DNA from: Rhodospirillales bacterium
GTDB lineage: Bacteria; Pseudomonadota; Alphaproteobacteria; Rhodospirillales; UBA2165
Assembly (NCBI GenBank): GCA_028345065.1
Contig: JAOMCN010000006.1
Coordinates: 9,941 to 73,940 of the forward strand
Length of the DNA: 64,000 bases
Direction: 5' to 3'
Shown: positions 1-64,000 of the stretch, one piece after another
Numbering within the stretch: position 1 is the stretch's first letter
Layout of the letters: the number at the start of each line of letters is the position of its first letter
Translations under genes and position numbers: made by a program
Notes under the pieces: generated by a model
Seen by the model: the letters and a program-made list of their open reading frames with translations, nothing else
Databases searched by the model: none
What the model was told of the DNA's origin: nothing

Positions 1-1215
1 GCGGATGTCAGAACTATCGATTACATTTATCTCAACATGTTGGCCAACTCGTGACAACTCCGGGCGTCCCCCACGATGGGCCTCAGAAATAAAATCGCCC
101 ACTTGGTAAACTTGTACGGAGCGGGAAAATCCTTTGGGCGTGATCTTATCAATAGGTTTGCAACTTACGTGGCTATGAACCAGGCCGTGGGTATTTTCGT
201 CTATTAGGATTGCGCCCGGATCTGCTATACCCTGCAACCTTGCTGCAAGGTTAACCGGGCGACCCAGAGCTGTATAGTCGAGACGTTGCTCCGAACCAAA
301 GTTGCCAACAGTGCAGTAGCCTGTAGCAATCCCCATACGGACATTTACTTCTTGCGTGACACCGTGACTTTGCCAGTACTTCTGAAGTTCTGCAACACGG
401 ATGCGCATACGGACCGCCATTTCTACACACTTGAGAGAATCTTCTACCTCCCCATTACTTTCTGGATCCCCAAAGAATACCAGAATGGCATCTCCAATGA
501 ACTTGTCGATTGTCCCGCCGCAGTCGATTGCTATTGAGGACATTTCAGATAAATAGGAATTAATGACCGTCGCAAGACGTTCAGGCTCTAAAATATCAGT
601 AAGGTCAGTGAACTTGACAATATCCGAAAAAAAAATGGTAAGGTTTTTTCGCGCATAGGCAGCGCGTGTCTCTTCAATATCCGAGAAGATACTCTGGTAG
701 ATCTGCGGCGAAAGGTATTTTGCCAAGCGGTGTGCTAAATTCTCGAGCCGACGGCTATTTTCCTCAATGATTTCTTGATCGCGTATTTTTTGCTCAAGAA
801 GTTCTTCTCTCTCATTCCGGAGGCTCCACTCGGCAGTTCGGTCGATAAACTGACCTTGAATGCAATTGAGATAAGTAAAAGAATCGTCATTCGTGCGCGT
901 TGATAAAAGGGAGTAAACACGCTCTTCGTTGTCAACTTGAATATGGATGGATGGTATTTGAACGAACCCTTTACTCTCAATGTCAGAGATGAATTGCGTA
1001 ATTTGTTCACCTGATACACCAAGTTGCGCGAGCACGTCCGGAAAATATGCGTTAGTTACGTTACCAAGGACTGGAAAGAACTTACGAAAGTTTTCATTTA
1101 CCCTTAAAATTTGCAAATCATTGTTAGCTAAATATGCTGCCGTGATAGCGTTACGGAAATTGAAAAAGCTAAGATCTATTATGTTGTTCTTATTAAAAAA
1201 CTCCTCCAAATTCAT
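1..1215 (-). CDS. Class III adenylate/guanylate cyclase with N-terminal sensor-like region; 3' end runs off the window
   Basis: Absent from the ORF track because no stop lies inside the window. My reverse-strand translation from the ATG at 1215 stays open for 405 codons to position 1. It reads RKNLTIFFSDIVKFTDL...GGTIDKFIGDAILVFFGDP...VRMGIATGYCTVGNFGS..RLDYTALGRPVNLAARLQ, which are CYCc catalytic motifs. These follow about 190 aa of sensor-like plus coiled-coil sequence. Confidence 0.85.
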   Translation of the reverse strand, partial: MNLEEFFNKNNIIDLSFFNFRNAITAAYLANNDLQILRVNENFRKFFPVLGNVTNAYFPDVLAQLGVSGEQITQFISDIESKGFVQIPSIHIQVDNEERVYSLLSTRTNDDSFTYLNCIQGQFIDRTAEWSLRNEREELLEQKIRDQEIIEENSRRLENLAHRLAKYLSPQIYQSIFSDIEETRAAYARKNLTIFFSDIVKFTDLTDILEPERLATVINSYLSEMSSIAIDCGGTIDKFIGDAILVFFGDPESNGEVEDSLKCVEMAVRMRIRVAELQKYWQSHGVTQEVNVRMGIATGYCTVGNFGSEQRLDYTALGRPVNLAARLQGIADPGAILIDENTHGLVHSHVSCKPIDKITPKGFSRSVQVYQVGDFISEAHRGGRPELSRVGQHVEINVIDSSDIR

Positions 1216-1235
1216 TATTCCCTGCGCTCCTCTAA

Positions 1236-1502
1236 TTAAGAGTGCGGATGTGCACTCCGGCGCCACTGCGCAAGTTTACCCGTTACCGCGCCCCAAGTAG
1301 TTACACAATAGGGAACGCAATATGTAAGAATTATCTTCCACGATGCCGGCATTGATCCGTCCAAAATAATATCTCCGTGATTAATAGAAATTAAAATACT
1401 TCCCACAACCAATGCAGTCAGGATCGCCTTTTTCGGAGTGCCATCACCAAAAATCATCTGTAAAATTGGGGGCGGTGATGAGGCATGTTCCATAATAGAC
1501 AT
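1236..1502 (-). CDS. NrtS-like small membrane protein (putative nitrate/nitrite transporter family)
   Basis: 88-aa hydrophobic ORF. The segment ALVVGSILISINHGD...LTYCVPYCVTTWGAV matches the short NrtS family as I recall it. The true start may be an internal Met. Confidence 0.5.
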   Translation of the reverse strand: MSIMEHASSPPPILQMIFGDGTPKKAILTALVVGSILISINHGDIILDGSMPASWKIILTYCVPYCVTTWGAVTGKLAQWRRSAHPHS

Positions 1503-1871
1503 CTATAGATCCTTCTAATTAAATTTAAATCGTTACGGGAGAAATAATGACCCCTAAGAAAAACCTTAAGTTGGCAATTTCAAATTTTTATAGGTAAATA
1601 CTTAAATATTAATTTCCCATTTAAATCCGTATCTTACAGCGAAGTGACCACCATTTATGAGTTAAAGACTCAGTAGCCCCTGTGATACGCAATCTCTCTT
1701 ACGTTAAAAATTACACCCTTTCAACAACCTTATAAAAAGTCCTCGATCGGGAGGATCAGAATTCTCTGATGAACTGGATTTAAGGTTAATTCAGGATAAA
1801 AATTTGAGTTGCTTGCGGTTATGACAAGACACTACTAGTTTTCTTCTACAACTATTACTGGAGAATTTTTA

Positions 1872-2735
1872 ATGGATTGGTCGGAACGTCGATCCCGTTT
1901 CAGAGAGCTGTTGGAAGGCGACGAATGTTTGCAACCGGCGTCAGTCTATGACCCCATTTCCGCTCGTATCGCCGAGAATTTAGGATTCAAAATTGGCATG
2001 TTCGCCGGCTCCGTCGCCTCTTTTACAGTGTTAGGGGCACCAGACTTGATTCTTCTAACCTTGAGGGAATTTTCAGATCAAGCCTACCGTATATGCAGAG
2101 CCGGAAACCTTGCTCTCTTGGTTGATGCAGACAATGGCTACGGTAACGCATTAAACGTCCGCCGGACAGTGGAGGAACTAGAAACTGCTGGGGTCTGTGG
2201 GATGACCATTGAAGATACAGATCTGCCGCATCGCTTTGGTTCGGAAGGCTCGCCAAGCCTTATTTCCATCGACGAAGGCATTGGTAAGATGAAGGCTGCG
2301 TTAGATGCACGTCAAGATCCGAAGCTGGTCATTGCGGGACGCACCAGCGCACCCGCTACAACAGGTATCGATGACGCTATTATTCGTGCTAAAGCCTATG
2401 AAGCCATTGGCGTGGATGCTATTTTTTTTACAGGTGTTAAGACCCGTGAGCAGCTAGAGGCACTCTCTACAAGCGTCCACATTCCTATATTTCTTGGCAG
2501 CACGCCGGAGGAACTTGCAGACTTTGATTATTTGTCGGCAAGCAAGGTACGTGTTGCCCTTCAAGGGCACTTACCCTTCATGGCGGCAGTTAAATCAGTT
2601 TATGATACTTTAAAATCACTAAAAGATGGTGCCCCTCCGGCAGAATTGTCTGGCACTTTTTCACAAGATCTAATGAAAAAGGTTACCCGCAATGAAGAAT
2701 ATCAACAATGGATAAATGAGTACCTTACTAAATAG
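1872..2735 (+). CDS. Isocitrate lyase/PEP mutase superfamily protein (oxaloacetate decarboxylase / methylisocitrate lyase-like)
   Basis: 287-aa ORF with SVYDPISARIAE...LLVDADNGYGNALNVRRTVEELETAGVCGMTIEDT, typical of the ICL/PEPM fold. Confidence 0.75.
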   Translation: MDWSERRSRFRELLEGDECLQPASVYDPISARIAENLGFKIGMFAGSVASFTVLGAPDLILLTLREFSDQAYRICRAGNLALLVDADNGYGNALNVRRTVEELETAGVCGMTIEDTDLPHRFGSEGSPSLISIDEGIGKMKAALDARQDPKLVIAGRTSAPATTGIDDAIIRAKAYEAIGVDAIFFTGVKTREQLEALSTSVHIPIFLGSTPEELADFDYLSASKVRVALQGHLPFMAAVKSVYDTLKSLKDGAPPAELSGTFSQDLMKKVTRNEEYQQWINEYLTK

Positions 2736-2975
2736 TAACTTTATGCCGGCTCAGAGTAATTCCTAACGATCATAGTCCGGGACAAAACGAAAATATTCGA
2801 GATTTTGCCAATTGTGAGCCCTAGTTATGTCCTCTTAGTATTGTCATCATCCGGAGCGCGCTTTAATATTGCTTGGAATTCGCGCAACGATTATAACCAT
2901 CTCTCGGCGCAGCCTTGACCCGATCAAATTACAAGGCTGGGACGGAACCAGACTTGTAGTCAGGGAGACCTATCT

Positions 2976-3116
2976 ATGCAGCCCGTACCGAAATGTCTAG
3001 CCGGACCCTTCAATTTGGTGGGATGGTACAGCCGGGATTACGTCCGCTCTTGTGGTGGCAAAAGCAACCAAGACATTGGTCCTTTCGTTGATAATAACCG
3101 GCTAACAATGGGGTAA
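2976..3116 (+). CDS. Candidate 46-codon small ORF directly upstream of aprM
   Basis: ATG at 2976 lies 7 nt after AGGGAGA. The frame stays open to TAA at 3114-3116, which sits inside the GGGGTAAG stretch just before the aprM start. Peptide: MQPVPKCLAGPFNLVGWYSRDYVRSCGGKSNQDIGPFVDNNRLTMG. It is below the ORF-track size cutoff and I recognise no homology. Confidence 0.25.
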   Translation: MQPVPKCLAGPFNLVGWYSRDYVRSCGGKSNQDIGPFVDNNRLTMG

Positions 3117-3120
3117 GTTG

Positions 3121-3906
3121 ATGTTCACTATCAATCCTTTTGCGGAGCTTTCGTCATTCATACCGCCCATTATCATGCAAACGTATATCGTCGTCATGAT
3201 ATTCATGGTCGCGGGTGGCACGCTATTTGATATCATTCATAAGAAGAGTGCCCTGTACTTCTTCCGCAATTGGCGGAATTCAAATGGTAGGGCGACGCGG
3301 CAAATCGGCAGCAGCAAGATGACGTCCTTGGCTATCCAGACCGCCGTGGTGGAGGTCCTGGCGTCCGGTGAATTCTGCAACATGAGGCGTAGAATTGCCC
3401 ATATCTTGACGTTCTACGGCTTTCTAGTTTACATCGTCACCACCGTCATCCTGGTATTCTCGTACCCAACTCCCGCCACGCCGGCTCCTGTTATCCTGCC
3501 GATACTGTGGTACATTGGGGGCCTGATAACCCTCGTTGGTGGTTACTGGTTCTGGTTCTTTATCAGGGTCGACGTCGCCGCTGAGGGCAATTCGCCATTC
3601 CGCTTGGTGCGGGCGGACCTGTTCGTCGTTTCGCTTCTAGTGAGCGTGACGGTGGGTTTGGTGTGGGCGTATGTACAGGCGACGGGGAGCCCCACATGGG
3701 CAAACGTGTTCCTTTCTCTATACATCCTCTCTACGACGGTGTTCTTCGGATCGGTTCCCTGGTCCAAGTTCTCTCACATGTTCTACAAGCCTGCAGCGGC
3801 CTTCCAGAAAAGGGTCGAGCAAGCGAGTGGTTCGAGCAATCTGCCTGATCCCGCCGACAGTCCCGAAATTTATGGCAGCTCGGGCCAACAGCCTCGAAAT
3901 TTCTAG
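3121..3906 (+). CDS. aprM: Adenylylsulfate reductase membrane anchor, AprM-like
   Basis: Five hydrophobic helices and a C-terminal SKFSHMFYKP motif of the NarI/HdrE-like type. It sits immediately 5' of aprB-aprA, as in known aprMBA loci. The ATG at 3121 is preferred over the TTG at 3118. Confidence 0.65.
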   Translation: MFTINPFAELSSFIPPIIMQTYIVVMIFMVAGGTLFDIIHKKSALYFFRNWRNSNGRATRQIGSSKMTSLAIQTAVVEVLASGEFCNMRRRIAHILTFYGFLVYIVTTVILVFSYPTPATPAPVILPILWYIGGLITLVGGYWFWFFIRVDVAAEGNSPFRLVRADLFVVSLLVSVTVGLVWAYVQATGSPTWANVFLSLYILSTTVFFGSVPWSKFSHMFYKPAAAFQKRVEQASGSSNLPDPADSPEIYGSSGQQPRNF

Positions 3907-3949
3907 TCAACCAATAATTGCTCTTCAATACAGGAGATAATGCAATATT

Positions 3950-4411
3950 ATGCCTACTTTTGTTTATATGACGCGTTGCGACGGCTGCGGACACTGCGTG
4001 GATATCTGCCCGTCTGATATTATGCATATCGATACCACGTCCCGCCGGGCTTTTAACATTGAGCCTAATTTTTGCTGGGAGTGTTACTCGTGTGTGAAAG
4101 CGTGTCCGCAAAATGCTATAGACGTCCGCGGCTACGCTGACTTCGCTCCCCTGGGCCACAGTGTACGGGTGCGCAGGGAAGAAGAGAAGGGAACTATTTC
4201 TTGGAAGCTGAAGTTCCGGGACGGCCGCCAGAAGGACTTCGTTTCACCGATCAGGACCACGCCATGGGGGTCGATTAAATCACCATCCGATTACGAGGCA
4301 CCCGGCCCGGATGCCCTTAACGGCCAGGAACTTGCACACGAACCCGAGGCACTCAATATTGATGCTCTGCCTGCGCTAAGCCCGGGCCAACTCAAGCAAG
4401 GTTTGCCATAA
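3950..4411 (+). CDS. aprB: Adenylylsulfate (APS) reductase beta subunit, two [4Fe-4S] clusters
   Basis: MPTFVYMTRCDGCGHCVDICPSD...CWECYSCVKACPQNAI ferredoxin-type Cys motifs plus the AprB-specific C-terminal tail. Its stop overlaps the aprA start (ATAATG at 4408-4413). Confidence 0.9.
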   Translation: MPTFVYMTRCDGCGHCVDICPSDIMHIDTTSRRAFNIEPNFCWECYSCVKACPQNAIDVRGYADFAPLGHSVRVRREEEKGTISWKLKFRDGRQKDFVSPIRTTPWGSIKSPSDYEAPGPDALNGQELAHEPEALNIDALPALSPGQLKQGLP

Positions 4412-6255
4412 TGGGCCTGTTTACACGCAGAAAAACGATCTTCGTGGATTCAGATATCCTCGTCATCGGTGGCGGCTTTAGCGGATGTGGGGCGGCGTAC
4501 GAATCCAGGTACTGGGGGCGCGACAAAAAGGTTGTCGTCGTCGAAAAGGCGAACATCGAGCGCAGCGGCGCCGTCGCTCAAGGGCTGTATGCCATCAACT
4601 GCTACATGGGCATGCAATGGGACGAGAACCAGCCTGAGGATCATGTCCGCTACGCCCGGAACGACCTCATGGGTCTGGTGCGAGAGGATCTAGGCTACGA
4701 TATTGCCCGCCATGTCGACTCCACAGTGCATAAGTTCGAGGAGTGGGGTCTGCCAATCATGAAGGACGAGGAAACCGGCAGGTACCAGCGTGAGGGTAAG
4801 TGGCAAATCATGATCCATGGCGAGAGCTACAAGCCAATCATCGCGGAGGCTGCCCGTAAAGCCGCCACCGAGGTCTACAACCGGATCATGGTTACCCACC
4901 TGCTGATGGATAAGACGCGGCCTAACAGAATTGCCGGAGCCGTCGGCTTCAACGTTCGTGATGGGAATTTCTACGTATTCCGATCCAAGGCAGTCGTCAT
5001 AGCTGCTGGTGGCGCGTCGCACATCTTCAAGCCCCATTCGGTCGGCGAGGGCATGGGGCGGACCTGGTACGCACCGTGGAGCAGCGGCTCCGCTTACGCG
5101 CTGCCGATCCAAGTCGGCGCCAAGATGACGCAAATGGAAAACCGCATCGTCCTCACCCGTTTCAAGGACGGCTATGGTCCGGTCGGTGCCTACTTCCTGC
5201 ATCTCAAAACCACTACCGAAAACGCATATGGTAAAAACTACGAGCCCACCTGGTACGACTCAATCAAAGAATTGGTTGGAGATTACGTAGATCATCACCC
5301 GGTACCGACCTGCCTCAGGAACCACGCCTTCCTGCAAGAGGTCAAGGCCGGCAGAGGCCCTATCCGGATGGTTACAAAAGAGGCCTTCAAGGATCCACAC
5401 AAGGAGCAAGTTGGCTGGGAAAACTTCCTTGGCATGACGATCGGGCAGGCCGTCGTCTGGGCATCGCAGAATATCGACCCCAAGGAAACCAATCCCGAGT
5501 TGGTCATGTCCGAACCCTACGTCATGGGCTCACACGCTACCTGTTCAGGTGCCTGGGCGAGCGGTCCGGAGGACTACGCTCCCTCTGAATATCAGTGGGG
5601 ATACAACCGGATGATGACTGTTGACGGCCTCTTCGGTGCCGGCGACGCCATCGGCGGTACCGCCCACAAGTTCTCTTCAGGATCCTTCACCGAAGGTCGG
5701 ATCGCCGGTAAAGCTGCGGTCAAGTATGTTAACGATCTGGGTAACGACCAACCTGAGATCAGTGAAACGGAGTACGAAAATCTCAAGGCGGTGGTCTACC
5801 AACCCATGGAGAACTACGAGGTCGGTCGTAATGAAATCACCGCTGGAACAGTTTCGCCGAGCTATATCCTACCCATTCATGGCCTTCAGCGCCTCGAGAA
5901 GATCATGGACGAGTATGTCGGTGGCACCAGCACCAACTACGTCACCAATGAACCGATGCTCACCCGCGGGATGGAGTTGCTAAGCATGTTGAAGGAAGAC
6001 CTCAACCACATCGGGGCCGAAGACCTTCACCAGCTTCAGCGGGCGTGGGAGCTGCAACATCGGGTGTTGACCTCAGAGTGTGTAGCTCAACACACTATGT
6101 ACAGGACGGAAACACGATGGCCGGGGTATTATTATCGGGCCGATCATCCGAAGCTGGATGATGATGATTGGCATTGCTTTACTCTTTCCCGTTACGATCC
6201 CGCATCTGGCGAGCGGAAAATGGAAAAGGCCCCGGTGTATCACATTATTGACTAG
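4411..6255 (+). CDS. aprA: Adenylylsulfate (APS) reductase alpha (FAD) subunit
   Basis: 614 aa. N-terminal FAD fold DILVIGGGFSGCGAAYE, then ...AAGGASHIF...FGAGDAIGG. The length and motifs match the AprA / fumarate reductase flavoprotein family. Confidence 0.9.
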   Translation: MGLFTRRKTIFVDSDILVIGGGFSGCGAAYESRYWGRDKKVVVVEKANIERSGAVAQGLYAINCYMGMQWDENQPEDHVRYARNDLMGLVREDLGYDIARHVDSTVHKFEEWGLPIMKDEETGRYQREGKWQIMIHGESYKPIIAEAARKAATEVYNRIMVTHLLMDKTRPNRIAGAVGFNVRDGNFYVFRSKAVVIAAGGASHIFKPHSVGEGMGRTWYAPWSSGSAYALPIQVGAKMTQMENRIVLTRFKDGYGPVGAYFLHLKTTTENAYGKNYEPTWYDSIKELVGDYVDHHPVPTCLRNHAFLQEVKAGRGPIRMVTKEAFKDPHKEQVGWENFLGMTIGQAVVWASQNIDPKETNPELVMSEPYVMGSHATCSGAWASGPEDYAPSEYQWGYNRMMTVDGLFGAGDAIGGTAHKFSSGSFTEGRIAGKAAVKYVNDLGNDQPEISETEYENLKAVVYQPMENYEVGRNEITAGTVSPSYILPIHGLQRLEKIMDEYVGGTSTNYVTNEPMLTRGMELLSMLKEDLNHIGAEDLHQLQRAWELQHRVLTSECVAQHTMYRTETRWPGYYYRADHPKLDDDDWHCFTLSRYDPASGERKMEKAPVYHIID

Positions 6256-6267
6256 AACTAGGGCTTA

Positions 6268-7065
6268 ATGACCATGATCATCGCCCAGATTACAGACACT
6301 CATCTCTCTGACGTCGACGCGGCGGATCCTAAATTCAGCGCGCGGGCGGAGAATTTGCGCGCATGCATCGCCGACATTAACGACCTTGACCCCTTGCCCG
6401 ACGCCGTCATCCACACCGGGGATATAACCCAGCATGGACGGGCGGCGGAATTTGATCACGCCCGGGCGCTTCTTCAGTCTTTGGAAGCGCCGCTCTATGT
6501 TACACCCGGTAATCGCGACGGCCGGGAGGGTGTAATACGGGCTTTTACCGTCGACGGATATTTCATGCCTGATTACGCATTCGTCCATTATGCCATCGAT
6601 GAGCATCCAGTAAGACTGGTCGCCGTAGACTCCCTTGGCAACGGGATCGGGCCCAAGGGTGATTTTTGCCACGATCGCCTAGCGGCGCTGGATGCTACCC
6701 TGGCGGAGGCTCCGGCTCGGCCGACTGTTTTATTCATGCATCACCCGCCGTTTGACGTGCCGACTGCTCCCGATCCATTTGCCTACCAGCGCCGTCAGGC
6801 GGTTGTTGACCTGGCGACGGTAGTTTCTCGACACAAGCAAGTGATCCACATTTTTGCCGGCCACATGCACCGACCCTGGACAGCAATGCTAGGAGGCGTC
6901 AAAGCCAGCACGGTGCCCAGCGTCGCGTCAGACCTCCGCTATGGCAGCTATCTGCCGACGATGGCTACACAGCCGGTCTACCAAATTCACCAGTTTGACG
7001 GCGATGAAGGTTTTGTCAACGAGCCCCGCCTGCCTGGTTCGGGCGTAGGCTATCCAAATACGTAA
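6268..7065 (+). CDS. Calcineurin-like metallophosphoesterase (CpdA/GpdQ-like)
   Basis: Motifs in order: DTHL, HTGDITQHG, PGNRDG (Arg where GNHD/E normally has His), MHHPP, AGHMHRP. It starts 12 nt after the aprA stop on the same strand and has the same high G+C. Confidence 0.8.
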   Translation: MTMIIAQITDTHLSDVDAADPKFSARAENLRACIADINDLDPLPDAVIHTGDITQHGRAAEFDHARALLQSLEAPLYVTPGNRDGREGVIRAFTVDGYFMPDYAFVHYAIDEHPVRLVAVDSLGNGIGPKGDFCHDRLAALDATLAEAPARPTVLFMHHPPFDVPTAPDPFAYQRRQAVVDLATVVSRHKQVIHIFAGHMHRPWTAMLGGVKASTVPSVASDLRYGSYLPTMATQPVYQIHQFDGDEGFVNEPRLPGSGVGYPNT

Positions 7066-7211
7066 CCCGGATGGTTTAAACGTATTTAATTGCCACCCAT
7101 GTTTTCAGTTAAATTGTTGGTGAAATAAAGCTCGGCTGACGTATCCATTGATGAAATTCCTGACGACTTAACATTCCTATCCGCCTGCGGTGATGCTGAG
7201 AATCCGGAATT

Positions 7212-7679
7212 TTATGTGCGCCCCCAATCCCCCACGGTCTGGTAGAATTTGTCCATTTCCACGAATGCTGAAATAGCTTCTTCCGGGATGGTTTTTCCGG
7301 CATATTCGAAAGCGTCAAAACCGCAACGGAGCATGAACTGAAGTTGATCGCGAAGCACCTCGCCTACCGCACGCAATTCGCCCTTATAATGATACCTTTC
7401 CCGCAGCATTCTCGCGGTTGAATAAGAGCGCCCGTCTTTAAAAATGGGAAATTCCAATGCTATAAGATCAAAGTGCGCTAAATCATCGGATATCATTTCG
7501 GCCCCTTCCGCACTTTTCAATCGAATGCCAAGCGGTTCTTGGCGCTCCATCAATAGTTTACGTTCTGACTGCCAACGTTTAAGCGAGACAATTACCTTGC
7601 CCTCCGCAGATAGCGGTGTATCGTCATCTAAATGGTTCCAACTGTCCCGAATAATAATGTTATTTTTAATTAGTGACAT
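7212..7679 (-). CDS. DUF934-family protein linked to alphaproteobacterial sulfite reductase
   Basis: MSLIKNNIII...FPIFKDGRSYSTARMLRERYHYKGELRAVGEVLRDQL matches DUF934 as I recall it. I chose the ATG at 7679; it overlaps the cysI stop by 14 nt. The longer track ORF (to 7790) would run deep into cysI. Confidence 0.75.
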   Translation of the reverse strand: MSLIKNNIIIRDSWNHLDDDTPLSAEGKVIVSLKRWQSERKLLMERQEPLGIRLKSAEGAEMISDDLAHFDLIALEFPIFKDGRSYSTARMLRERYHYKGELRAVGEVLRDQLQFMLRCGFDAFEYAGKTIPEEAISAFVEMDKFYQTVGDWGRT

Positions 7680-9321
7680 AGAGATTTTCCTTAAAAGGTT
7701 GCTTGCCAACACGCCGGTAGGCATCAATAAAACTCTCATTTTTCGCGCGTAAATCGACATAGGTTTCGACAACTCTCTCAATGGCATCAACTACTTCATC
7801 ATAGGGGATTGCCGGTCCAATAATCTCTCCAATACTTGCATTTTCGTCGGCGCTGCCGCCAATGGTGACCTGGTAGTATTCTTCACCCTTACGATCGACG
7901 CCCAACAAACCAATATGGCCTACGTGGTGGTGGCCGCACGCGTTTATACAGCCGGAAATGTTCACACTTAATTCGCCAATATCATTTTGGCGCCTAAGGT
8001 TAGAAAAACGATTGCTAATATCCTGAGCTAAAGGAATTGAACGGGCAGTCGCTAGACTGCAATAATCCATCCCGGGGCAAGCGATGATATCGCTTATCAA
8101 TCCAAGATTTGGCGTTGCCAGATTATGCTCCTTGAGGGTATTCCAAATACTATAAAGATCAGTCTGTTTCACATGTGGTAAGACCAAATTCTGTTCATGT
8201 GCCACACGTATCTCCCCAAAACTAAATTTCTCAGCAAGGTCAGCTACCACCTCCATTTGTTTCGCGCTAGCGTCACCTGGGATGCCACCAATAGGTTTCA
8301 GTGAGATGTTAGCAATTGAATAACCAGATTGCCTGTGCGGCAAAGTATTGCCCCGTACCCAATGGGAAAAATCTTGATTTTCGAACTTGAGATGAGAGAA
8401 ACCCGCGTCATTTTTAGGCAAACTTTGGTAAGGCAGGGGAGCAAAAAATGCCCTTATGCGTTCATATTCACCCACAGGTAAATCGATTGCAGTGTCTCGT
8501 ATTGTTTTCCACTCCTTCTCGACCCGGCGAGTGAATTCCTTCGCACCTAATTCATGTATCACTATTTTAATACGGGCTTTGTAGATATTATCTCGTCGCC
8601 CAATCTGGTTATAAATACGAAGGATTGATTCCAGATAAGATAATAAACACTGTTGCGGCAGAAATTCACGAATGGTTACCCCGACTATCGGTGTGCGACC
8701 CAATCCGCCACCAACAATCACCTCGTAGCCCATTTCGCCGGCCTCGTTAATTTTTATTATCAGGCCGATATCGTGTACGCGTACCGCGGCACGGTCTCGT
8801 TTCGAACCGGTAACGGCAATCTTAAATTTTCGGGGAAGGAATGAAAACTCGGGGTGTAAAGTCGACCACTGGCGCACCACTTCCGCTGTAATACGGGGAT
8901 CAGCTATTTCTTCAACTGCAACACCGGCATACTGGTCTGCTGTGACATTGCGAATACAGTTCCCACTTGTCTGAAACGCATGCATTTGAACATCAGCTAA
9001 ATCGGCCAAAATATCAGGCGTCTCCTTCAACTTTGGCCAATTAAATTGCAGGTTTTGGCGAGTTGTAAAATGTCCGTATCCTTTGTCATAGCGGACTGCA
9101 ATATGAGCTAGCGCTCGCATCTGCTTTGATGACAACGTCCCGTAGGGAATAGCTACCCGCAACATGTAGGCATGCAACTGAAGATACAATCCGTTCATTA
9201 GCCTCAGCGGCTTGAACTCTTCCTCATTAAGTTCCCCTGACAGGCGTCGACGAACCTGATCACGGAATTGTTGCACACGTTGATTAACGAGACTTTGATC
9301 TACAAGATTATACACATACAT
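7666..9321 (-). CDS. cysI: Assimilatory sulfite reductase hemoprotein (nitrite/sulfite reductase, siroheme/[4Fe-4S])
   Basis: 551 aa with TTRQNLQFNW, ...QTSGNCIRNVT... and the Cys cluster ACPGMDYCSLA...SGCINACGHHHVGHIGLLG. Confidence 0.85.
   Translation of the reverse strand: MYVYNLVDQSLVNQRVQQFRDQVRRRLSGELNEEEFKPLRLMNGLYLQLHAYMLRVAIPYGTLSSKQMRALAHIAVRYDKGYGHFTTRQNLQFNWPKLKETPDILADLADVQMHAFQTSGNCIRNVTADQYAGVAVEEIADPRITAEVVRQWSTLHPEFSFLPRKFKIAVTGSKRDRAAVRVHDIGLIIKINEAGEMGYEVIVGGGLGRTPIVGVTIREFLPQQCLLSYLESILRIYNQIGRRDNIYKARIKIVIHELGAKEFTRRVEKEWKTIRDTAIDLPVGEYERIRAFFAPLPYQSLPKNDAGFSHLKFENQDFSHWVRGNTLPHRQSGYSIANISLKPIGGIPGDASAKQMEVVADLAEKFSFGEIRVAHEQNLVLPHVKQTDLYSIWNTLKEHNLATPNLGLISDIIACPGMDYCSLATARSIPLAQDISNRFSNLRRQNDIGELSVNISGCINACGHHHVGHIGLLGVDRKGEEYYQVTIGGSADENASIGEIIGPAIPYDEVVDAIERVVETYVDLRAKNESFIDAYRRVGKQPFKENLYVTN
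7811..7860 (-). repeat. Repeat copy inside cysI that matches the cysG leader (11122-11175)
   Basis: 25 nt are identical (7820-7844 versus 11133-11157, ataatctctccaatacttgcatttt). After a 1-nt indel, 15 of the next 16 nt match (tcggcgc[t/c]gccgcc). Confidence 0.9.
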
Positions 9322-9347
9322 CCGAATTTACCTCTCAAGTTTAAGCA

Positions 9348-9644
9348 TCAAGACCTCGCCTGCCTGGCGAGATCCGGCCTCACTGTCGGGCCTATTACGC
9401 GGATAAATTCGCGGTATTTGGTTGGATTGTAGTACACCCCTTTTTGTTCAATTTCGACAAGATACGAACCTACGACAATACAGGCCTCCTCTGCAGTGTA
9501 CGCTTTGCTCAGTGCTTCATCACATGCTGCTTCATCGTTAAAAACCTCAGCATCTGATATACACTCGGACCAGTTATTATCTTTTGTAATATAAACAACG
9601 ATTCCGTCCTCCAGGCGGTTGGCTGAGATCACCTTGGTTTCCAT
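9348..9644 (-). CDS. DUF2849-family protein
   Basis: 98-aa ORF (VISANRLEDGIVVY...) lying between cysG and cysI, the position this family typically occupies in Alphaproteobacteria. Confidence 0.65.
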   Translation of the reverse strand: METKVISANRLEDGIVVYITKDNNWSECISDAEVFNDEAACDEALSKAYTAEEACIVVGSYLVEIEQKGVYYNPTKYREFIRVIGPTVRPDLARQARS

Positions 9645-9653
9645 TTTATTCCC

Positions 9654-11081
9654 CTAAAATGCATGCGCATATCTTTCTATATGCGCATCGGCTTTGCGAG
9701 ATTCCTCCCAAGATAACGCCGCAACATCACCTATAATTAAAAGGACGGGACCTCCGATGCACTGCTCAGTCACCATTACACCCAAAGTTTTGAGGGTGCC
9801 GTGCGTAATAATTTGGTCAGGTAGGGTCCCATTCTCTATTACGGCAACCGGCGTCTCAGGCCGCATACCGTGTTCCACGAGCCGCTTACCTATAACGCCA
9901 GCCTTTGCAACACCCATGTAGATTACGAGCGTGTGCCGGAGCATTGCAAGAGATGCCCAATCGGGTTCCGTCCCCCCATCACACGTGCTGCCTGTCACAA
10001 AGCTAACCCCTTCAGCGTAATCTCGATGGGTCAACGGAATGCCGGCAGTCGCTGCACATCCGATCGCCGCAGTAACACCAGGAATAACTTCGACCTTTAT
10101 TGAAGCGTCCTTTAGGACAGCCATCTCTTCGCCACCACGACCGAATACGAAAGGATCGCCACCCTTAAGGCGCACTACATTCTGACCGGTATGGGCTCGC
10201 TCCAGTATTAATGCATTTATCGCTTGTTGGTTCATAGACTGGTCTGCAGGAGCTTTTCCGACATAAATTCGCTCTGCGTCCCGACGGACATAATCCAGAA
10301 TTTTGTCGCCAATTAAACGATCATACAGAACAACATCAGCGTCCTGCATAACTCTTAAAGCCCGCAGTGTAAGAAGATCTGGATCACCGGGACCCACACC
10401 GATGAGAGCTACCGATCCTTCGGGTGTTGACCTGCCCACCCCGTTAATTATGCGCAGCATAGCTTTGGTAGCTTGGTGCTCTTGGCCTTTCAAAACGAGA
10501 CGTGCAACAGGGCCGTCAAAAAATCCTTCCCAGAACCTCCGGCGAGAAATGATATTCGTTTCTGCATTTGCAACTGCGTTTCTAAAACGCATTGCAAACT
10601 GTGCTAGACGACCAAGTCGGGAGGGTAAAAGTCCTTCTATCTTTTCACGGAGGCGGCGCACTAAAACTGGAGCTGCCCCTGAACTTCCGATCGCTATTAA
10701 AACAGGATCTCGATCAACAATACCAGGAAACACGACTGTCGAAATATCCGGTCGGTCAACCACGTTGATTGGAAAACCACCTTTGTGCGCCCATGAAGCC
10801 CACGCTTCTGCATCTAAAGGATTGGCCTCTGCCACAACAATCAAAGCAACATCTGACGAGCAAAATTTTGAAATAGCTTGAGATCCGTATACAGATGGCT
10901 CGACACGCAAGCGGCCAACCGCCTCAAGGTCACGGATCTCTTTGTTAACCTTGGTGGCTATCACAGTCAGGCGAGCACCCGCACCTAACACCAAACGTAT
11001 TTTCTGTGCAGCTACCTCCTCGCCACCTATAATAAGGCAATTCCGCTCATTAAGATCAGCAAATAGGGGTAAATATTTCAT
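9654..11081 (-). CDS. cysG: Siroheme synthase (uroporphyrinogen-III methyltransferase / precorrin-2 dehydrogenase / ferrochelatase)
   Basis: MKYLPLFADLNERNCLIIGGEEVAAQK (N-terminal CysG-B Rossmann fold), then ...LIGVGPGDPDLLTLRALRVMQDADVVLYD...RLKGGDPFVFGRGGEE (SUMT domain). I chose the ATG at 11081, preceded by GAAGAAGGTAAG. The 59-codon extension in the track ORF is the cysI-like relic read in a shifted frame. Confidence 0.85.
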   Translation of the reverse strand: MKYLPLFADLNERNCLIIGGEEVAAQKIRLVLGAGARLTVIATKVNKEIRDLEAVGRLRVEPSVYGSQAISKFCSSDVALIVVAEANPLDAEAWASWAHKGGFPINVVDRPDISTVVFPGIVDRDPVLIAIGSSGAAPVLVRRLREKIEGLLPSRLGRLAQFAMRFRNAVANAETNIISRRRFWEGFFDGPVARLVLKGQEHQATKAMLRIINGVGRSTPEGSVALIGVGPGDPDLLTLRALRVMQDADVVLYDRLIGDKILDYVRRDAERIYVGKAPADQSMNQQAINALILERAHTGQNVVRLKGGDPFVFGRGGEEMAVLKDASIKVEVIPGVTAAIGCAATAGIPLTHRDYAEGVSFVTGSTCDGGTEPDWASLAMLRHTLVIYMGVAKAGVIGKRLVEHGMRPETPVAVIENGTLPDQIITHGTLKTLGVMVTEQCIGGPVLLIIGDVAALSWEESRKADAHIERYAHAF

Positions 11082-11101
11082 CTTACCTTCTTCAGAGTGG
11101 A

Positions 11102-11240
11102 TTAAAAATATTCGTGCACATACCGGCCCTCGATAATCTCTCCAATACTTGCATTTTGTGTCGGCGCCGCCGCCTAGAACGACACCAAATATATGGAGCT
11201 CCGAGTTTAAGCGTGGACGAAAAATTCTGCTTTGACGAAG
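11102..11240 (-). pseudogene. Frameshifted relic of the 3' end of a cysI-like gene, in the cysG leader
   Basis: One frame reads RPRLNSELHIFGVVLGGGAD, compared with cysI DRKGEEYYQVTIGGSAD. After a 1-nt shift it reads NASIGEIIEGRYVHEYF-stop, compared with cysI ENASIGEIIGPAIPY. It contains the 25-nt exact repeat of 7820-7844. Confidence 0.6.
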
Positions 11241-11335
11241 ATCGACTGACAACAACAAAAATATTTTGGGATCGAAAATCGAAAATTGGCATGAGCTTAA
11301 TTTGGATGGCTGTTATAGTGCTCTAATATTATCGG

Positions 11336-12628
11336 TTAAGAATTAGCTAGGGCCTGATCCAAATCAGCAATGATATCATCGACATGCTCAATCCCGATGG
11401 ACAAGCGGACATAGCCATCTGTGACCCCAGTTTGTTCCTGTTCCTCCGGAGATAACTGTGAATGGGTCGTCGAAGCAGGATGAATAGCGAGGCTCCTAGC
11501 GTCACCAATGTTTGCGACGTGGTAAAGTAATTTTAGTGAGTCTATAAACTTCCGGCCGGCATCCTTTCCTTCTTTTAGTTCAAATCCAAGAAGTGAACCG
11601 TATCCACCAGAGAGATAAGTGTCTGCACGGCGTCGGAACTCCCCTTTCTGTAGGGTAGGATAAATTACATTAGAAATTTTTCCGTGGGAAGAAAGATACT
11701 CGGTGATTTTCTCAGCATTCTCACAGTGCCTCTCCATTCGTAGAGGCAGCGTTTCCATCCCTTGAATTGCCTGAAAAGCATTGAAGGGGCTCATGCAGGC
11801 ACCCACATCACGCAAAAGAACCACGCGGGCTCTAATAATGTATGCAATGGGTCCCAGAGGCTTAACGGCTTCTGTCCAGACCGCGCCATGGTACGACGGA
11901 TCCGGTTCATTTAATGTTGGAAACCTCTCTTTATGACCTTCCCAGTCAAAATTTCCACCGTCTACTAATAATCCACCAATGGAGGTTCCGTTACCGGTTA
12001 AATATTTTGTAGTGGAATACATGACGATTGCTGCTCCGTGGTCAAGCGGACGACAAATAATCGGAGAAGCGGTATTGTCCATAATCAAAGGTACGCCAAT
12101 CTCACGTCCGATATCGGCAACTTCCTTGATTGGAAAAACGTTAAGCTTTGGATTAGGTAAAGTTTCCGCGTAATAGCAGCGAGTACGATCATCTGTAGCG
12201 TCACGGAAGCTTGATGGTTCAGTGGGATTAACAAATCTGGCTTCGACGCCAAAGTCTTTCAAGGTATTGGCGAACAAATTCCAGGTTCCACCATAAAGAT
12301 CTGTTGAACTTACAAAATTGTCACCTGAACGACAGAGATTCATGATCGAGTACATCGATGCAGCTTGACCTGAGGCTAATGCCAATGATGCAGCACCTCC
12401 CTCTAAAGCAGTTACCCGCTGCTCGAGCACATCCGTCGTTGGGTTCATTATGCGAGTATAAATATTGCCCATTTCTTTAAGTGCGAAAAGGTTCTCGGCA
12501 TGTTGTGTGTCATTAAATTGATAAGAGGTGGTTTGGTACAATGGGACAGCAACCGCTCCTGTCTTCTCGTCACTCCGGAACCCGGCATGCAGAACTATGG
12601 TTTCTGGTTTGTTATAGGTTTCAGTCAC
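11336..12628 (-). CDS. metY: O-acetylhomoserine sulfhydrylase (PLP, Cys/Met metabolism family)
   Basis: ETIVLHAGFRSDEKTGAVAVPLYQTTSYQF...STTKYLTGNGTSIGG. I prefer the GTG at 12628 (GGAG lies 8 nt upstream), because the ATG at 12703 would overlap the peroxiredoxin gene by 49 nt. Confidence 0.85.
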   Translation of the reverse strand: MTETYNKPETIVLHAGFRSDEKTGAVAVPLYQTTSYQFNDTQHAENLFALKEMGNIYTRIMNPTTDVLEQRVTALEGGAASLALASGQAASMYSIMNLCRSGDNFVSSTDLYGGTWNLFANTLKDFGVEARFVNPTEPSSFRDATDDRTRCYYAETLPNPKLNVFPIKEVADIGREIGVPLIMDNTASPIICRPLDHGAAIVMYSTTKYLTGNGTSIGGLLVDGGNFDWEGHKERFPTLNEPDPSYHGAVWTEAVKPLGPIAYIIRARVVLLRDVGACMSPFNAFQAIQGMETLPLRMERHCENAEKITEYLSSHGKISNVIYPTLQKGEFRRRADTYLSGGYGSLLGFELKEGKDAGRKFIDSLKLLYHVANIGDARSLAIHPASTTHSQLSPEEQEQTGVTDGYVRLSIGIEHVDDIIADLDQALANS

Positions 12629-12654
12629 AATTTTTTCTCCAGTTTGTTTGTCGA

Positions 12655-13314
12655 TTACTTGGGTTGAGGCACAAATCGAAGGTATGGCAACGGAGCATCC
12701 CAACCATCTGGATATTTTTCTTTAGCGGCCTCATCTGAAATCGAAGGCAGGATGACCACTGGCTCACCTTGTTTCCAATTTACAGGTGTCGCTACTTGCT
12801 GTTTGGCCGTAAGTTGGCAAGAATCAAGTAACCGAAGAATTTCGTCGAAATTCCGACCCGTACTCATAGGATAGGTCAAAGAAGCCTTAATTTTTTTATC
12901 CGGTCCAATAACAAATACTGAACGAGCTGTTGCATTATCTGCTGCCGTTCGCCCCTCTGACGTGTTTCCTGCTTCAGCCGGGAGCATATCATAGAGTTGC
13001 ACAACTTTAAGTTCCGGGTCAGCAACCAGAGGATAATTTACGGCATGCCCTTGGGAATTTTCTATATCTTTTGACCACGCCTCATGATCCCTAACACCAT
13101 CCACACTAATACCAATAACCTTGCAGTTACGCTTCTCAAATTCCGGCTGCAGCCCCGCCATATAACCAAGTTCTGTGGTACAAATTGGGGTAAAATCCTT
13201 GGGATGTGAAAACAAGATTGCCCAACTATTTCCGATCCAATCGTGAAAATTAATGGTACCTTGAGTTGTCTCAGCTGTGAAATCTGGCGCCTCATCGTTA
13301 ATTCTCAAAGACAT
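12655..13314 (-). CDS. 1-Cys peroxiredoxin (Prx6-type)
   Basis: DFTAETTQGTINFHDWIGNSWAILFSHPKDFTPICTTELG, with the PxxxTxxC peroxidatic motif. Confidence 0.85.
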   Translation of the reverse strand: MSLRINDEAPDFTAETTQGTINFHDWIGNSWAILFSHPKDFTPICTTELGYMAGLQPEFEKRNCKVIGISVDGVRDHEAWSKDIENSQGHAVNYPLVADPELKVVQLYDMLPAEAGNTSEGRTAADNATARSVFVIGPDKKIKASLTYPMSTGRNFDEILRLLDSCQLTAKQQVATPVNWKQGEPVVILPSISDEAAKEKYPDGWDAPLPYLRFVPQPK

Positions 13315-13426
13315 TAGAATACTCCTTCAGTTTAAAAACGCGTTTTAGACGGACGATTTCAATTTATCTTATGATTATTGTAAAAAATAAATAAGCTAAC
13401 GATACATTTAGAAAAATATTTCTTCA

Positions 13427-13444
13427 TTGACAATATTATGTCAA
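13427..13444. promoter_or_regulatory. Inverted repeat TTGACA-N6-TGTCAA in the divergent prx / lrp spacer
   Basis: Read directly: ttgacaatattatgtcaa. It has 6-bp perfect arms and lies in an AT-rich 200-bp divergent promoter region. Any function as an operator or promoter element is a guess. Confidence 0.25.
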
Positions 13445-13514
13445 AAAATAGAATGATTTGTTCTATTTATTTACTTATTTAAGTAATTTTTTTCTAATAT
13501 AGGGAATCAATTGG

Positions 13515-13964
13515 ATGGATCAAACGGACCTGCGAATACTAAGGATCCTGCAGGAGGATAGCAGTCTACCAGTGTCAGACGTGGCAAAGAAAGTCGGTTT
13601 ATCGGCTTCCCCCTGCTGGAAACGTATCAAGAGAATGCATGATGAAGGGATAATAAAATATCAAATTTCAGTCCTCGACGCCGAACGGTTAGGGTTTGGA
13701 TTAACCGTATTTATAAACATTAAAACCGGCGAACACTCTACGAGCTGGCTCAAAGAATTCTCTGCTACCGTAACTGCCATGCCGGAAGTAATGGAGCTAC
13801 ATCGAATAGCCGGAGATATTGATTATATGCTAAAAGTCATTGTGCCCGACATGGCTGCTTTTGACGCTTTCTACAAAGGTTTAATTGGAACGGCGGCACT
13901 TACTGAAGTATCGTCATATTTTGCGATGGAGACGATGAAAGAAACAACAGCATTACCAATTTAG
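13515..13964 (+). CDS. Lrp/AsnC family transcriptional regulator
   Basis: DQTDLRILRILQEDSSLPVSDVAKKVGLSASPCWKRIKRM (helix-turn-helix) plus a C-terminal RAM domain. Confidence 0.85.
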   Translation: MDQTDLRILRILQEDSSLPVSDVAKKVGLSASPCWKRIKRMHDEGIIKYQISVLDAERLGFGLTVFINIKTGEHSTSWLKEFSATVTAMPEVMELHRIAGDIDYMLKVIVPDMAAFDAFYKGLIGTAALTEVSSYFAMETMKETTALPI

Positions 13965-13976
13965 AACCCATATTAG

Positions 13977-14708
13977 TTATGCGTGAGCTAAAACATCGGC
14001 TAATTCATTAAAGTCTTTCACAATTAAGTCGGGCTGATGCGGGCTTTTCCCAAATGGTCGCCTCCTACGATCTATAAAAACCGTTCTAAAACCCCAGGCT
14101 TTTGCGCCAATACAATCAAAAGCGTGATTGGCAACAAACAGAATATTAGTCCGTTCAATACCCTTAAAATTACTACTGATTATCTCTTCTGCTTTGGAAT
14201 AAGTTCTTTTATCAGGCTTGAATGCCCCAGCTTCCTGGACCGATATAGTTAGATCAAAATTGAACCCAATGTAACCTTTCGCCGCTTCCAACATGTCCCT
14301 ATCGCCATTAGACAGAATGGATAATTTATAATTCTGATGTAAGCGCTTAAGGTTTGTTAGAATATCCGGAAATGGCTTTAAATTTTCAATTCCTGAAACA
14401 AGCCACTCTACCTCTGATTGAGTATATTCTATATTTGCTCTCGAGAGAACCTGACTGACGGCCCTGTGTCCAATTTGTCTATATGTAGTGTGACCTCGAT
14501 CAATAAGAGAATCGATCATAGAATCTTCAAAATGTGTTCGTCTCCACCAAGTTACAAATTGGTGGGGATTGCCGCCCCATCTCTTCCCTTGAAGAAAGGG
14601 TGTGACCATCTCGGTGAGCCCCTTTTGCATATCAACAATTGTACCGTATTGGTCAAACGTTAGAATTTTGATTTCACTTTTTAAGGTTTCAGAAATTGGT
14701 GCGGTCAT
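13977..14708 (-). CDS. HAD-superfamily hydrolase, haloacid dehalogenase type II-like
   Basis: ILTFDQYGTIVD (DxYGT nucleophile motif), ...SILSNGD..., ...FKPDKRTY..., ...FVANHAFDCIGA. Confidence 0.75.
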   Translation of the reverse strand: MTAPISETLKSEIKILTFDQYGTIVDMQKGLTEMVTPFLQGKRWGGNPHQFVTWWRRTHFEDSMIDSLIDRGHTTYRQIGHRAVSQVLSRANIEYTQSEVEWLVSGIENLKPFPDILTNLKRLHQNYKLSILSNGDRDMLEAAKGYIGFNFDLTISVQEAGAFKPDKRTYSKAEEIISSNFKGIERTNILFVANHAFDCIGAKAWGFRTVFIDRRRRPFGKSPHQPDLIVKDFNELADVLAHA

Positions 14709-14836
14709 CTAAATATTCTTTCCAATTTGTGACTATCTTTCTCTGGTTATTACATTGGACATGACGCCTCTCATCTTCCACATCGATCATCAATTTAAAT
14801 AATGGTCGGACAAAGTTTTTTATCACGAGATAAAAC

Positions 14837-15511
14837 TCAATTCTTATTGCCTCTGCGTTTACTTCTGCGCCATACCCAGGGAAATTTAAAGGTCCCTTTC
14901 CAAAGGCCTGTTTTTCGACCCTTAGCAATCAATTCTTCATCCACATAATCTCTAGAATACTTCCGATAGGCCAGCGCCCACCCTTCCCGCACCATTAGAG
15001 CATTGAGGTTAACACCTCCTACCGTACAAACAGCAATAATACGCCCATACCTGTCTTTATCCTTTTTCTCGCAACTCACTTTTTGTTCACCAATCATATT
15101 TACAAGCGCTTTGCGAGCTTCAATACCGCAGTTCCACGTTTTATCTTTGAAGACACATGTTTGTTTAATTTCGGGTGCATCAATCCCGAATAACCGAACC
15201 CTAGTCTTACCAAACCTTATGGTGTCGCCATCGGTAACACGGGCTTTACCGGATAATATGATGTGTTCTAAATGATTGCCAGTCACGTTAATATTTTGAG
15301 ACTCTTCTGTGTTTTTTTCCAAATCAATGACTTCCTGTTTGGATTTGAAATCTCTTCCTGAATTCTCACCTTGATGGCAAGGATACGTGCCTTCTTTAAT
15401 GTCGCGATTACAATCAACGGTATCCAACATGCCGCCATGTGCAGTGGAAGACTGGTGACCTGATACAAACCAGACCAGAAAAAATATTATAAGTTTTATC
15501 ACGTTCAGCAT
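14837..15511 (-). CDS. Secreted thermonuclease (SNase) family nuclease with a His/Cys-containing N-terminal module
   Basis: Signal-like N-terminus MLNVIKLIIFFLVWFVSG. SNase core: VTDGDTIRFGKTRVRLFGIDAPE...DRYGRIIAVC...REGWALAY. The N-terminal HGGMLDTVDCNRDIKEGTYPCH loosely resembles YHYH-type modules. Confidence 0.8.
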   Translation of the reverse strand: MLNVIKLIIFFLVWFVSGHQSSTAHGGMLDTVDCNRDIKEGTYPCHQGENSGRDFKSKQEVIDLEKNTEESQNINVTGNHLEHIILSGKARVTDGDTIRFGKTRVRLFGIDAPEIKQTCVFKDKTWNCGIEARKALVNMIGEQKVSCEKKDKDRYGRIIAVCTVGGVNLNALMVREGWALAYRKYSRDYVDEELIAKGRKTGLWKGTFKFPWVWRRSKRRGNKN

Positions 15512-15730
15512 CTTGAATTTTTAACATTTCGAATGGAAGTTAAAATCTTTCAAAACCGAAATAAAAAATTCCGAAATCATGAAATATAGTAAAAAAAACG
15601 ATGAATATCGGGGATAATAATGAAGCCACCATGCAATTTGGATAAGTGACAAATCAAATTTATATAGTTAGGCTTTTATTGTAACAAAGATTAAGAGTTA
15701 CCCAAGTTAACAGACACGGAATATCATCCG

Positions 15731-16840
15731 ATGCAGACTAAAATACCTTGTGTGATGATGCGTGGCGGCACATCCAAAGGTACTTATTTCATAGCTTCAG
15801 ATCTACCAAAAGATGAAAAACTTCTAGAAGAAATTTTGTTATCGGTCATGGGTTCGCCAGACGTTCGACAGATCGATGGTTTGGGTGGTGCTGACCCCTT
15901 AACCAGCAAGGTAGCTATAATTCAAGCATCTGAACGCGAGGGAGTGGACCTGGATTATCTATTTGTCCAGGTTTTCGTAGATGAGGCGCGTACGAGCACA
16001 TCACAAAACTGCGGTAATATTCTGGCCGGCGTTGGACCATTCGCTATCGAAAGCGGTCTCGTTAAGCCAAATGACCCAGAGACGACCCTGACAATTTATT
16101 TGGAAAATAGTGACAGTATTGCCGATGTTACATTCTTAACACCAGGGAGCGTCGTAAAATATGATGGCGAAGCAAGAATAGACGGCGTACCTGGGACGGC
16201 GTCGCCCGTCATGATTAGTTTTCGGGATACCGAGGGTTCAACATGTGGATCCCTACTGCCGACGGGTAATTTCGTGGATACGATCGACGGTGTTGACGTC
16301 ACTTGTATTGATAACGGAATGCCCGTGGTACTTTTTGAAGCAACGGCAATGAATAGGACCGGTTATGAAAGTCGAGACGACCTAAATGCAGATGTGGAAC
16401 TTAAAAATTGGATAGAGGAAATTCGCTTAAATATAGGCCGAAAAATGAACTTAGGAGACGTTAAAAATAAAACCGTGCCCAAGATGACTATGGTCTCCCC
16501 TCCTCAGATGGGGGGGGCTATTTGCACCCGTTCCTTCATTCCGCATGACTGCCACGCAGCTATTGGTGTTTTTGCCGCGGTCTCTGTAGGTACGGCCATA
16601 GCGCTTCCGGGAACCGTTGCCCATCGCGTGGGTGTAATACCGTCTGGCACTACAAAACTCGTTTCAGTTGAACACCCAACAGGGGAGATCTCTGTCAAAT
16701 TGAACATTGATGAAACCGAAGGTAAAACCAAAGTTAAGAAGGCTGATATTTTAAGGACCACACGACGCCTATTTGAAGGACAGGTATTGGTTCCATATGG
16801 TGTCTGGAATGGAAAAACAAAGCCACGTGCCGCCGTATAG
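15731..16840 (+). CDS. PrpF/GalD family isomerase (4-oxalomesaconate tautomerase / methylaconitate isomerase-like)
   Basis: IPCVMMRGGTSKGTYF...GSPDVRQIDGLGGADPLTSKVAII...QNCGNILAGVGPFA, the PrpF family signature. Confidence 0.8.
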   Translation: MQTKIPCVMMRGGTSKGTYFIASDLPKDEKLLEEILLSVMGSPDVRQIDGLGGADPLTSKVAIIQASEREGVDLDYLFVQVFVDEARTSTSQNCGNILAGVGPFAIESGLVKPNDPETTLTIYLENSDSIADVTFLTPGSVVKYDGEARIDGVPGTASPVMISFRDTEGSTCGSLLPTGNFVDTIDGVDVTCIDNGMPVVLFEATAMNRTGYESRDDLNADVELKNWIEEIRLNIGRKMNLGDVKNKTVPKMTMVSPPQMGGAICTRSFIPHDCHAAIGVFAAVSVGTAIALPGTVAHRVGVIPSGTTKLVSVEHPTGEISVKLNIDETEGKTKVKKADILRTTRRLFEGQVLVPYGVWNGKTKPRAAV

Positions 16841-16844
16841 TAAG

Positions 16845-17714
16845 ATGGATACTTGCCAGGCCCCTGACCCGCACACTAGGAAGCCCAATATCACTTTACC
16901 CCCGAAAGCATGTGATGCCCACTGCCATGTCTTCGGACCGAGCGCCGTCTTTCCCTTTCATCGTGACCGCAGCTATACGCCACCAGATGCAGGAAAGGAG
17001 CTTCTAAAAAGTCTTCATAAAAAACTGGGATTTGAACGTGCCGTCATTGTGCAGGCGACCTGCCATGGGGATGATAATTCGGCAATGTTAGATGCAATTG
17101 CGTCATCCGGTGGATCTTACAAGGGTATAGCAATGGTAAATGAAACAATTACGGAAAAAGAATTAGAGGGACTTCACGCCGGAGGAGTACGCGGTACGCG
17201 GTTCAGTTTTGCAAGACACTTATCTGGACAACCCGATTTTGAAAAAGTCCGCCGCGTAACCCAAAAATATGCACCTCTTGGCTGGCATGCAGTATTATAC
17301 TTAGAGGCTAAAGATATTATCGAATACACAAAAGAAATCACTACTCTCCCCGTACCAGTGGTTATCGATCATATGGCCCGTTTCAAAGTTTTAGATGGAT
17401 TAAAACAAAATGCCTTTCAACGGATACTAGAGTTTGTCCGGAATGATGACTTTTGGGTAAAAATATCCGGAGCTGAACGCCTGTCTAACACTGATTACCC
17501 CTTTGATGACATTGTACCATTTGCCAAAACTCTAATAGAAGCGGCGCCCAACCGTATCATCTGGGGAACTGACTGGCCTCACCCCAATATCCTTGGCCAG
17601 ATGCCCAACGACGGTGATTTGGTGGATATGCTTGAAAAGTACGCACCAGATAAGGAAATCCGTGACCGCATCACCGTCCATAACCCGGCTCAACTCTACG
17701 GATTTGATGCGTGA
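16845..17714 (+). CDS. Amidohydrolase_2 family hydrolase, 2-pyrone-4,6-dicarboxylate lactonase (LigI)-like
   Basis: ACDAHCHVFGP...VIVQATCHG...VIDHMARF...IWGTDWPHPN. I chose the ATG at 16845, 4 nt after the PrpF stop. Confidence 0.7.
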   Translation: MDTCQAPDPHTRKPNITLPPKACDAHCHVFGPSAVFPFHRDRSYTPPDAGKELLKSLHKKLGFERAVIVQATCHGDDNSAMLDAIASSGGSYKGIAMVNETITEKELEGLHAGGVRGTRFSFARHLSGQPDFEKVRRVTQKYAPLGWHAVLYLEAKDIIEYTKEITTLPVPVVIDHMARFKVLDGLKQNAFQRILEFVRNDDFWVKISGAERLSNTDYPFDDIVPFAKTLIEAAPNRIIWGTDWPHPNILGQMPNDGDLVDMLEKYAPDKEIRDRITVHNPAQLYGFDA

Positions 17715-19863
17715 TATGGAACATTCCGTTGAGAAAAGTTCTCCGAAGGTGAGTGATATTTCAATGACTGCGGCTCCCGAACCACCTAAAGCAGACTGTC
17801 GACCCGTGACTATCACTTATCATGGTAGAGACCGTATTGATAACTACGCCTGGCTTAAGGACGCAAACTGGCAAGAGGTGATGCGCGATCCCTCCAAACT
17901 CAAAAAAGAAATCCGCACGCACCTGGAAGCCGAAAACTCTCACACCGAGTTGGCTATGTCAGGAACAAAACAACTCCAGGCGACACTAACAAAAGAAATG
18001 CGAGGGAGGCTCGAAGAGGATGAAGCCAGCGTGCCTGCAAAGGATGGTGCATACGAGTATTCAACCCGATTTGAAACTGGCGGCCAGCATCCCATATTCT
18101 GCCGTCGCCGGGATCAACGTAGTTCTGAAGAAGTTCTCCTCCATGGTGACGAGGAAGCTGAGGGGCAGTCATATTTTAAGATCAGCGGCTGCGCACATTC
18201 CACGGACCACTCACGACTAGCCTATGCCGTCGATCTCAAAGGCTCGGAACGCTTTCAGGTACGGGTCCGTGATTTAATCACTGGAAAAGATATTGGTACC
18301 AAGATTGAAGATGCCAAAGGTGATATCGCCTGGGCGAACGACGGCAAAACACTCTTTTACACAATGCTGGACGACAACCATCGCCCCTTTCGTGTGATGC
18401 GCCATACGGTTAACATGGAACAAAAAAGCGATGATTTAATTTATGAGGAAGCTGACCCCGGTTTCTTCGTCAGTCTCGAAAAATGCCAGAGCGGTCAATT
18501 CATCATTATCAGCGCTCACGACCATACAACTTCTGAAATACATTTGATTGATGCTAACGACCCCCACTCTCCTCCTGAAATTGTCACGCCGAGAAAAATG
18601 AACATAGAATATAGCGTAGCCCCGGTAGGGGAGAAACTATTAATTCTAACAAACGCCGATGACGCCGAAGATTTTAAAATCGTAGAAGCCCCATTACGTA
18701 ACCCCAACCGAGAGAATTGGAAGGATGTAGTGCCCCACGAACCCGGGCGATTAATCCGTACAATTCTTGAATTTGCTAATCATCTTGTCCGATTGGAACG
18801 GGTTGACGGCCTTCCCAGGATAATTATCAGAGAGATTATCACCGGAGCGGAACACACTATTGAATTCGATGAAGAAGTTTATGAACTGGGTGTATTACCG
18901 GGTTATGAATTTGATACGAACACTCTCCGGTTCACTTATTCCTCAATGACAACCCCTCTGAGAACCTACGATTACAACATGGTTAAGCAATCCAGAGAGC
19001 TTCGCAAGGAACAAAAAGTTCCGAGCGGCCATAGGTCTGAAGACTATGTCACAAGAAGGCTGATGGCCCCTTCCCATGATGGAGCATTGGTTCCGGTTTC
19101 AATTCTTTATCATAAGAATACACCGCTTGATGGAACTGCACCTGTCTTGCTTTACGGTTACGGCTCTTACGGCTTAGCGATGCCGGCTTCTTTTTCCACT
19201 AACATCTTTTCGATGGTTGAACGGGGATTTATTTACGCAATTGCTCATATCCGCGGGGGCACAGAGAAGGGCTATGGATGGTATCTAGAGGGTAAATTGA
19301 ATAAGAAAGAAAATACCTTTCTGGATTTTATTGCCTCCGCTGAGCATTTAATCTCAAAACATTTTACCAGTGCCGAGCGAATTGCCATTCATGGTGGTAG
19401 CGCCGGGGGGTTGCTGATTGGTACATGCGCAAATTTACGGCCTGACCTTTGGGGCGCCGTGGTAGGTGAAGTACCTTTTGTCGATGTACTAACTACAATG
19501 TGCGACGCAGAATTACCCCTTACCCCTCCAGAATGGCCGGAATGGGGAAATCCAATTGAGGATGCAGATGCCTACGATTATATTCATTCATATTCACCAA
19601 TAGAGAATGTTAAGGAACAAGCCTATCCCCCAATCCTCGCAACCGCTGGATTAACAGACCCCCGCGTAACCTATTGGGAACCTGCGAAGTGGATAGCAAA
19701 ACTCAGAGCTACCAAGACTGATAAAAAACCTCTCTATCTCCGAACAAATATGGAAGCCGGACATGCGGGTGCGGCTGGTCGCTTTGACAGATTGGAGGAA
19801 AAAGCGCTGATTTACGCATTTCTGTTGGAGGTCATGGGATTTAATCCAAGACCAAATGTTTGA
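17707..19863 (+). CDS. ptrB: Oligopeptidase B / prolyl oligopeptidase family (S9A) serine peptidase
   Basis: HGRDRIDNYAWLKD... beta-propeller region ...IAIHGGSAGGLLIG (GxSxGG nucleophile) ...LTDPRVTYWEPAKW...EAGHAGA. The start is ambiguous: ATG at 17707 (overlaps the LigI-like stop), 17716 or 17764. Confidence 0.8.
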   Translation: MRDMEHSVEKSSPKVSDISMTAAPEPPKADCRPVTITYHGRDRIDNYAWLKDANWQEVMRDPSKLKKEIRTHLEAENSHTELAMSGTKQLQATLTKEMRGRLEEDEASVPAKDGAYEYSTRFETGGQHPIFCRRRDQRSSEEVLLHGDEEAEGQSYFKISGCAHSTDHSRLAYAVDLKGSERFQVRVRDLITGKDIGTKIEDAKGDIAWANDGKTLFYTMLDDNHRPFRVMRHTVNMEQKSDDLIYEEADPGFFVSLEKCQSGQFIIISAHDHTTSEIHLIDANDPHSPPEIVTPRKMNIEYSVAPVGEKLLILTNADDAEDFKIVEAPLRNPNRENWKDVVPHEPGRLIRTILEFANHLVRLERVDGLPRIIIREIITGAEHTIEFDEEVYELGVLPGYEFDTNTLRFTYSSMTTPLRTYDYNMVKQSRELRKEQKVPSGHRSEDYVTRRLMAPSHDGALVPVSILYHKNTPLDGTAPVLLYGYGSYGLAMPASFSTNIFSMVERGFIYAIAHIRGGTEKGYGWYLEGKLNKKENTFLDFIASAEHLISKHFTSAERIAIHGGSAGGLLIGTCANLRPDLWGAVVGEVPFVDVLTTMCDAELPLTPPEWPEWGNPIEDADAYDYIHSYSPIENVKEQAYPPILATAGLTDPRVTYWEPAKWIAKLRATKTDKKPLYLRTNMEAGHAGAAGRFDRLEEKALIYAFLLEVMGFNPRPNV

Positions 19864-19877
19864 ATAATTGGAAATCT

Positions 19878-19903
19878 ACCAGAATTTTCCCTAAAATTCT
19901 GGT
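19878..19903. terminator. Perfect hairpin, 11-bp arms and 4-nt loop, 15 nt after the ptrB stop
   Basis: accagaatttt-ccct-aaaattctggt, read directly. There is no clear T-tract after it, so it could instead be an operator in front of the NicX-like gene. Confidence 0.4.
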
Positions 19904-19949
19904 GAAAATGGTCCGTATGATAAATAGGTGACCAAAACAGGAGGGAATA

Positions 19950-21014
19950 ATGCGCGCACAAGAGATAAACCCCGCAAAACTCGCGATGCTGTTCCGAAAG
20001 GAATTCCAGATGTGCAATGTTAAAGAGGGCGAAACCATAGCAATTCTAAGCGACATTGCCACCCGGCGCGATTTTGTCATGGCATCTTTTGCGGCTGCTG
20101 AAGATTTGGGCGCCAACATTTACGAAGTTTGCGTAAATGAGGTCCCTTCCTGGGTTAGGGTCGGAATTGAAACGGTCGGTGCATGTAGCGGTACAGTCCA
20201 GGCTTTCGAGGCTGCCGACATGCTGCTTTGTTTGCACGTCCCCCTATTTACGAAATGGATGAAACAAGTACGAAACAGTGGCACACGGGTACTAATGATA
20301 ATTGATCACCCCGATGATCTTGAAAAACTTTTAGCACCTCCTGGCCTTAAAGAGGCAGTGATATATTCCGGTAAACGCCTGGAAGAAACCAAACATATAC
20401 GTGTCGTCAGTGAAGCAGGAACAGACCTGTCTTACGAGTGCGGTGAATATCCCACAATGATCCAATACGGCTTCGCCGATGAGCCTGGTCGGTTTGACCA
20501 TTGGGGGGCCGGCCATGTCCACACCTTCCCCAATGAAGGAAGCGCCAACGGTGCAGTTGTGATTCAACCGGGTGACTTATGTGTCTTACCGTACAACCGG
20601 TATATCCAGGATGAAATCCAGATTGAAGTCCGCGATGGTATTATTCGCAAGATAGATGGAGGTCTAGATGCGAAACTCATGAATTACTTCTTGGATGATA
20701 ATAAACGCCATGAAGACGATTTGGATGGTCATGCACTCTCACATCTGGGATGGGGTTTAAACCCACAATCCCGATGGGATGCTTTAGCTCTCTATGGAGA
20801 TGACCCCGACCGCACCTATGCTTCAGCCCGCACTTTTGCAGGAAACTACCTATTCTCTACTGGCCCAAACAATGAAGGTGGAGGTACTCGCGATACCAAG
20901 GGTCACTACGACGTTCCTATGCGCGACTGCACAATTATGTTGGATAATGATGTCATCATTGAAAAGGGTGTCATCAAGGACAAGAATATGGCGGTTGAAC
21001 GAATTCCACGTTAG
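19950..21014 (+). CDS. NicX-like 2,5-dihydroxypyridine 5,6-dioxygenase family protein (M29 aminopeptidase-like fold)
   Basis: GFADEPGRFDHW...TFPNEGSANG...SHLGWGL...FAGNYLFSTGPNNEGGGTRDTKGHYDVPMRDC closely parallels NicX as I remember it, including the His...His-x-Asp metal positions. Confidence 0.7.
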   Translation: MRAQEINPAKLAMLFRKEFQMCNVKEGETIAILSDIATRRDFVMASFAAAEDLGANIYEVCVNEVPSWVRVGIETVGACSGTVQAFEAADMLLCLHVPLFTKWMKQVRNSGTRVLMIIDHPDDLEKLLAPPGLKEAVIYSGKRLEETKHIRVVSEAGTDLSYECGEYPTMIQYGFADEPGRFDHWGAGHVHTFPNEGSANGAVVIQPGDLCVLPYNRYIQDEIQIEVRDGIIRKIDGGLDAKLMNYFLDDNKRHEDDLDGHALSHLGWGLNPQSRWDALALYGDDPDRTYASARTFAGNYLFSTGPNNEGGGTRDTKGHYDVPMRDCTIMLDNDVIIEKGVIKDKNMAVERIPR

Positions 21015-21066
21015 TGCCCGTAATGCCATAATATTGGATGTTTTAATGTAATCGGGTCCTCTATTA

Positions 21067-21498
21067 TTAGCTAATTTTCGCCAAAACGGATCGCATCTGA
21101 GTGCTTAGTGGGGTTGGTTTATTGCCTGAACGGGTTACATAAACGTGGACGAAATAACCCTCCGCGGCTGGGTTATCTTCGTCATTTTTAAATAGTCCTA
21201 TTTCGTAGCGAACACTCGACGTACCGATGTGCGCAACCCTTATACCTGCAACAACGACATCCGGAAAAGCAATAGGCGCAAAATATTGGCATTTGGTTTC
21301 CACCACTAAACCTACAACTTTGCCTTTACTGTAATCGAGTTGACCCTGTTCGATAAGAAACTTGTTCACCACGGTATCAAAAAACGAGTAATAGACCACA
21401 TTATTCACATGGCCATAGACGTCATTATCCATCCAACGTGTCGGGATAGTTAAAAAATGCCGGTAATGAACGCGGCCTATATTAGATGAGTTGGGCAT
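21067..21498 (-). CDS. Hotdog-fold acyl-CoA thioesterase (4HBT/YbgC-like)
   Basis: TIPTRWMDNDVYGHVNNVVYYSFFDTVVNKFL. Confidence 0.75.
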   Translation of the reverse strand: MPNSSNIGRVHYRHFLTIPTRWMDNDVYGHVNNVVYYSFFDTVVNKFLIEQGQLDYSKGKVVGLVVETKCQYFAPIAFPDVVVAGIRVAHIGTSSVRYEIGLFKNDEDNPAAEGYFVHVYVTRSGNKPTPLSTQMRSVLAKIS

Positions 21499-21713
21499 AT
21501 CGCTATTCCCTTTTGCGCCACAAAAGAAAACAAGTTACGTTACGATCTAATGATTTAATATAAAAAATAACAGAGTTCTTGGAGTGGGGGCGTAATTTAG
21601 GTCTGACTACCGCCCGTTCAAAGCTGGGGGCCAAATCAGCATTCAAGATCTTAATGGTACTAAAAAACATGTTAATCATAGGTCTTAATTAGTTACAGCG
21701 CTGGAGAGACTTT

Positions 21714-22133
21714 GTGTCTGGCATTATAAAAAACTATTTTAACGACATTTCTGTCGAAATGGGCGCAACATACGAAAAACAAATTACCCACGATGACGTT
21801 CAAGCTTTCGCAAATATATCGGGGGACCATAATCCCATACACCTGGATGACGAATTTGCAAAAGATAGTATCTTCGGAGAGCGGGTAGCCCACGGCATGC
21901 TGACGGCCAGTCATATTTCTGCAGCCTTAGTAAATTTTGCTGGCCCCGGATGGTTATACGTTAACCAATCTCTTTACTTTCGGGCACCCGTAAGAATTGG
22001 TGACACCGTGACAACACAAGTTAAAGTTGAAAAATGTTTAATGCTAAAACATCTTGTGGAATTATCCACAGAAAGCAGAGTAGCAGACAAAATAGTTCTG
22101 ACAGGAACAGCTACAATAAAATCTCCCGACTAA
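21714..22133 (+). CDS. MaoC-like (R)-specific enoyl-CoA hydratase
   Basis: [35 protein letters not shown] start. Confidence 0.8.
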
Positions 22134-22170
22134 CGAAGTAATTATTCTGTTTGATCAGAAAGGATTCAAT

Positions 22171-23352
22171 ATGAGCGAAGATACAGATATCGTTATAGCC
22201 TCTGGCTCGCGAACACCTATTGGTGCTTTCAACGGGGGATTTTCTGATTTGCCTTCCCATTTGCTTGGCAGCACCGTAATTACCGAAACCCTAAACCGGG
22301 CTGGTGTTAATTCAAACGACGTGTCGGAGGTGATCCTTGGACAGGTTCTAACGGCTGGCGGGGGGATGAACCCCGCTCGACAAGCGTCTATGGCTGCAGG
22401 CATCCCAAAGGAAAGAACAGCTTACATTGTTAACCAGGTCTGTGGATCAGGCCTCCGAGCTGTAGCACTTGGCGTTCAAGCTATAAAAGCCGGTGATTCT
22501 TCAATTGTAGTCGCTGGAGGTCAGGAAAACATGACCCAGGCTCCCCACGTGTCACAACTACGGGCGGGGATCAAAATGGGAACCGCAGAACTAGTCGACA
22601 GCATGATAACTGATGGATTATGGGATGTTTTTAACGGCTACCACATGGGTATCACAGCTGAGAATGTTGCCGAAAAATGGCAGATCTCTCGAGATCAACA
22701 GGATATGTTTGCCGCAACATCTCAGATACGGGCTGAAGCTGCACAAAAGGCAAATGCATTCAAGGATGAGATAGTACCTGTGACCGTACCATCCCGAAAA
22801 GGTGATATCGTTATTGCAGACGACGAACACCCCCGCCACGGCACTACCATCGAATCACTCTCAAAGTTACGTCCGGCTTTTGATAAAGAGGGTTCGGTTA
22901 CGGCGGGCAATGCTTCCGGCATCAACGACGGTGCTGCAGCGGTGCTGCTCATGACAGCTAAAGAGGCCAAAAAGCGCAAGATAGAGCCTCTGGGACGAAT
23001 TAAGTCTTGGGCAACGGAAGGTGTGGACCCAGCAATTATGGGAGCGGGTCCTATCCCGGCAAGCAAAAAGGCTCTCGAAAAAGCTGCCTGGACTAGCGAT
23101 GAGCTAGACCTGATTGAAGCCAATGAAGCTTTTGCTGCCCAGGCTTGCGCAGTTACCAAAGAAATGGGCTGGGATCCTGAAATAGTCAATGTAAATGGGG
23201 GAGCAATTGCACTTGGTCACCCGATTGGTGCGTCTGGCGCACGCGTTCTCGTGACACTACTTTACGAAATGAAAAAACGTGAAGCAAAAAAAGGCCTCGC
23301 CACCCTTTGTATAGGGGGAGGCATGGGTATTGCGATGTGTGTAGAACGTTAA
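22171..23352 (+). CDS. Acetyl-CoA C-acetyltransferase (thiolase II)
   Basis: [12 protein letters not shown] (active-site Cys), ...[20 protein letters not shown]..., ...[10 protein letters not shown]. Confidence 0.9.
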
Positions 23353-23397
23353 TCCAGAATTTTAATTTAACGACCGGTATCTTTATCCGTTAAATCG

Positions 23398-24195
23398 TTA
23401 CTCATTATACAATAGAAATGGGTTGCGCCCCTTAGTCGTTTGTTCTGCGAGTTTTCTATAACCCTGGTAGAGTTTGAGATCGTCCGAGAAAACCTCCAAG
23501 TAATCAATAAATGCTCTACTTACTTTGTCTTTTTCGTAAGCTATCGCCATCCCAGATGGGGTCTTAGTTAGAAGGCGCCCGTCCAGATGACTTTCTTTAA
23601 GGATGCGGCTAAAACCGTCGACCATATTAAAATTTAAAACGTCGTGAAACAAATACACACAATCCGATGATGCCTTTCTTTTTGTCGCCCAAAAATCGGC
23701 GACCAAAGCCTCATTCGTGTGATCGGCATCAACAAGGACGAAGTCCAGTGGTCCATCCAGATACTCATCGCAAATTCCAGCCACGTCTTTGGGCGACTCT
23801 CCCATTACAGCAGTACCATCAAGATCAAGTTTTTTGAAAATCCGGTTGGTCAGATCCAAGCCTTCATTAACCGGGAAGTTATCCATACCCGCCGTTTTTG
23901 CTCCCCGGAACGTGAGCGCTGTGGCGACTGTACTCCAGCCAAAGGCATTGCCAATTATCAAGCAGTTTTTAGGAGACAATAGCGTACCTAGATTTTCAAG
24001 AAACATAACTTCTTGAAGTGCTAAACCCCCTTGGTCAGTTGCCCTGATTTCTTCGTTGCCTTGCAGAAATACCGTGAATGGAGCGTCACGCCAATTGTGA
24101 AGATGCCAAGGGTTATAACCTGTGAGCGGCACCAAACCGGCATCTACGTAAGCATAGTAAAGAGTCTGAAAAACCGGCACAGCACGAACTCTCAA
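23398..24195 (-). CDS. Putative class I SAM-dependent methyltransferase-fold protein (Methyltransf_24/CmcI-like)
   Basis: CLIIGNAFGWSTVATAL (motif I-like) and DFVLVDADHTNEA (post-II-like). This is a weak pattern-level call. Confidence 0.4.
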   Translation of the reverse strand: MRVRAVPVFQTLYYAYVDAGLVPLTGYNPWHLHNWRDAPFTVFLQGNEEIRATDQGGLALQEVMFLENLGTLLSPKNCLIIGNAFGWSTVATALTFRGAKTAGMDNFPVNEGLDLTNRIFKKLDLDGTAVMGESPKDVAGICDEYLDGPLDFVLVDADHTNEALVADFWATKRKASSDCVYLFHDVLNFNMVDGFSRILKESHLDGRLLTKTPSGMAIAYEKDKVSRAFIDYLEVFSDDLKLYQGYRKLAEQTTKGRNPFLLYNE

Positions 24196-24210
24196 AAAAA
24201 ATTTAAATCG

Positions 24211-24819
24211 CTACACAACCTGACCTGGACGGCCCCCAAATCTATATCTTTCTATTGTGACCCGATCATATAAGTTGTTTGAATAGTAAGGCTCAATAGC
24301 GAGAAAGTCATTCACTGCCTGACGGCTTGGTAAACTGATCAAGTTGGCACTGCCCCGCCACTCTTTCCCGTCATCACTGAATATGGGTCCTCGAGCAATA
24401 AAGTTTTCCGTATCATAGGGTTTGAAATAGGTGCGATGAGCCGACAAAAGTTCTTGACGTTTTTCGTGCATTCCTGCTTTTCCATGCCCTCGTATGTACC
24501 AGTTTAATTGATCTTCCTTACGAGGAAAATCAACCTGACGTCTTTTTAATGCAAACCCCCATTGCTTTATGTGCACCTCACGATAAACACCATTTTTGTT
24601 ATGCGGTTCGTTGTCCACGAATGTCCGCACTTGTTCCCAATCATCAAACTCAACAAATAAAACGCTAGAGAGCACGTCTTTATCATCGTCGGTTACTGTC
24701 GCCCCTCGCGCGATAAAACACTCCCTATGATCGTCAAAATACTGCCAATGGTCCAAACGGCTCTTCTCTCTTTGTTTAGGATTTTCAGGGTTGTCAATTA
24801 ATTGAACATGAAAGTACAT
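24211..24819 (-). CDS. Tandem YciI-like domain protein
   Basis: Two roughly 95-aa halves each show the YciI pattern: RxxHxxYF...FIARGP/A...SxxLxxF/L...V..F...PY/H. The ATG at 24819 (MYFHVQL) is preferred. Confidence 0.5.
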   Translation of the reverse strand: MYFHVQLIDNPENPKQREKSRLDHWQYFDDHRECFIARGATVTDDDKDVLSSVLFVEFDDWEQVRTFVDNEPHNKNGVYREVHIKQWGFALKRRQVDFPRKEDQLNWYIRGHGKAGMHEKRQELLSAHRTYFKPYDTENFIARGPIFSDDGKEWRGSANLISLPSRQAVNDFLAIEPYYSNNLYDRVTIERYRFGGRPGQVV

Positions 24820-24837
24820 TATATTACGCCTCAAACT

Positions 24838-25878
24838 CTAGACAGCAGAGACCGTGACGCGTTCTCCGGTATCGAGTGACCGGCGCATCGCATCCACAAC
24901 AGCAATATTGTGGATCATCTGATCTGTTGAAATTATAAACCCCGACTTTCCTTCAATAGCATCTGCAAATGATGAAAAGTTCTGTGCTACTGAATCTATG
25001 ATATCGAAGGAATGTTTTGTATGCGCCTCTTTTGAACTAACGGTTAAGTTAATCAAGGAACATTCCCTATACGCCTCAAAAGTCTCCGGACCTGCTGCCT
25101 CAGCCCATTTTTCTGAACCAAATATTTGTAACCGTGAATTGAGAGGGGTAGCCAAGGAATTGCCAAGGTAACCTGTGGCCCCGCATTTAAACCCAACTGT
25201 CACAGAAATTGTATCCAGAAAGGATGGATTTACGGCCTGGCAAGATCCGGCAGCAAATACCCAATCAATTTCTCCCAGGAGATGGATGAAAGTATCCACG
25301 CGATGGAGGCCAAATTGGGAAATAGGACCAGTGGGCGCCTCTTCCTCTCTCAATCGCCATCCCCGTTCAGTCGGGACATCAGCATTGTCATAATAGTCTT
25401 TATACAGTTGATGTATTGAGTCATGACTGAGGTTTGTTTCCAGGTGAAGAATATTTCCAAAAGTTCCATTACCGATCATATTTTTTAGTTCTGCTATCAC
25501 CGGATAATGCCGCTGATCGTGACCAAGCGCTAACTGTATACCGGCGCTTTCAGCAGCTACGACGGCGCGTTTGGCATCCTGCAAGTTCAATGCAAATGGT
25601 TTCTCCGCATAGATGTGCTTTCCAGCCTCTGCCGCTTTTTCAATTTGCATCGTGTGGAGTGTATGAGGCGTCGCCAACGACACTGCTTCAATTGACGGAT
25701 CTGAGAGTGCCTCCTCAATGGATTCCGCAAAATTTAGTCCCAATTTTTTCGCAATGGGGGTTGTTCTTTCTGTTTCGGGATCAACCGCCATTTTCACGTT
25801 AAAACGCCCACTAGATTGCGCCGAACGTACGTGACGTTGACCCCAAACACCAAGGCCGATGACCGCGAGATTTATCAT
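24838..25878 (-). CDS. Gfo/Idh/MocA family NAD(P)-dependent oxidoreductase
   Basis: MINLAVIGLGVWGQRH...HIYAEKPFAL. Confidence 0.8.
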   Translation of the reverse strand: MINLAVIGLGVWGQRHVRSAQSSGRFNVKMAVDPETERTTPIAKKLGLNFAESIEEALSDPSIEAVSLATPHTLHTMQIEKAAEAGKHIYAEKPFALNLQDAKRAVVAAESAGIQLALGHDQRHYPVIAELKNMIGNGTFGNILHLETNLSHDSIHQLYKDYYDNADVPTERGWRLREEEAPTGPISQFGLHRVDTFIHLLGEIDWVFAAGSCQAVNPSFLDTISVTVGFKCGATGYLGNSLATPLNSRLQIFGSEKWAEAAGPETFEAYRECSLINLTVSSKEAHTKHSFDIIDSVAQNFSSFADAIEGKSGFIISTDQMIHNIAVVDAMRRSLDTGERVTVSAV

Positions 25879-25978
25879 GTAGATATTCTAACCCTCCAAG
25901 TGTATTTAGGCATGCAAAAAGTAAATTGACGTGAGATGCTGGGGCCCTCATGCTAGATGTAGGTGAAGGAATTTTAAG

Positions 25979-26755
25979 ATGGCAACACAAGATATTCGGA
26001 CTATCCGTAACGTTCAATCTCTAGAGGGAAACGTCTCGACAGACGAATGGAATGCTCGGGTTGACCTGGCGGCATGTTATCGGCTGGTTAGATCTAACGG
26101 CTGGAATATGAATATTTTTAATCACGTGTCCGCACGTGTGCCAGGAGAACCAAATTATTTTCTAATTAAGGCCCACGCCCTATTATGGGATGAAGTCACA
26201 GCATCTAACCTCGTGAAGGTTAATATGAACGAAGAGTTAGATGAAACATCTCTAGTTAACCGGCCAGGGTTTGTCCTTCACTCTGCTATTCTGAGATCGC
26301 GACTAGACGTGAACGCCGTGCTGCACATCCACGAAGATGCCTGCATTGCTATCTCCTCTACAAAAGAAGGTTTGCTGCCGCTTACCCAAGATGCCGTTTT
26401 TCTATACGGCCAAGTAGCATATCATGATTATGCTGGCATAACAGAGAACGCTGAAGAGCGCGCGGCCATAACAAATAATCTAGGTCATAAGACAGCTATG
26501 CTCATGAGAAACCACGGGTCTGTTACAGTGGGCGAGACTACCCAGGAGGCATACTCTTGGACCCAGCGCCTGGTAAAAGCATGTCAAATTCAACTGCAAT
26601 TGATGGCTTCTGGCGCAGAGTTGGTGGTCCCATCTGAGGAAATTTGTCAACACGTAGTAAACCAGTTTATGGAACATAACAAAGGTCGAGGACTGGACGA
26701 TTGGCCGGCGGCATTACGGCAACTCGACCGCATTGATAACACATATCGGCATTAG
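25979..26755 (+). CDS. Class II aldolase/adducin family protein
   Basis: NHVSARVPGEPNYFLIKAH...HSAILRSRLDVNAVLHIHE...MRNHGSVTVG. Confidence 0.8.
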   Translation: MATQDIRTIRNVQSLEGNVSTDEWNARVDLAACYRLVRSNGWNMNIFNHVSARVPGEPNYFLIKAHALLWDEVTASNLVKVNMNEELDETSLVNRPGFVLHSAILRSRLDVNAVLHIHEDACIAISSTKEGLLPLTQDAVFLYGQVAYHDYAGITENAEERAAITNNLGHKTAMLMRNHGSVTVGETTQEAYSWTQRLVKACQIQLQLMASGAELVVPSEEICQHVVNQFMEHNKGRGLDDWPAALRQLDRIDNTYRH

Positions 26756-26767
26756 GTACTTTTCTCT

Positions 26768-27241
26768 ATGACGACATTCACCTTATTAGTAAATGGGAAT
26801 AATCACTCGGTCGAGACGGATCCGGCAACACCCTTGATCTTTATACTAAGGAATCAACTCAACTATACCGGCCCGAAGCTGGGCTGTGGGCTCGAGACTT
26901 GTGGTGCATGCGCTGTACTTGTAGACGGCGAAGCTGAGCTCAGTTGCACCCGTGCCGCATCCGAATTTGAAGGCAAACAAATCACTACCATCGAAGGCTT
27001 AAGCTTAAACGGGAATCTCAGTGCAGTACAGCAAGCCTTTATGGATGAAGGGGCGGCACAGTGCGGATACTGCACACCCGGTATCATTATCGCAGTAACA
27101 GGTCTTATTTCCAAGACATCCAAACCGAGTAACAGTGAAATCAACGAAGCGCTCGAAAAACATCTATGCCGATGTGGATCGCACGCAAACGTTATTAAGG
27201 CGGTTAAACGTCTGACTGCAGGAGGGGGCAAAATTGACTAG
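26768..27241 (+). CDS. [2Fe-2S]-binding small subunit of a molybdenum hydroxylase (IorA/CoxS-like)
   Basis: GCGLETCGACAVLVDG...QCGYCTPGIII...LCRCGSH. Confidence 0.85.
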   Translation: MTTFTLLVNGNNHSVETDPATPLIFILRNQLNYTGPKLGCGLETCGACAVLVDGEAELSCTRAASEFEGKQITTIEGLSLNGNLSAVQQAFMDEGAAQCGYCTPGIIIAVTGLISKTSKPSNSEINEALEKHLCRCGSHANVIKAVKRLTAGGGKID

Positions 27242-29381
27242 TGCATCTCTGGAAAAGAGCCCCAATGTCGACGACTGGCTTACCATCTCATCGGATGATG
27301 TAATCACCATTCGCACTGGAAAGGTGGACATTGGACAGCGTATTTCAACGTCCTTAGCCATTGTCGCCGCCGAAGAATTAGATGTCGACTATGACCGCAT
27401 CCATGTCGAACGCACGCGGACTGGGGAAGCGCCCGATGAAGGTGTGACGGCGGGTAGCAATTCTATGGAACAGTCAGCCACCGCCATTCGTGCTGCCAGC
27501 GCTACCGCACGCCATCACATGCTCCTGCTTGCAGCAAAGGCGTTGGAAGTAGACGTGAATACTCTGGAAGTCTCTGATGGGCTAATCACATCCCGCGACA
27601 TTAATCGCTCGATTACCTATAGCGACTTAATGGAAGGGAAAGATTTTGGCATTGCTGTGGACACTAATGCCAAACTCAAGGTTCCCAGCGAACAGAATGT
27701 AGTGGGTACCAAAGTGGTGCCGAAAGGCTTAAACGAAATTGTAACCGGGAAATTTCAATACGTTCACGATATGACGATGGATGGCATGATGCATGCACGG
27801 GTGGTGCGTCCGCCGCACTATCATGCCCGCTTAAAGAACCTGGATAAAAACCAACTCAAAAAATTGCAGTTGGAAGGTGTAAAAACTATTATCGATGGTA
27901 GTTTTATTGCCGTTGCTCATGAAGATGAATATCGAGCAATTAAGGCTCGTGATCGGATGGCAGCAGCCGTCACCTGGGACCTAGCTGATGGCCTTCTGGT
28001 TAATGATCTTTATGAAGCCTTATTATCAAACCCGCGTGTTAGCCACCGGCTTGTCGATGGCGTACCAGATGATGAACCCATACCTAAACTGGGAAATCCG
28101 CCTGACGAAGCCACGAAAACAATAAGTGCACGATATGAAAAACCCTATATCATGCATGCTTCAGTGGCACCTTCAGCGGCATTCGCACTCGCGGAAGCCA
28201 CAAAAATCAAAATTTGGTGTCATAGCCAAGGGGTTTATATCTTAAGGGATAGTGCTGCCGAAGCGCTTGGAATGAACTCCGAAGATCTTGTCATTACACA
28301 CGTACCGGGACCAGGTTGTTACGGACATAACGGCGCGGATGACGTCGCCTTTGATGCCGCCCTGGTCGCACGTGCATTACCAGAAATACCCGTACTTCTG
28401 AAATGGACACGCGAAGACGAACACGCCTGGGAGCCTTATGGCTCAGCCATGGTTATGGAACTTCGGGGCAGTTTGAACAAACAAGGTGACGTCATCGAGT
28501 GGTCGCATGATACTTACAGTGACACCCACAGCATGCGACCCTTTCCCGGACCAAACGGCCTCGGTCCTGGTCGACTAATTGGTAGCCGCTATATGGATCC
28601 ATCAATTCCACCGACGCCTTCGCAACCGACGGGCGGCTCACACAATGGTAAGTTTCGTAATCAAGATCCACTCTACACTTTTCCGAACCGAAGGATCGTT
28701 AAGCACCTCGTAAAAGACCTACCACTCCGCTGTTCATCACTACGCGCGCTCGGAGGCTACGCAAATATCTTCGCTCTTGAGTCTTTTATGGACGAACTTT
28801 CGTTAGAAGCGAGCATGGATGCCGTTGATTACCGCCTGATGCACCTCTCAGATGTAAGGGCTAAAAATGTAATTGAAGCTGCTGCAGAGGCTTTTGGATG
28901 GCCTGGAAAAAATTCCGAGGGCGTCGGATGTGGCCTCGCATTTGGACAATACAAGAACATCAAGACTTATGCCGCCGTCGCCATTGAAGTAGAGGTTACC
29001 GATAACGCCGAAATTAAACTCCGGCGCGCCGTCATCGCCGCGGACGCGGGCCACGTGATTGATCCTGCGGGGCTCATCGTACAACTTGAGGGTGGTGTTA
29101 TTCAGGCAGCAAGTTGGACACTCTACGAGCAGGTCTTATACGACCGTGGGGGCATCACCAGCCGTGATTGGGATAGCTACCCAATTCTACGTTTTGGAAA
29201 CGTACCATCGATTAACACAATCCTTATGGAACGTCCCGGCGAACCTTTTTTGGGGGCTGGAGAAGCAACCACAGGACCAACTGCCGCAGCAATAGCCAAC
29301 GCCGTTTACCGTGCTACTGGGCTCAGACTTAGGCGACTTCCTCTAACGCCTGAAGCTGTAAAGTTAGCGGCATTAAACTAA
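27234..29381 (+). CDS. Molybdopterin-binding large subunit, aldehyde oxidase/xanthine dehydrogenase family (IorB-like)
   Basis: 715 aa: GKVDIGQRISTSLAIVAAEEL...GSNSMEQSATAIR...GAGEATTGPTAAAIANAV. The TTG start overlaps the small-subunit stop by 8 nt. No Tat signal is visible. Confidence 0.8.
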   Translation: MTSASLEKSPNVDDWLTISSDDVITIRTGKVDIGQRISTSLAIVAAEELDVDYDRIHVERTRTGEAPDEGVTAGSNSMEQSATAIRAASATARHHMLLLAAKALEVDVNTLEVSDGLITSRDINRSITYSDLMEGKDFGIAVDTNAKLKVPSEQNVVGTKVVPKGLNEIVTGKFQYVHDMTMDGMMHARVVRPPHYHARLKNLDKNQLKKLQLEGVKTIIDGSFIAVAHEDEYRAIKARDRMAAAVTWDLADGLLVNDLYEALLSNPRVSHRLVDGVPDDEPIPKLGNPPDEATKTISARYEKPYIMHASVAPSAAFALAEATKIKIWCHSQGVYILRDSAAEALGMNSEDLVITHVPGPGCYGHNGADDVAFDAALVARALPEIPVLLKWTREDEHAWEPYGSAMVMELRGSLNKQGDVIEWSHDTYSDTHSMRPFPGPNGLGPGRLIGSRYMDPSIPPTPSQPTGGSHNGKFRNQDPLYTFPNRRIVKHLVKDLPLRCSSLRALGGYANIFALESFMDELSLEASMDAVDYRLMHLSDVRAKNVIEAAAEAFGWPGKNSEGVGCGLAFGQYKNIKTYAAVAIEVEVTDNAEIKLRRAVIAADAGHVIDPAGLIVQLEGGVIQAASWTLYEQVLYDRGGITSRDWDSYPILRFGNVPSINTILMERPGEPFLGAGEATTGPTAAAIANAVYRATGLRLRRLPLTPEAVKLAALN

Positions 29382-29387
29382 ACCAAC

Positions 29388-30305
29388 ATGATGACGAACA
29401 TTAAACTCGCTGGATATCAGCCACATAGTTCACTCCTTAGCCAGACTTTGAAACTGTTCTCTGACTTTATCCAAAAACAGTTGCCTGACAACGTAAGCAT
29501 CAAAATTACAAATAACATTATGGACCTTGGGTATGCTCCTGGAGCGATGCCCGATGCCATCGCATCTGGCAATTTTGATATAGGATATATAGCTACAAGC
29601 TATTTTGCCAAACCTATTCCTCAACTTTATATCTTTGACCTTCCGTTTTTATTTAGAAATAGGATCGAGGCTTATCGATTGGTAGATGGACCATTTACCA
29701 GCATGGTCGCCTCGCAGTTTGAAAAAAAAACCGATCTGAAACTATTGAACATCTGGGAATATGGCTACCGGCATTTTACGAATGACAGTCATCCCATCCG
29801 TAGACCGACAGATTGCCATAACTTACCTATCAGAACTCTATTGAATGAGCTTCATCCTATAATGTTTAAATCTCTGGGGTTCAAACCCGTAACCCTGCAG
29901 GTAAATGAGTTCCTAAAGCAACTCAAAGCCGGCAGAAAGATTGCCCAAGAGAATGCCCTAACCAATTATTACAACTTTGGCATTCATCAATTCCATCATC
30001 ATATAACTTTATCCGGCCACCTCCTCGGAATGGCAATATTGATATGTAAGAGGGAACTATTTGAAAATTGGCCTAGGGAGGTCCAGGAGGTAGTAACTGC
30101 GGCCGCGTTCCACGCAACACTAAAACAACGAGAGATAGCTGTAATTGAGGAAGAGGTTGTTCTTAAGAAATTTTCACCAGACAACTATAAAATTCATAAA
30201 TTGACGGATGAGGAAAAATCTTTATTCGAGGACGCCTTAATTACCCCGACAAAACCCTTTCGTGAAAAAATTGGAAAATCTACACTAGCAATGTTGGGAG
30301 CGTAA
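29388..30305 (+). CDS. DctP-type TRAP solute-binding protein homologue without a signal peptide
   Basis: IKLAGYQPHSS...ASGNFDIGYIA...IFDLPFLFRN...LKLLNIWEYGYRHFTN...LPIRT...AQENALTNYYNFGIHQ follows the DctP family pattern. The ORF starts 6 nt after the Mo-subunit stop, so there is no room for a leader peptide. Confidence 0.65.
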   Translation: MMTNIKLAGYQPHSSLLSQTLKLFSDFIQKQLPDNVSIKITNNIMDLGYAPGAMPDAIASGNFDIGYIATSYFAKPIPQLYIFDLPFLFRNRIEAYRLVDGPFTSMVASQFEKKTDLKLLNIWEYGYRHFTNDSHPIRRPTDCHNLPIRTLLNELHPIMFKSLGFKPVTLQVNEFLKQLKAGRKIAQENALTNYYNFGIHQFHHHITLSGHLLGMAILICKRELFENWPREVQEVVTAAAFHATLKQREIAVIEEEVVLKKFSPDNYKIHKLTDEEKSLFEDALITPTKPFREKIGKSTLAMLGA

Positions 30306-30415
30306 AAGAGTACGATAGTCATCTCCAAACATCACATTCTTCCCATAGCTCTAGCGAACGCTTTGTATATTGTAGCTGGGTAAGCAATGCTAACATCGGT
30401 TCAAGTTTAACTTTG

Positions 30416-30499
30416 TTACAACTGGATAAATTCGATTTTCTTCCCGCCGGGATCTTTCACATCTTCCATCCACGCCAGCGCAATGCCAGAGGATATCAA
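30416..30499 (-). pseudogene. 27-codon C-terminal relic of a VOC/glyoxalase-type gene
   Basis: Minus-strand reading gives LISSGIALAWMEDVKDPGGKKIEFIQL-stop, which resembles the final beta-strands of VOC proteins (..F.DP.G..IE...). An in-frame TAG lies immediately upstream, and the MaoC-like gene ends 23 nt away. Confidence 0.3.
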
Positions 30500-30522
30500 C
30501 TAGATCAACTACCGGAACTCTT

Positions 30523-31041
30523 TCAATTGTCCTTGCCGGAACGACTGGCTATCATGTTTACGGCTCTTATGCTCATCACAACCACTTCGTCTTGATTTAT
30601 AATCTCACAAAACGTTTTAACCACACCCCGGTCCGGTTTTGATTTAGAGCGCTTCACCTCATTGATTGTCACCTGACCTTTGAGGATATCGCCGGGTCGC
30701 ACTGGCGCATTCCATTTTAGATCGTCAAATCCTGGAGAAGCCATACTAGATGCGTTGGATAGATAGTGCGTGGCGAAAAGCCGCATAAAAATACTGCCGG
30801 TAAACCAACCGCTTGCAATAAGTCCCTTAAATGGTCCCGCCTTCGCCTTGGCCTCATTTACGTGCATGTCCTGAGGATCAAACCTTTTCGCAAATTCAAC
30901 CATCTCCTTGCCGTCTACTTCAATTTCACCCAGCACGTAAACTGCGCCTTCTGTATAATCTTCCAAGTAGCGTTCCCGCTCGAGTGATGTGAATGGCAAG
31001 TCTTTGTTTTCAATTATCATTAATAGGTTTCCCGATTGCAA
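30523..31041 (-). CDS. MaoC-like dehydratase (hotdog fold)
   Basis: FAKRFDPQDMHVNEAKAKAGPFKGLIASGWFT... Confidence 0.75.
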   Translation of the reverse strand: MQSGNLLMIIENKDLPFTSLERERYLEDYTEGAVYVLGEIEVDGKEMVEFAKRFDPQDMHVNEAKAKAGPFKGLIASGWFTGSIFMRLFATHYLSNASSMASPGFDDLKWNAPVRPGDILKGQVTINEVKRSKSKPDRGVVKTFCEIINQDEVVVMSIRAVNMIASRSGKDN

Positions 31042-31066
31042 TTAAAGTATGAAGCCGTCCCGAAAA

Positions 31067-31921
31067 TCACTCAAGCGGCTTAAGTGTAAGTCCGAGTGGT
31101 CTGCCAACGCGTAGCGCTACATCGTCAGGAGGCAAGCTTTCATCCCAATTTGACGCGTCATAGCGCATACCCGTTGTGTTCCCAGAATCGTCCGAAACAA
31201 GCCAGCAAATTGGAGCGACCATTTTATACGGCTCAACCATACCGCCAACAGCTTCAGACGCAATGGCACGGTCTTCGGAAATTTCAAAACCCTCTGTATT
31301 CGCTGCGCCTCCAGGGTTTAGTATGTTTACTGTAACCCCCGTATCCTCTAAATCTTTGACCCAAACCTCAGAAGCATTTTCAAGGGCGGCTTTTGATGGA
31401 CCGTAAGGGGAGGCACCAGGCATAGTCATTGTTTCGATCCTGGTAGTTACATTCACAAGGCGCCCATCCCCTTGCCTAATTAAGTGCGGTGTTACCAGCC
31501 TAGCCATACGGTCGGCCGCAACAAAGTTAGTATCCATAACATTTTGGACAACATCATCTGACAACTCAAAAAACTTTTCTGAATACCCGCGACGATAACG
31601 ATGGGGCGCAATATAGGTGAAAGTTAAACCGGCATTGTTTACCAATCCAAAGAGACTACTGAATGTTGAAATTGTCGTATCTACAATTTCACGGCACGCA
31701 TCAGGGAAACGTATATCCGCCAGTAACGCTATAAACCTTCCCTCATAGTTCAACTCCTTAACTTCTTGTTCTACAGATAGGATATCATCCTGAATATTGG
31801 CAGCTATGCATACGTTTGCACCTTCACGAGCCAAGCCAAAAGCCATTGTACGACCAAGCCCACGGCCGCCGCCGGTCACAATAACGGTTTTACCTGTTAG
31901 ACTTAAATTTACCATAGCCAT
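31067..31921 (-). CDS. Short-chain dehydrogenase/reductase (SDR)
   Basis: KTVIVTGGGRGLGRTMA...VNNAG...SPYGPSKAA (YxxxK). Confidence 0.85.
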   Translation of the reverse strand: MAMVNLSLTGKTVIVTGGGRGLGRTMAFGLAREGANVCIAANIQDDILSVEQEVKELNYEGRFIALLADIRFPDACREIVDTTISTFSSLFGLVNNAGLTFTYIAPHRYRRGYSEKFFELSDDVVQNVMDTNFVAADRMARLVTPHLIRQGDGRLVNVTTRIETMTMPGASPYGPSKAALENASEVWVKDLEDTGVTVNILNPGGAANTEGFEISEDRAIASEAVGGMVEPYKMVAPICWLVSDDSGNTTGMRYDASNWDESLPPDDVALRVGRPLGLTLKPLE

Positions 31922-32196
31922 TTGCCTTCAAAGTTACCGTAAAAAATAGTTGGATCAAATGTTAAAAAAATATTTGATGTTACAACCCAAAAATAGGTCG
32001 TGTGGGAATACTTTTTACCTTTCTTCGTTCCACACACGCCTGAAAGAAATGCAAAATGCACTAATTGTATTTTTCGGGCATATCGCTACGATATCAACGT
32101 TTCCTAAATTCGTGGCCGGATTAATCAATTGTAATTGTTAAAGTATCTTTTTTAATACGTGCCGTAGATATAATATTTGTGTACCGGAGATAAAGT

Positions 32197-33324
32197 ATGA
32201 ACAACCCAATATCTGCGGTCGATCCTGACGGGCTTCTGGAGTATTCCGTAGTCTTCACCGACCGATCTCTTAATCATATGTCTCAACCCTTCCAAGAAGT
32301 GATGCGGGAAATTTCGGCAACGCTGAAAAATGTCTATAACTCTAGATCCGTCGTTATTATTCCGGGGGGTGGTACCTATGCAATGGAAGCCGTAAGCCGT
32401 CAGTTCGCAACCGGAAAAAAATGTTTGGTGATTCGAAATGGATGGTTCAGCTATCGCTGGTCTCAAATATTTGAGGCTGGGAATATCCCCTCTGAGGAAG
32501 TCGTCTTCAAAGCGCAACTTATAGAAAAAGGTAATCAGGCAGCCTTTGCGCCAGCCCCGATCGAGGAGGTCGTATCAAAGATTAAGTCGGAAAAATGTGA
32601 TGTTGTATTCGCGCCGCACGTGGAAACATCGTCCGGGATAATTCTGCCGGATGATTACATGAAAAATATTGCAGAAGCCGTGCATTCCGTTGGTGGTCTA
32701 TTTGTTCTGGATTGTATCGCTTCAGGAGCAATTTGGGTTGATATGGAAGCTATAGGCGTGGATGTGCTGATCAGCGCTCCCCAAAAGGGCTGGAGTGCAT
32801 CACCCTGTAGTGGATTAGTGACATTGAGTCCCCTGGCCCGTAGCAAAATAGATGAAACATCCAGTACCAGTTTTTCCTGTGATTTACGGAAATGGCTACA
32901 AATCATGGAAGCCTATGAGAATGGCGGCCATGCCTATCATGCGACGATGCCGACCGATGCCTTGGTCAAATTTCGGGATGCAATGAAGGAAACCGAGGAA
33001 TATGGATTTGAGAAAGTTCGATCTGAACAGTGGGCATTAGGAAAAAAAGTCCGTGAACTTTTAGTGAGTAAAGGATTTAGAAGCGTTGCTGCAGAAGGTT
33101 TTCAAGCTCCTGGCGTGGTGGTCAGCTATACCGATAATGCTGACATGCAAAACGGGAAACTATTTGCTGAATTGGGTATGCAGATTGCTGCTGGCGTTCC
33201 CTTAAAATGCAATGAACCAGAAGATTTCCAGACCTTTCGGCTTGGTTTATTCGGTTTAGATAAACTTCACAATATTGATCGCACTGTGAACAGTCTGGAA
33301 AAGGTCCTCAACCAAATTCAGTGA
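32197..33324 (+). CDS. Class V PLP aminotransferase (AGT/PhnW-like)
   Basis: FTDRSLNHMS...VIIPGGGTYAMEAV...FAPHVETSSG...DVLISAPQKGW (PLP Lys). Confidence 0.7.
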   Translation: MNNPISAVDPDGLLEYSVVFTDRSLNHMSQPFQEVMREISATLKNVYNSRSVVIIPGGGTYAMEAVSRQFATGKKCLVIRNGWFSYRWSQIFEAGNIPSEEVVFKAQLIEKGNQAAFAPAPIEEVVSKIKSEKCDVVFAPHVETSSGIILPDDYMKNIAEAVHSVGGLFVLDCIASGAIWVDMEAIGVDVLISAPQKGWSASPCSGLVTLSPLARSKIDETSSTSFSCDLRKWLQIMEAYENGGHAYHATMPTDALVKFRDAMKETEEYGFEKVRSEQWALGKKVRELLVSKGFRSVAAEGFQAPGVVVSYTDNADMQNGKLFAELGMQIAAGVPLKCNEPEDFQTFRLGLFGLDKLHNIDRTVNSLEKVLNQIQ

Positions 33325-33474
33325 AAAGATTAGAGCACGATATGGTGGCTGAGCGTTTGGAACTCACCTCCTGAGATCATACATAGACACCAAAGTTACT
33401 GTTTTTCTAATAACCGATAGAACTTTCTTTAAAGAAAAGGCTGTAACACCTACGAAACCAAGTTGGAAAATAAA

Positions 33475-34797
33475 ATGTTAGCGCGTGTTCATAAACTATT
33501 TTCTACTACCATTATTTCAGGGTTACTGGTTTGGGTGAACTCAGCACCAGTAGCTGCAGAATCTGTTGCTGAGTTCTATAAAGGTGGGTCAATCGTAATT
33601 CATATGGGATTTCCGGGGGGCGGATTCTTGGAATCAGCCAAGCTCGTTGGTAAACATATGCAAAAGCATATTCCAGGAAATCCTAAAATTATTTTTCAAG
33701 GTCGGCCAGGAAGACTCGGCACGGCAGTACTTGACTTCCTGGCATCACCTTGGGCACTTAAAGATGGTACGCATTTAGCAATGCCTGGTTCTCTTGGTCC
33801 TTGGATGCCACTCCAGACAAGTGTTCCAGTCAAGTACGATCCACTCCAAATGAACTACATAGGTAACGTTAATTCAGCTGGAGACACATTTCTGTTCGTC
33901 CGCCAAGATGTTAATATTAGAACCCTTTCAGACCTAGTTTCTAAACCACTTAAGGTTAGCAACTCTCGAGGTGCGTACAGGAATTTTGTTGCTGCGCTCA
34001 ATAACATCCTTGGAACCAAGATCACCTATGTTGGAGATTATCCGTCGCATCGTGATGCTTTTGCGGCAATGTTACGGGGAGAAACAGAAGGTGTAGCTGG
34101 AGCGGGCGTAACAGCTGGAGCAGAACACAGGCGCTATTTCCCATCTCTTCTCAAAGACCTAGAAGTTATACCGGTACTCCGATATACAGCCACCACAAAA
34201 AGTGTAGAATATCCGGGCGCCATTCTTGCCGGCATGGCGGGAACCACAGAGACTCAGAAACAGGCACTGGAGATTACCTTTGCCAGCCAGGTTTTGGATC
34301 GGCCTTTGATGGGGCCCCCAGGTATTCCCACACCTCGTTTAAAGGCGTTGCAGATCGCTTTCATGAAGGCGATGCAAGATCCAGAACTAATTGTTGAAGC
34401 CCAAGAAAAAAAGTTGGGAATAAAAGACCCTATGAGCGGACCCAACATGAAAAAATATGTGAAAACAATTTATGCCCTCCCTGAAACGGCAAAGGCCATG
34501 ACCAGAAAGGCACTAGCAGATAAGAGCTTTCTCCAACCTGTTCGCTATACGACTTTCAACGCCGAACTGTTTAAAGTCACGAAGGACGGTCGTAGCCTGA
34601 ATGCCAATTTGACGTTTAAAGACACAAAGAAAACCATCATCGTTCGGTTGGATGCGAGAACAACAAGCGTTTCAGCCTACGGTAACCAAATCAAACCGCC
34701 GCCCCTCAAAGCCGGCTCTTTAGAACCAGGTATGAAGTGTAATGTCTCCTGGACTGGCCCCAAGACAACTGCCAGTGCCTTGGTATGCAAAAAATAA
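33475..34797 (+). CDS. Periplasmic Bug/TctC-like solute-binding protein with a roughly 110-aa C-terminal extension
   Basis: Signal-like MLARVHKLFSTTIISGLLVWVNSAPVAA, then IVIHMGFPGGGFLESAKLVGKHMQKHIPGNPKIIFQGRPGRLGT...DGTHL, which follows the Bug pattern. I chose the ATG at 33475 over the TTG at 33463. Confidence 0.5.
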   Translation: MLARVHKLFSTTIISGLLVWVNSAPVAAESVAEFYKGGSIVIHMGFPGGGFLESAKLVGKHMQKHIPGNPKIIFQGRPGRLGTAVLDFLASPWALKDGTHLAMPGSLGPWMPLQTSVPVKYDPLQMNYIGNVNSAGDTFLFVRQDVNIRTLSDLVSKPLKVSNSRGAYRNFVAALNNILGTKITYVGDYPSHRDAFAAMLRGETEGVAGAGVTAGAEHRRYFPSLLKDLEVIPVLRYTATTKSVEYPGAILAGMAGTTETQKQALEITFASQVLDRPLMGPPGIPTPRLKALQIAFMKAMQDPELIVEAQEKKLGIKDPMSGPNMKKYVKTIYALPETAKAMTRKALADKSFLQPVRYTTFNAELFKVTKDGRSLNANLTFKDTKKTIIVRLDARTTSVSAYGNQIKPPPLKAGSLEPGMKCNVSWTGPKTTASALVCKK

Positions 34798-35233
34798 AAG
34801 GAAAATTGACTTTAATAGCCCTTAAGGGAATTTTTGAATACAGCCATCCGTCGAGAGCACCAGAAGTGTTCCCTTAGATGTCAACTTGACGTCCATTAGC
34901 GAAACTCCGCTTTGCCAATACCAGGCAACATCTCCGTTTCGATCCAATGCGATCAAGGCTAAATCTTAGAAGAACGAGAGATAGCTCGAATGCTTTTTCC
35001 CAAGCTCACTACTATGTAACCAGGTTCACGACGACCAGCATCGCAATGACGTATTACGATCGGAGGAAAACCGGAAGGAAGTTCAAGATTTGGCATGGTA
35101 ATCCAAAAACTCAGCCACTCCAATTATGCCCTCACTAACGACCGTTAAGGGATTATAGTTGGCAAACGTTAGCGAATATTCTCTTTCTTATGGGCAAAGA
35201 CCGGCATCAATTGACACCACGTCGGTGACCTCA

Positions 35234-35821
35234 TCAAACCGGCGGCTTCCAGTTTTTCAAGCCAATACTATCTGCTACTCTTTGACGCCATTGGTTAATA
35301 GGCTCTGCTGTCGGATATTGATGAACTATCTCCCTTGTCCGCTCAATGATTTCTTCATCTGTAAGATTGAAATCAAGCTCATCACGGAACGGCTGACCAA
35401 CATACCAATCAGTATCAACATATAGCTCGACACGGTTGCCTTCTGGATCTTTAAAATAAACACTCCATGCATTGCCATGGGTTAGAGAATACATCTCACT
35501 AATATCGGGCTCAATTTTGAGAACATCCCAAAAAGTTCGAAGGTCAGCCAATGATTCTACGAGGAACGAGATCTGGTTAATCACGTTGAATGGAATACCA
35601 TCGGGTTTTCCACCAATCAGGACCAATTGATGATGGACCATCGGATCACGGGTTAGAAAAATCAGTTCAGCCTTCAGATCGTGGCCATCAATTCGTCCTT
35701 CATCTGAGCGATGCATTTTAAAAAGTCGCTGGTAAAAATCCCCCATTCTTTCCAAATCTTTGACCCAAAATCCAAAATGAGTGAAACGAACGGTAGGAAT
35801 AGAATTTGAATTGTCTGTCAA
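35234..35821 (-). CDS. VOC (glyoxalase/extradiol dioxygenase) family protein
   Basis: FTHFGFWVKDLERMGDFY...HHQLVLI...THGNAWSVYFKDPEGNRVELY. Confidence 0.7.
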   Translation of the reverse strand: MTDNSNSIPTVRFTHFGFWVKDLERMGDFYQRLFKMHRSDEGRIDGHDLKAELIFLTRDPMVHHQLVLIGGKPDGIPFNVINQISFLVESLADLRTFWDVLKIEPDISEMYSLTHGNAWSVYFKDPEGNRVELYVDTDWYVGQPFRDELDFNLTDEEIIERTREIVHQYPTAEPINQWRQRVADSIGLKNWKPPV

Positions 35822-36115
35822 ATGTACGCTCCTGTCTTTTGTGAAATGCTAATTCTATCATTTGGAGGATTACAATGTAATTTTAGATTAATTATGCTTG
35901 TCTTCACAAATTCAAAATGTAGGGTTCACTTGCAAATTTTTTTATTCAAACTTTGCCGAAGCGGGATCCATCCCCTCCTTATTGACTCACCTCCACCAAG
36001 TAACAAATCCATCTATCAAGTCGAGATAATCAATTGAACCCTAATCAAATCTACGAAACCCACACGCTGATAGCCAAAACGGCTCAACAACTCAGCTGAT
36101 AGAACCCACATAAAA

Positions 36116-37024
36116 ATGTTTGGATCTTTGGAAAATTTCACCCAAGGACTGGCTACTCGCGTTGGTGTCAAACCAGGTAATTTTGTCGGGGTGTGCTTGG
36201 CATTGTTATCAAGTTTATCTCTCATGCTAAATGGTGCTATCGGCAAACTTTTGGCCCCCGAGTTACACCCATTCCTTATCATCTTCTTTCGATCAGCAAT
36301 AATTACATTAATCTTGTTTCCTTGGTTTACTCGGAATGGCTATGATCGCATTCGTCCAACCCGACACTGGGAACAATTCTTGAATGGTTTGGTCTTCACA
36401 TTAGCCATAGTTGGCTGGTTTTGGGCCTTACCTCGCACACCGCTCGACATGGTCGCAGCCATAGGTTTTACCAGCCAGCTTTATGCTATAATTGGTGCCA
36501 TGCTTTTCCTCGGTGAAAAGCCTAGGCTTTGGAGGTGGATTGCACTCTTTGTAGGCCTTTTCGGCGCAGTGATTATAGTAAGACCGGGGTTCATCGAACT
36601 TACACCTGGTATCATGGTACTTTTGGCAACCGCAATCTTGTTCTCGACGAATAGACTGGTCATTAAAGTCATAGCCACAAAAGATAACCCGGAAACATCA
36701 GTCGTGTGGATGGCATTTTGGGCAACGGTTCTTACCACCCCTTTAGCGGTTCTCTATTGGAAAATACCTGATTTTATGCAAATTTTTCTCCTCGTCTCCA
36801 TCGCTTTATTGACAATTGTGACCCATTATAGTTTGGCGTGGGCTCTGAAACTTGGTGATATCGGAGCCATTGAACCGACCATCTTTATGCGATTGGTTTG
36901 GGGAGTTATTTTAGGATATTTCCTATTCCAAGATATTCCTGATTTTTTCACTATATTTGGCGGATTGATCGTATTTGGCTCAATCATCTATATTGCCCGA
37001 CGTGAGCGTCAAGAAGACAATTAG
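36116..37024 (+). CDS. DMT superfamily (EamA-type) transporter
   Basis: About 10 hydrophobic helices with duplicated EamA-like halves. Confidence 0.7.
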   Translation: MFGSLENFTQGLATRVGVKPGNFVGVCLALLSSLSLMLNGAIGKLLAPELHPFLIIFFRSAIITLILFPWFTRNGYDRIRPTRHWEQFLNGLVFTLAIVGWFWALPRTPLDMVAAIGFTSQLYAIIGAMLFLGEKPRLWRWIALFVGLFGAVIIVRPGFIELTPGIMVLLATAILFSTNRLVIKVIATKDNPETSVVWMAFWATVLTTPLAVLYWKIPDFMQIFLLVSIALLTIVTHYSLAWALKLGDIGAIEPTIFMRLVWGVILGYFLFQDIPDFFTIFGGLIVFGSIIYIARRERQEDN

Positions 37025-37050
37025 AGGACAGGAATGGAGGAAATTCCAGA

Positions 37051-38232
37051 GTGAGACAATCGAGACTTCCAACCGGCGGATTGAACGTCCTACAGACAAT
37101 TAGGCAAAAGCGGGTGGCACTAGAATCACTAGGTCGTAAGCTGCTTGACCTCTCCATCGGGGAACCAAAGGGTCCAGCTCTATTTAGTGCCAGACATGCT
37201 GCCAGTAGTGCCGTGATGAGCGATGATGAAGTTATGCACGCCTATCAATATAATGGAAGTCCAGCGGTACCAAAATTTTCAGAGAAATTTATCGCGGCCC
37301 ATGTAAAACGGCCTCTGCCGGAGGAAGATGTTGATTACCTTCCGATTTCGGGGATCAAACCGATCCTCGGCCTACTTCCACTATCATGTGGTTGTTCTAC
37401 CCAAAAGTTGACAGTCGCGACGACCACAAATCCTGGTTATCCAATTCCCGCAGATTGGTGTGCAATGCATCCCCTAGTTAACCACTACGCGCTTCCATTA
37501 ACGATTCAAAATAAATTCCGTTTTTCAAAGGAGAATATAGAACCGTCTACCGATCTCATTCTATTGAATTATCCCCACAATCCTTCCGGACAAGTTGCAA
37601 CAAAGCCATGGCTGAGAGAGCTTTGTGAGTATAGTGAAGCACATGATATTCGCCTCTTTAACGATGCAGCATATTTTGCACTGAGCCACACCGAAGAAAG
37701 CACTGCGTTAGCAGACGTGGCAAATGACTACCCTGCTCTCTCCTGGTCAGAAGCCTTCACCGCTGCCAAATTAATCGGTAATGGGACCGGTTGGCATGTA
37801 GGCGCCATGGTAGGTTCACCCGATTTTATAGCAGATATCAAAGAAATTAAGGGCAAAACCGATACCGGTTTCGTCCCCCCCATGGCAGTGGGAGCTCTCG
37901 AAGCTTTACAAAGAGATGCCCTAGGTATCTCTCAAGTTAAAGACAAATACCAAGAGCGTCTCAACCTTTTGGTCAATCTACTAAGTCGTTGCGGAATGCG
38001 ATCCGCATTGAAGCCGGCTGCTGGTTTTTTTTCTCTTTGGGAAGCACCCACAGAAGCCTTTGGTGAAAGAATAGAGAGCGCCGAAGAATTCAATTTCAAA
38101 ATGATTGACGAGGTTGGTGTTGCCGGGGTTCATTTCCCTGGCTTTCTTCGTTACGCAGTTTGTGCCGACATTACTGCTATGATGCCAGATCTAGAAACGG
38201 CCTTCCGGCAAGCAGACGTAAAATACAGATAA
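37051..38232 (+). CDS. Class I/II PLP aminotransferase
   Basis: LLDLSIGEPKGP...LILLNYPHNPSGQV...FNDAAY...AFTAAKLIGNGTGWHVGAM. GTG start. Confidence 0.75.
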   Translation: MRQSRLPTGGLNVLQTIRQKRVALESLGRKLLDLSIGEPKGPALFSARHAASSAVMSDDEVMHAYQYNGSPAVPKFSEKFIAAHVKRPLPEEDVDYLPISGIKPILGLLPLSCGCSTQKLTVATTTNPGYPIPADWCAMHPLVNHYALPLTIQNKFRFSKENIEPSTDLILLNYPHNPSGQVATKPWLRELCEYSEAHDIRLFNDAAYFALSHTEESTALADVANDYPALSWSEAFTAAKLIGNGTGWHVGAMVGSPDFIADIKEIKGKTDTGFVPPMAVGALEALQRDALGISQVKDKYQERLNLLVNLLSRCGMRSALKPAAGFFSLWEAPTEAFGERIESAEEFNFKMIDEVGVAGVHFPGFLRYAVCADITAMMPDLETAFRQADVKYR

Positions 38233-38272
38233 AAGTCGGTAAAGGTGGTACCAGTCAACTTTCTAAAATTTA

Positions 38273-39517
38273 TTACGATACAGTCACAGGAAGAAGAGCT
38301 AATCCCCTAAACCGGGCTCTTCCATGAAAACGTTTTTTGCCATTTGGGCGCAAATTTGGAAACCGTTTAACAAATTTTCCTATTGCGGTATGGCCTTCTA
38401 TTCGGCCAAGCGTGTTCCCCATACAAATATGCCTACCCATACCAAAAGCTATTTGAGGATTTGGCTTGCGACCGATATTCACGGTTTCAGGATCTTCGAA
38501 AATCTCGGGATCGCGATTTGCCGCACCAACACACGTGTGTATGAATGAACCGGCGGGGATTGTTTTCCGATTATCTTCTGGCCCAAATACTACGTCCGCC
38601 GTTGCCTTTCTGTTTCCAATCTGAAGAGGGCTTTGAAAGCGGAGAAACTCCTCAACCGCCGTCTTGATAAGGTCAGGGTTCTCCCGCAAGCGTTGAAGTT
38701 GATCCGGAAATTCAAGTAAAGTACCAATACCGTTACTAACGAGGCTTGCAGTCGTTTCATGCCCGGCGTTTAATAGGAATATACAATTTTGCACCAACTC
38801 AACCGGACTAAGTTTGCGACCATCTACTTCCCCAAAAATTAGAGAGACTAAAACCTCACCCATTTCTGCACCATGGGGAGTTTCTCGACGTTTAGCGATC
38901 AATTCTTCCAATAACTCCCCAAATTCAATTACAGCCTCATGCCCAGCCTTAAGCTTTTCGGGAGAAACAATTGGATCAAGTGCACCAAGAATTAAAGTCG
39001 AATAGTGATGCATCTTGCTCCGATACTGCTCCGGAACGCCAAGCATGTCTGCAATGATTTCGGTGGGCAGAGCCAAACCATAGTCATGAACTACATCAAA
39101 TTCCTTTAACTCTTTAAGACGATCAAGTAATCGCTCAACAATACCCTCTATAACCGGGTCGAGCTCATCCATTTTTCTTGGTGTAAACGCTTCCGACATA
39201 AGCTTACGAACGCGAGCGTGGTACGGGTCGTCATTAAACACCAAGCTAGTCGTGTGATGCAGATATAAAGGCCCATTGCCGAATTTTGGCTTGAAGTCTA
39301 CCCGCTTATCCGAGCTCATTGCCGGATCTCTAAATGCCTTAACGACATCCTCATACCGTGTCAGAAAATAGGTGCCGTCAGGATTTAGATGCACGGGATC
39401 ATGTTCCCTCAATAATTTATACGTCGGAAACGGATCGTCGAGAAATTCCTGGTCAATACTCTGAATATCAAACGCCAGGGCCTGTTCGTGATCCGATGGA
39501 GGTACACTCATTTTCAT
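38273..39517 (-). CDS. Cytochrome P450 monooxygenase
   Basis: LLNAGHETTA (I-helix), EEFLRF (ExxR), FGMGRHICMGNTLG (heme Cys ligand loop). Confidence 0.9.
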   Translation of the reverse strand: MKMSVPPSDHEQALAFDIQSIDQEFLDDPFPTYKLLREHDPVHLNPDGTYFLTRYEDVVKAFRDPAMSSDKRVDFKPKFGNGPLYLHHTTSLVFNDDPYHARVRKLMSEAFTPRKMDELDPVIEGIVERLLDRLKELKEFDVVHDYGLALPTEIIADMLGVPEQYRSKMHHYSTLILGALDPIVSPEKLKAGHEAVIEFGELLEELIAKRRETPHGAEMGEVLVSLIFGEVDGRKLSPVELVQNCIFLLNAGHETTASLVSNGIGTLLEFPDQLQRLRENPDLIKTAVEEFLRFQSPLQIGNRKATADVVFGPEDNRKTIPAGSFIHTCVGAANRDPEIFEDPETVNIGRKPNPQIAFGMGRHICMGNTLGRIEGHTAIGKFVKRFPNLRPNGKKRFHGRARFRGLALLPVTVS

Positions 39518-39575
39518 AACCGATAATGGATATTGAAATACTTACTTTAAAACCTTAACCAAACGATATCTTTAA

Positions 39576-42500
39576 TTACTTCGCGGGTTCTAATTCTCTC
39601 ATTCTTTCCCCTTTATTGTTCTTTGCATTTTCTGAATTCTTTACCAATTCAGCTTCACCAGTCCACAATTCCACCTGAACAAGCGCAGCACTACTACCCA
39701 TGGAGTGAGCTTGTTTGATCTGGCTGCGCTTCGGCGTTAGCTGGTTGAGACAGCCCCCCCGGTCAACTGAATTTCCGGGCTCACCGATAGGCTCATAGGT
39801 TGCACATGATTCATAGCCATGCACCAAGCCACGACACAATCTTTCGGTTGGAAATGCCGCACAAATAACGGCACCGCGGCCATTATAAACTTTAACCAAA
39901 TCTCTCATTTTTATATTACGATCAACCGCATCTTCGGCATTTATTCTAAGTGTCCAGTAATAGTGACCATCAACCATCATTCGATGATCAACGATGTCAT
40001 TAATAAATGCATCTTTACCGTCACCCTGACTATGGTAGCTAAACCGCGCGTGCGGTGTAATCATTTGCAGTGGGTATTTTTTTGTAAGCTCAGTCGCCCC
40101 GGGACCTTCCCATGAGGGGGTATATTTAACTATAGGGGGACGTTCTGGGTCATTGGCGTCAAATCGTTTTAAGCTATTACATTCGAATTCAATCTTTCCA
40201 GACTGCGTCTGCAGACCTTTAAGAAATTCTTCGGTATAATCTGCAGGTAAGGGGTGAGGTTCAGGCACATCTTTTTTGCGGCCTTCGGCAAACCACCTAA
40301 AAGATACAGGCTGTCTAAGCTCCTCTCTTAAAGGAGGAACAACAAAGTAACCTTTACGGATAAACTTATTCCAAGAAATATGTTTTGGTAAATCAGAAGC
40401 ATTAAATTGTCGTTTTACCCAATCTAACTCGCTCATACCTTCAGAAAACAATAGACCCAAACCTAACCTTTGAGCTAATTCTAAAAATATCTGATAGTCC
40501 GATTTCGACTCCCCTAAGGGTTCAATGCATTTGTGCTGAAAGACGATAACTCGGTGATTTAGCTGGTTTTGACCGTGATGAGTATACCCCCCTATGCCGG
40601 CCCACTCACTTATGTCCGGACGCTCCAGATTAGTACACGCTGGCAATATTATATCCGCAAATTTTGCATCACCTTCGAACCAGATTGATTGATTGACGAC
40701 AAATTCTAAATTGTCCGTTCGATACATTTTTACGTAACGATTTGTGTCACTCATAGTACCAAACATCGAGCCACCGTATTTATAGAGCATCTTTACTGGT
40801 GCATGACCCCGTTTTGGATATACAATTTTGTTAAACTGCCCTTCGATGGTTTTCCCGTCCCAGGCATATCCTTCAGCCTTACCCTCAAGAATTGCCTCAG
40901 GGAGTTGAAGACGCGGAATTTTCTGCGAACTGGTGTTCACGGTAGGTAATTGTGGCATGCGTTGATAAAGAGCCACCGACAATGCCGTCCCTTGAAGATC
41001 CCCAGACATCCCGCCGTCCGCATATCCCGGAAAATAGAAGTTGAGATCTATCGGTGTGGCCCGCTGTAGATTACCGAGGTTTATTCCCGGCTTACCAATA
41101 CCTTGCATAGCCATCAAACAGATCATCGTCCGAGCCCATTGGATGCCAGTAGAATTACGACACGCACCCCCATACCCATTTCCAGCTCCACCGGCCGATA
41201 AATATACTTTTTTTCTTCCCCATTCACGTGCTAATGCTCTAACATCTTTAGCTGGCACACCAGTCTCTACTTCTTGCCAATCAGGGGTTTTAGGGATCCC
41301 ATCCTCTACTCCCAGAATATAGTCTTTCCAGACCTCGAAGCCGACCGTTCGATCAGAGACATAATCCTTGTCATAGAGGTTCTCAGTGATCCAAACATAA
41401 GCGATAGACAGTGCTAAAGCCGGGTCAGTTGTGGGTTTCGGAGCCAACCACTTTCCACCCAACATTTGCGCAGTATCGTTATAATGTGGATCAATATGGA
41501 CAAACTTAATATCAAGTTGTTTAAGCCATTGGCGACGGATTGATCCCTCTTGTGACGCATAATTACCGCTTGTTGATTCCGGGTTAGAAGACCAAAAAAC
41601 TACCATTTCACAGTGTTTTAGAAGATCCTCGACTGTTCCGTAATTCTCTGACATACCAACCCTCATGGAATGCCCCCAATGGTGTAATCCACCCCAATAC
41701 CAACCCTCCCAACTGTCGGGATTATGGTGTACTTCGGTGTGGCCAATCAAATTCATAAAACGGAAGTTTGCCGAGAGGTAATAACCGATATTACCCCAAG
41801 TATGATGGGAACCATGGCTTGAAGCGATAGCCCCTGTCCCATAGTCACGCTTTGTGCGCTGTATTTCTCCAGAGACAATATCGAGTGCCTCATCCCAACT
41901 AATTCGTTCATAATCAGAAATGCCGCGATTGTTGCAATTGCGTTTTCCATTGGGGTCAAAATCAACTCGCTTCATCGGATATAAAATACGATCAGGTGAA
42001 TAGATTGCTGATTTCCAGTTCTGACCATGCGGCGATAGTGTTGTTTTTCTGGGTGGCGTAAATTTTTTCCCGCGGGCTTTGACAGTCCAAGTACCTGGAT
42101 CGTCGTCATCAAATTCTATGGTTGTAGTACGAACGATTTTTCCATTTTTTACGTAAACGAAAATTGGCCCCCCATTGGTCATGCTCGTATAACGCTTCGA
42201 GCCGTCCGGTGCCAAAACGCCATATTTCCAATGAAGGTTTTGTGTCAGCATTATTGTTTGAGCAAACCAGTAGGTAAGTTCATCAGGGCCTGTCATTGTC
42301 AGATTAAATTCTTTTTGAGCATCAATTTGATTTTGATAGTCAACCGGCGGCATCAGTAGTTGAGCTGCAATTTCAGCAGATTTGAATGACATACAAATTT
42401 CTGGTGACTGATGAATAACTGCTTGGGAAGAAACTTTACCGTCATGAAATGAAAAAAAACGGCCGGAGGAATCGTCAGCAATTTTGATCTGAGCAACAAA

Positions 42501-42596
42501 ATTTTTCTCTTTGAGGCGCGCTCTAAAAACAGGATTTCGCCAAGCCGTATACCTCAACAGCCAACTCAACCCCAAGAGAATTAACGAAAATTTCAT
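39576..42596 (-). CDS. DMSO-reductase-family molybdoenzyme resembling the large subunit of pyrogallol-phloroglucinol transhydroxylase (AthL-like), with an extra N-terminal domain of about 130 aa
   Basis: From [17 protein letters not shown] onward the protein tracks my memory of AthL: ...KFTPPRKT...[12 protein letters not shown]...[15 protein letters not shown]...[11 protein letters not shown]...[12 protein letters not shown]...VVFWSSNPE...[13 protein letters not shown]...DRGGCLN. The N-terminus is [19 protein letters not shown] plus an SCP2-like segment. Confidence 0.75.
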
Positions 42597-42611
42597 ATGA
42601 CGCCTAATTTC

Positions 42612-43916
42612 TTATGCCGCCGGGACAATAACGGATCGGCATTCACCGAAGCCGATACGAGCCTTACCATCACCATCGCACCACGCCCGCATGACAACCT
42701 CATCACCATCCTCAAGGAAGGTCCTCTCTTCATCACCCGGAAATAAGATGGTTTCCTTACCTCCTTTACAGGCTTCAAGAATACTGCCGTATGTATCTGG
42801 TGTTGTCCCTGAGATGGTGCCGCTTCCATAAAGGTCACCCGGATTGAGATCACATCCATTGCTGGAATGGTGTGCCAACATTTGAAAGACACTCCAATAC
42901 ATGCCCTTAAAGTTTGGAGCGCCAATGACATGAGGCAAATCACCATTTTTCCTCATTTTGTCAGTAAGAACCGCAACTTGAATGTTTATATCGAGCCCGC
43001 CGGAACCTTCGTGGGACTTGGTGTGGAGATATGGTAATGGTGCCGGATCACCTTTTGGGCGTTTAAATATTGCTGATCTGTAGGGCGCCAAGGCTTCCAA
43101 AGTTACAATCCATGGAGAAATGGTTGAAGAAAAATTTTTAGCCATAAATGGACCCAGAGGTTGGTATTCCCAAGTCTGGATATCTCTCGCTGACCAATCA
43201 TTCAGTATACAAAGACCGAAAACGTGATCTTCCGCTTCTTCCAACGGAATAGCGGAACCAAGCATGTTCCCCGGACCTACAAATACCCCCAATTCTGTCT
43301 CATAATCCAGTCTTCGACAGGCATCAAAATTTGGTGTTTCAGCATCAGGGCCTTTTAACTGGCCTGCTGGCCGTTTAGTCGGCGTACCACTGACACGGAT
43401 AGAGGATGAACGTCCGTGATAGGCAATAGGTACATACTTGTAATTCGGCAACAATGGATTATCAGGTCTAAACATCCGCCCTACGTTCGTTGCATGGTTT
43501 ATGGAAGAATAAAAATCTGTAAAATCCCCAATTCGGGCCGGTACTGTCATTTCGGCGTCGGCCATAGGTACTAAACATGTACGACCCTCTTTTTCATTAC
43601 CTCCTGACCTCAACAGTTTGGAAAGTTGATCGCGCAAACTGACCCAATGCTCGCGACCCAATCCCATTAATGTATTTAGAGTTGATTCCTTACATGCCGC
43701 CGCCGCGTCACCCTTTAAATATCCGGCATCAAATGCCTTACCAACGTCCAGTATTTGGTTCCCGATCGCGACCCCGCCACGGTACTCTCCACTTGAACCT
43801 GCGTTACGAAAAACCCCCATGGGTAAATTTTGGATAGGAAAGTCACTGCCAATTTCGTTTGCCGAAGGTACCCAACTAGTGAGTTTAGGATCATGCGTAT
43901 CATTAAGTGAGGTCAT
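42612..43916 (-). CDS. fahA: Fumarylacetoacetase
   Basis: SWVPSANEIGSDFPIQNLPMGVF...IGDFTDFYSS...YHGRSSSI...ETELGVFVG; 434 aa. Confidence 0.9.
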   Translation of the reverse strand: MTSLNDTHDPKLTSWVPSANEIGSDFPIQNLPMGVFRNAGSSGEYRGGVAIGNQILDVGKAFDAGYLKGDAAAACKESTLNTLMGLGREHWVSLRDQLSKLLRSGGNEKEGRTCLVPMADAEMTVPARIGDFTDFYSSINHATNVGRMFRPDNPLLPNYKYVPIAYHGRSSSIRVSGTPTKRPAGQLKGPDAETPNFDACRRLDYETELGVFVGPGNMLGSAIPLEEAEDHVFGLCILNDWSARDIQTWEYQPLGPFMAKNFSSTISPWIVTLEALAPYRSAIFKRPKGDPAPLPYLHTKSHEGSGGLDINIQVAVLTDKMRKNGDLPHVIGAPNFKGMYWSVFQMLAHHSSNGCDLNPGDLYGSGTISGTTPDTYGSILEACKGGKETILFPGDEERTFLEDGDEVVMRAWCDGDGKARIGFGECRSVIVPAA

Positions 43917-45224
43917 TTATAAATTTCCATTGAAGTGTTTTTTAAGTCCTTGCCAGCACTCAGAATAATCACTTTGAAGTGCCGGAGTTTCTAAAGCAAA
44001 TTTTGTCGGCCTGTAGAGATATCTTGTCTCAAACATGAAAGCCATCGAACCGTCGAGATATATTGGTTCCTGCTCAGCTTGACTAGCCGCTTCAAAAACG
44101 TCGGCGTCATTGCCATGAGGCGACATACAATTGTGGAGACTGCTACCACCAGGAACAAAGCCTTCCTTACGACCGTCATACTGACCCTTTATAAGCCCCA
44201 TATACTCGCTCATGATATTCCGATGATACCATGGTGGCCGGTAAGTATCTTTAGCCACGACCCATCGAGGTGGAAATATTACAAAGTCTACATTGGCAAC
44301 CCCCTCGGTATCACTTGGTGAAGTCAACACTGTGTAAATACTTGGGTCAATATGATCAAAGCTCACGGTACTAATTACGTTGAAATTGGCTAAGTCATAT
44401 TTATAGGGCGTATAATTGCCATGCCATGCGACAACGTCCAACGGCGAATGTCCAATATCAGCGTCCCACAGGTTCCCGCCAAACTTTGTAGTCAGTTTGA
44501 ATTGCCCTTCTCGTTCCTCGAAGCTCGCGACAGGCGCAAGAAAATCTCTAGGATTAGCTAAACCATTAGAACCAATAGTCCCCAAATTGGGTAGACGCAT
44601 AGGGACACCATAATTTTCCAGTACATATCCTCGCGAAGACCCGTCCGGTAATTCGGCACGATATTTGACGCCACGTGGTATTACAGCAATTTCATTAGGT
44701 CCAATTTCAACTATACCCATCTCTGTCAGCAATTTTATTCGACCTTGCTGCGGTACAAAAAGCATCTCCCCATCTGCATTGTAAAAATAGCGGTTATCCA
44801 TAGATGAATTGGCAGTATAAATGTGGACGGCCAAGCCACTTATACCAACCTCACCAGCCCCCATAAGCGTCACCAGGCCTTCAATGAGGTCTGTAGGTTT
44901 TGTCGGAATAGGCAGTGGATCCCATCGCATTTGATTAGGGGTCGCCGGCATCTCGTCGAATGGTGCACTCCTCAGCAGACCATTAGAAACCTGCTGGAAT
45001 GGTAGATGTTTGACAGATGGACGCATTCGGTAGAACCAAGTTCTCAGATTTTGATCCCGGGGTGCCGTAAACGCGGTACCACTCAAGTGCTCCGCATAGA
45101 GGCCATAAGCAACCTTTTGCGGCGAGTTTTGTCCTTTAGGAAGGGCGCCAGGTAGAGCCTCGCTCGCAAATTCGTTTCCAAATCCGCTTTGGTAATCAGC
45201 CGTGACCAACAGGGTCGCATCCAT
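43917..45224 (-). CDS. hmgA: Homogentisate 1,2-dioxygenase
   Basis: [46 protein letters not shown]...[14 protein letters not shown]...HNCMSPHG. Its stop abuts the fahA start. Confidence 0.92.
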
Positions 45225-45256
45225 GATTTCACCCTCCCATACTGAGCTAAAAAAAT

Positions 45257-45278
45257 AATAGTTTCATTTGTAACTATT
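45257..45278. promoter_or_regulatory. Inverted repeat AATAGTT-N8-AACTATT in the 72-bp hmgA / marR divergent spacer (candidate MarR operator)
   Basis: Read directly from aatagtttcatttgtaactatt. MarR-family operators are typically palindromes of this size in their own divergent promoters. Confidence 0.35.
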
Positions 45279-45296
45279 TACAATTATTATTTTCCC

Positions 45297-45758
45297 ATGA
45301 CCAAAATTTCGTCACCCGAAGAGAATACTTTACTGCTGCACGATTTTCTCCCATATCGTCTCGCCGTGCTCGCCAAAGTCGTAGGTATATCCCTATCAAA
45401 AATTTACAGGAAAAAATTTGGCATCACCAATCAGCAGTGGCGTGTAATATTTGCTCTCGCTCGCCAAGCCAATTGTTCAGCATCTCACATTGTTCATCAC
45501 GCCGCCCTCGACAAGGTACAAGTCAGCAGAGCAGTAGCTGGCCTGATTGAGAAGAAATTGCTTGAACGCAGTGCAGACAATATCGACCGAAGAAACTCAA
45601 TACTCAATTTGACAATCGAGGGATGGAAAGTCTACGACCAGATTGCGCCTGAAGCTGTGGCTTTCGAAGCCAGCCTTAAAGGTTCCTTAGATGAACGGGA
45701 AGTTGCAGAACTTGATACGCTCTTATCAAAGCTAATGGACAAGGCTACAAATCTTTAG
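45297..45758 (+). CDS. MarR family transcriptional regulator
   Basis: 153 aa with a winged-HTH pattern: ITNQQWRVIFALAR..NCSASHIVHHAALDKVQVSRAVAGLIEKKLLER..D..DRR. Confidence 0.85.
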   Translation: MTKISSPEENTLLLHDFLPYRLAVLAKVVGISLSKIYRKKFGITNQQWRVIFALARQANCSASHIVHHAALDKVQVSRAVAGLIEKKLLERSADNIDRRNSILNLTIEGWKVYDQIAPEAVAFEASLKGSLDEREVAELDTLLSKLMDKATNL

Positions 45759-45764
45759 CCATGC

Positions 45765-46664
45765 TTAGACTATCAATAAGACCATAATACCGCCAACAAT
45801 GAGGACAGTACCTAAAATTTCATACGAGGTTATTTTTTCTCTAAAGATCAACGTCGAAGTCAAAAAGGTAAAAATCAACTCAACCTGTCCCACGGCCCTG
45901 ACGTAAGCAGCATTTTGTAATGTCATGGCTGTGAACCAGCCCACTGAACCTAACATGCTAGCTAAACCCACAAGGGCGCCTTTGCCTTTATTTTGCCAAA
46001 CCTTCGTCAACTCACCTTTCTCACAATAATAAAGATAGGCCGTCAACACCACGGTTTGGATGATGAGCGCCGCCAATAATGTTGCCGAAGCGGCCAAAAG
46101 GGCACTTTCGCCACCAAGCGAGAGAGAGGCTCCCCGATAGGAGACGGCAGAAATACCCAAAAACACACCATTGGCTAGGCCCATCAGGGCCCCCTTATTA
46201 GTCCAGGACAATAGAAACTCACGTGGGTTAACAGTCATTTTAGCAAGTGACAGAAAACACACCCCGATGAAACTGATAAGAATAGCAACGAAAGTGATAC
46301 CCGTTACTGCTTCTCCCAGTATAAGTATTGTGAATATGGCGGTTTGGAAGGTTTCTGTTTTTGAGTATGCAGTTCCAACAGCAAAACTTTTTAAGGCAAA
46401 GGAACGTAATAAAAACCACATCGCCAACACTTGCGCGACACCTCCCAAGGCAGCATAACCTACAAATACAATTCCCCAATCCAGGGGTTGAGTGTCATAT
46501 GAGCGAAGTAAAATCCAGTAGAGAGCTGCTAGTGGGAGCCCAAATACGAAGCGTGTATAGGCAGCACCAGATGTCGATAAGACACTGTTAATCGACTTCT
46601 GAAGAGAATTTCGCAGGTTCTGCAAGAAGGCAGCAGCGAGGGAGAATAGAAGCCATGCTTCCAC
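45765..46664 (-). CDS. DMT superfamily (EamA-like) membrane transporter
   Basis: 299 aa, about 10 hydrophobic helices, two-fold internal pattern. Confidence 0.6.
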   Translation of the reverse strand: MEAWLLFSLAAAFLQNLRNSLQKSINSVLSTSGAAYTRFVFGLPLAALYWILLRSYDTQPLDWGIVFVGYAALGGVAQVLAMWFLLRSFALKSFAVGTAYSKTETFQTAIFTILILGEAVTGITFVAILISFIGVCFLSLAKMTVNPREFLLSWTNKGALMGLANGVFLGISAVSYRGASLSLGGESALLAASATLLAALIIQTVVLTAYLYYCEKGELTKVWQNKGKGALVGLASMLGSVGWFTAMTLQNAAYVRAVGQVELIFTFLTSTLIFREKITSYEILGTVLIVGGIMVLLIV

Positions 46665-47028
46665 GATTATGTTATCCTAGTGAGGTTATCAGAAAAACAA
46701 ATTATTACGACGGATCAAAGCCCATTCCATCTTGGGGGTAATTGTATCGAGAGGGTATCCCAAATTTTTCAAAACTGAGTCGACGCCCTAGAAAGCAAAG
46801 AACCGATGTAAAGCGATAACAATTTGAACAACCCCATAAGCAATCATGCCAAAGAGTAAAGCGTAAAGAAAAACTCGCATGTGGATTTTAATTCGTGCCA
46901 TATAGACATCATATTACCTTCCTTGACAAATTGAAATTGATGCGAGAGAGATCGGATTGGTGTTAGTAAATTCCTGTCAAAGGACATCCACACTTAATTC
47001 TATAATCTTTTGGGAGTAAAACTTTACT

Positions 47029-48021
47029 ATGCTTGGTGGATTTTTGGCCCTACTAGCAGCGGCCACCTTTGGTCTCAATGCCGTCGCCACTCGCCGGGGG
47101 GTGCTGACGGGCACCGTAGCTCAAGGGCTAGCAATCACAGTTCCAATTGCCGTTCCTATTTTTTTTGTAGTTGGTTTAACGACAGATAGTTTAGGTATCC
47201 TAAGTGAATTACCTGTTAAATCGCTCTTACTTCTAGGCATAGCTGGGGTAACCCATTTTATTGTTGGCCGCTATGCCAATTATCGTGCAACCAAGGCCAT
47301 GGGGGCCAATTTGGTTGGGCCTGTGGTCTCGTCTAGCTTGGTCCTCACACTTATCCTCGCAATTATATTTCTTGATGAAGTTATGACACCATTACGCGTT
47401 GTGGGTATAGTTCTCATCGCTCTCGGCCCCACCTTAATGCTTCGTTCACCGGCAATTGCAAAAAAAACACAACAAAGCGTAAGCAAAATTGCTTTCACAC
47501 CGAGGTTGATCGAAGGGTATGCATTTGGAATTATTTGTGCGATTGCGTTTGGCACCACCCCCATCTTCATACGATCCGCTTTTCTTGAATTAGGAGAGGC
47601 AACTGTAGGCCACGGGATAGTTGGAGGACTGCTATCCTATGTCGTTGCCACCGCATTCCTAGGACTTTATCTTTTGAAACCTGGTAATTTACGGCACGCG
47701 TTGTCGATTGATAGAAACGCCAGCAAATGGTTCTTACTAACCGGATTATTTGTATGTGTTTCTCAAATGTTGCGTTTTATGGCGCTGGCGATCGCGCCAG
47801 TATCAGTAGTCGCCCCCATAATCCAAACATCGGGTATTTTTCGCACCATCTTTGGCTGGTTCATTAACCGGAAGCATGAGGTGTTTGACGCCTGGGTTCT
47901 TCTTGGAGTTGCCGTGACCATCGTGGGCACTACGACCTTGACCATTAGCACGGAAATAGTGATTACAGTTATTGATCCACCACAATATATTTCTGAGTTT
48001 CTGAGATGGCATTGGCCCTAG
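47029..48021 (+). CDS. DMT superfamily (EamA-like) membrane transporter
   Basis: 330 aa polytopic membrane protein; GIAGVTHFIVGRYANYRATK and LIFLDEVMTP resemble EamA motifs. Confidence 0.6.
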   Translation: MLGGFLALLAAATFGLNAVATRRGVLTGTVAQGLAITVPIAVPIFFVVGLTTDSLGILSELPVKSLLLLGIAGVTHFIVGRYANYRATKAMGANLVGPVVSSSLVLTLILAIIFLDEVMTPLRVVGIVLIALGPTLMLRSPAIAKKTQQSVSKIAFTPRLIEGYAFGIICAIAFGTTPIFIRSAFLELGEATVGHGIVGGLLSYVVATAFLGLYLLKPGNLRHALSIDRNASKWFLLTGLFVCVSQMLRFMALAIAPVSVVAPIIQTSGIFRTIFGWFINRKHEVFDAWVLLGVAVTIVGTTTLTISTEIVITVIDPPQYISEFLRWHWP

Positions 48022-48064
48022 CCATTCCTCCTGTCCCTAAAGTGGTGACATTCAAGTCAAGGAC

Positions 48065-49519
48065 CTAGCCCTTCAACTTCTCGAGTAAAAGCTCATTGAC
48101 CATCTGTGGATTGGCTTTCCCTTGTGTTTTTTTCATTACCTGGCCAACAAACCATCCAACTACTTTTTGGTTTCCCTCTCTAAATTTTTTCACCTGATCG
48201 GCGTTGTCAGCAATAACATTATTGACGGCAATTTCGATCTCACCTGCATCAGTAATCTGCTTGAGACCCTTCTCTTCTACAATCACGCCGGGATCCTTAC
48301 CCTTTGCAACCATCTCCTCAAATACATCTTTGGCAATACGACTGGAAATTACGTTATTCGAAATCAAATCCACTAGATTTCCGAGTTTATCGGCAACAAT
48401 TGGACTATCTGAGATACCCTTTCCAACCTTGTTCAAGACCCCGAACAACTCATGAATAACCCAATTGGCGGCGAGTTTGGCATCGCGTCCCAACGCGACT
48501 TCTTCAAAATAGTTAGCGGTTTCTTGTTCCGCCACAAGGATCCCGGCGTCAGATTCCGTTACACCATACTCACTAATAAACCTTACCTTTTTGGCATCTG
48601 GTAGTTCCGGAAGATTTTTCTCAATTTCTTCAACATATTCTGGAGTTAGATCAATCGGGAGGAGATCCGGATCCGGAAAATAGCGATAGTCATGGGCATC
48701 CTCTTTGGATCGCATTGATCGGGTCTCGCCACGATCAGAATCATAAAGCCTAGTTTCCTGCACCACACTGCCCCCAGTTTCATAAACGTCCACCTGGCGT
48801 TCGGCCTCATATTCGATTGCCTGCATTACAAATCGTATGGAGTTTATGTTTTTAATTTCTGCGCGGGTGCGAAGCTCATCGGAGTCTGAAGGACGAACGC
48901 TCACGTTGGCGTCACACCGGAGTGATCCCTGCTCCATATTACCGTCACACGTGCCCAGATACTGAACGATCGCCCGTAGTTTGCGTAAGTAGGCACCAGC
49001 TTCCTCCGGACTTCTTAAATCAGGTTTAGAAACTATCTCCATCAACGCCACTCCGGACCGGTTCAAATCTATAAATGTTCTATTCGGGTCCTGGTCGTGT
49101 ATGGATTTGCCCGCGTCCTGTTCCATATGTAAACGCTCAACCCCTATTTCACGGGTGCCATCAGGCATGTCTAACCTCACCGTACCTTCCCCTACGATGG
49201 GGTGAAGATATTGAGATATCTGATACCCCTGTGGTAGGTCAGGATAAAAATAGTTTTTTCGTTCAAAAACAGAATGGAGGTTGATTTTTGCATCAAGTCC
49301 GAGACCCGTACGTACTGCCTGTTGGATGCAAAATTCGTTTATCACTGGCAACATACCCGGCATTCCCGCATCTACCAGAGAAACTTGACTATTTGGCTCA
49401 GCACCAAAGGAGGTCGCCGCGCCAGAGAAGAGCTTCGCGTCAGAGATAATCTGGGCATGAACCTCAAGACCAATCACCACTTCCCAATCATTGGTTCTGC
49501 CTTGGATCAAGTAAGTCAT
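48065..49519 (-). CDS. gatB: Asp-tRNA(Asn)/Glu-tRNA(Gln) amidotransferase subunit B
   Basis: [13 protein letters not shown]...KLFSGA...[17 protein letters not shown]...DANVSVR. Confidence 0.93.
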
Positions 49520-51000
49520 CGAGCATCCTTGCTCAGATAGGAAGGTTTAGTGTGAAAACTGACCAACTTTTCTAGTACATCCGCTACACAAAATAGCGTT
49601 TCTTCATCAAACGGCTTAGTGATGAGGTGAAGACCTAAAGGCAATCCCTCATTAGAAAGGCCCGCCGGCACGGTAATAGCGGGTAACCCCGCAAGGCTGG
49701 ATGGCACCGTAAACACATCATTGATATACATTTGTACGGGATCATCCATTTTTTCACCAATCGCAAAGGCCGCAAATGGTGTCGTCGGTGTCAGTATTGC
49801 ATCGACTTTTTTAAAGGCATCACTAAAATCCTTGAGTATAAGGGTTCGTAGTTTCTGCGCCTTAACGTAATATGCATCATAATAACCCGCACTCAGTACG
49901 TAGGCACCTATCATAATTCGACGACGCACTTCCTGTCCGAACCCTTCACCTCGCGTGGTCTCATACATTTCATCTAATGTCTCAGCATCAACCCTCAGGC
50001 CGTAGCGCACCCCGTCATAACGAGCAAGATTGGAAGATGCCTCCGCCGGCGCCACAATATAATAGGTTGGTAAGGCATATTTGGTGTGAGGCAGTGATAC
50101 TTCCAAAGGTTCAGCACCCGCGTCCTTTAGCATCTCCACTCCCTGAGACCAAAGCCCTTCTATCTCACTAGACATGCCATCGATCCTGTATTCAGAAGGT
50201 ATGCCTATCTTTAGACCTTTAATTTCACCAGTGATAGATGCCTCAAAATTCGGGACGGGCTCTGTACTGGACGTCGAATCCTTAGAATCATGGCCGGCCA
50301 TGGCCTGCAACATTATGGCGGCATCTCGAACTGTACGTGTCAGAGGACCTGCCTGGTCTAGACTTGATGCGAAAGCCACCATACCCCAACGAGAGCAACG
50401 TCCATAAGTAGGCTTCATTCCAACGACACCGCAGAATGAGGCTGGTTGTCGGATAGATCCACCTGTATCCGAGCCAGCAGCGCCGAGGGAAATATTAGCG
50501 GCAACGGCCGCTGCAGAGCCGCCCGACGAACCTCCCGGCACGCGATCCTTTCCATCGTTTACATACCAAGGATTTTTGACGGCACCGTAGAAGCTAGTAA
50601 CATTGGCAGATCCCATAGCAAACTCATCCATATTGGTCTTGCCGAGCATAACAGAACCTGCATCCCGCAAATTCTGAGAGACAGTCGACTCATATGGCGG
50701 GATAAAGCCGTCGAGAATATGTGATGAAGCCGTCGTTAACACACCTTCCGTGCAAAAAAGATCTTTGACTGCAATTGGAATGCCATCCATTCCTCCGGCA
50801 GGCTTGCCTTTCGCTCGACGTTCATCGGAAGCCTTTGCTCGTTCGATGGCTAAATCTAGGGTTTCAGTAACAAAGGCATTCAAGTCACGAGCAGCCTCCA
50901 CCGCTTTGATATGGACATCAGTAAGTTCCACAGACGAAAATTTTCCGTCACCCAATCCATCCCGAGCTTCCGCAATTGTAAGGTCGGTCAATTTACTCAT
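49516..51000 (-). CDS. gatA: Asp-tRNA(Asn)/Glu-tRNA(Gln) amidotransferase subunit A
   Basis: Amidase signature [13 protein letters not shown]...[16 protein letters not shown]. It overlaps gatB by 4 nt. Confidence 0.93.
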
Positions 51001-51287
51001 TATTCAACAACCTTCGGAACAGTGTAGAACGGCCCTTCCGGGTCCGGCGCATTAGAAAGCACGCGATCCGGATAATTGCCATCGGTGACCTTATCCGCTC
51101 GCTTGGGCATAACCATTTCAGCCATACTTGTCATGGGGGTTACATTTTCTGTGTCCACCTCATTCAATTGCTCTATCCATTCTATAATTTTAGAAAGTTC
51201 TTCAGCCAAAGTTGGCACTTCATTTTCAGGCACTTTAATTCGTGCCAACTTTGCAATTTTTCTGACTGTTGCTTCGTCTAAGACCAT
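51000..51287 (-). CDS. gatC: Asp-tRNA(Asn)/Glu-tRNA(Gln) amidotransferase subunit C
   Basis: [24 protein letters not shown]...[16 protein letters not shown]. The ATG at 51287 gives the usual length of about 95 aa; the track ORF is over-extended. Confidence 0.85.
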
Positions 51288-51507
51288 TTCTGATAACTTT
51301 TCAAAATTTTTTCTGGGTTGTTCATTTGGTATCCCTGCCGCGCAAACTAATAGAAAATCATTAAGCCTGAAAGAGGTCAAATCATAAATTGGCTGATTAT
51401 GTTGACTTGAATTTTTGAGACTGAAGAGTCTACGCACTGGCCGTAAAATCGCTATAATATATTAGGTTTGTCACTCATTTTTCATGTATTTTGGCGGAGA
51501 ATTTTTC

Positions 51508-52092
51508 ATGAAGAACCCCTCTACCTCTATATCCATTCCCATACCTGCGCTAAGCGAAATCGTTTTAAAGACTGGCAACTTCGATCATCTTAAGAACTGG
51601 TATGTTAAAGCCCTTGCCATTGAACCTTTCTTCAACCGCCCTCGTCCCGAGGAAGTGTCGTGGACAGGAGCTCAACAAATTGCATTTTTTAAACTTGCCG
51701 GTGTTTACCCTCACCAACAGGTACTAGGTATCTTTGAGATCGACGGCACTTCGAATGCACCTCACACCGATCCAGGACTCCACCATCTTCAGTTGGGACA
51801 TGGGAGCTTCGATGAACTTTTTGACCGGTACGACGGACTAAAACAGGCAAACATTTTACCCTCCGAAACTTGAAACCATGGAGTTAGCACTAGCTTCTAT
51901 TACCATGACTCGGATGGAAATCTGGCGGAGATGAATTGTGTGAACTTTGCTACCGAAGCGGAATTCTTTGGCTATTTCGAAACTGACGCCTACAAAAGTA
52001 ATGTCTCGGGTATCTCAATCGATGCGGAAGAGTACATCTCACGTTACCGAAGCGGAACACCCCGCGAGGATTTGGTGAAGATTCCAGCATAG
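51508..52092 (+). pseudogene. VOC-family (glyoxalase / extradiol dioxygenase III-like) gene interrupted by a single in-frame TGA at 51871-51873
   Basis: The track ORF ends ...ANILPSET-TGA. The same frame then stays open for 72 more codons: NHGVSTSFYYHDSDGNLAEMNCVNF...EDLVKIPA-TAG at 52090-52092. This carries the HG..S.Y..D.DGN..E C-terminal VOC motif. The combined length of about 194 aa equals that of the paralogue at 35234-35821. Confidence 0.6.
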
Positions 52093-52239
52093 GAACGTCT
52101 TATCTAGAACCTCGCAAGATCATCACCAACAAATTAAACCATGTGATTTTTAAAACTTACACAATTGCCAGACGGATTGTTGTGTTTTTTCACCGTCACA
52201 ATCATTTTGCTGCAATAAACACTATTTGAGTTCATGGAT

Positions 52240-52566
52240 TTAGTCTTCAAATTTTGCGGTAAAACCTACGTCAGTACCTTCGTAATTTCCGTGCTGGTCG
52301 ATAGGCTTTTTCTTCCTACTTACGGTCTTTTTCTTTTTTGAGGTCTTTTTCTTTGAATTCGAATTTTGTATTGAAGTGGAGGTGAAACCAACATCAGTTC
52401 CTTCATAATTGCCATGTTTATCGATCGGTTTCTGTTGGGCATAAATTCTCTTAGACCTAACCTGGGGTTTCTTAGAATTTGATTTCGCAACTTTAGGCCG
52501 GGGTTCCTTCTTCAAAACCCTGTTGGCATATGCATCAGCATAAATTCTGTTGATATTATCACTCAT
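52240..52566 (-). CDS. Lys-rich 108-aa protein with two copies of a KPID(K/Q)HGNYEGTDVGFT motif; function unknown
   Basis: ORF in the track. The internal repeat differs almost only at synonymous sites, which supports real coding. No family recognised. Confidence 0.55.
   Translation of the reverse strand: MSDNINRIYADAYANRVLKKEPRPKVAKSNSKKPQVRSKRIYAQQKPIDKHGNYEGTDVGFTSTSIQNSNSKKKTSKKKKTVSRKKKPIDQHGNYEGTDVGFTAKFED
52258..52431 (-). repeat. Two 51-nt intragenic direct repeats (52258-52308 and 52381-52431)
   Basis: Codon-by-codon comparison across 17 codons: 10 synonymous differences and 1 replacement (Q/K). Confidence 0.85.
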
Positions 52567-52653
52567 AAATAAGAACTCTCCCTAATTTGCAGCCTAACAA
52601 TGTATAACTTGAAAACAGTATCAACTCAAAAGGCCAGTATTTATAACACCTAT

Positions 52654-53151
52654 TCAAATTTTGGGAGGGATAGAAATCTTGCTACCCAATTGTTTGGGTC
52701 TGGGAAGAGCCTGGTGGCTTACCAATATCCGGTGCAGTGGGTCTAATGCTGCGGTAGCAGCTTCCACAACCTTTCTCTCTTTTAAGTCGACATGTAGGGC
52801 TAACAGTTCATTTGTCGCAACTAAAATACGCCCTGTTACCCGGTACATCCGGTGAAAGTAGTGCATTCTTTTTTTATCAAATCCAATTAATTGAGTAGTG
52901 CAGTATACCTCCGTACCTGCAAATACTTCGGATACATAACACACGTGTGACTCCGCAGTGAACCAGGAATGATTTGTGATATTTTTATATGTTTCGCCTA
53001 AACCTACAGCGTCGTAAAGCCCATCAGTCGCCAAATCGAAAATAACAACATAATAAGCAAGATTTAGGTGTCCATTGTAATCACACCACTCCTCTTTCAC
53101 ATTGCCCCGCCACGTATTGGTTAGAGTATTTTCTTTAAACTCTTCGGACAT
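52654..53151 (-). CDS. Hotdog-fold thioesterase family protein (4HBT_2-like)
   Basis: VKEEWCDYNGHLNLAYYVVIFDLATD... Confidence 0.6.
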   Translation of the reverse strand: MSEEFKENTLTNTWRGNVKEEWCDYNGHLNLAYYVVIFDLATDGLYDAVGLGETYKNITNHSWFTAESHVCYVSEVFAGTEVYCTTQLIGFDKKRMHYFHRMYRVTGRILVATNELLALHVDLKERKVVEAATAALDPLHRILVSHQALPRPKQLGSKISIPPKI

Positions 53152-53368
53152 ATGCGTCAGATCAAATGAAATATTCTATGCATTGGCTTTTGTATGACAT
53201 CTATTAATCTCAAGATAAACGCAATAAAGTGGCTCGCCAAATTAAACAACTATGGCAACAACGTATGTCAATGTATGTTTGCCTATATAGAAAATATTTT
53301 AATATCTAACGGACCTATTATAACTGGAATAGCGTACGGTAAAATTACCTAATGACTGGAACAAACGA

Positions 53369-54235
53369 ATGATAGTTATTATTGGTGCCTCGGGTGCAGT
53401 GGGCATACCTCTAATCAAAGAACTGACACGCCGTGATACCCGTTTAAGGATCTTAACCTCAAACTCCGCCTCGGCAAAAAATTTAAACTCCCTTGGCGTG
53501 ATTGAAACGATTATCGGGGATTTTCATTCCGATGAAGACGTCAAAAATGTCATAAAGGGAGCAAGCTCAATCTGTTATATTCCGGCTCGATTTAGAGAAG
53601 ACGAGTTTGAAATAGGAAAGCGCATTGTAGATTTGGCGCGCAATGAACAGGTTGAGCATTTTTGCTTTTGCTCAGCCTACCATCCTCAGATGGAGCAACT
53701 GGGCCACCATTGGCAAAAACTAAAGTTAGAAGAGCACCTTATTAACTCTGATCTTATGTATACAGTAGTACAACCTTCAATGTTCATGCAGAACTTGCGC
53801 GTGGAATGGACACGGATAATTGAAGAAGGAACCTACCCCCGGCCCTATTCGCCAGAAAGTCAAATGAACGTCATTGATACCGATGATCTCGGTGAAGCCA
53901 TGGCCAATATATTGCTAGACAATCGGTTCTGGGGGGGAACATATGAATTATGTGGTTCTGAAACGCTGAGCCACAACCAGATGGCTGGTATTATCAGCGA
54001 AGAACTTGGGGAAAAAGTGGAAGCAGTTCAACGTGACATTGAGGATTGGAAGTCGTGGGCGATCGAAAAAGAATGGACAGATTACGCTATACGTAACTAT
54101 GTAAACATGTGTCGTCATTACAATGACCACGGCTTTAAATATGGTAATGACTTAATTCTCGAAACAATTCTTGGTCGACCAGCAACCAAATACCGGTCAT
54201 TTATTAAAAAGTTTATTGAAAGCCAGAATACCTAG
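53369..54235 (+). CDS. NmrA-like NAD(P)-binding (atypical SDR) protein
   Basis: MIVIIGASGAVGIPLIKEL...VQPSMFMQN... Confidence 0.75.
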   Translation: MIVIIGASGAVGIPLIKELTRRDTRLRILTSNSASAKNLNSLGVIETIIGDFHSDEDVKNVIKGASSICYIPARFREDEFEIGKRIVDLARNEQVEHFCFCSAYHPQMEQLGHHWQKLKLEEHLINSDLMYTVVQPSMFMQNLRVEWTRIIEEGTYPRPYSPESQMNVIDTDDLGEAMANILLDNRFWGGTYELCGSETLSHNQMAGIISEELGEKVEAVQRDIEDWKSWAIEKEWTDYAIRNYVNMCRHYNDHGFKYGNDLILETILGRPATKYRSFIKKFIESQNT

Positions 54236-54405
54236 GCCGCCTCGCCTCATTATTGAATATCCAGTTTTCAGTATTTATCAGAGTAAGAACGTCACCAGGC
54301 GGTCCAGCACACAACATCTTTTAGTGCAGTTGGTTTCACCGGCACTGTTCCGTCAGCGCCAATATGATTTATTAAGATGCCGAATCTACTTACTTATCAA
54401 CAGAC

Positions 54406-55749
54406 TCAAACATCGTTGATTGTCGCCGACGCGAAGGTTCTAGTTTCTACAGTCGTGGCAGCTAGAGGGCGGCGCAGCGTACCTGGCACAATTCCCGCCT
54501 TGAGAGAACTCATCACGCCAACCGCTTCCCAGTAGTTTTCTACAACGTGCAACTGTCCTTTCGCCCAGGGAAGAGCCTCAAGGTCATTTTGCATAAGGTT
54601 ATCATTCTCACGCACTGCAATGACAGGTATACCCTGTTCAAGAGCCGCCAACGTGGGTAGCCCAACACACTTATCGGGAATAACTAAACAAGAAATATCA
54701 GAAGCCGTAAAAATTCCAGCCTCGCCCAAAGCCTCGGGGTGGCTGACTATGCGTGGGCTACGATGTAGACCTTTCAACATACACTGCAGGAAGGTAAAGG
54801 ATACAGCCTCAGCCGCTAACCGCGGCTCAACCAATCCCAAATCAAAATCTGCCACTGCCTGACTTTCAAGCATTGGTGAGTGTGCTGTTGGCAGACCATA
54901 AAGCAGCGATAACGAGTGGGTTAACATTGCTTCGACACCGCCCCACGGGTTCACCATTTTGCCATCGCGGCGAAAATACTCTTTATGGTATTCATCGGGG
55001 ACGTCAACAACAGATGCGATGGCTACAGCATCAAACGCACCATCATGCTCATCCAACACCGTGCAGACGCGATATAAACCCTCGACCTCCCCCGCTGCCC
55101 TGCCGGAGTCCGTGAAACACGAGGTCATGCGAAGCGGTGGGTCGAGCTTCACAACCTTAACGCAATCAAATCCATAGGTCGCGCGAGCAGCACTTACTGC
55201 ATTGACCGTATCATTAACAAACACTTCAGTTTCATGTGCATCTATGAGTACTAGTACTCTATTTGCCCGGACGCGTTGCAACCCAGCCGTCCCCATTAAT
55301 AATTGGGTAATTGAACTACCCTCAACATAAAGAGCATTCTCTGGCATTTCATTGAGATCAGAGGCGTTTACGACGTTCGGATGGGTAACCAACGTATCAC
55401 AAGCTGTTGCAATCACCCTTGCCGCCGGCGTCGCATCGCCGGCATGGCCTCCAATCTCAGCACCAATTCCCGTCGGCACCAAAAAGACAGCATTAAACGC
55501 ATCCGTCCTTTCTACCTTGCGGGGCACAAAGCTAAAAATGGAATTAAGCCCTCTTGTCTTTGCGATTTCCATGCCTTCGAGCGTGCCTAGTTCGCAATTA
55601 TACTCAACACCAGTTACACCGGTAATCACGAAACGTATTGGAAGCACCGTATCACCGAGCGTTACTTCTACTGTCTTTTTGATATGAGAAATCAGGCTGT
55701 GATGACTTGGCGCGACAGGTATCCTTACTTGCCTCTCGATCAGCTTCAC
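54406..55749 (-). CDS. Conserved protein of unknown function, DUF3326-like
   Basis: FLVPTGIGAEIGGHAGDATPAARVIA and MVNPWGGVEAML match what I recall of DUF3326. I prefer the GTG at 55749 (GAGGGG lies 7 nt upstream), 8 nt after the stop of the AdoMetDC-like gene. The ATG at 55890 would overlap that gene by 131 nt. Confidence 0.45.
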   Translation of the reverse strand: MKLIERQVRIPVAPSHHSLISHIKKTVEVTLGDTVLPIRFVITGVTGVEYNCELGTLEGMEIAKTRGLNSIFSFVPRKVERTDAFNAVFLVPTGIGAEIGGHAGDATPAARVIATACDTLVTHPNVVNASDLNEMPENALYVEGSSITQLLMGTAGLQRVRANRVLVLIDAHETEVFVNDTVNAVSAARATYGFDCVKVVKLDPPLRMTSCFTDSGRAAGEVEGLYRVCTVLDEHDGAFDAVAIASVVDVPDEYHKEYFRRDGKMVNPWGGVEAMLTHSLSLLYGLPTAHSPMLESQAVADFDLGLVEPRLAAEAVSFTFLQCMLKGLHRSPRIVSHPEALGEAGIFTASDISCLVIPDKCVGLPTLAALEQGIPVIAVRENDNLMQNDLEALPWAKGQLHVVENYWEAVGVMSSLKAGIVPGTLRRPLAATTVETRTFASATINDV

Positions 55750-55759
55750 TTGCGTCCCC

Positions 55760-56134
55760 TCAAATTCGTTCAATAAACCTGGCAGAGCAGTCGGTGGCAC
55801 CGAACCAATCGACCGTAAACTTTTCTGCGATATTGGGGTCAAAATCCTTGCAAGAAAATATATTAATGTAAATGGCTCCCATCTGGTCAAGCGTATGAAT
55901 TACGATAGAACTCGTCAAAATAAACTGAACGGCTGAAGTACCCTGAGTATGGGCAGACGTTTGTCTTTCTTTCACAGGAACATCAAAATCGTCCCAAAAG
56001 TGTAACGCCTCACGTTTCATATCGATGAGTTTGCAGAGGCTTTCAAAATACCTACTAATACTTTTTCGCGTAAATGTACCAGGGTCGCAACCATGCAAAT
56101 CTAATATAAGTTCAGCCCCAAATTTTTCCATCAC
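55760..56134 (-). CDS. S-adenosylmethionine decarboxylase-like (pyruvoyl enzyme fold, PF02675-type) protein
   Basis: GAELILDLHGCD...GTSAVQFILTSSIVIHTLDQMGAIYINIFSCKDFDP parallels the short bacterial SpeD pattern [32 protein letters not shown]. Here Thr-Ser replaces the usual Glu-Ser processing site. RBS GGAGAGG. Confidence 0.7.
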   Translation of the reverse strand: MMEKFGAELILDLHGCDPGTFTRKSISRYFESLCKLIDMKREALHFWDDFDVPVKERQTSAHTQGTSAVQFILTSSIVIHTLDQMGAIYINIFSCKDFDPNIAEKFTVDWFGATDCSARFIERI

Positions 56135-56344
56135 CTCTCCAACTCTTCTGTAGGGCCATCACTTTGAACCGATCCAATAAAGGCTTTGGTGTAGTCTATG
56201 TTTCAACCACTTTAAGGTGATGCCAAACCCAAGTGGACTGGCACAATCAACACTTGTCTGTGACATATGTTGAGTTTTGGGATATTCGCCAACTATAATA
56301 TTTAGCGAATTTTCACTCGAGAATCGCATCCGCTTTTCTTTGAG

Positions 56345-57505
56345 TCAATCCAGGATAACGTGTGGAATAAAGTTGGCATCCCTGCTCGTGACTAAATTCT
56401 GATCCTCCCTAATACACATTCCCACTGCTTGACTCGCTACCAACCAACACCCTACTAGAGGATAGTTTCCCGAAAATTCCGGTAGCGGATGATATGCTTG
56501 CAAAATGTGGTCGCCGTCGCCGTAAGGCCCTTCACTGCGAGTTTGTGTTTTACCTTCTTGGATTATTTGAACGTTGGCCCCTTGTCGTGACAGTAACGGC
56601 TTACGGACAAAGGAACCAGCCAGCTCCGACGCTCGCCGATCACCGTCAAAATACGCTGGCAATAAATTTGGATGTCCAGGAAACATCTCCCAGAGAAATG
56701 CCATTAGCCCCTTGTTAGAGAGTACAGCCTTCCATGGCGGCTCAAGAAACCTGGTGCCACTCGCTGGTACGCGGCGCCCAAATTCTTCTTCAAACATCCA
56801 TTCCCAAGGATACAACTTAAAGAGTGTTTTGATCACCTGATCATCAAGGTCGGTAAAACAACCCCGATCATCTATGCCGATTTCTTGCATAGATAGGAAA
56901 CAAGTCGACAAGCCGGCTTCCCGGGCACATTCCTGAAGGTAATCAAGGGTCCCTTTATCATCCTCGATGTCTCCAACACATGCGAAGTGCAGAGACCCGT
57001 CAAAATCTATAAGTGAGAACGCCTTTACAATACTATCGTGGAGGTCATTAAATTGATCACATCCGTCAGGTATCAAGCCCTTCTCCATGGCTTGTTCCAA
57101 CCACTCCCATTGAAAAACGGATGATTCGTAAAGGGTCGTTGGCGTATCAGCATTATACTCCAGAAGTTTTGCGGGCCCTTCTCCGTCATAGGAGAGGTCC
57201 ATTCGTCCATAAATATTTTTTTCCCCGTTCCGCCAACTTTCGGCAATATAGTCCCAAAAACATTCCTCGATGCCAAGAGAACGGAAGACGGTTTCATCGT
57301 TCACGGCGCGTTCTATAAGTTCGAAGCACAGGTGTTCTAGTTCCTCCGCCGGCCCTTCAAGATCCTCTTCAATTTGTTTTAAGGTGAATTGGTAGTAAAT
57401 GCTCTCATCCCAAAAGGGGATGCCACCATTCGCGTGAAATTGAAAGTTGTGTTCCTTTGCCACTCGCTCCAAATCGGGCCGTTCAGTTGCGGGGATGCGC
57501 AGCAT
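56345..57505 (-). CDS. Glutathionylspermidine synthase-like ATP-grasp protein (YgiC/YjfC family)
   Basis: ERPDLERVAKEHNFQFH...WDESIYYQFTLKQIE...GRMDLSYDGEGPAKLLEYNADTPTTLYESSVFQWEWL parallels E. coli YgiC/YjfC. Confidence 0.85.
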   Translation of the reverse strand: MLRIPATERPDLERVAKEHNFQFHANGGIPFWDESIYYQFTLKQIEEDLEGPAEELEHLCFELIERAVNDETVFRSLGIEECFWDYIAESWRNGEKNIYGRMDLSYDGEGPAKLLEYNADTPTTLYESSVFQWEWLEQAMEKGLIPDGCDQFNDLHDSIVKAFSLIDFDGSLHFACVGDIEDDKGTLDYLQECAREAGLSTCFLSMQEIGIDDRGCFTDLDDQVIKTLFKLYPWEWMFEEEFGRRVPASGTRFLEPPWKAVLSNKGLMAFLWEMFPGHPNLLPAYFDGDRRASELAGSFVRKPLLSRQGANVQIIQEGKTQTRSEGPYGDGDHILQAYHPLPEFSGNYPLVGCWLVASQAVGMCIREDQNLVTSRDANFIPHVILD

Positions 57506-57533
57506 CTAAGGTATCAAGTCCCGCCGAATTACG

Positions 57534-58085
57534 TCAGGTAGCTGCTGATCCGAGACGCCCACCAGAAGCACCAAAGCCCCCGCGAGAGAGGGTTGAGCGC
57601 TTCATAGAAGGACGTCTGCCGGCTGAGCTGGCAACTTGAGTTCTACCGGTCTTAGAGCTCACTTTCCTGTTGTCTGCCGTGCGGTAACCTTTGGGATCAT
57701 CTGCCGCACGGTAAAGTGGCTGGGGAAAAATTGAGCTTCGCCTGCCGCCCGAATTCATCATGCTTCCCATCATATAGCCCATCATTAAGGGCATAAAAAC
57801 AGAACCCCCACTCCTCGTCTGGTAAGGCGCTTGTTCACACCTCCCGGCTCCGAATTCGCCCTCACAATCATTTTTAGAAGTGAACTTTGGTGCCACCTCA
57901 GCGTGTTGGCTACGTGCTTCTTTATAGCCTTGTTCACATTGTTCACGTGTCGAACCGGAATTATCAGTACATTGTTGTAGGCTAGAAAATATCTCCGCAT
58001 CTACTTTTGGTTCATCACATGCGGAAAGTGCTATAGCGCTGACGCTCATTACTGCAGCAGCGGAAATTGAGTTCCAGCGTTTCAT
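57534..58085 (-). CDS. DUF1190 lipoprotein (YjfM/YgiB family)
   Basis: Lipobox ALSAC, ...QCEQGYKEA...APKF.S..DCEGEFGAGRCEQAP...FMPLMMGYMMG...LSRGGFG parallels E. coli YgiB/YjfM. Confidence 0.85.
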   Translation of the reverse strand: MKRWNSISAAAVMSVSAIALSACDEPKVDAEIFSSLQQCTDNSGSTREQCEQGYKEARSQHAEVAPKFTSKNDCEGEFGAGRCEQAPYQTRSGGSVFMPLMMGYMMGSMMNSGGRRSSIFPQPLYRAADDPKGYRTADNRKVSSKTGRTQVASSAGRRPSMKRSTLSRGGFGASGGRLGSAAT

Positions 58086-58126
58086 ATAAATTCTCCAGAA
58101 TGGACCATCATTTTTTGTCTAATCAG

Positions 58127-58537
58127 TCAAGGGGACATACAAGCGGCGTTAAGGAGTCCACCAGTCAAAGACGTAGCCCCAAGCCAAAGTCCGCTAGAGG
58201 TCTCGCCTTTCTCAATTCTCTCGGATATTCCAGGTATGGGCAGACGAACAAGAAAAAAAATAATAATTTGGACGAGAATTGCAATTAGGCCCCAGATTAC
58301 ACAATCGGCCAGAGCCACCGAATGAGCAATTACGCTAGCCAGAGGCAGAGAAAAACCAACTAAGCTGCCTGCAAAGGCGACCGAAGCCGCCAAGTTATTT
58401 TCCCTAATCAACTTGAACTCGGGATGAGGTGTCACCCAAATGTATACAAATACATAGACTAATGTCAGCGCTGTCGCCGTTACCAAATACGCTATAAATG
58501 ACTGTATAGCGTCAAGAGAAATGCCAATGATTTCCAT
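58127..58537 (-). CDS. DUF350 membrane protein (YjfL family)
   Basis: VTPHPEFKLIRENNLAASVAFAGSLVGFSLPLAS...GGLLNAACM parallels E. coli YjfL. The ATG at 58537 (MEIIGISL) is preferred. Confidence 0.85.
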   Translation of the reverse strand: MEIIGISLDAIQSFIAYLVTATALTLVYVFVYIWVTPHPEFKLIRENNLAASVAFAGSLVGFSLPLASVIAHSVALADCVIWGLIAILVQIIIFFLVRLPIPGISERIEKGETSSGLWLGATSLTGGLLNAACMSP

Positions 58538-58682
58538 ATGATGATACCCTGAGGTGATTACGATCAAGTGAAAGCAGCAATATCATGATTAGATGTCGAT
58601 CAAAAGGAGAAAGCCCCATACTTCAACAGTGATTATGGGTGTTTTCTTATTATTCGGTGAGCCTCCTAATCAGCTAAAGGGA

Positions 58683-59093
58683 TTACCGTTTTACCTGCCA
58701 AGTCCAGCCTATCACGGCCTCAAGCCGTTTTTTGCGAACCGGATCCATGGTATTTCGAGCAATTCTCTGGCGTTCAACCCACCTCCAAAGATCAAACCCA
58801 TCTGGCGTAATATGGTTATATGGAACAGAGGCGTCACCATCCGCAGCAACAAATTCCTCCAAATGCTCAAATCCTTCTTCCCATACAAGATGATCACGAA
58901 TATTCCAGATCCAACCTTTTAAGGCTTCCAAGCGCGCCTTCCGCTCGGCATCCAATGAATTCCGAAATGTCCTTTGACGTTCAACCCACCTTCCAAGATC
59001 AAAGCCGTCAGCACACAAATGAGCCGCTGGTACCTTGGCATTACCGTTGGCGCGGACAAATTCCTCCATATGTTTAAAGCCTTCTTCCCACAT
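58683..59093 (-). CDS. Stand-alone protein made of two helicase-associated (HA, PF03457-like) repeats
   Basis: Two units: WEEGFxHxEEFV.A.G.A.VP.....DGFDL.RWVERQR....... R..RLEA..GW.W. The ATG at 59093 is preferred. Confidence 0.6.
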   Translation of the reverse strand: MWEEGFKHMEEFVRANGNAKVPAAHLCADGFDLGRWVERQRTFRNSLDAERKARLEALKGWIWNIRDHLVWEEGFEHLEEFVAADGDASVPYNHITPDGFDLWRWVERQRIARNTMDPVRKKRLEAVIGWTWQVKR

Positions 59094-59470
59094 CGAATCC
59101 AATGTACATAACCTCCAAAAAAATTTAGCTGCTAACAACTAAGCGACGTTAGTTCAATACAAATAAATTATAGAGGATAAATTGTAACCAAATTTCTCCT
59201 TATGGGCCGCATTTGATGATTGCTGTCGGATTAGATTTTGATTTATCGCGCCTATTATGAATATAAAAGTAATCAAACCAAAAATGCGGGTCCACCCTGA
59301 TTAATGGGGTAAAATACATAAATTATGATGACTTTTCATTATAGAGACCGTCGAATGGTTGCCTCTCCAATAATACCTGGTAGCTCTTGATTGTATTAAG
59401 TAATAATTATTAATACCGACAGCCTATGCGCAAATTCAAGACCAAATTTATGAAAATATCGATCTTTCCC

Positions 59471-59517
59471 TAACTATCTGTTGACGCTTTTTTAAATTGT
59501 AATACTATATCTAGTTC
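59471..59517 (+). promoter_or_regulatory. Sigma70-like promoter (TTGACG-N16-TACTAT) overlapped by two NrdR-box-like imperfect palindromes
   Basis: -35 at 59481-59486 and -10 at 59503-59508. Box B (59502-59517, atACTATATCTAGTtc) matches 12 of 16 positions of the acaCwAtATaTwGtgt consensus as I recall it. Box A (59471-59486, taACTATCTGTTGacg) matches about 9 of 16. The centres are 31 bp apart, the usual NrdR tandem spacing. Confidence 0.4.
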
Positions 59518-59624
59518 TAACTAGGCTCTAATAACTTATTTTAGAGGGGAGGATGACAGGCGTCAATCGCACGCCAAATCACATTGATATTTGCTTAAAT
59601 ACAGTGCCTTCGGCCAAATTCAGC

Positions 59625-59640
59625 AAACCAATATTGGTTT
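59625..59640. promoter_or_regulatory. Perfect 16-bp palindrome AAACCAATATTGGTTT in the nrdA leader
   Basis: Read directly. It could be a protein site or an RNA hairpin; its function is unknown. Confidence 0.3.
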
Positions 59641-59851
59641 ACAACTCCGGGATCAAATAGCGAAGACAGAGTAGAACCTCCAATTGCGTACATTTTAAAT
59701 TTTTAACTTAAGGATCTTAACACATTGAAAAATAAAACAGATTTTAACTTTGGATTCAAAAAAAATATTTCTACCCATTGGAAATGAAAACACCTGTGCA
59801 GAAAGTAAACTGGCAACAATAGGAATGTTAAGTTAACTGAGGGAGCGACAA

Positions 59852-61738
59852 TTGCTTGATTCGACCATTCAAACTTTAAAAGGACCCACAGTCCAAGTCG
59901 ACAAAAGCCGTGATGCAAAACTAACGGATTTTGGGAAAGCGACTTTAACAGACCGCTACCTCCTGCCGGGTGAAGACTATCAAGAACTATTTGCCAGGGT
60001 AGCCAGTACATATGGTGATGACACATCTCACGCCCAACGCATTTATGATTATCTGAGCAATCACTGGTTCATGGCATCAACACCGGTGTTATCTAATGGA
60101 GGGTCTACCCGGGGACTTCCAATTTCTTGTTTTCTCAATGAAAGCAAAGACAGTTTGAATGGTATCGTTGATCTTTGGACCGAGAATGTTTGGCTTGCGT
60201 CTTCTGGCGGCGGCATCGGCAGCTACTGGGGCAATCTGCGTTCCATTGGTGAGAAGGTAGGTGTTTCCGGTAAAACGTCGGGCGTCATCCCTTTTATTCG
60301 GGTAATGGATGCATTGACCCTCGCCATCAGTCAAGGTTCTTTAAGGAGAGGCTCAGCAGCCGTCTATCTCCCTATGTCCCATCCAGAAATCGAAGAATTC
60401 ATGGAAATACGTCGACCTACCGGCGGTGACCCCAACCGTAAAGCACCGAACCTTCACCATGGCGTATTAGTGCCGGATGCCTTCATGAGGGCTGTCGAAA
60501 ACGACGAAGAATGGGGCCTTATTAGCCCCAAGGACCAATCTCCTGTGCGAAAAGTTTCCGCCCGTTCGCTCTGGATCAGGTTATTAAACGCTCGTATTGA
60601 GACAGGAGAGCCATATATTATTTTCTCGGATCAGGTAAACCGGCTGATACCTGAACACCACAAGCTAGCAGGCTTATCGGTCAAAACCTCCAACCTTTGC
60701 AGCGAAATTACTCTCCCTACCGGAATTGACCACTTGGGTGAAGAACGGACCGCCGTCTGCTGTTTATCATCTTTAAATATAGAAACTTTTAAAGAATGGA
60801 AAAATAATCCGAGTTTTATAGAAGATGTTATGCGTTTTCTTGATAATGTATTACAGGATTTTATAGATAGCGCTCCCGATTGCATGGAGAGGGCTAAATA
60901 TGCTGCTATGCGAGAGAGATCGGTCGGCTTGGGCACTATGGGGCTACATTCTTTTCTACAGGCCAATTCTGTCCCCTTTGAATCGGCGTTGGCTAAGGGA
61001 TGGAATTTAAAAATTTTTCGACATATTAAGGCCGGTGTAGACGCGGCATCGTCGGTGCTAGCTGAAGAGAGAGGCGCCTGCCCAGATGCCAGTGATTACG
61101 GGATTAATGAACGCTTTTCGAATAAGACAGCCATTGCTCCAACAGCAAGTATATCGATTATTTGCGGTGGGGCATCCCCTGGGATTGAACCAATAAACGG
61201 AAATAGCTATATCCACAAAACACTCTCTGGCTCCTTCAACGTCCGGAACCGTCACCTAAAAACGCTACTCAAGAACAAAGGCAAAGATAACGAGGATATT
61301 TGGTCTTCCATCGCCGTGAACCAGGGCTCAGTCCAGCACTTAGATATTTTAAGTGATGACGAAAAATCAATCTTTAAAACTGCCTTTGAATTGGACCAGC
61401 GTTGGGTAATTGAGCTTGCCGCTGACCGAACGCCCTATATTGATCAATCCCAATCAGTAAACGTTTTCCTGTCCGCTGATATCCATAAAAGAGATCTTCA
61501 TCAGATCCACTTTATGGCATGGAAACGGGGTATGAAGAGTCTTTATTATTGCCGTTCCAAGTCAATACAACGTGCGGAGGATGTCTCTACCGAGGAGCTG
61601 CCCGAAACAAACTCCGAGGCCAGTCCCAACGTGCTTCTAGAGCCAACCACGACCAAATTAAATATACCTTTAGCCGCGCGCACGCCATCTGAATCACTTG
61701 AGAGTACTGACTATGAAGAGTGTCTCGCGTGCCAGTAA
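59852..61738 (+). CDS. nrdA: Ribonucleoside-diphosphate reductase alpha subunit, short form without ATP-cone
   Basis: STPVLSNGG..RGLPISCFL...GGGIGSYW..LR..G...SGVIPF...RRGSAAVYL...NLCSEI...; 628 aa. The catalytic core starts within about 35 aa of the N-terminus. TTG start lies 6 nt after GAGGGAG. Confidence 0.9.
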   Translation: MLDSTIQTLKGPTVQVDKSRDAKLTDFGKATLTDRYLLPGEDYQELFARVASTYGDDTSHAQRIYDYLSNHWFMASTPVLSNGGSTRGLPISCFLNESKDSLNGIVDLWTENVWLASSGGGIGSYWGNLRSIGEKVGVSGKTSGVIPFIRVMDALTLAISQGSLRRGSAAVYLPMSHPEIEEFMEIRRPTGGDPNRKAPNLHHGVLVPDAFMRAVENDEEWGLISPKDQSPVRKVSARSLWIRLLNARIETGEPYIIFSDQVNRLIPEHHKLAGLSVKTSNLCSEITLPTGIDHLGEERTAVCCLSSLNIETFKEWKNNPSFIEDVMRFLDNVLQDFIDSAPDCMERAKYAAMRERSVGLGTMGLHSFLQANSVPFESALAKGWNLKIFRHIKAGVDAASSVLAEERGACPDASDYGINERFSNKTAIAPTASISIICGGASPGIEPINGNSYIHKTLSGSFNVRNRHLKTLLKNKGKDNEDIWSSIAVNQGSVQHLDILSDDEKSIFKTAFELDQRWVIELAADRTPYIDQSQSVNVFLSADIHKRDLHQIHFMAWKRGMKSLYYCRSKSIQRAEDVSTEELPETNSEASPNVLLEPTTTKLNIPLAARTPSESLESTDYEECLACQ

Positions 61739-61771
61739 AGTGTAAACAAAATAAATTGAAGGTCTAGAAAC

Positions 61772-62731
61772 GTGTCACTACTCGACGCAAACCCAGTTTA
61801 TAAACCCTTCACCTATCCTTGGTGTTATGATGCTTGGTTAACTCAGCAACGTGTACATTGGTTGCCGGAGGAAGTGCCTCTGGCCGACGATGTTAAGGAC
61901 TGGCATCATAAACTGAGTAAAAGCGAGCGCCATTTGATGACACAAATTTTTCGCTTTTTTACTCAATCCGATATCGAAGTAAATAACTGCTACATGAAGC
62001 ATTATTCCCAGGTCTTCCAGCCTACGGAAGTTCAGATGATGCTTGCAGCCTTCTCCAATATTGAGACCATCCATATTGCAGCCTATTCACATCTCCTTGA
62101 TACAATTGGCATGCCGGAAGCAGAGTACTCTGCTTTCCTTCAATATAGGGAGATGAAGGCTAAGTACGACTACATGCAGCAATTTGGTGTCGATACCAAA
62201 AAAGACATCGCATTGACACTAGCAGTCTTTGGCGCGTTCACAGAAGGGCTTCAACTTTTTGCTAGTTTTGCGATTCTATTAAATTTTCCTAGATTCAATA
62301 AGATGAAAGGCATGGGACAAATCGTCACCTGGTCTGTAAGAGATGAAAGTCTACATTGCGCTTCACTGATTAAACTCTTTAAAACATTTATATCGGAGAA
62401 TACAGAAATCTGGACACAAGACCTTCAAAATGAACTTTACAAGGCCTGTGAAACGATCGTCATCCACGAAGACGCCTTTGTAGACTTGGCATTTGAACTT
62501 GGTTCTGTTGAGGGACTAACACCTAATAACGTCAAAGATTATATAAAGTACATAGCTAACCGAAGACTAACTCAACTGGGACTGCAGCCAATTTACCAAA
62601 TAGAGAAACATCCGTTGCCGTGGCTTGACACGATGCTCAATGCGGTTGAGCACACAAACTTTTTTGAAAACCGCGCAACAGAATATTCCAAGGCTGCAAC
62701 AAAGGGTTCTTGGGAAGAGGCTTTCAACTAA
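61772..62731 (+). CDS. nrdB: Ribonucleoside-diphosphate reductase beta subunit (di-metal, Tyr-containing)
   Basis: FFTQSDIEV (Asp ligand), NIETIHIAAYSHL (E-x2-H-x3-Y), FTEGLQLFASF, VRDESLHCA. GTG start. Confidence 0.9.
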   Translation: MSLLDANPVYKPFTYPWCYDAWLTQQRVHWLPEEVPLADDVKDWHHKLSKSERHLMTQIFRFFTQSDIEVNNCYMKHYSQVFQPTEVQMMLAAFSNIETIHIAAYSHLLDTIGMPEAEYSAFLQYREMKAKYDYMQQFGVDTKKDIALTLAVFGAFTEGLQLFASFAILLNFPRFNKMKGMGQIVTWSVRDESLHCASLIKLFKTFISENTEIWTQDLQNELYKACETIVIHEDAFVDLAFELGSVEGLTPNNVKDYIKYIANRRLTQLGLQPIYQIEKHPLPWLDTMLNAVEHTNFFENRATEYSKAATKGSWEEAFN

Positions 62732-62847
62732 TAAAACATTTTCGTATTTTAGGTTTTTATAGCTCATCCACAATCAGATATATCTGTATCCGTCGTCCTT
62801 CTACATTTCGGGTTCAACTCTGGCCGGAGAAAATTTGAAGCTGCATT

Positions 62848-63621
62848 ATGCCAAATATGTCGCCTCTCCCTTCCCTAGAATTGTTCGTTATTATTACCGT
62901 GGTATTCCTTGTTTCGGGGTTCGTCAAAGGGGTTATAGGCCTTGGCCTACCTTCTGTGTCTTTAGCTCTCTTGGTAGCAACCTTGGGCCTCAAGCCTGCC
63001 ATGGCAATTTTAGTGTTGCCAGCTCTATTAACTAACGTCTGGCAGGGGCTATCCGGTGGTTTTTTAAAAGACATAATCAAGAGAATGTGGGTCTACATAA
63101 TAGCCGCCTTTCTCTGTACTTGGATTGGTGCGGGTATCTTGGCGGGTTCCAATTCCCCAATTCTTTCTGCACTTCTGGGGATGTTGTTATCTACCTATGC
63201 AGCGCTTAGCCTAACTACACCACAAATCAACCTGCCAACAAAATGGGAACCAGCGGCTGCGCCGGCAGTGGGAGCCCTCGCCGGTCTATTCACGGGCTTA
63301 ACTGGATCCTTCGTTGTTCCGGGAGTAATGTATCTACAAGCTCTAGGCTTACCCCGTGAACAGTTCATACAAGCCATGGGCATCACATTTACAATGGCAA
63401 CTGTATCCCTAGGTATCGCCCTTGGTGGACACGGTTTAATGCCGACAAACCTATTTTATCTTTCCACATTTGCCCTCGTGCCTGCTTTTTTAGGAATGTT
63501 AGTAGGTGTTTTAGTGCGTAAACAATTGAATGACACCCGCTTCCGGCAAGTATTCTTTTTCGCACTTCTCATTATGGGGCTTTATATTTTGGCACGCCCA
63601 TTATCTACTGAATACTTTTAG
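62848..63621 (+). CDS. TauE/SafE (DUF81) family sulfite/organosulfonate exporter-like membrane protein
   Basis: VSGFVKGVIGLGLPSVSLALL and a second-half repeat GLTGSFVVPGVMYL; 7-8 transmembrane helices. Confidence 0.75.
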   Translation: MPNMSPLPSLELFVIITVVFLVSGFVKGVIGLGLPSVSLALLVATLGLKPAMAILVLPALLTNVWQGLSGGFLKDIIKRMWVYIIAAFLCTWIGAGILAGSNSPILSALLGMLLSTYAALSLTTPQINLPTKWEPAAAPAVGALAGLFTGLTGSFVVPGVMYLQALGLPREQFIQAMGITFTMATVSLGIALGGHGLMPTNLFYLSTFALVPAFLGMLVGVLVRKQLNDTRFRQVFFFALLIMGLYILARPLSTEYF

Positions 63622-63635
63622 ATCCTCAATTATTT

Positions 63636-64000
63636 ATGATTTTTCAGTCACTCTCCGAGCTAATCAAATTCCTGCCAAAAAAAAGCAGGCTTTTAGGCCT
63701 TGATGTCGGGAGGAAGACTATTGGTCTCGCGGTATCTGACAGTGATATGAAGATTGCCACGACCGTTGGAACGGTCCGAAGGAGCAAGTTTACTAAGGAC
63801 GTTAAAAATTTAGACGCTATCATTACTGAAAGGCAAGTAACCGGCTTAGTGCTCGGATTACCCATCAGCATGGACGGTAACGAAGGCCCCGCGTGCCAAT
63901 CAGTACGTCAGTTTGCTGTCAATCTCGACAATATATTGGAAATTGGAATTACATTTTGGGATGAGCGCTTGTCAACTTCAGCCGTGGAACGAGTGTTGAC
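63636..64000 (+). CDS. ruvX: Holliday-junction resolvase-like protein YqgF/RuvX; 3' end runs off the window
   Basis: Absent from the track because no stop lies in the window. My translation from the ATG at 63636: MIFQSLSELIKFLPKKSRLLGLDVGRKTIGLAVSD...TGLVLGLPISMDGNEGP....RQFA...FWDERLST. Confidence 0.8.
   Translation, partial: MIFQSLSELIKFLPKKSRLLGLDVGRKTIGLAVSDSDMKIATTVGTVRRSKFTKDVKNLDAIITERQVTGLVLGLPISMDGNEGPACQSVRQFAVNLDNILEIGITFWDERLSTSAVERVL

Follow-up and report, generated by a model that had tools for sequence, protein, structure and literature searches.

A conserved MarR-controlled operon joining homogentisate genes to an AthL-like molybdenum enzyme and a cytochrome P450 probably marks an undescribed route into homogentisate

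The window analysed here, a 64-kb stretch of DNA from a marine alphaproteobacterium of Rhodospirillales type, contains four minus-strand genes arranged head to tail: hmgA, fahA, a gene for a molybdenum (Mo) enzyme and a gene for a cytochrome P450 (Table 1). The hmgA stop codon abuts fahA, and the three successive gaps are 0, 15 and 58 nt, those in related operons being 5–21 nt. A MarR-family regulator gene is divergent from hmgA across a spacer of 72 nt, and an EamA/DMT-family transporter gene lies tail to tail with it; EamA homologues 56–63% identical occupy the same position in four related loci (L001, L098, L173 and L179), and the transporter is a possible carrier of substrate or product. 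The gene coordinates, gaps and spacer agree to the base with those of a first-pass annotation of this DNA, and its naming of hmgA and fahA also holds, with both products scoring above the NCBIfam cut-offs.

Table 1. Features of the homogentisate locus (positions in the window)
Feature	Position	Strand	Details
P450 gene	38273-39517	-	414 aa; PF00067
Mo enzyme gene	39576-42596	-	1006 aa; AhtL-like_1st + Molybdopterin + Molydop_binding
AthL-like bis-MGD catalytic core of Mo enzyme, aa 135-981	39654-42194	-	PDB 4v4c_A match
SCP2-fold N-terminal domain of Mo enzyme, ~aa 1-122	42231-42596	-	AlphaFold2 model + Foldseek
fahA, fumarylacetoacetase	42612-43916	-	TIGR01266 equivalog, 539 bits vs cut-off 375
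hmgA, homogentisate 1,2-dioxygenase	43917-45224	-	TIGR01015 equivalog, 668 bits vs cut-off 511; HgmA_N, HgmA_C
Sigma-70-like promoter TTGTAA-17-TATTAT, towards hmgA	45255-45283	-	Consensus match only
Palindromic operator candidate TAGTTACA-AA-TGAAACTA	45259-45276		18 nt
MarR-family regulator gene, divergent from hmgA	45297-45758	+	Pfam MarR_2/MarR
EamA/DMT-family transporter gene	45765-46664	-	Pfam EamA; tail to tail with marR

A search for signals that might split fahA from the Mo gene found no terminator-like site on the minus strand between 37900 and 46000, and a consensus scan gave a single intra-operon promoter-like match on that strand (9/12), which lies inside the Mo gene; such matches are rarer in the operon region than in shuffled sequence. 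The continuity assumed in the first-pass annotation thus stands, as does its statement that the window lacks hppD and maiA, since neither an hppD-like two-domain VOC protein nor a GST/maiA-like protein is present among the window ORFs of at least 150 aa. The locus shares with the hmgABC operon of Pseudomonas putida the succession of hmgA and fahA (hmgB) and a dedicated repressor, but differs in having no maiA (hmgC) among ORFs of that size, in the addition of the Mo enzyme and P450 genes after fahA, and in the type of repressor, which is IclR-type in P. putida and MarR-type here.

The spacer between hmgA and the MarR gene contains a palindrome that overlaps the predicted promoter of hmgA, an arrangement that fits repression by MarR. 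The palindrome pattern matches once in the window, where 0.01 matches would be expected, and in exact form it occurs at nine loci of the clade described below and at none of 169 other loci; L173 has the perfect palindrome TAGTTTCAATTGAAACTA, and the spacer flanks are unconserved on both sides. The inverted repeat noticed earlier in this spacer is therefore real, although the 7-bp arms assigned to it are too small, and the proposed control by MarR gains support from a clade-restricted palindrome lying over a predicted promoter. The MarR protein has its best NCBIfam match, below cut-off, to the hydroxyphenylacetate-responsive regulator HpaR, and its best PDB match is 2fa5, with HpaR (7el2) also matched. 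Its gene is kept in every clade locus that extends far enough upstream.

The Mo enzyme matches the large subunit of pyrogallol hydroxytransferase (PDB 4v4c_A) with E = 8.5e-303 and is 55% identical to AthL over the shared columns, across the whole 865-residue core. Judged by its sequence it is truly homologous to AthL, which forms the large subunit of the Pelobacter pyrogallol-phloroglucinol transhydroxylase, and its earlier description as transhydroxylase-like is borne out; AthL/BthL (PgtL) of Pelobacter acidigallici (PDB 4v4c) has the same Pfam domain set, including AhtL-like_1st. Residues H264, D294, S295 and Y525 align with AthL H144, D174, S175 and Y404, of which, after Messerschmidt et al. 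2004, we take the Ser to be the Mo ligand and the His, Asp and Tyr to be catalytic, so that the presumed catalytic set is conserved. Residues Y272, W296 and Y671 align with AthL Y152, W176 and Y560, and two pocket positions differ, AthL R153 being Tyr in the Mo enzyme and AthL W354 being Tyr throughout the window's clade. Six of 348 family-conserved columns are altered, which is inside the range of beta-containing control clades, and with its catalytic residues kept the enzyme looks intact.

It is extremely improbable that this protein is instead an S- or N-oxide reductase of the TMAO, DMSO or biotin-sulfoxide type, unrelated to aromatic compounds. Such a role would agree with the JGI label of its homologues, 'trimethylamine-N-oxide reductase (cytochrome c)', with a best NCBIfam match to bisC_fam (338 bits, far under the cut-off of 1018), and with a protein that would be monomeric and Fe-S-free like those enzymes. 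However, the best TMAO reductase is matched at only E = 3.6e-71, far short of the AthL match, the protein has the AthL-specific first domain PF21423, and NCBI labels close relatives pyrogallol hydroxytransferase large subunit. Furthermore, no Tat signal motif was found in the Mo protein, whose N-terminus is modelled as part of an SCP2 fold.

This N-terminal domain, which the first-pass annotation overlooked, is absent from Pelobacter AthL, the alignment with which begins at query residue 135. Its AlphaFold2 model (mean pLDDT 82.7) has Foldseek best matches to UbiJ-SCP2 (6h6o, E = 8e-6), alkylsulfatase SCP2 domains and sterol carrier proteins, with Pfam giving sub-threshold SCP2 hints only. The modelled fold is a hint that the ligand is hydrophobic and not a small, soluble acid of the aromatic type, which counts against the route proposed below. 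The domain is kept in the long-form relatives sampled, members of an uncharacterised AthL/BthL-like family found in aerobic Proteobacteria (among them Magnetospirillum sp. SS-4, Xanthobacteraceae and SAR116 MAGs) that are 62–73% identical to the window enzyme and have the same length and presumed catalytic positions. In these, the position of AthL-354 is His or Phe rather than Tyr.

The P450 carries the motifs AGHETT, EEFLR and FGMGRHICMG, which include the I-helix and haem-thiolate motifs, and is predicted to be a class-I-type enzyme consisting of the haem domain only. BioI (3ejb) and Vdh head its PDB matches. Mo-linked P450s form one group in the P450 tree, and their nearest relatives that are not Mo-linked are encoded either next to genes for a MaoC hydratase and acyl-CoA ligase or in a housekeeping setting. 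Given these contexts and the best match to the acyl-ACP-cleaving BioI, the family is not obviously one of aromatic-ring hydroxylases.

The window's Mo enzyme belongs to a clade of 16 loci from 12 lineages that is monophyletic in a neighbour-joining tree and is set apart by its neighbours. A P450 is present in 16/16 of these loci and a beta subunit in none, whereas outside the clade 148 of 151 informative loci have a BthL-like Fe-S beta gene immediately after that for the Mo enzyme, and no homologue of hmgA, fahA or the P450 was found near the Mo gene in any of 160 loci. No beta gene adjoins the Mo gene of the window or lies anywhere else within its 64 kb, although the genome beyond it may encode one. 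The order hmgA-fahA-Mo, together with a P450, is kept wherever upstream DNA exists (11 of the 12 lineages, Mo enzymes 77–97% identical), so the synteny anticipated at first pass is present in every relative down to 77% identity; the P450 gene directly follows the Mo gene in eight. Synonymous sites within the clade are saturated (pS 0.78–0.93) and pN is 0.11–0.30, which argues for purifying selection on all four genes and, with the order kept, for selection maintaining that order.

A gene on the opposite strand lies between the Mo and P450 genes in L009/L010 and L095/L096, and in one sub-lineage the opposite-strand gene that splits them encodes a UbiD/VdcC-like decarboxylase. In L172 the Mo enzyme is 74% identical; a gene for a related P450, itself 56% identical, is divergent beside the Mo gene, hmgA is absent, and an extradiol-dioxygenase-like gene follows, with a sub-threshold best match to HpaD; the Mo and P450 genes thus appear to form a portable unit. 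Gene neighbourhoods vary among the beta-containing relatives and give no indication of a family-wide substrate.

Since hppD could be encoded in another part of the genome, hmgA and fahA may work in tyrosine catabolism independently of any supply from the Mo/P450 pair. In the stronger form of this argument hmgA and fahA serve tyrosine or phenylalanine by that means while the pair only shares their promoter, acting on some other phenolic, a lipid-like compound or oxidised quinone by-products of homogentisate. The pair without hmgA-fahA in L172, the acyl-CoA contexts of P450 relatives, the hydrophobic ligand suggested by the SCP2 domain and the intervening UbiD/VdcC-like gene are all compatible with such separate functions. 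We nevertheless consider them unlikely, if deserving of serious attention, because four-gene linkage is kept over 11 lineages with saturated synonymous sites, and functionally unrelated genes seldom remain linked across such divergence; moreover, the lack of hmgA and fahA in all 160 related Mo loci makes the association specific rather than a general tendency of the family.

The P450 gene occupies the position in which relatives carry the Fe-S beta-subunit gene. This is the most unusual feature of the locus, passed over in the first-pass annotation, and it raises the question of whether the P450 replaces that subunit. The Mo centre would then hydroxylate with water and pass two electrons to the P450 haem for O2 activation and a second hydroxylation, the pair acting as a self-contained double hydroxylase independent of NAD(P)H and ferredoxin. 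The electron count would match, two being released and two needed; the position is shared by 8/12 lineages, no ferredoxin or ferredoxin-reductase gene adjoins the P450 in clade loci with gene calls, and an alpha subunit free of relaxed constraint may still use its beta-binding surface. But the split genes of L009/L010 and L095/L096 and the divergent ones of L172 show that stoichiometric co-translation is not required, adjacent redox partners are likewise missing from P450 paralogues without a Mo link, which makes the missing ferredoxin uninformative, and we know of no precedent for electron transfer from a bis-MGD centre to a P450. We regard this arrangement as very unlikely.

We propose instead a single operon of four genes under MarR repression, in which the Mo enzyme and P450 constitute a conserved upper module yielding homogentisate from a phenylacetate-type acid, a reading to which we give about an even chance. 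It is favoured by the short intergenic gaps, the kept gene order, the sharp division between clades, the portability of the pair, the intact look of the enzyme, the clade-restricted palindrome and the precedents given below. HmgA and FahA would provide the ordinary lower pathway, cleaving the homogentisate ring and leading by hydrolysis to fumarate and acetoacetate, and the upper module would install or reposition ring hydroxyls on the aromatic acid to give homogentisate (2,5-dihydroxyphenylacetate). The P450, drawing electrons from a ferredoxin system whose genes lie elsewhere, would use O2 either for the first hydroxylation or to produce a polyhydroxylated co-substrate. The Mo enzyme would then, without O2, place a hydroxyl in the position para to a phenolic OH already on the ring; the product, substrate class, step order and oxygen source are those that we infer. 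The two characterised relatives convert pyrogallol to 1,2,3,5-tetrahydroxybenzene and resorcinol to hydroxyhydroquinone by para-hydroxylation without O2, and HmgA cleaves just such a para-dihydroxy (hydroquinone) product. The kin of the P450, the varied neighbourhoods of the beta-containing relatives and a possible hppD elsewhere count against this route. Moreover, net hydroxylation by a Mo enzyme without beta has no evident electron outlet; the lack of an adjacent beta gene implies either redox-neutral hydroxyl transfer or the passing of electrons to another partner.

Redox-neutral transfer could make the Mo enzyme an isomerase that turns catecholic phenylacetates, 3,4-dihydroxyphenylacetate for instance, into homogentisate with 2,4,5-trihydroxyphenylacetate as catalytic co-substrate, the P450 serving only to prime the reaction with initial molecules of the latter. 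This parallels the use of pyrogallol and tetrahydroxybenzene in Pelobacter, and the clean absence of beta beside an otherwise unchanged alpha subunit fits it, as transhydroxylation moves no net electrons and loss of beta would cost nothing. The extent of identity to AthL with the presumed catalytic residues intact is in keeping with it, as is the HpaD-like dioxygenase beside the L172 pair, which points to dihydroxyphenylacetate chemistry, and fungal PhacB provides a precedent by hydroxylating 3,4-dihydroxyphenylacetate at C6 to form 2,4,5-trihydroxyphenylacetate. By our own chemical reasoning, however, the Pelobacter analogy is imperfect, because the C4 hydroxyl to be removed is not para to another, and the Tyr substitutions at R153 and W354 give a pocket that differs from that of the pyrogallol enzyme. 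We regard such an isomerase as unlikely.

The proposed module can be compared with several known systems. P. acidigallici is a fermenting anaerobe whose AthL is accompanied by beta, whereas the window enzyme is that of an oxic-ocean alphaproteobacterium and is encoded with a P450 in a homogentisate operon. The resorcinol hydroxylase RhL/RhS of Azoarcus anaerobius shares with the window enzyme its place in the DMSO-reductase superfamily, the Ser-coordinated RhL/PgtL branch, whose members hydroxylate phenols (PMC10100899). As described, it places a water-derived hydroxyl para to the phenolic OH to give a hydroquinone-type ring-cleavage substrate, the chemistry proposed here; it differs in having an Fe-S small subunit and in working under denitrifying conditions with an external electron acceptor. 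Bis-MGD Mo enzymes also act on dihydroxyphenylacetate (PMC7028382).

P450s that channel hydroxyphenylacetates into the homogentisate pathway are represented by fungal PhacA/PhacB, and bacterial P450s form homogentisate from 2-hydroxyphenylacetate (PMC8449657), as with the 2-hydroxyphenylacetate 5-hydroxylase OhpA (CYP116B) of Cupriavidus pinatubonensis JMP134 (PMC8449657, PMC11889516). OhpA is fused to an FMN/2Fe-2S reductase domain, which makes it self-sufficient, and it is encoded with a transporter gene in an operon without hmgA, whereas the window P450 is CYP107/BioI-like and paired with a Mo enzyme. The first-pass suggestion of an undescribed bacterial feeder module must therefore be narrowed, a P450 feeder being already known; the Mo component and this type of P450 are undescribed in that role. 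With this restriction, the conserved MarR-controlled operon probably marks an undescribed route by which an aromatic compound is fed into homogentisate.

The homogentisate operon of this marine Rhodospirillales-type alphaproteobacterium contains an AthL homologue that is fused to an SCP2 domain, paired with a cytochrome P450 and without an adjacent beta gene, AthL and BthL being the large and Fe-S beta subunits of the Pelobacter acidigallici pyrogallol-phloroglucinol transhydroxylase (PDB 4v4c). The first-pass annotation had described four minus-strand genes in series and a divergent MarR gene, and the ORF list reproduces the coordinates, gaps and spacer exactly: the intergenic gaps are 58 nt (P450/Mo gene), 15 nt (Mo gene/fahA) and 0 nt (fahA/hmgA), and the divergent marR-hmgA spacer is 72 nt. 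Equivalog models identify hmgA as homogentisate 1,2-dioxygenase (TIGR01015, 668 bits, cut-off 511) and fahA as fumarylacetoacetase (TIGR01266, 539 bits, cut-off 375); with both above curated cut-offs, the ring-cleavage and hydrolase steps of the homogentisate central pathway are present. No terminator-like sites were seen on the minus strand between 37900 and 46000, and hence none that splits fahA from the Mo gene, a check the annotation had proposed. Promoter-like matches are scarcer in this interval than in shuffled sequence; on the minus strand they are limited to a pair in the marR-hmgA spacer and a 9/12 match inside the Mo gene.

Features of the homogentisate locus, with positions in the window
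Feature	Position	Strand	Length or sequence	Source or location
P450 gene	38273-39517	-	414 aa	ORF list
Mo enzyme gene	39576-42596	-	1006 aa	ORF list
fahA	42612-43916	-		ORF list
hmgA	43917-45224	-		ORF list
Candidate operator palindrome	45259-45276		TAGTTACA-AA-TGAAACTA, 18 nt	marR-hmgA spacer
MarR gene	45297-45758	+		ORF list

The absence of hppD and maiA from the window, also claimed by that annotation, is borne out by a Pfam scan of window ORFs of at least 150 aa, among which there is neither a two-domain VOC protein (for hppD) nor a GST-domain protein (for a maleylacetoacetate isomerase of the GST-zeta type). No ferredoxin or reductase was seen near the P450 among the other window ORFs of that size (Pfam). 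Genes for hppD, maiA, bthL or a ferredoxin may lie elsewhere in the genome. An aminotransferase gene (37051-38232) was considered as a link to the tyrosine pathway and rejected, as it is conserved in no related locus.

The Mo protein contains the domains AhtL-like_1st (PF21423), Molybdopterin (PF00384) and Molydop_binding (PF01568), all above Pfam gathering cut-offs, and its residues 135-981 align with AthL (4v4c_A) at E = 8.5e-303 with 55% identity over shared columns; among solved structures TMAO and DMSO reductases come next, at no better than E = 1e-71 to 1e-51. The bis-MGD domains and an AthL-type first domain are thus both present, as in the AthL/PgtL-RhL branch of the DMSO-reductase/MopB superfamily (RhL and RhS being the large and small subunits of the Azoarcus anaerobius resorcinol hydroxylase), and close relatives are named 'pyrogallol hydroxytransferase large subunit' at NCBI. 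AthL residues S175, H144, D174 and Y404 correspond to S295, H264, D294 and Y525 of the Mo enzyme and are invariant in 173 relatives. We take Ser175 to be the Mo ligand and His144, Asp174 and Tyr404 to be catalytic, roles that reportedly go back to Messerschmidt in 2004, and the numbering agrees with the PDB sequence. Coordination of Mo by Ser has been described for this branch (PMC10100899). Where AthL has Arg153, almost every member of the long-form family (the AthL/BthL-like relatives that share the length and N-terminal domain of the Mo enzyme) has Tyr; where AthL has Trp354, the window's own clade has Tyr (13/13) and other relatives have His or Phe.

Unlike AthL, which has no counterpart to them, the Mo enzyme begins with ~122 residues that structure prediction models as an SCP2 fold (pLDDT 82.7). 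The top 39 Foldseek matches to this model are all SCP2 proteins or domains, the best being UbiJ-SCP2 (E = 8e-6, TM 0.56-0.67); this SCP2 domain of a ubiquinone-synthesis protein is followed by substrate-recruiting alkylsulfatase domains and sterol carrier proteins. By sequence, Pfam PF02036 (SCP2) has no match in the window protein and reaches E = 0.02-0.05 in two relatives, and a Pfam search with the N-terminal 140 residues gives only sub-threshold SCP2 and Alkyl_sulf_C hints, so that the fold is settled by structure prediction together with Foldseek. In this model the domain has the alpha/beta SCP2 fold of the lipid/quinone-binding type, which would enclose a hydrophobic ligand tunnel.

A homologue search with the Mo protein gave more than 5,000 protein clusters at E <= 0.001, more distant Mo enzymes included, of which the best 120 are without exception of the same length and domain composition; the window's clade accounts for ~600 member sequences across the ten closest clusters. 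A scan of GTDB representative genomes found no relative of >71% identity, so the clade is missing there, and exact look-up of the window's Mo protein returned no record; close relatives were taken from a metagenome scan and exact-protein look-ups. In total 179 loci were fetched and homologues tallied by tblastn. Loci L003-L171 (e.g. L004 10001-13915 and L003 10001-13877) represent a very large family of long-form AthL/BthL-like pairs with the N-terminal SCP2-fold domain, spread over aerobic Alpha-, Beta- and Gammaproteobacteria and also found in Gemmatimonas, Chloroflexia and Desulfobacteraceae MAGs; pairwise identity among its members is 62-73%, even between phyla, and it appears to be without any characterised member. 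Neighbouring genes of the beta-containing loci are mixed (TctC, SDR, 2-hydroxyacid dehydrogenase, Amidohydro_2, enoyl-CoA hydratase, DoxX, LysR and small FAH-family hydrolases), and no pathway indicating a family-wide substrate emerged from their tally, in which greedy ORF picking gave antisense artefacts in high-GC loci.

The clade of the window comprises Mo proteins that are 74-100% identical (16 loci, 12 distinct lineages) and forms a monophyletic group when the tree is rooted on AthL; this tree and the others are neighbour-joining trees without bootstrap or other support values. A P450 is present at all 16 clade loci and a beta gene at none, and tblastn (E <= 1e-3) finds no beta homologue in the 64-kb window; the BthL/RhS-type subunit with three [4Fe-4S] clusters, encoded beside the large subunit in this branch, is thus missing from the window locus. 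Among the 160 loci outside the clade (62-73% identity), 148 carry a BthL-like gene (Fer4_11 plus CarboxypepD_reg-like domains) after the Mo gene, starting within 300 nt of it in 134 of the 148. Nine of the 160 end at a contig edge, leaving 151 informative, and only three (L091, L143 and L074) have enough downstream DNA yet no beta. Homologues of hmgA, fahA and the P450 were found by tblastn at none of these 160 loci.

Of the 348 columns of the Mo protein that are conserved across the family, the clade departs from six, within the range of 0-19 in beta-containing control clades, so that there is no sign of decay after beta loss; a lost beta interface, sought as clade-specific substitutions, gave no signal, with 4-6 differing columns, no more than in control clades. 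L091 (569-3622) and L143 (2492-5458), adjacent near the base of the tree, form a second beta-less lineage, in which the DNA downstream (10 kb and 2.2 kb, respectively) contains neither a BthL-like gene nor a P450; loss of the adjacent beta gene has therefore probably occurred repeatedly. In L074 the Mo gene is followed not by a beta but by another Mo-enzyme gene (7448-8827), a distant paralogue with 25% identity, and L170 has two BthL-like genes in one locus (12949-13785 and 16770-17603).

The synteny survey called for by the first-pass annotation shows hmgA-fahA upstream of the Mo gene wherever upstream DNA is present in the clade, L172 excepted. In eight lineages the P450 immediately follows the Mo gene, in two (the L009 and L095 types) it lies beyond an opposite-strand UbiD/VdcC-like gene, and in one (L172) it is adjacent but divergent; in the twelfth (L098) it starts just after the Mo gene and runs off the contig end. 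The UbiD-family gene (L009 13079-14404, L095 5991-7346, L096 13026-14333) has as its best match VdcC, a hydroxyarylic-acid decarboxylase, and may allow phenolics with a ring carboxyl to serve as additional substrates; it was rejected as a core component because it is confined to one sub-lineage. One-domain VOC/glyoxalase-fold proteins are encoded near the cluster in the window (35234-35821), L179 (14311-14817) and L009 (5570-5953), the 195-aa window protein best matching, below cut-off, the C-terminal half of HpaD-type extradiol dioxygenases. Small VOC/glyoxalase proteins were rejected as a conserved fifth component, since those of 195, 168, 127 and 303 aa are not mutually homologous.

Locus L179 has a gatCAB and ribonucleotide-reductase neighbourhood in common with the window, so that the cluster is chromosomal and vertically inherited rather than a recent island. 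Comparison of the window with four relatives shows saturation at synonymous sites (pS 0.78-0.93), so dN/dS cannot be computed and pN and pS were used instead; pN is 0.11-0.15 for the Mo enzyme, the most constrained of the four, 0.17-0.20 for the P450, 0.15-0.22 for hmgA and 0.24-0.30 for fahA. Saturated pS with low pN shows that gene order has been kept over a long divergence, with all four genes under purifying selection.

The MarR protein has a winged-helix domain (PF12802 and PF01047), and its best family match, below cut-off, is HpaR, a hydroxyphenylacetate-responsive regulator. The candidate operator, TAGTTACAAATGAAACTA in the window, overlaps a promoter-like TTGTAA-17-TATTAT (-35/-10, 45255-45283) reading towards hmgA. 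Its pattern matches once in the window against 0.01 expected, and occurs in nine clade loci and none of 169 others, the copy in L173 being a perfect palindrome (TAGTTTCAATTGAAACTA). The spacer sequence around it is not conserved, and the palindrome is accordingly read as the phylogenetic footprint of a predicted operator. Judged from sequence, the locus thus has both features of a putative MarR repressor, the domain and an inverted repeat over the target promoter.

The P450 (PF00067, 110 bits) has the haem-thiolate loop FGMGRHICMG (FxxGxHxCxG), EEFLR (ExxR) and the I-helix acid-alcohol pair in AGHETT, and in the PDB it comes closest to BioI, Vdh and CYP107-type enzymes. Whereas the CYP116B self-sufficient P450s, such as the 2-hydroxyphenylacetate 5-hydroxylase OhpA, have a C-terminal FMN/2Fe-2S reductase fusion, it consists of the P450 domain alone. 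Mo-linked P450s cluster together in the P450 tree. P450s of the other subclades, at 57-67% identity to that of the window, are encoded either next to a MaoC-type hydratase and an acyl-CoA ligase or in a housekeeping context, which suggests recruitment from a family with no obvious specificity for aromatics. The closest relatives without Mo linkage (65% identical; L175 7139-9224) are separated by 1 nt from a preceding MaoC/MFE-2-type hydratase gene, with an acyl-CoA ligase nearby, and the original substrates of the family may have been of acyl-thioester type. The L172 P450 is basal in the tree yet adjoins a clade Mo gene, and the pair is followed by an extradiol-dioxygenase-like gene (best match HpaD, sub-threshold), an arrangement that points to the Mo enzyme and P450 as a unit attachable to different ring-cleavage genes. 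Near this hmgA-less pair are also a T4_deiodinase (iodothyronine-deiodinase-like) gene and an Rdx-family gene (8579-8962 and 9774-9926), which hint at halogenated-phenol metabolism.

Elsewhere in the window, at 3950-11258, an AprB/AprA-like APS-reductase pair adjoins a calcineurin-like phosphoesterase gene, with DUF934, sulfite reductase (NIR_SIR) and sirohaem synthase (CysG) genes on the opposite strand and a PEP-mutase-family gene upstream (1872-2735); the block looks like sulfur or sulfonate metabolism. At 26768-30305 lies a xanthine-dehydrogenase-family Mo hydroxylase, for which a 2Fe-2S small and a MoCoBD large subunit but no FAD subunit were seen, and after it a TRAP DctP solute-binding protein; the molybdenum cofactor is therefore used in at least two enzyme families. 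DUF3326, glutathionylspermidine-synthase-like and DUF1190 genes share one strand (54406-58085), with ~450 nt between the first and the remaining two and only 28 nt between these. Three ORFs of 262-444 aa (3118-3906, 19950-21014 and 33463-34797) match no Pfam family at E <= 1e-5.

The interpretation of the locus as a feeder module, put forward in the first-pass annotation, is supported in part, by operon structure, synteny and regulation; its chemistry we infer. Homogentisate is a para-dihydroxy ring. Both characterised relatives of the Mo enzyme place a new hydroxyl para to a phenolic hydroxyl without O2, converting pyrogallol to 1,2,3,5-tetrahydroxybenzene and resorcinol to hydroxyhydroquinone (PMC10100899, PMC10990095). 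The Mo enzyme would complete the hydroquinone pattern on a phenylacetate-type ring, the P450 providing an earlier hydroxyl or a co-substrate. This regiochemical fit, with the operon evidence, commits us to a model in which the Mo enzyme and P450 may feed homogentisate from a phenylacetate-type ring, whose chances we judge to be about even. Bacterial P450-made homogentisate has precedent in OhpA (PMC8449657, PMC11889516), and bis-MGD enzymes act on dihydroxyphenylacetate (PMC7028382); our literature search found no paper linking an AthL-type enzyme to hmgA or a P450.

Redox-neutral hydroxyl transfer by the Mo enzyme, a rival form of this model, fits best with the absent beta, and net hydroxylation would need another electron outlet. 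At its boldest, the P450 itself would be that outlet in place of the Fe-S beta as the pair converts a phenylacetate-type compound to homogentisate: water-dependent Mo hydroxylation would free two electrons, which would pass to the P450 haem for an O2-dependent second hydroxylation, and no NAD(P)H, ferredoxin or reductase would be required. We consider this very improbable; if true, it would be an unprecedented P450 redox partnership and a new coupling of anaerobic-type and aerobic-type hydroxylation. For the broader proposal that the pair feeds homogentisate, the SCP2 domain and the P450 relatives hint at a substrate more hydrophobic than a simple hydroxyphenylacetate.

To our knowledge the characterised enzymes of the AthL/RhL branch number just two, both of anaerobic metabolism. 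Here an alphaproteobacterial lineage of the oxic ocean retains an AthL-type enzyme under strong purifying selection, with no Fe-S partner gene beside it and the enzyme itself joined to an SCP2 domain, partnered with a P450 and built into the homogentisate operon. If homogentisate is the product, this would be the first molybdenum-dependent entry into a classical aerobic ring-cleavage pathway. Dissolved organic matter of phenylacetate type or derived from polyphenols would then have a new sink in the sea, and a very large family that is so far uncharacterised would gain a starting point for functional study.

Follow-up and report, generated by a model that had tools for sequence, protein, structure and literature searches.

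Predicted AthL/RhL-family molybdoenzyme with an N-terminal SCP2-fold domain in a putative homogentisate operon of a Rhodospirillales bacterium

Introduction

Molybdoenzymes of the AthL/RhL type stand for textbook anaerobic, O2-independent phenol chemistry, and to our knowledge only two or three members of the family have been studied. Pyrogallol-phloroglucinol transhydroxylase (EC 1.97.1.2) transfers hydroxyl between phenols with 1,2,3,5-tetrahydroxybenzene as the co-substrate. Resorcinol hydroxylase (RhLS/RehLS) and 3,5-dihydroxybenzoate hydroxylase (DbhLS), from respiring Proteobacteria, use water to hydroxylate the ring at the position para to a phenolic OH. The BthL-type beta subunit of such enzymes contains 3x[4Fe-4S] plus a CarboxypepD_reg-like domain. 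RhLS/RehLS of Aromatoleum/Azoarcus anaerobius belongs to the same RhL/PgtL family as the transhydroxylase, and AthL and RhL are both given as cytoplasmic in a published table.

Here we analyse a gene for a long-form member of this family in a 64-kb stretch of Rhodospirillales DNA, the whole of which is called the window. The features are collected in Table 1.

Table 1. Positions of the molybdoenzyme gene, its parts and its neighbours in the window
Feature	Position	Strand	Evidence
Long-form AthL/RhL-family bis-MGD molybdoenzyme, 1006 aa	39576..42596	-	ORF, Pfam, AthL alignment, Foldseek
SCP2-fold domain, residues 1-120	42237..42596	-	AF2, Foldseek, Pfam on homologues, dN/dS
Linker between SCP2 domain and catalytic body, residues 121-134	42195..42236	-	pLDDT 52-65 (from the domain-only model); AthL alignment from residue 135
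AhtL-like first domain, residues 143-196, without FeS-binding Cys cluster	42009..42170	-	PF21423, E 5.4e-25
Ser295 codon, NPDSWEG motif, equivalent to AthL Ser175	41712..41714	-	Translation; AthL numbers counted in alignments
Residues 471-475 (AGNGY), A471 and Y475 signature	41172..41186	-	Group-specific column analysis
Cytochrome P450 (CYP107-like), 58 nt downstream of the molybdoenzyme gene, in the beta slot	38273..39517	-	PF00067
Fumarylacetoacetase (fahA), stop 15 nt before the molybdoenzyme ATG	42612..43916	-	TIGR01266, 539 bits, cut-off 375; Pfam
Homogentisate 1,2-dioxygenase (hmgA), first gene of the putative operon	43917..45224	-	TIGR01015, 668 bits, cut-off 511; Pfam
Divergent MarR-family regulator	45297..45758	+	PF12802, PF01047; weak HpaR-like match

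Results

Family assignment and catalytic body

The gene product was matched by PF21423 (residues 143-196), PF00384 (203-709) and PF01568 (843-962), each above its gathering score. Residues 6-870 of AthL (4v4c_A) were aligned with residues 135-981 at E 8.5e-303, and the same chain was matched by Foldseek with the full-length AF2 model (E 5.6e-86, 51% identity in the alignment), whose catalytic body reached a mean pLDDT of only 69. The initial annotation had let the catalytic body begin at about residue 140, and both Pfam and the AthL alignment bear this out with a start near 135-143. No twin-arginine (RR) motif was found in the first 60 residues, and C68 and C221 are the only cysteines in the first 260, so that an N-terminal Cys cluster is absent and the enzyme has neither of the two features, as had been supposed. 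The lack of a Tat signal, taken with the listing of the AthL/RhL family as cytoplasmic, also upholds the proposed cytoplasmic location. The N-termini of AthL and RhL are MGEVVRLTNSSTGGPVFV-like, and since Tat signal and Cys cluster are absent in AthL/RhL generally, neither absence is special to this gene.

A TorA/DorA/BisC-like S/N-oxide reductase was rejected as an identity, because the bisC_fam score of 338 bits falls far short of the cut-off (1018) and the RR motif is missing; TorA itself was rejected at 262-270 bits against cut-offs of 909-1465. The names 'TMAO reductase' and 'anaerobic dehydrogenase', carried by many database entries for the relatives, are wrong annotations. By sequence the product is assigned to the AthL/RhL branch (pyrogallol transhydroxylase/resorcinol hydroxylase group) of the DMSO-reductase (MopB) superfamily, as a predicted cytoplasmic bis-MGD molybdoenzyme.

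The N-terminal domain

The extra region ahead of the catalytic body, which the initial annotation had described as SCP2-like, comprises about 134 residues and is conserved in every close relative. Its first 120 residues were modelled by AF2 with a pLDDT of about 90 within the full-length model and 86 alone, as helices a1 (2-20) and a1' (22-28), four strands (33-71), helices (74-95), a strand (99-102) and a final helix (105-120). In a Foldseek search of the PDB with the domain model, the best 39 matches were all of the SCP2 fold, with E down to 2e-6 and probability 1.00; the closest was the SCP2 domain of UbiJ (E 2e-6, TM 0.6-0.69), and the alkylsulfatases 2cfu and 4axh were also matched. Among 23 homologous N-termini scanned, Pfam SCP2 (PF02036) was matched by 4, at E 3.3e-4 in the best case, and Alkyl_sulf_C by one (E 0.19). 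The SCP2-like character of the region is thus supported by the model, the fold search and the homologues. The N-terminus of the window protein itself gave no Pfam match at E<=1, and a sequence-profile search of PDB sequences with the N-terminal region did not find SCP2 proteins; the SCP2 identity came from the per-member Pfam scans and the fold search only.

A separate hydrophobic stretch at the start of the protein, also proposed earlier, did not stand, as residues 2-20 form the first helix of the SCP2 fold. Residues 1-19 were rejected as a transmembrane anchor or a Sec/Tat signal, since the 19-residue Kyte-Doolittle maximum at the N-terminus is 1.03 (the classical transmembrane threshold is 1.6), no RR is present and the helix lies within the fold. 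A downstream start at M139 was rejected as well: more than 20 homologues share the upstream start, which lies 15 nt after fahA, and the confident fold and a dN/dS of 0.13 for the SCP2 domain (window against the related locus L001) also speak against it. The upstream start assumed in the initial annotation is therefore genuine, with a conserved start codon and an SCP2 domain under purifying selection. Searching 1.84 billion representatives with phmmer gave 394 matches to the N-terminal domain; among the best 150 of the 394 no other architecture with this domain was found, and these matches look like N-termini of the same family.

Invariant residues of the domain include the polar R27, Q36, D41, R46, K72, Q90 and K95, and the positions of the hydrophobic core and those lining the tunnel are likewise conserved. 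So many polar invariants would suit a protein-protein interface, and the missing Pfam SCP2 match of the window sequence would also fit a domain that binds no ligand but acts as a structural cap, or as an oligomerisation or assembly module, for example in place of Moco-insertion chaperone contacts. We consider such a role quite unlikely, however, because the core and tunnel positions are kept too and the fold is matched over its whole length by ligand-binding SCP2 proteins.

Active-site residues

The serine of the GSHHTWGN motif, which had been taken for the Mo ligand, is retained and corresponds to AthL Ser143, beside His144. The ligand position itself falls on S295 in NPDSWEG, the equivalent of AthL Ser175 in HNPDSWEGW, the Mo ligand reported from the AthL crystal structure; both serines are kept. 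The equivalents of AthL Ser175, Asp174, His144, Tyr404 and Tyr560, whose roles likewise come from that structure, are all conserved, and the corresponding S295, D294, H264, Y525 and Y671 do not vary across 241 aligned family members. In the alignment AthL Arg153 is replaced by Tyr273 and Trp354 by Tyr475. These two replacements and the long form led to the rejection of pyrogallol-phloroglucinol transhydroxylase sensu stricto (EC 1.97.1.2), which is also disfavoured by the hmgA-fahA-P450 context, this not being a pyrogallol/phloroglucinol pathway.

Columns 471 and 475 separate the relatives into groups, with A and Y in the P450-linked proteins that have no beta gene and W and H in the long forms that have one; AthL has L351 and W354 at this motif. 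Nine diagnostic substitutions, A303G, Q315M, A348S, T352S, W471A/G, H475Y, W512R, G513A/S and Y716L, were common to all of the 11 beta-less proteins, and none of the nine lies in the SCP2 domain. The changes peculiar to the beta-less subclade probably sit in the active-site pocket.

Distribution of the fusion and loss of the beta gene

The SCP2 fusion was present in 121 of the 121 nearest relatives of the window enzyme, and the domain was found in none of the 120 nearest relatives of AthL, which together with AthL are 826-933 aa long. The long forms are monophyletic and come from Alpha- and Gammaproteobacteria and Gemmatimonas, the short forms from Clostridiales, Peptococcaceae and Deltaproteobacteria; a long form also occurs in a Desulfobacteraceae MAG (L003). 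The architecture that the initial annotation had singled out as unusual is therefore real but not peculiar to this gene, and the long forms with an SCP2 domain apparently make up a large, undescribed clade. Literature text searches linking SCP2 or homogentisate to pyrogallol hydroxytransferase returned nothing relevant. A scan of genome contigs with the single protein gave three loci.

Most long-form relatives carry a BthL-type FeS gene directly 3' of the molybdoenzyme gene. It lies immediately downstream in eight distinct relatives with 64-73% identity to the window enzyme, and in beta-containing relatives its slot, 0-44 nt after the alpha gene, is otherwise invariant; a conserved membrane-anchor gene after beta was never seen in the eight. 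In agreement with the initial annotation, no BthL-type gene adjoins the molybdoenzyme gene, nor was a homologue found by tblastn in the 64-kb window, and the beta slot is occupied by the P450 gene. Beta is likewise absent and P450 present at L001, L010-L013, L015, L016 and L019-L024. In the subclade of the window enzyme the neighbouring gene for the FeS beta subunit has been lost. Since the fusion is found in 121 of 121 relatives, yet most of these have beta, the SCP2 domain and the state of a single subunit are separate features.

The earlier reading of the enzyme as a single subunit holds as far as the 64 kb without a beta gene and was an over-reading beyond that scope. The protein could still be an ordinary alpha-beta long-form enzyme with its BthL-type FeS subunit encoded elsewhere and the P450 as a mere pathway neighbour. 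The eight beta-containing relatives show the ancestral state, and only nine positions separate the beta-less from the beta-containing proteins, so that the beta-binding surface may well persist and no erosion of the interface is obvious; the search for beta, moreover, covered 64 kb of the genome. We nevertheless regard an unlinked beta gene as somewhat unlikely, since in 13 independent contigs, which show two types of synteny, beta is missing from its slot and a P450 is present, and since the window has no BthL homologue.

Genomic context

Both hmgA and fahA scored above their NCBIfam equivalog cut-offs. The divergent MarR-family protein matched TIGR02337 (HpaR-like) at E 7e-14, under the cut-off, and its gene has the same position at L001, L010-L013, L015 and L020. 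The gene order of the window clade predicts a MarR-controlled hmgA-fahA-Mo-P450 operon with the P450 in the beta slot. Orthologues of the P450 with 71-97% identity always adjoin the molybdoenzyme gene, and at L016 an orthologue of 56% identity is divergent to it, which constitutes a second arrangement of the pair. Neither a ferredoxin nor a reductase gene lies with the P450. A P450 more distantly related, at 45% identity, likewise belongs to a MarR|hmgA-FAH-P450 cluster, which in its case also contains a PaaK-like phenylacetate-CoA ligase; this points to arylacetate substrates. Genes for HPPD, maleylacetoacetate isomerase and Moco biosynthesis were absent among the window ORFs scanned; with neither HPPD nor maleylacetoacetate isomerase near the operon, its metabolic logic is incomplete.

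The closest PDB chains to the P450 were P450 BioI and vitamin D3 hydroxylase, with CYP125 also close. All of these act on hydrophobic substrates, SCP2 domains bind lipids, alkylsulfatases such as 2cfu and 4axh hold alkyl chains with one, and genes of beta-oxidation type lie near some relatives. The SCP2 domain might accordingly, as the initial annotation suggested, bind a hydrophobic substrate, such as a prenylated or long-chain phenol, and present it to the Mo site. This appears unlikely, however: the domain is equally conserved where LpdD/UbiD genes of gallate-decarboxylase type or extradiol dioxygenases in the context indicate small polar phenols and, having none of the nine diagnostic changes, does not track the change of substrate.

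Discussion

On the reading that we favour, though with about even confidence, the window gene would encode an O2-independent ring hydroxyl-transfer enzyme that together with the P450 feeds homogentisate, and its SCP2 domain would serve as a handle for a quinone or lipid. The molybdoenzyme would transfer a hydroxyl to a phenolic ring without O2, either by water-dependent para-hydroxylation as in resorcinol hydroxylase or by redox-neutral transhydroxylation as in AthL. Its substrate may be an arylacetate-type phenol made, or later modified, by the neighbouring P450, and the product would be homogentisate, to be degraded by HmgA and FahA. What the SCP2 domain holds is most likely a membrane quinone or some other lipid, the isoprenoid-quinone-binding domain of UbiJ being structurally the closest, and a quinone so held could give a soluble enzyme with no anchor subunit its electron acceptor. 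This idea draws on the structural likeness to UbiJ and on the correlation with taxa, against which the long form of the Desulfobacteraceae MAG speaks; a quinone handle would explain why the long form occurs in respiring bacteria and the short form in fermenters.

A bolder possibility is that the P450 functionally replaces the FeS beta subunit, the pair forming a double hydroxylase that is self-contained and independent of NAD(P)H. The molybdoenzyme would then hydroxylate a phenol with water and pass two electrons to the P450, directly or through an SCP2-bound quinol, and the P450 would spend them with O2 on a second hydroxylation, for example in converting phenylacetate and O2 to homogentisate. 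We hold this very improbable. The facts that favour it are the P450 in the beta slot, the pairing kept in two arrangements and the lack of a ferredoxin or reductase gene for the P450.

The long-form clade with a built-in SCP2 domain is much larger than the studied part of the family and extends to respiring Proteobacteria and others. In one marine alphaproteobacterial lineage the adjacent FeS subunit gene has been dropped, and the molybdoenzyme, together with a P450, appears to have joined the aerobic homogentisate pathway. A quinone handle, if the SCP2 domain is one, would explain how enzymes without an anchor gain access to the respiratory chain; and if the Mo/P450 pair makes homogentisate, abundant ocean bacteria would possess a new way of entering a central pathway of aromatic metabolism.

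Comparison with known systems

Of the described enzymes, AthL/BthL (PgtL) of Pelobacter acidigallici (PDB 4v4c) shares the three domains of the catalytic body and about half of its residues with the window enzyme, and like it is cytoplasmic and has neither a Tat signal nor the FS0 Cys cluster. AthL has no SCP2 domain, however, and its host, a fermenting anaerobe, supplies it with an FeS beta subunit encoded next to it, whereas the window gene has the domain, has no adjacent beta gene and lies among O2-dependent enzymes (HmgA, P450). DbhLS of Thauera aromatica AR-1 is, like RhLS, of the RhL/PgtL family, and the chemistry of the two, water-dependent para-hydroxylation, is that proposed for the window enzyme; the long-form relatives from Magnetospirillum and further taxa of denitrifier type resemble such enzymes. 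In contrast to the window enzyme, with its aerobic homogentisate setting and no adjacent beta gene, RhLS and DbhLS consist of alpha and beta subunits and belong to anaerobic pathways. The SCP2 domains of UbiJ and UbiT (6h6o, 6h6p), which serve ubiquinone biosynthesis, align over about 119 of 135 residues with the N-terminal domain, and there too the N-terminal hydrophobic helix belongs to the fold; their identity to it is 16-19%, and UbiJ and UbiT are accessory proteins that stand alone or have other fusion partners, whereas in the window protein the partner is a molybdoenzyme.

Domain organisation of the Mo enzyme

The closest solved structure to the Mo enzyme was the large subunit of pyrogallol-phloroglucinol transhydroxylase, AthL (4v4c_A, E 8.5e-303), with residues 135-981 aligned to AthL residues 6-870. 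Scores against TorA, DorA and BisC-type models were far under their cut-offs, and the name 'TMAO reductase' carried by some relatives is therefore a mis-annotation. The initial annotation had described the anatomy correctly, as no RR motif was found in the first 60 residues and C68 and C221 are the only Cys in the first 260. The enzyme was also rightly placed in the cytoplasm. However, having neither a Tat signal nor a Cys cluster is the family norm and nothing special to this gene; the Tat motif is absent in the best 120 relatives of AthL as well.

Pfam assigned no family to residues 1-140. Its SCP2 model did not match the window protein's own N-terminus and matched only 4 of 23 homologous N-termini (best E 3.3e-4). 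AlphaFold2 modelled residues 1-120 with a pLDDT of about 90 within the full-length protein and a mean of 86 alone, giving helices 2-20 and 22-28, four strands, two helices, one strand and a helix 105-120. In a Foldseek search of the PDB, the first 39 places were all taken by SCP2-fold proteins, including UbiJ-SCP2 (6h6o, 6h6p; E 2e-6, TM 0.6-0.69, ~119 aligned columns), AF1534, the SCP2-like C-terminal domains of alkylsulfatases, and human, rabbit, yeast and insect SCP2. As modelled, the N-terminus forms a single domain of the SCP2 fold. The SCP2 likeness proposed initially was thus borne out, profile and structure searches having failed to refute it. The separate hydrophobic start was not: it is helix 1 of this fold, and the 19-residue Kyte-Doolittle maximum of 1.03 stays below the classical membrane-helix threshold of 1.6.

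The start codon is genuine on sequence grounds. Its ATG follows the fahA stop codon by 15 nt, and more than 20 homologous N-termini (48-91% identity) share this MKFS/MRFS start or begin a few residues before it. Against the 97%-identical L001 orthologue, dN/dS was 0.13 for residues 1-135 and 0.09 for the body.

Features of the window and of related loci (L numbers)
Feature	Position or loci	Details
Mo enzyme	window 39576-42596 (-)	1006 aa
PF21423, AhtL-like first domain	Mo enzyme residues 143-196	Pfam
PF00384	Mo enzyme residues 203-709	Pfam
PF01568	Mo enzyme residues 843-962	Pfam
Codon of S295	window 41712-41714
Loci with beta	L002, L003, L004, L005/6, L007-9, L014, L017, L018
MarR | hmgA-fahA-Mo-P450 loci	L001, L010/11, L012/13, L015, L020
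L025 cluster	L025:3929-14390
Xanthine-dehydrogenase-family pair	window 26768-29381 (+)	[2Fe-2S] small subunit (157 aa), then 715-aa MoCoBD protein
444-aa ORF	window 33463-34797 (+)	no Pfam or NCBIfam match
Glyoxalase/VOC-fold protein	window 35234-35821 (-); L010:3570-3953; L015:12311-12817	single domain, 127-195 aa
EamA-family transporters	window 36116-37024 (+), 45765-46664 (-), 47029-48021 (+)	three, flanking the operon
GatC ORF	window 51000-51437 (-)	listed at 145 aa
UbiD-family decarboxylase	L010:11079-12404; L011:7681-9006	between Mo gene and P450, opposite strand
Pro/Ala-rich protein	L016:1114-2577 (-)	487 aa, no family match

A long-form clade

The SCP2 fusion is, by these comparisons of relatives, the defining trait of a large clade. 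An HMM of the N-terminal domain matched all 121 sequences made up of the window protein and its best 120 relatives (66-97% identical, 972-1027 aa; Alphaproteobacteria, Arenicellales, Gemmatimonas and others), vs none of the best 120 relatives of AthL (61-96% identical to AthL, 826-933 aa; Clostridiales, Peptococcaceae, Deltaproteobacteria, Thermoleophilia), which begin about 12 residues ahead of GGPVFV. Long and short forms split apart in a neighbour-joining tree. An exhaustive phmmer search with the SCP2 domain yielded 394 representative proteins, of which the 150 listed all look like N-terminal pieces of the same long-form family; the domain is also present in one Desulfobacteraceae MAG. Literature text searches found no mention of an SCP2-fused AthL/RhL architecture, and the clade appears to be undescribed. 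The initial annotation had noted the fusion together with the lack of a beta subunit; the fusion is real, but it is clade-wide and usually stands alongside beta.

On a 34-kb contig, the domain was called as a separate 132-aa protein, P0007, with an abrupt end (GITL-RMV). This could be a frameshifted or split gene copy, or a stand-alone domain.

Absence of an adjacent beta gene and pairing with a P450

In eight distinct relatives (64-73% identity), a BthL-type FeS subunit gene (beta; ~280-300 aa, Fer4_11 and CarboxypepD_reg domains) starts -4 to +44 nt relative to the stop codon of alpha, with no conserved third (membrane-anchor) gene after it. The initial annotation was right that no beta lies next to the Mo gene, and no BthL homologue was found anywhere in the window's 64 kb; the single-subunit form that it inferred is possible. 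The gene order MarR | hmgA - fahA - Mo enzyme - P450 is common to the window and its closest relatives, which carry no beta either. In L012 and L015 the P450 starts 11-12 nt past the Mo gene, the exact site of beta elsewhere, and in a metagenome search from the P450, the Mo gene was immediately upstream in all six loci with a P450 at least 73% identical. L016 has a second arrangement, also without beta, with a 74% identical Mo enzyme and a divergently transcribed, 56% identical P450. This beta-less, P450-coupled lineage of marine Alphaproteobacteria, with the Mo gene embedded in an aerobic homogentisate operon, is new.

The Pro/Ala-rich protein beside the divergent P450 of L016 terminates in ~45 Ser-Gln repeats. 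The UbiD-family decarboxylase occurs in one beta-less lineage, and a beta-containing relative (L007, L009) has LpdD-chaperone and URO-D genes in its vicinity; these neighbours hint that a step of aromatic-acid decarboxylation precedes these enzymes.

Active site and the proposed role of the SCP2 domain

His144, Asp174, Ser175, Trp176, Tyr404 and Tyr560 (AthL numbering) are invariant in 241/241 short and long sequences. Every long form has Tyr in place of AthL Arg153. The Mo enzyme should therefore be catalytically competent, with a pocket unlike that of AthL. The initial annotation was essentially right in its observations apart from one residue, and partly right in its interpretation. It placed the Mo-ligand Ser in GSHHTWGN, which is AthL Ser143, neighbour of His144; counted in the AthL alignments, Ser175, which we take to be the ligand from the crystal structure, falls in HNPDSWEGW as S295. 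Nine substitutions (A303G, Q315M, A348S, T352S, W471A/G, H475Y, W512R, G513A/S, Y716L) are common to 11/11 beta-less proteins at positions at least 90% conserved in 110 beta-containing long forms. Two of these positions, 471 and 475, correspond to AthL L351 and W354, a motif presumably lining the AthL active site. None of the nine is within the SCP2 domain.

Taken together, three points suggest that the domain lets the enzyme reach membrane quinones: its best structural match, UbiJ-SCP2, binds a quinone intermediate; the long form is found in respiring taxa, the short form in fermenters; and long-form operons have no membrane-anchor gene. Resorcinol hydroxylase is reported to have a membrane-associated activity. 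The initial reading, that the domain presents a hydrophobic substrate, is possible but fits less well, because the domain is just as conserved in clusters for small polar phenols and does not change along with the pocket.

The operon and its proposed role

Both hmgA (668 bits vs an NCBIfam equivalog cut-off of 511) and fahA (539 vs 375) scored above threshold. The CYP107-like P450 has its closest counterparts in BioI, vitamin D3 25-hydroxylase and CYP125. The surroundings are ordinary chromosome: genes for GatCAB, ribonucleotide reductase and sulfite reductase are close by, and the GatCAB-EamA-MarR-hmgA synteny is shared with L015. Pfam matches GatC only to residues 70-140 of the window ORF, and GatC in L015 has 96 aa, so the true start is probably downstream of the listed one.

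The EamA gene beside the MarR regulator is kept in L012 and L015 too, and the transporter may import or export the pathway substrate. Several loci have the glyoxalase/VOC-fold protein close to the operon, and the copy in the window has a weak likeness to the C-terminal half of HpaD (3,4-dihydroxyphenylacetate 2,3-dioxygenase). The 444-aa ORF, a few kb away from the operon, has a class-V aminotransferase gene on one side and that of a small glyoxalase-fold protein on the other. The window encodes another molybdoenzyme, of the xanthine-dehydrogenase family and unrelated to the first, with a class II aldolase and a TRAP DctP binding protein as flanking genes; the Pfam domain order of its MoCoBD protein looks permuted, with MoCoBD_2 ahead of hammerhead and MoCoBD_1.

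In L025, a P450 45% identical to the window's lies in a MarR | hmgA - FAA-hydrolase - P450 cluster. Downstream come a FlK-type thioesterase, an unrelated Mo-bisPGD oxidoreductase of 916 aa, a 4Fe-4S subunit, a protein of 315 aa without family match and a PaaK-like phenylacetate-CoA ligase. This content, the ligase included, points to arylacetates as the substrate class. The arrangement resembles the phenylacetyl-CoA:acceptor oxidoreductase (PadBCD-like) set-up. Recruitment of a Mo enzyme to an hmgA/P450 cluster thus seems to have happened twice, from different families.

We propose that the P450 and the Mo enzyme would each install or shift one ring hydroxyl, yielding homogentisate. Without an FeS chain, the Mo enzyme would have to be redox-neutral like AthL, directly re-oxidised by a quinone, or supplied with a beta encoded elsewhere. 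Resorcinol hydroxylase hydroxylates para to a phenolic OH and AthL carries out a para transfer; the same para chemistry would convert 2- or 3-hydroxyphenylacetate to homogentisate.

Follow-up and report, generated by a model that had tools for sequence, protein, structure and literature searches.

Within the window, by which we mean the whole 64-kb stretch of DNA that was analysed, a gene for a small SpeD-like protein is followed on the same strand by a gene for a long-form DUF3326 protein, and genes for a GSP_synth-family ligase, a DUF1190 protein and a DUF350 membrane protein lie upstream of this pair, also on that strand (Table 1). The two genes are closely coupled, as the stop codon of the small ORF (55762-55760) is separated by only 10 nt (GGGGACGCAA) from the GTG at 55749. 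An earlier reading made from the sequence alone had placed this GTG 8 nt after the TGA, behind a GAGGGG ribosome-binding site; the start codon and the GAGGGG stand, the latter overlapping the stop codon, and only the length of the spacer needs correction. The small ORF encodes 124 aa from a GTG and 123 aa from an ATG one codon further on (56131). The ATG, which gives the 123-aa form seen in nearly all homologues, is the more likely start, although residues are numbered here in the 124-aa form.

Table 1. Features of the gene pair and of the genes upstream of it; positions are those of the window
Feature	Position	Strand	Evidence or remark
DUF3326 protein, long form, 447 aa	54406..55749	(-)	PF11805 E=2e-95
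NPWGGVEA motif	54928..54951	(-)	N267, P268, G270, E273, A274 invariant or nearly so
Gly-rich loop VPTGIGAEIGGHAGDA, between strand and helix in the model	55432..55479	(-)	P92, T93, G94, G100, G101, G104, D105 invariant or nearly so
Two-gene junction	55750..55765	(-)	TGA overlapped by GAGGGG, 10-nt spacer, GTG of the DUF3326 gene
SpeD-like (AdoMetDC-fold, SpeDC-related) putative pyruvoyl decarboxylase	55760..56134	(-)	PF02675 E=7e-15
Cys95 codon, T. maritima C83 equivalent	55850..55852	(-)	invariant in alignment A3; role per PMC10407285
His80 codon, T. maritima H68 equivalent	55895..55897	(-)	invariant in alignment A3; role per PMC10407285
Thr74-Ser75 codons, predicted self-cleavage site	55910..55915	(-)	alignment to 2iii and SpeDC 'VQLIETS'
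Clade-specific acidic insertion FWDDFDVPVKERQTSAHT, directly before the cleavage strand	55946..55999	(-)	not in 2iii
Intergenic spacer, 210 nt, upstream of the pair	56135..56344	(-)	no Rfam match; retained in deletion variants
GSP_synth-family ATP-grasp ligase (YjfC/YgiC-like)	56345..57505	(-)	PF03738 E=2e-138
DUF1190 protein (YjfM/YgiB-like)	57534..58085	(-)	PF06693 E=3e-38
DUF350 membrane protein (YjfL-like)	58127..58567	(-)	PF03994 E=2e-37

The small protein and its relation to AdoMetDC and SpeDC

The small protein belongs to the AdoMet_dc superfamily, with a score of 55.7 bits against PF02675 (gathering cut-off, 25 bits). The two best PDB fold matches of its AlphaFold model (pLDDT 70.8) are the class 1b AdoMetDC structures 2iii and 1tlu, both at probability 1.00; a sequence search of PDB chains returned weak AdoMetDC matches only. 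In the alignment with the A. aeolicus AdoMetDC, 'FILTSSIVIHT...FSCKD' falls on 'LLAESHISIHT...YTCGD'. Fold and alignment thus bear out the short SpeD layout, with its IHT and SC(K) positions, that the sequence-only reading had described, as well as the replacement of Glu-Ser by Thr-Ser (Thr74-Ser75) and an insertion before the processing site. However, the Thr-Ser pair is not the oddity for which it had been taken but a hallmark of characterised SpeDC enzymes, and it works in those that have been validated.

The residues expected of an AdoMetDC-fold pyruvoyl enzyme in general, a Ser with a His at +5 and a Cys at +20, are present as Ser75, His80 and Cys95 and are invariant in the clade. Their spacing is that of S63, H68 and C83 in T. 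maritima, which have been named essential (PMC10407285). Across the 15 sequences of alignment A3, taken from many phyla, the cleavage-site Ser is invariant and the Thr nearly so, and Ser75 would become the pyruvoyl group upon the predicted self-cleavage. The acidic insertion in front of the site comprises 10-12 residues (FWDDxDVPxxExQT), is conserved across phyla in the form FWDDxGVPxEExQTxPHT, and appears as a low-confidence loop in the AlphaFold model. When the small protein was compared by tblastn with PLSDB plasmids and GenBank phages, the only match was a Sinorhizobium phage SpeD with 30% identity.

With TIGR03330, the AdoMetDC equivalog model, the small protein scores 27.7 bits, far below the cut-off of 75.65, and it reads IHTLDQ where AdoMetDC has IHTWPE; the Glu-Ser and the Pro expected of SpeD are both replaced. 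The Pro of HTWPE is reported to be completely conserved in bona fide AdoMetDCs (PMC10407285). Because of this low score and the replaced Pro, the small protein is, judging from its sequence, not an ordinary AdoMetDC. A profile of the small clade gives 45-48 bits with validated SpeDC domains versus 12-15 bits with AdoMetDC domains, and by this comparison the nearest characterised relatives are the SpeDC enzymes, L-ornithine decarboxylases of the pyruvoyl-dependent type that arose from class 1b AdoMetDC (Li et al., J Biol Chem 2023, PMC10407285). SpeDC and the window protein have in common the fold, the size (~120 aa), a Gln-x-x-x-Thr-Ser site, the His at Ser+5, the Cys at Ser+20, and the loss of the AdoMetDC-specific Pro.

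The two are nevertheless distinguishable. Four residues in the central region, Gln, Thr, Phe, and Tyr, are diagnostic of SpeDC (PMC10407285, Fig. 8), and the window protein has the first two as Gln70 and Thr74. At the Phe and Tyr positions of the two printed SpeDC domains it has Thr and Phe/Asp, with IHT in place of GHF and KDFD in place of NYYD, these positions having been mapped here from Fig. S5 and not from the logo. The acidic loop FWDDxGVPxEExQT is extra when compared with SpeDC. Finally, a DUF3326 gene always lies downstream of the window-type clade, and that partner is absent from the SpeDC paper (PMC10407285).

The DUF3326 protein

The larger gene was correctly recognised from the sequence alone as encoding a 447-aa DUF3326-like protein that contains VPTGIGAEIGGHAGDA and NPWGGVEA, and the profile searches proposed at that time, with PF02675 and PF11805, return both families. 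The match to PF11805 (319.8 bits) covers profile positions 2-336 of 337. Long-form members carry an extra N-terminal domain of ~85 aa ahead of the ~340-aa DUF3326 core; a degenerate SpeD domain was considered for this extension and discarded at an hhalign probability of 0.4%. The family comprises 1222 representatives at 50% clustering. Over 47 diverse members, the two motifs rank among the best conserved, and many polar residues are invariant (D105, N125, E273, H290, E314, and Y406). The Gly-rich loop is a candidate ligand- or phosphate-binding loop. A conserved Lys is absent from these 47 members, and a PLP cofactor is therefore disfavoured, although this points to no other cofactor.

The AlphaFold model of the DUF3326 protein is of moderate confidence (pLDDT 75.5, pTM 0.80). 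In Foldseek searches of the PDB its matches were confined to a subdomain of lumazine-synthase type (E ~1e-3, TM 0.2 on the query) and, weakly, to two-lobe folds of the periplasmic-binding or LacI kind, too little to assign a cofactor from. The model gave neither a full-length PDB match nor a demonstrable site for NAD(P) or another cofactor. Nothing meaningful was matched among PDB chains by the single sequence or by the 47-member profile, no Pfam family besides PF11805 appeared up to E 10, and tblastn against PLSDB plasmids and GenBank phages gave no match. Cyanobacterial DUF3326 genes have been reported beside fed3 and DUF650 and not beside a decarboxylase, so the family may not share a single chemistry.

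Conservation of the pairing

The two genes occur together far beyond the window. Among metagenome loci, 68 carry the window-type SpeD-like clade with at least 300 nt of downstream sequence; in every one (68/68) the next gene on the same strand is DUF3326, which lies within 200 nt in 65, and the gaps between the two profile matches are mostly 3-14 nt. Viewed from the other side, a decarboxylase gene adjoins DUF3326 at 77 of 80 long-form genome loci from more than 12 phyla, SpeD-like in 48 cases and NspC-like in 29. The same SpeD-like clade lies within 2 kb in 58 of the 64 loci with short-form DUF3326, which are on viral or phage-like contigs. One natural fusion (P0245) joins a SpeD-like domain to DUF3326 through a short linker. 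Across more than 12 phyla, and in phages too, the pairing of the small decarboxylase with DUF3326 is thus nearly obligate in both directions. The co-occurrence and gene fusions that the sequence-only reading had suggested looking for are both found, which is the opposite of the missing pairing that it had named as grounds for refutation. The module is present in marine Alphaproteobacteria, SAR202/Dehalococcoidia, Marinimicrobia, Planctomycetota, Acidobacteriota, Bacteroidota, Nitrospinota, and others, and on at least 79 viral contigs. In another protein, P0243, a C-terminal extension that by eye resembled RelA/SpoT was dropped as a candidate, there being no Pfam support for it up to E 0.1.

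One of two unrelated decarboxylase families repeatedly takes the place of the small decarboxylase. The NspC-like partners of the 29 genome loci match TIGR01047 at E=2e-82 versus 5e-20 for lysA, NspC being a PLP-dependent carboxynorspermidine-decarboxylase family. At 11 viral loci the partner is a member of the PS_Dcarbxylase (phosphatidylserine-decarboxylase-like) family with a G-S site. Partner types interleave on the DUF3326 tree, where the NspC-partnered L037 is nearest to the SpeD-partnered L040 at a distance of 0.17. At one locus, L075, GSP_synth, NspC-like and DUF3326 genes stand in the same context as in the window. None of the adjacent partners was recognised as a standard ornithine, lysine or arginine decarboxylase. 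At a few viral loci, DUF3326 lies beside an OCD/mu-crystallin gene and no decarboxylase was seen.

The upstream ligase cluster

Across positions 53900-59300, which include the 210-nt leader of the pair, no riboswitch or other RNA was matched in Rfam, and a promoter and terminator scan of the leader gave sites no more numerous than in shuffled sequence. A GSP_synth gene accompanies the pair at 23 of 80 genome loci and at roughly half of 80 metagenome loci. The sequence-only reading had drawn a connection to this glutathionylspermidine-synthase-like cluster from its position upstream on the same strand. That position is correct, but the link is confined to one lineage of Alphaproteobacteria, and strains that share ~94-95% identity with the window have it deleted. 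The pair is independent of the ligase cluster.

The trio of DUF350, DUF1190, and GSP_synth genes has the yjfL-yjfM-yjfC domain order, the E. coli yjfIJKLMC and ygiBC loci being among the nearest known systems, and relatives also have genes for DUF2170 (YjfI-like) and PspA (YjfJ-like). To our knowledge, SpeD-like or DUF3326 genes are absent from these E. coli loci, whereas in the window a dedicated pair, putatively amine-making, is attached to the trio, and sibling strains have lost it again. Both YgiC and YjfC of E. coli ligate spermidine to peptides, and clusters of hss with a gss homologue offer a precedent. The YjfC-like peptide-polyamine ligase in the window may be a consumer of the amine product.

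Discussion

Polyamines are near-universal metabolites whose biosynthetic routes are thought to be largely mapped. The pair described here most likely makes a polyamine-type amine by an uncharacterised route, in a widespread module whose central enzyme, DUF3326, has neither an assigned function nor a structural relative. For an orphan family that numbers more than 1200 sequence clusters, the repeated exchange of three unrelated decarboxylase folds beside DUF3326 provides an unusually sharp and testable hypothesis.

Our preferred reading, held tentatively at a little under an even chance, is that the two genes form a self-sufficient two-enzyme module for a primary amine, most likely a polyamine, in which DUF3326 makes a carboxy-polyamine and the decarboxylase then yields the polyamine. 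DUF3326 would be a new kind of C-N bond-forming enzyme, one with no recognisable relative among solved structures, and would couple an alpha-amino-acid precursor at its side chain to an amine, for example a diamine. This would give an N-omega-aminoalkyl basic amino acid, with carboxyspermidine, N5-aminobutyl-ornithine, and N6-aminopentyl-lysine as candidates. The small protein would then cleave itself between Thr74 and Ser75 to form its pyruvoyl group and, as a putative pyruvoyl enzyme, strip the alpha-carboxylate from this intermediate. For the AdoMetDC fold, such a module would offer a fourth activity, after AdoMet, arginine, and ornithine decarboxylation. In the window, the adjacent YjfC-like ATP-grasp ligase may go on to attach the resulting polyamine to a peptide. 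The module could also indicate which amine YjfC/YgiC-type ligases use physiologically.

A close comparison is with the two-step spermidine and norspermidine pathway of CASDH/CANSDH and CASDC/NspC. Both are two-gene modules of a condensing enzyme and a decarboxylase, an NspC-like decarboxylase occupies the second position in 29 loci related to the window, and the proposed logic, in which a carboxy-polyamine is built and then decarboxylated, would be the same. DUF3326 would take the place of the carboxy(nor)spermidine dehydrogenase, and the small protein would do the job that NspC does with PLP. All characterised NspC-family enzymes known to us decarboxylate carboxyaminopropyl-amines, which suggests that the alternative decarboxylases share an N-substituted amino acid as substrate. 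The differences lie in the parts themselves. DUF3326 is without detectable similarity to any other Pfam family or solved structure, and neither the sequence searches nor the fold searches of the PDB matched it to a condensing enzyme of the saccharopine-dehydrogenase family; the window decarboxylase is putatively of the pyruvoyl type and not the PLP type, and no NspC-like ORF, which would adjoin the condensing enzyme in a CASDH/CASDC-type module, was found in the 64-kb window. Our literature search for a pyruvoyl carboxyspermidine decarboxylase, or for SAM-dependent carboxyaminopropyl transfer to diamines, found nothing relevant.

The only experimental datum for DUF3326, a free polyamine, comes from the pavettamine system, in which PavB (DUF3326) and PavA (with an NspC-like domain) are both genetically required for the triamine bis(5-aminopentyl)amine (bioRxiv 10.64898/2026.06.12.731819). 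In that work cadaverine is present without PavA and PavB and the triamine is not, which argues that decarboxylation follows condensation. However, reconstitution of pavABC in E. coli was unsuccessful, so the condensing role of PavB is itself inferred. As in the proposed module, a DUF3326 protein acts with a carboxynorspermidine-decarboxylase-like domain, PavB being compared here by its description and not by its sequence. By contrast with the window, the PavA decarboxylase is of the PLP type and forms one protein with a Rieske oxygenase, the cluster continues with a JmjC hydroxylase, and the host is a plant-associated member of the Burkholderiaceae. The module could supply the missing enzymology of this livestock toxin. 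The suggestion, made from the sequence alone, that the pair is an uncharacterised two-component amine-forming system belonging to polyamine or amine-conjugate metabolism gains support from the pairing, the fusion, the decarboxylase swaps, the pavettamine preprint, and the YjfC/YgiC ligases, with the pathway as such inferred.

The order of the two steps could also be the reverse, as the ornithine-decarboxylase kinship of the small protein, visible in the clade-profile scores and in the shared Gln-x-x-x-Thr-Ser site, would fit decarboxylation first equally well. This main rival is possible but on the unlikely side: a SpeDC-like small protein would make a diamine from ornithine or another basic amino acid, and DUF3326, resembling homospermidine synthase or SpeY in function without being homologous to them, would convert the diamine to a triamine or another derivative. 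The known company of SpeDC genes (hss, casdh/casdc or speD/speE) is consistent with it, as are the pyruvoyl ornithine decarboxylases of about 120 aa that phages carry, the nature of bis(5-aminopentyl)amine as the cadaverine analogue of homospermidine, and the Rossmann-like domain described in PavB (bioRxiv 10.64898/2026.06.12.731819). Nevertheless, the window protein departs from SpeDC at the GHF and NYYD positions of our Fig. S5 mapping and in its acidic loop, the alternative partners of DUF3326 are NspC-like and PSD-like, with no decarboxylase of the standard ornithine, lysine or arginine kind seen among them, the pav triamine needs PavA even though cadaverine is present without it, and homospermidine synthase and deoxyhypusine synthase structures are absent among the 50 Foldseek matches listed for DUF3326. 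A classical pathway with one part replaced, in which the small protein is a genuine AdoMetDC and DUF3326 a non-homologous aminopropyltransferase that uses decarboxylated AdoMet, would agree with the Pfam family name, with the frequent adjacency of speD and speE, and with the absence of a SpeE GGGDG signature from the 64-kb window. We regard it as very unlikely in view of the equivalog score, the missing Pro, and the closer kinship to ornithine decarboxylases; moreover, no action on AdoMet is known for NspC-like or PSD-like partners, and the pav product is built of C5 and not aminopropyl units. Least credible of all is that DUF3326 serves as a maturation factor or regulatory subunit of the decarboxylase, like PanZ for PanD or the prozyme for trypanosomal AdoMetDC. 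Tight coupling and the fusion would suit such a role, and pyruvoyl enzymes sometimes need activators according to the literature, but DUF3326 also pairs with a PLP-dependent decarboxylase that needs no cleavage, pavB is required for the product although PavA uses PLP, and a protein of 340-450 aa with so many invariant polar residues looks like one with an active site.

The polyamine look of the pair could, on the other hand, be a resemblance only, with the module making or modifying a non-polyamine amine for phage-host conflict; it might, for instance, attach an aminoalkyl group to a nucleotide, cofactor or macromolecule. The genes PtuA (ATPase) and PtuB (HNH nuclease) of Septu directly adjoin the pair on the same strand in 17 of the 80 genome loci, in many phyla, and on many metagenome contigs; the pair is common on phage contigs, and the usual target of a PSD-like partner is a serine head-group, not a polyamine precursor. 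This is still decidedly unlikely, as PADLOC models match neither protein, PtuA and PtuB are both absent from the 64-kb window, phage polyamine genes are already known as auxiliary metabolism, and the pavettamine datum is a free polyamine.

Returning to carboxy-polyamine synthesis, the module could account for the same pair in phages and in Septu-type defence loci. No relevant literature was found on a link between Septu and decarboxylases. An extended reading, which we consider unlikely, is that DUF3326 is the first of a new class of amine or polyamine synthases that form C-N bonds and partner with any available decarboxylase fold, and that the product also serves as a currency in the conflict between phages and their hosts. 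The short-form pair of phages would be there to make this amine. The long-form pair would, in many phyla, be part of a four-gene variant of Septu (PtuA, PtuB, decarboxylase, and DUF3326) whose nuclease system is controlled or armed by the amine.

Organization of the locus

Both open reading frames proposed by the sequence-only reading are borne out by the sequence and by Pfam matches to AdoMet_dc for the small SpeD-like protein and DUF3326 for its partner, except that the spacer between the SpeD-like stop and the DUF3326 GTG (55749) is 10 nt and not 8 nt. The GAGGGG sequence overlaps the TGA stop (55762-55760) of the SpeD-like frame, which gives 123 aa when read from the ATG at 56131, as in nearly all homologues. 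A 210-nt gap separates the pair from the upstream GSP_synth gene, and the window DUF350, DUF1190, and GSP_synth genes have the same domain order as E. coli yjfL-yjfM-yjfC.

Features of the window (64,000 nt) and lists of homologous loci (L-numbers)
Feature	Window position or loci	Strand	Description
SpeD-like ORF	55760-56134	-	GTG start, 124 aa; Pfam AdoMet_dc E=7e-15
DUF3326 ORF	54406-55749	-	GTG start, 447 aa; whole-domain DUF3326 match E=2e-95
GSP_synth	56345-57505	-	upstream of pair
DUF1190	57534-58085	-	upstream of pair
DUF350	58127-58567	-	upstream of pair
HA-repeat gene	58683-59138	-	151 aa; two helicase-associated (HA, PF03457) repeats; just upstream of DUF350 gene
Lysine-rich ORF	52240-52566	-	108 aa; motif KPID(K/Q)HGNYEGTDVGFT in two copies
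PS_Dcarbxylase-family partner	L173, L178, L179, L181-L188		viral contigs
Septu-linked, genomes	L028, L036, L037, L040, L041, L043-L046, L048, L049, L056, L057, L063, L064, L067, L070
Septu-linked, metagenomes	L123, L125-L128, L131, L132, L143, L145, L149, L161 and others
Short-form pair	L165-L169; IMG/VR L170-L248		phage/viral loci, in which the short-form pair is common

Conservation of the pair and exchange of the decarboxylase

The pairing of the SpeD-like clade with DUF3326 is conserved in both directions, and the partnership is near-obligate and much wider than the window locus. Starting from DUF3326 and scanning one genome per species, we obtained 80 long-form loci (52%-77% identity) in Alphaproteobacteria, Chloroflexota/SAR202, Planctomycetota, Marinimicrobia, Acidobacteriota, Bacteroidota, Nitrospinota, Binatia, Verrucomicrobia, SAR324, Myxococcota, and Actinomycetes. 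A SpeD-like gene lies directly upstream of DUF3326 in 48 of these, another gene of about 400 aa adjoins it in 29 (25 upstream, 4 downstream), two are interrupted by contig ends, and downstream sequence is limited to 277 nt in the only locus with neither partner. In the reverse direction, a search for the small protein with clade-specific motifs recovered 80 metagenome contigs, and DUF3326 is next on the same strand, mostly after a gap of 3-14 nt, in all 68 with at least 300 nt downstream. The conserved pairing on which the sequence-only reading depended is therefore present. In one family representative (P0245, 562 aa), a SpeD-like domain whose site reads Gln-Ser is fused in frame, through a short linker, to DUF3326. 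In six loci of different lineages (L027, L034, L035, L043, L052, and L061), the decarboxylase-DUF3326 pair is directly preceded by a gene for a multi-pass membrane protein of about 400 aa with only a weak DUF1129 match, which might transport the pair's substrate or product.

The alternative partner of about 400 aa belongs to the PLP enzymes with the Orn/DAP/Arg decarboxylase fold, for which nspC, carboxynorspermidine decarboxylase, is by far the best NCBIfam match (E=2e-82, 277 bits; lysA, 71 bits). A third partner, of the PS_Dcarbxylase family (PF02666; E=5e-10 and 3e-26) with a Gly-Ser site, stands beside long-form DUF3326 in 11 loci on viral contigs. The decarboxylase slot beside DUF3326 is thus filled by three unrelated folds. 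In a neighbour-joining tree of 163 DUF3326 sequences, NspC-partnered genes occur at no fewer than seven separate places among SpeD-partnered ones (NspC-partnered L037 is nearest to L040, at a distance of 0.17), so nearly identical DUF3326 enzymes work with decarboxylases of unrelated folds. Gene context is shared as well: L075 has GSP_synth, NspC-like, and DUF3326 genes in a context as in the window, and L059 has NspC-like, DUF3326, DUF350, DUF1190, and GSP_synth genes. This interchange suggests that the small protein is an active decarboxylase with a role equal to that of its NspC-like and PSD-like counterparts. Around the NspC-like/DUF3326 pair of SAR202/Dehalococcoidia (L030, L039, L050, L054, L060, L071, L073, L081, L083, and others), recurrent neighbours are an unannotated protein of about 490 aa matching neither Pfam nor NCBIfam, a K+ channel with an RCK domain, a protein of about 1070 aa with a SecA-like GEGKT...VTxNDYLAxRD motif (by eye), and PaaK/F390-synthetase-like adenylating enzymes.

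The two proteins

The two best PDB matches of the SpeD-like AlphaFold model (pLDDT 70.8) are the class 1b AdoMetDC structures 2iii and 1tlu. In the alignment to 2iii, Thr74-Ser75 replaces the Glu-Ser of AdoMetDC, and Ser75, His80 (Ser+5), and Cys95 (Ser+20) are the equivalents of T. maritima S63, H68, and C83, which are required in self-processing and catalysis (PMC10407285). All three are invariant, and Thr74 nearly so, in sequences of more than 10 phyla. The window protein is nevertheless probably no ordinary SpeD: it scores 27.7 bits with the AdoMetDC equivalog model (cut-off 75.65) and lacks the Pro of HTWPE that is completely conserved in true AdoMetDCs (PMC10407285). A profile built from the DUF3326-paired clade gave 45-48 bits for two validated domains of SpeDC, the pyruvoyl ornithine decarboxylases (PMC10407285 Fig. 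S5), as against 12-15 bits for bona fide AdoMetDC domains. SpeDC enzymes are the nearest characterised relatives, and the small protein is best described as a SpeDC-related putative pyruvoyl decarboxylase. SpeDC enzymes share the site (VQLIETS) and are cleaved at it; Thr-Ser, earlier taken as an oddity, is thus the known hallmark of that group. However, SpeDC has GHF and NYYD where the window protein has IHT and KDFD, positions that our mapping takes as diagnostic, and the window protein has an additional conserved acidic loop, FWDDxGVPxEExQT.

The DUF3326 family comprises 1222 representatives at 50% clustering, in two forms: a long one (about 450 aa; the window's type), which has an additional N-terminal domain (about 85 aa), and a short one (about 335 aa) without that domain. 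Conserved positions are polar and Gly-rich (PTGIGAxIGGHAGDA, THPNVVNASD, NPWGGxEA, AHAP, DPRxAAE, and an invariant Y406), and the family alignment contains no conserved Lys or Cys. The model (pLDDT 75.5, pTM 0.80) consists of Rossmann-like alpha/beta units, and neither fold nor profile comparison gave a full-length PDB match. Another representative, P0243 (739 aa), carries a C-terminal extension of about 300 aa without a Pfam match.

Proposed function

Every NspC-family enzyme characterised so far, to our knowledge, has carboxyaminopropyl-amines as the substrates that it decarboxylates. Experimental data on DUF3326 come solely from a preprint of June 2026 on pavettamine (bioRxiv 10.64898/2026.06.12.731819). 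In that study, formation of bis(5-aminopentyl)amine needs PavB (DUF3326) as well as PavA, in which a Rieske domain is joined to a carboxynorspermidine-decarboxylase-like domain; cadaverine occurs with or without them, and no reconstitution of the pathway was achieved in E. coli. Given this requirement and the displacement of the SpeD-like partner by NspC-like enzymes, the most economical reading, to which we give not quite an even chance, is that condensation precedes decarboxylation. DUF3326 would form a side-chain N-alkylated basic amino acid, that is, a carboxy-polyamine, from which the decarboxylase would release the polyamine. The logic is that of the CASDH/CASDC pathway, although the first enzyme of the pair is non-homologous. 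A small specificity shift in each of the SpeDC-type and NspC-type enzymes might allow them to accept N-omega-aminoalkyl ornithine, lysine, or diaminobutyrate, and the added ammonium group might find its binding site in the extra acidic loop.

The main rival, which we consider rather unlikely, reverses the order: the small protein would decarboxylate free ornithine as SpeDC does, and DUF3326 would act like homospermidine synthase. This order is favoured by the clustering of SpeDC genes with hss and by the small protein's being closest in sequence to SpeDC. However, no standard ornithine, lysine, or arginine decarboxylases were found among the partners adjoining DUF3326, and the pav triamine still needs PavA though cadaverine is already there. 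Lesser weight falls on a classical AdoMetDC working with DUF3326 as a novel aminopropyltransferase, on a conflict-related non-polyamine product, and on DUF3326 as an activator or mere maturation factor of the pyruvoyl enzyme, the last of which is all but excluded by the pairing of nearly identical DUF3326 proteins with unrelated folds. The amine-forming two-component system of the sequence-only reading is supported in substance, and it is sharpened by the near-obligate partnership, the SpeDC relatedness, and the decarboxylase slot filled by three folds. We class the pair as a probable polyamine-type module of two steps whose synthase is non-homologous and uncharacterised; as a module it is undescribed in the searchable literature, except that the pavettamine preprint touches one variant. 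With this, the large orphan DUF3326 family becomes a directly testable enzyme hypothesis.

Phage loci and genomic context

Pairs of short-form DUF3326 and a member of the same SpeD-like clade are frequent on phage contigs with tape-measure, capsid, terminase-like, and portal-like genes. DUF3326 is encoded on 79 IMG/VR contigs, and none was found in GenBank phage records (INPHARED). Counting IMG/VR contigs and five other phage-like contigs, a SpeD-like gene lies within 2 kb of short-form DUF3326 in 58 of 64 loci, immediately adjacent in 52 of the 58 and upstream in all but one of those. No other gene was found to recur with the pair on viral contigs; two genes therefore appear sufficient in phages, with common host metabolites as their substrates. 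It is already established that phages carry polyamine enzymes, among them pyruvoyl ornithine decarboxylases of about 120 aa; the work describing them makes no mention of DUF3326, a name that a full-text search located in three papers only. In three viral loci (L174, L238, and L248), the gene immediately upstream of DUF3326 belongs to the ornithine cyclodeaminase/mu-crystallin family (PF02423, E=9e-53), and a decarboxylase was not detected in the vicinity; L238 and L248 break off within DUF3326.

The window GSP_synth is a member of the YjfC/YgiC family, whose E. coli proteins are peptide-spermidine ligases, and there is precedent for a polyamine synthase beside such a ligase in the clusters of hss with a gss homologue known from a phage and from beta-proteobacteria. 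The proposed link to this glutathionylspermidine-synthase-like cluster held in part. The GSP_synth/DUF1190/DUF350 trio accompanies the pair at 23 of the 80 genome loci and at roughly half of the metagenome loci, in three gene orders, and all named loci are alphaproteobacterial. It is not essential to the pair, because three metagenome contigs about 94%-95% identical to the window (L085, L086, and L087) have a clean 2065-bp deletion, equivalent to window 56357-58421, that removes GSP_synth, DUF1190, and most of DUF350 and keeps the pair with its 210-nt leader. The HA-repeat gene is also kept in these variants.

Outside the alphaproteobacterial trio lineage, the commonest neighbours are Septu PtuA (AAA_15/21 ATPase, PADLOC PDLC00304, E=3e-53) and PtuB (HNH, PDLC00339, E=1e-49), located immediately upstream on the pair's strand across many phyla, whether the decarboxylase is SpeD-like or NspC-like. 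Gaps between PtuAB and the pair, worked out from printed coordinates, are 50-100 nt. Neither PtuA nor PtuB lies within the 64-kb window, and the pair proteins are absent from PADLOC. PtuA, PtuB, the decarboxylase, and DUF3326 may constitute a four-gene Septu variant. In four Septu-linked loci (L028, L036, L041, and L056), a 4-HFC-P synthase gene (MfnB-like, PF04476, E=2e-38) precedes PtuA.
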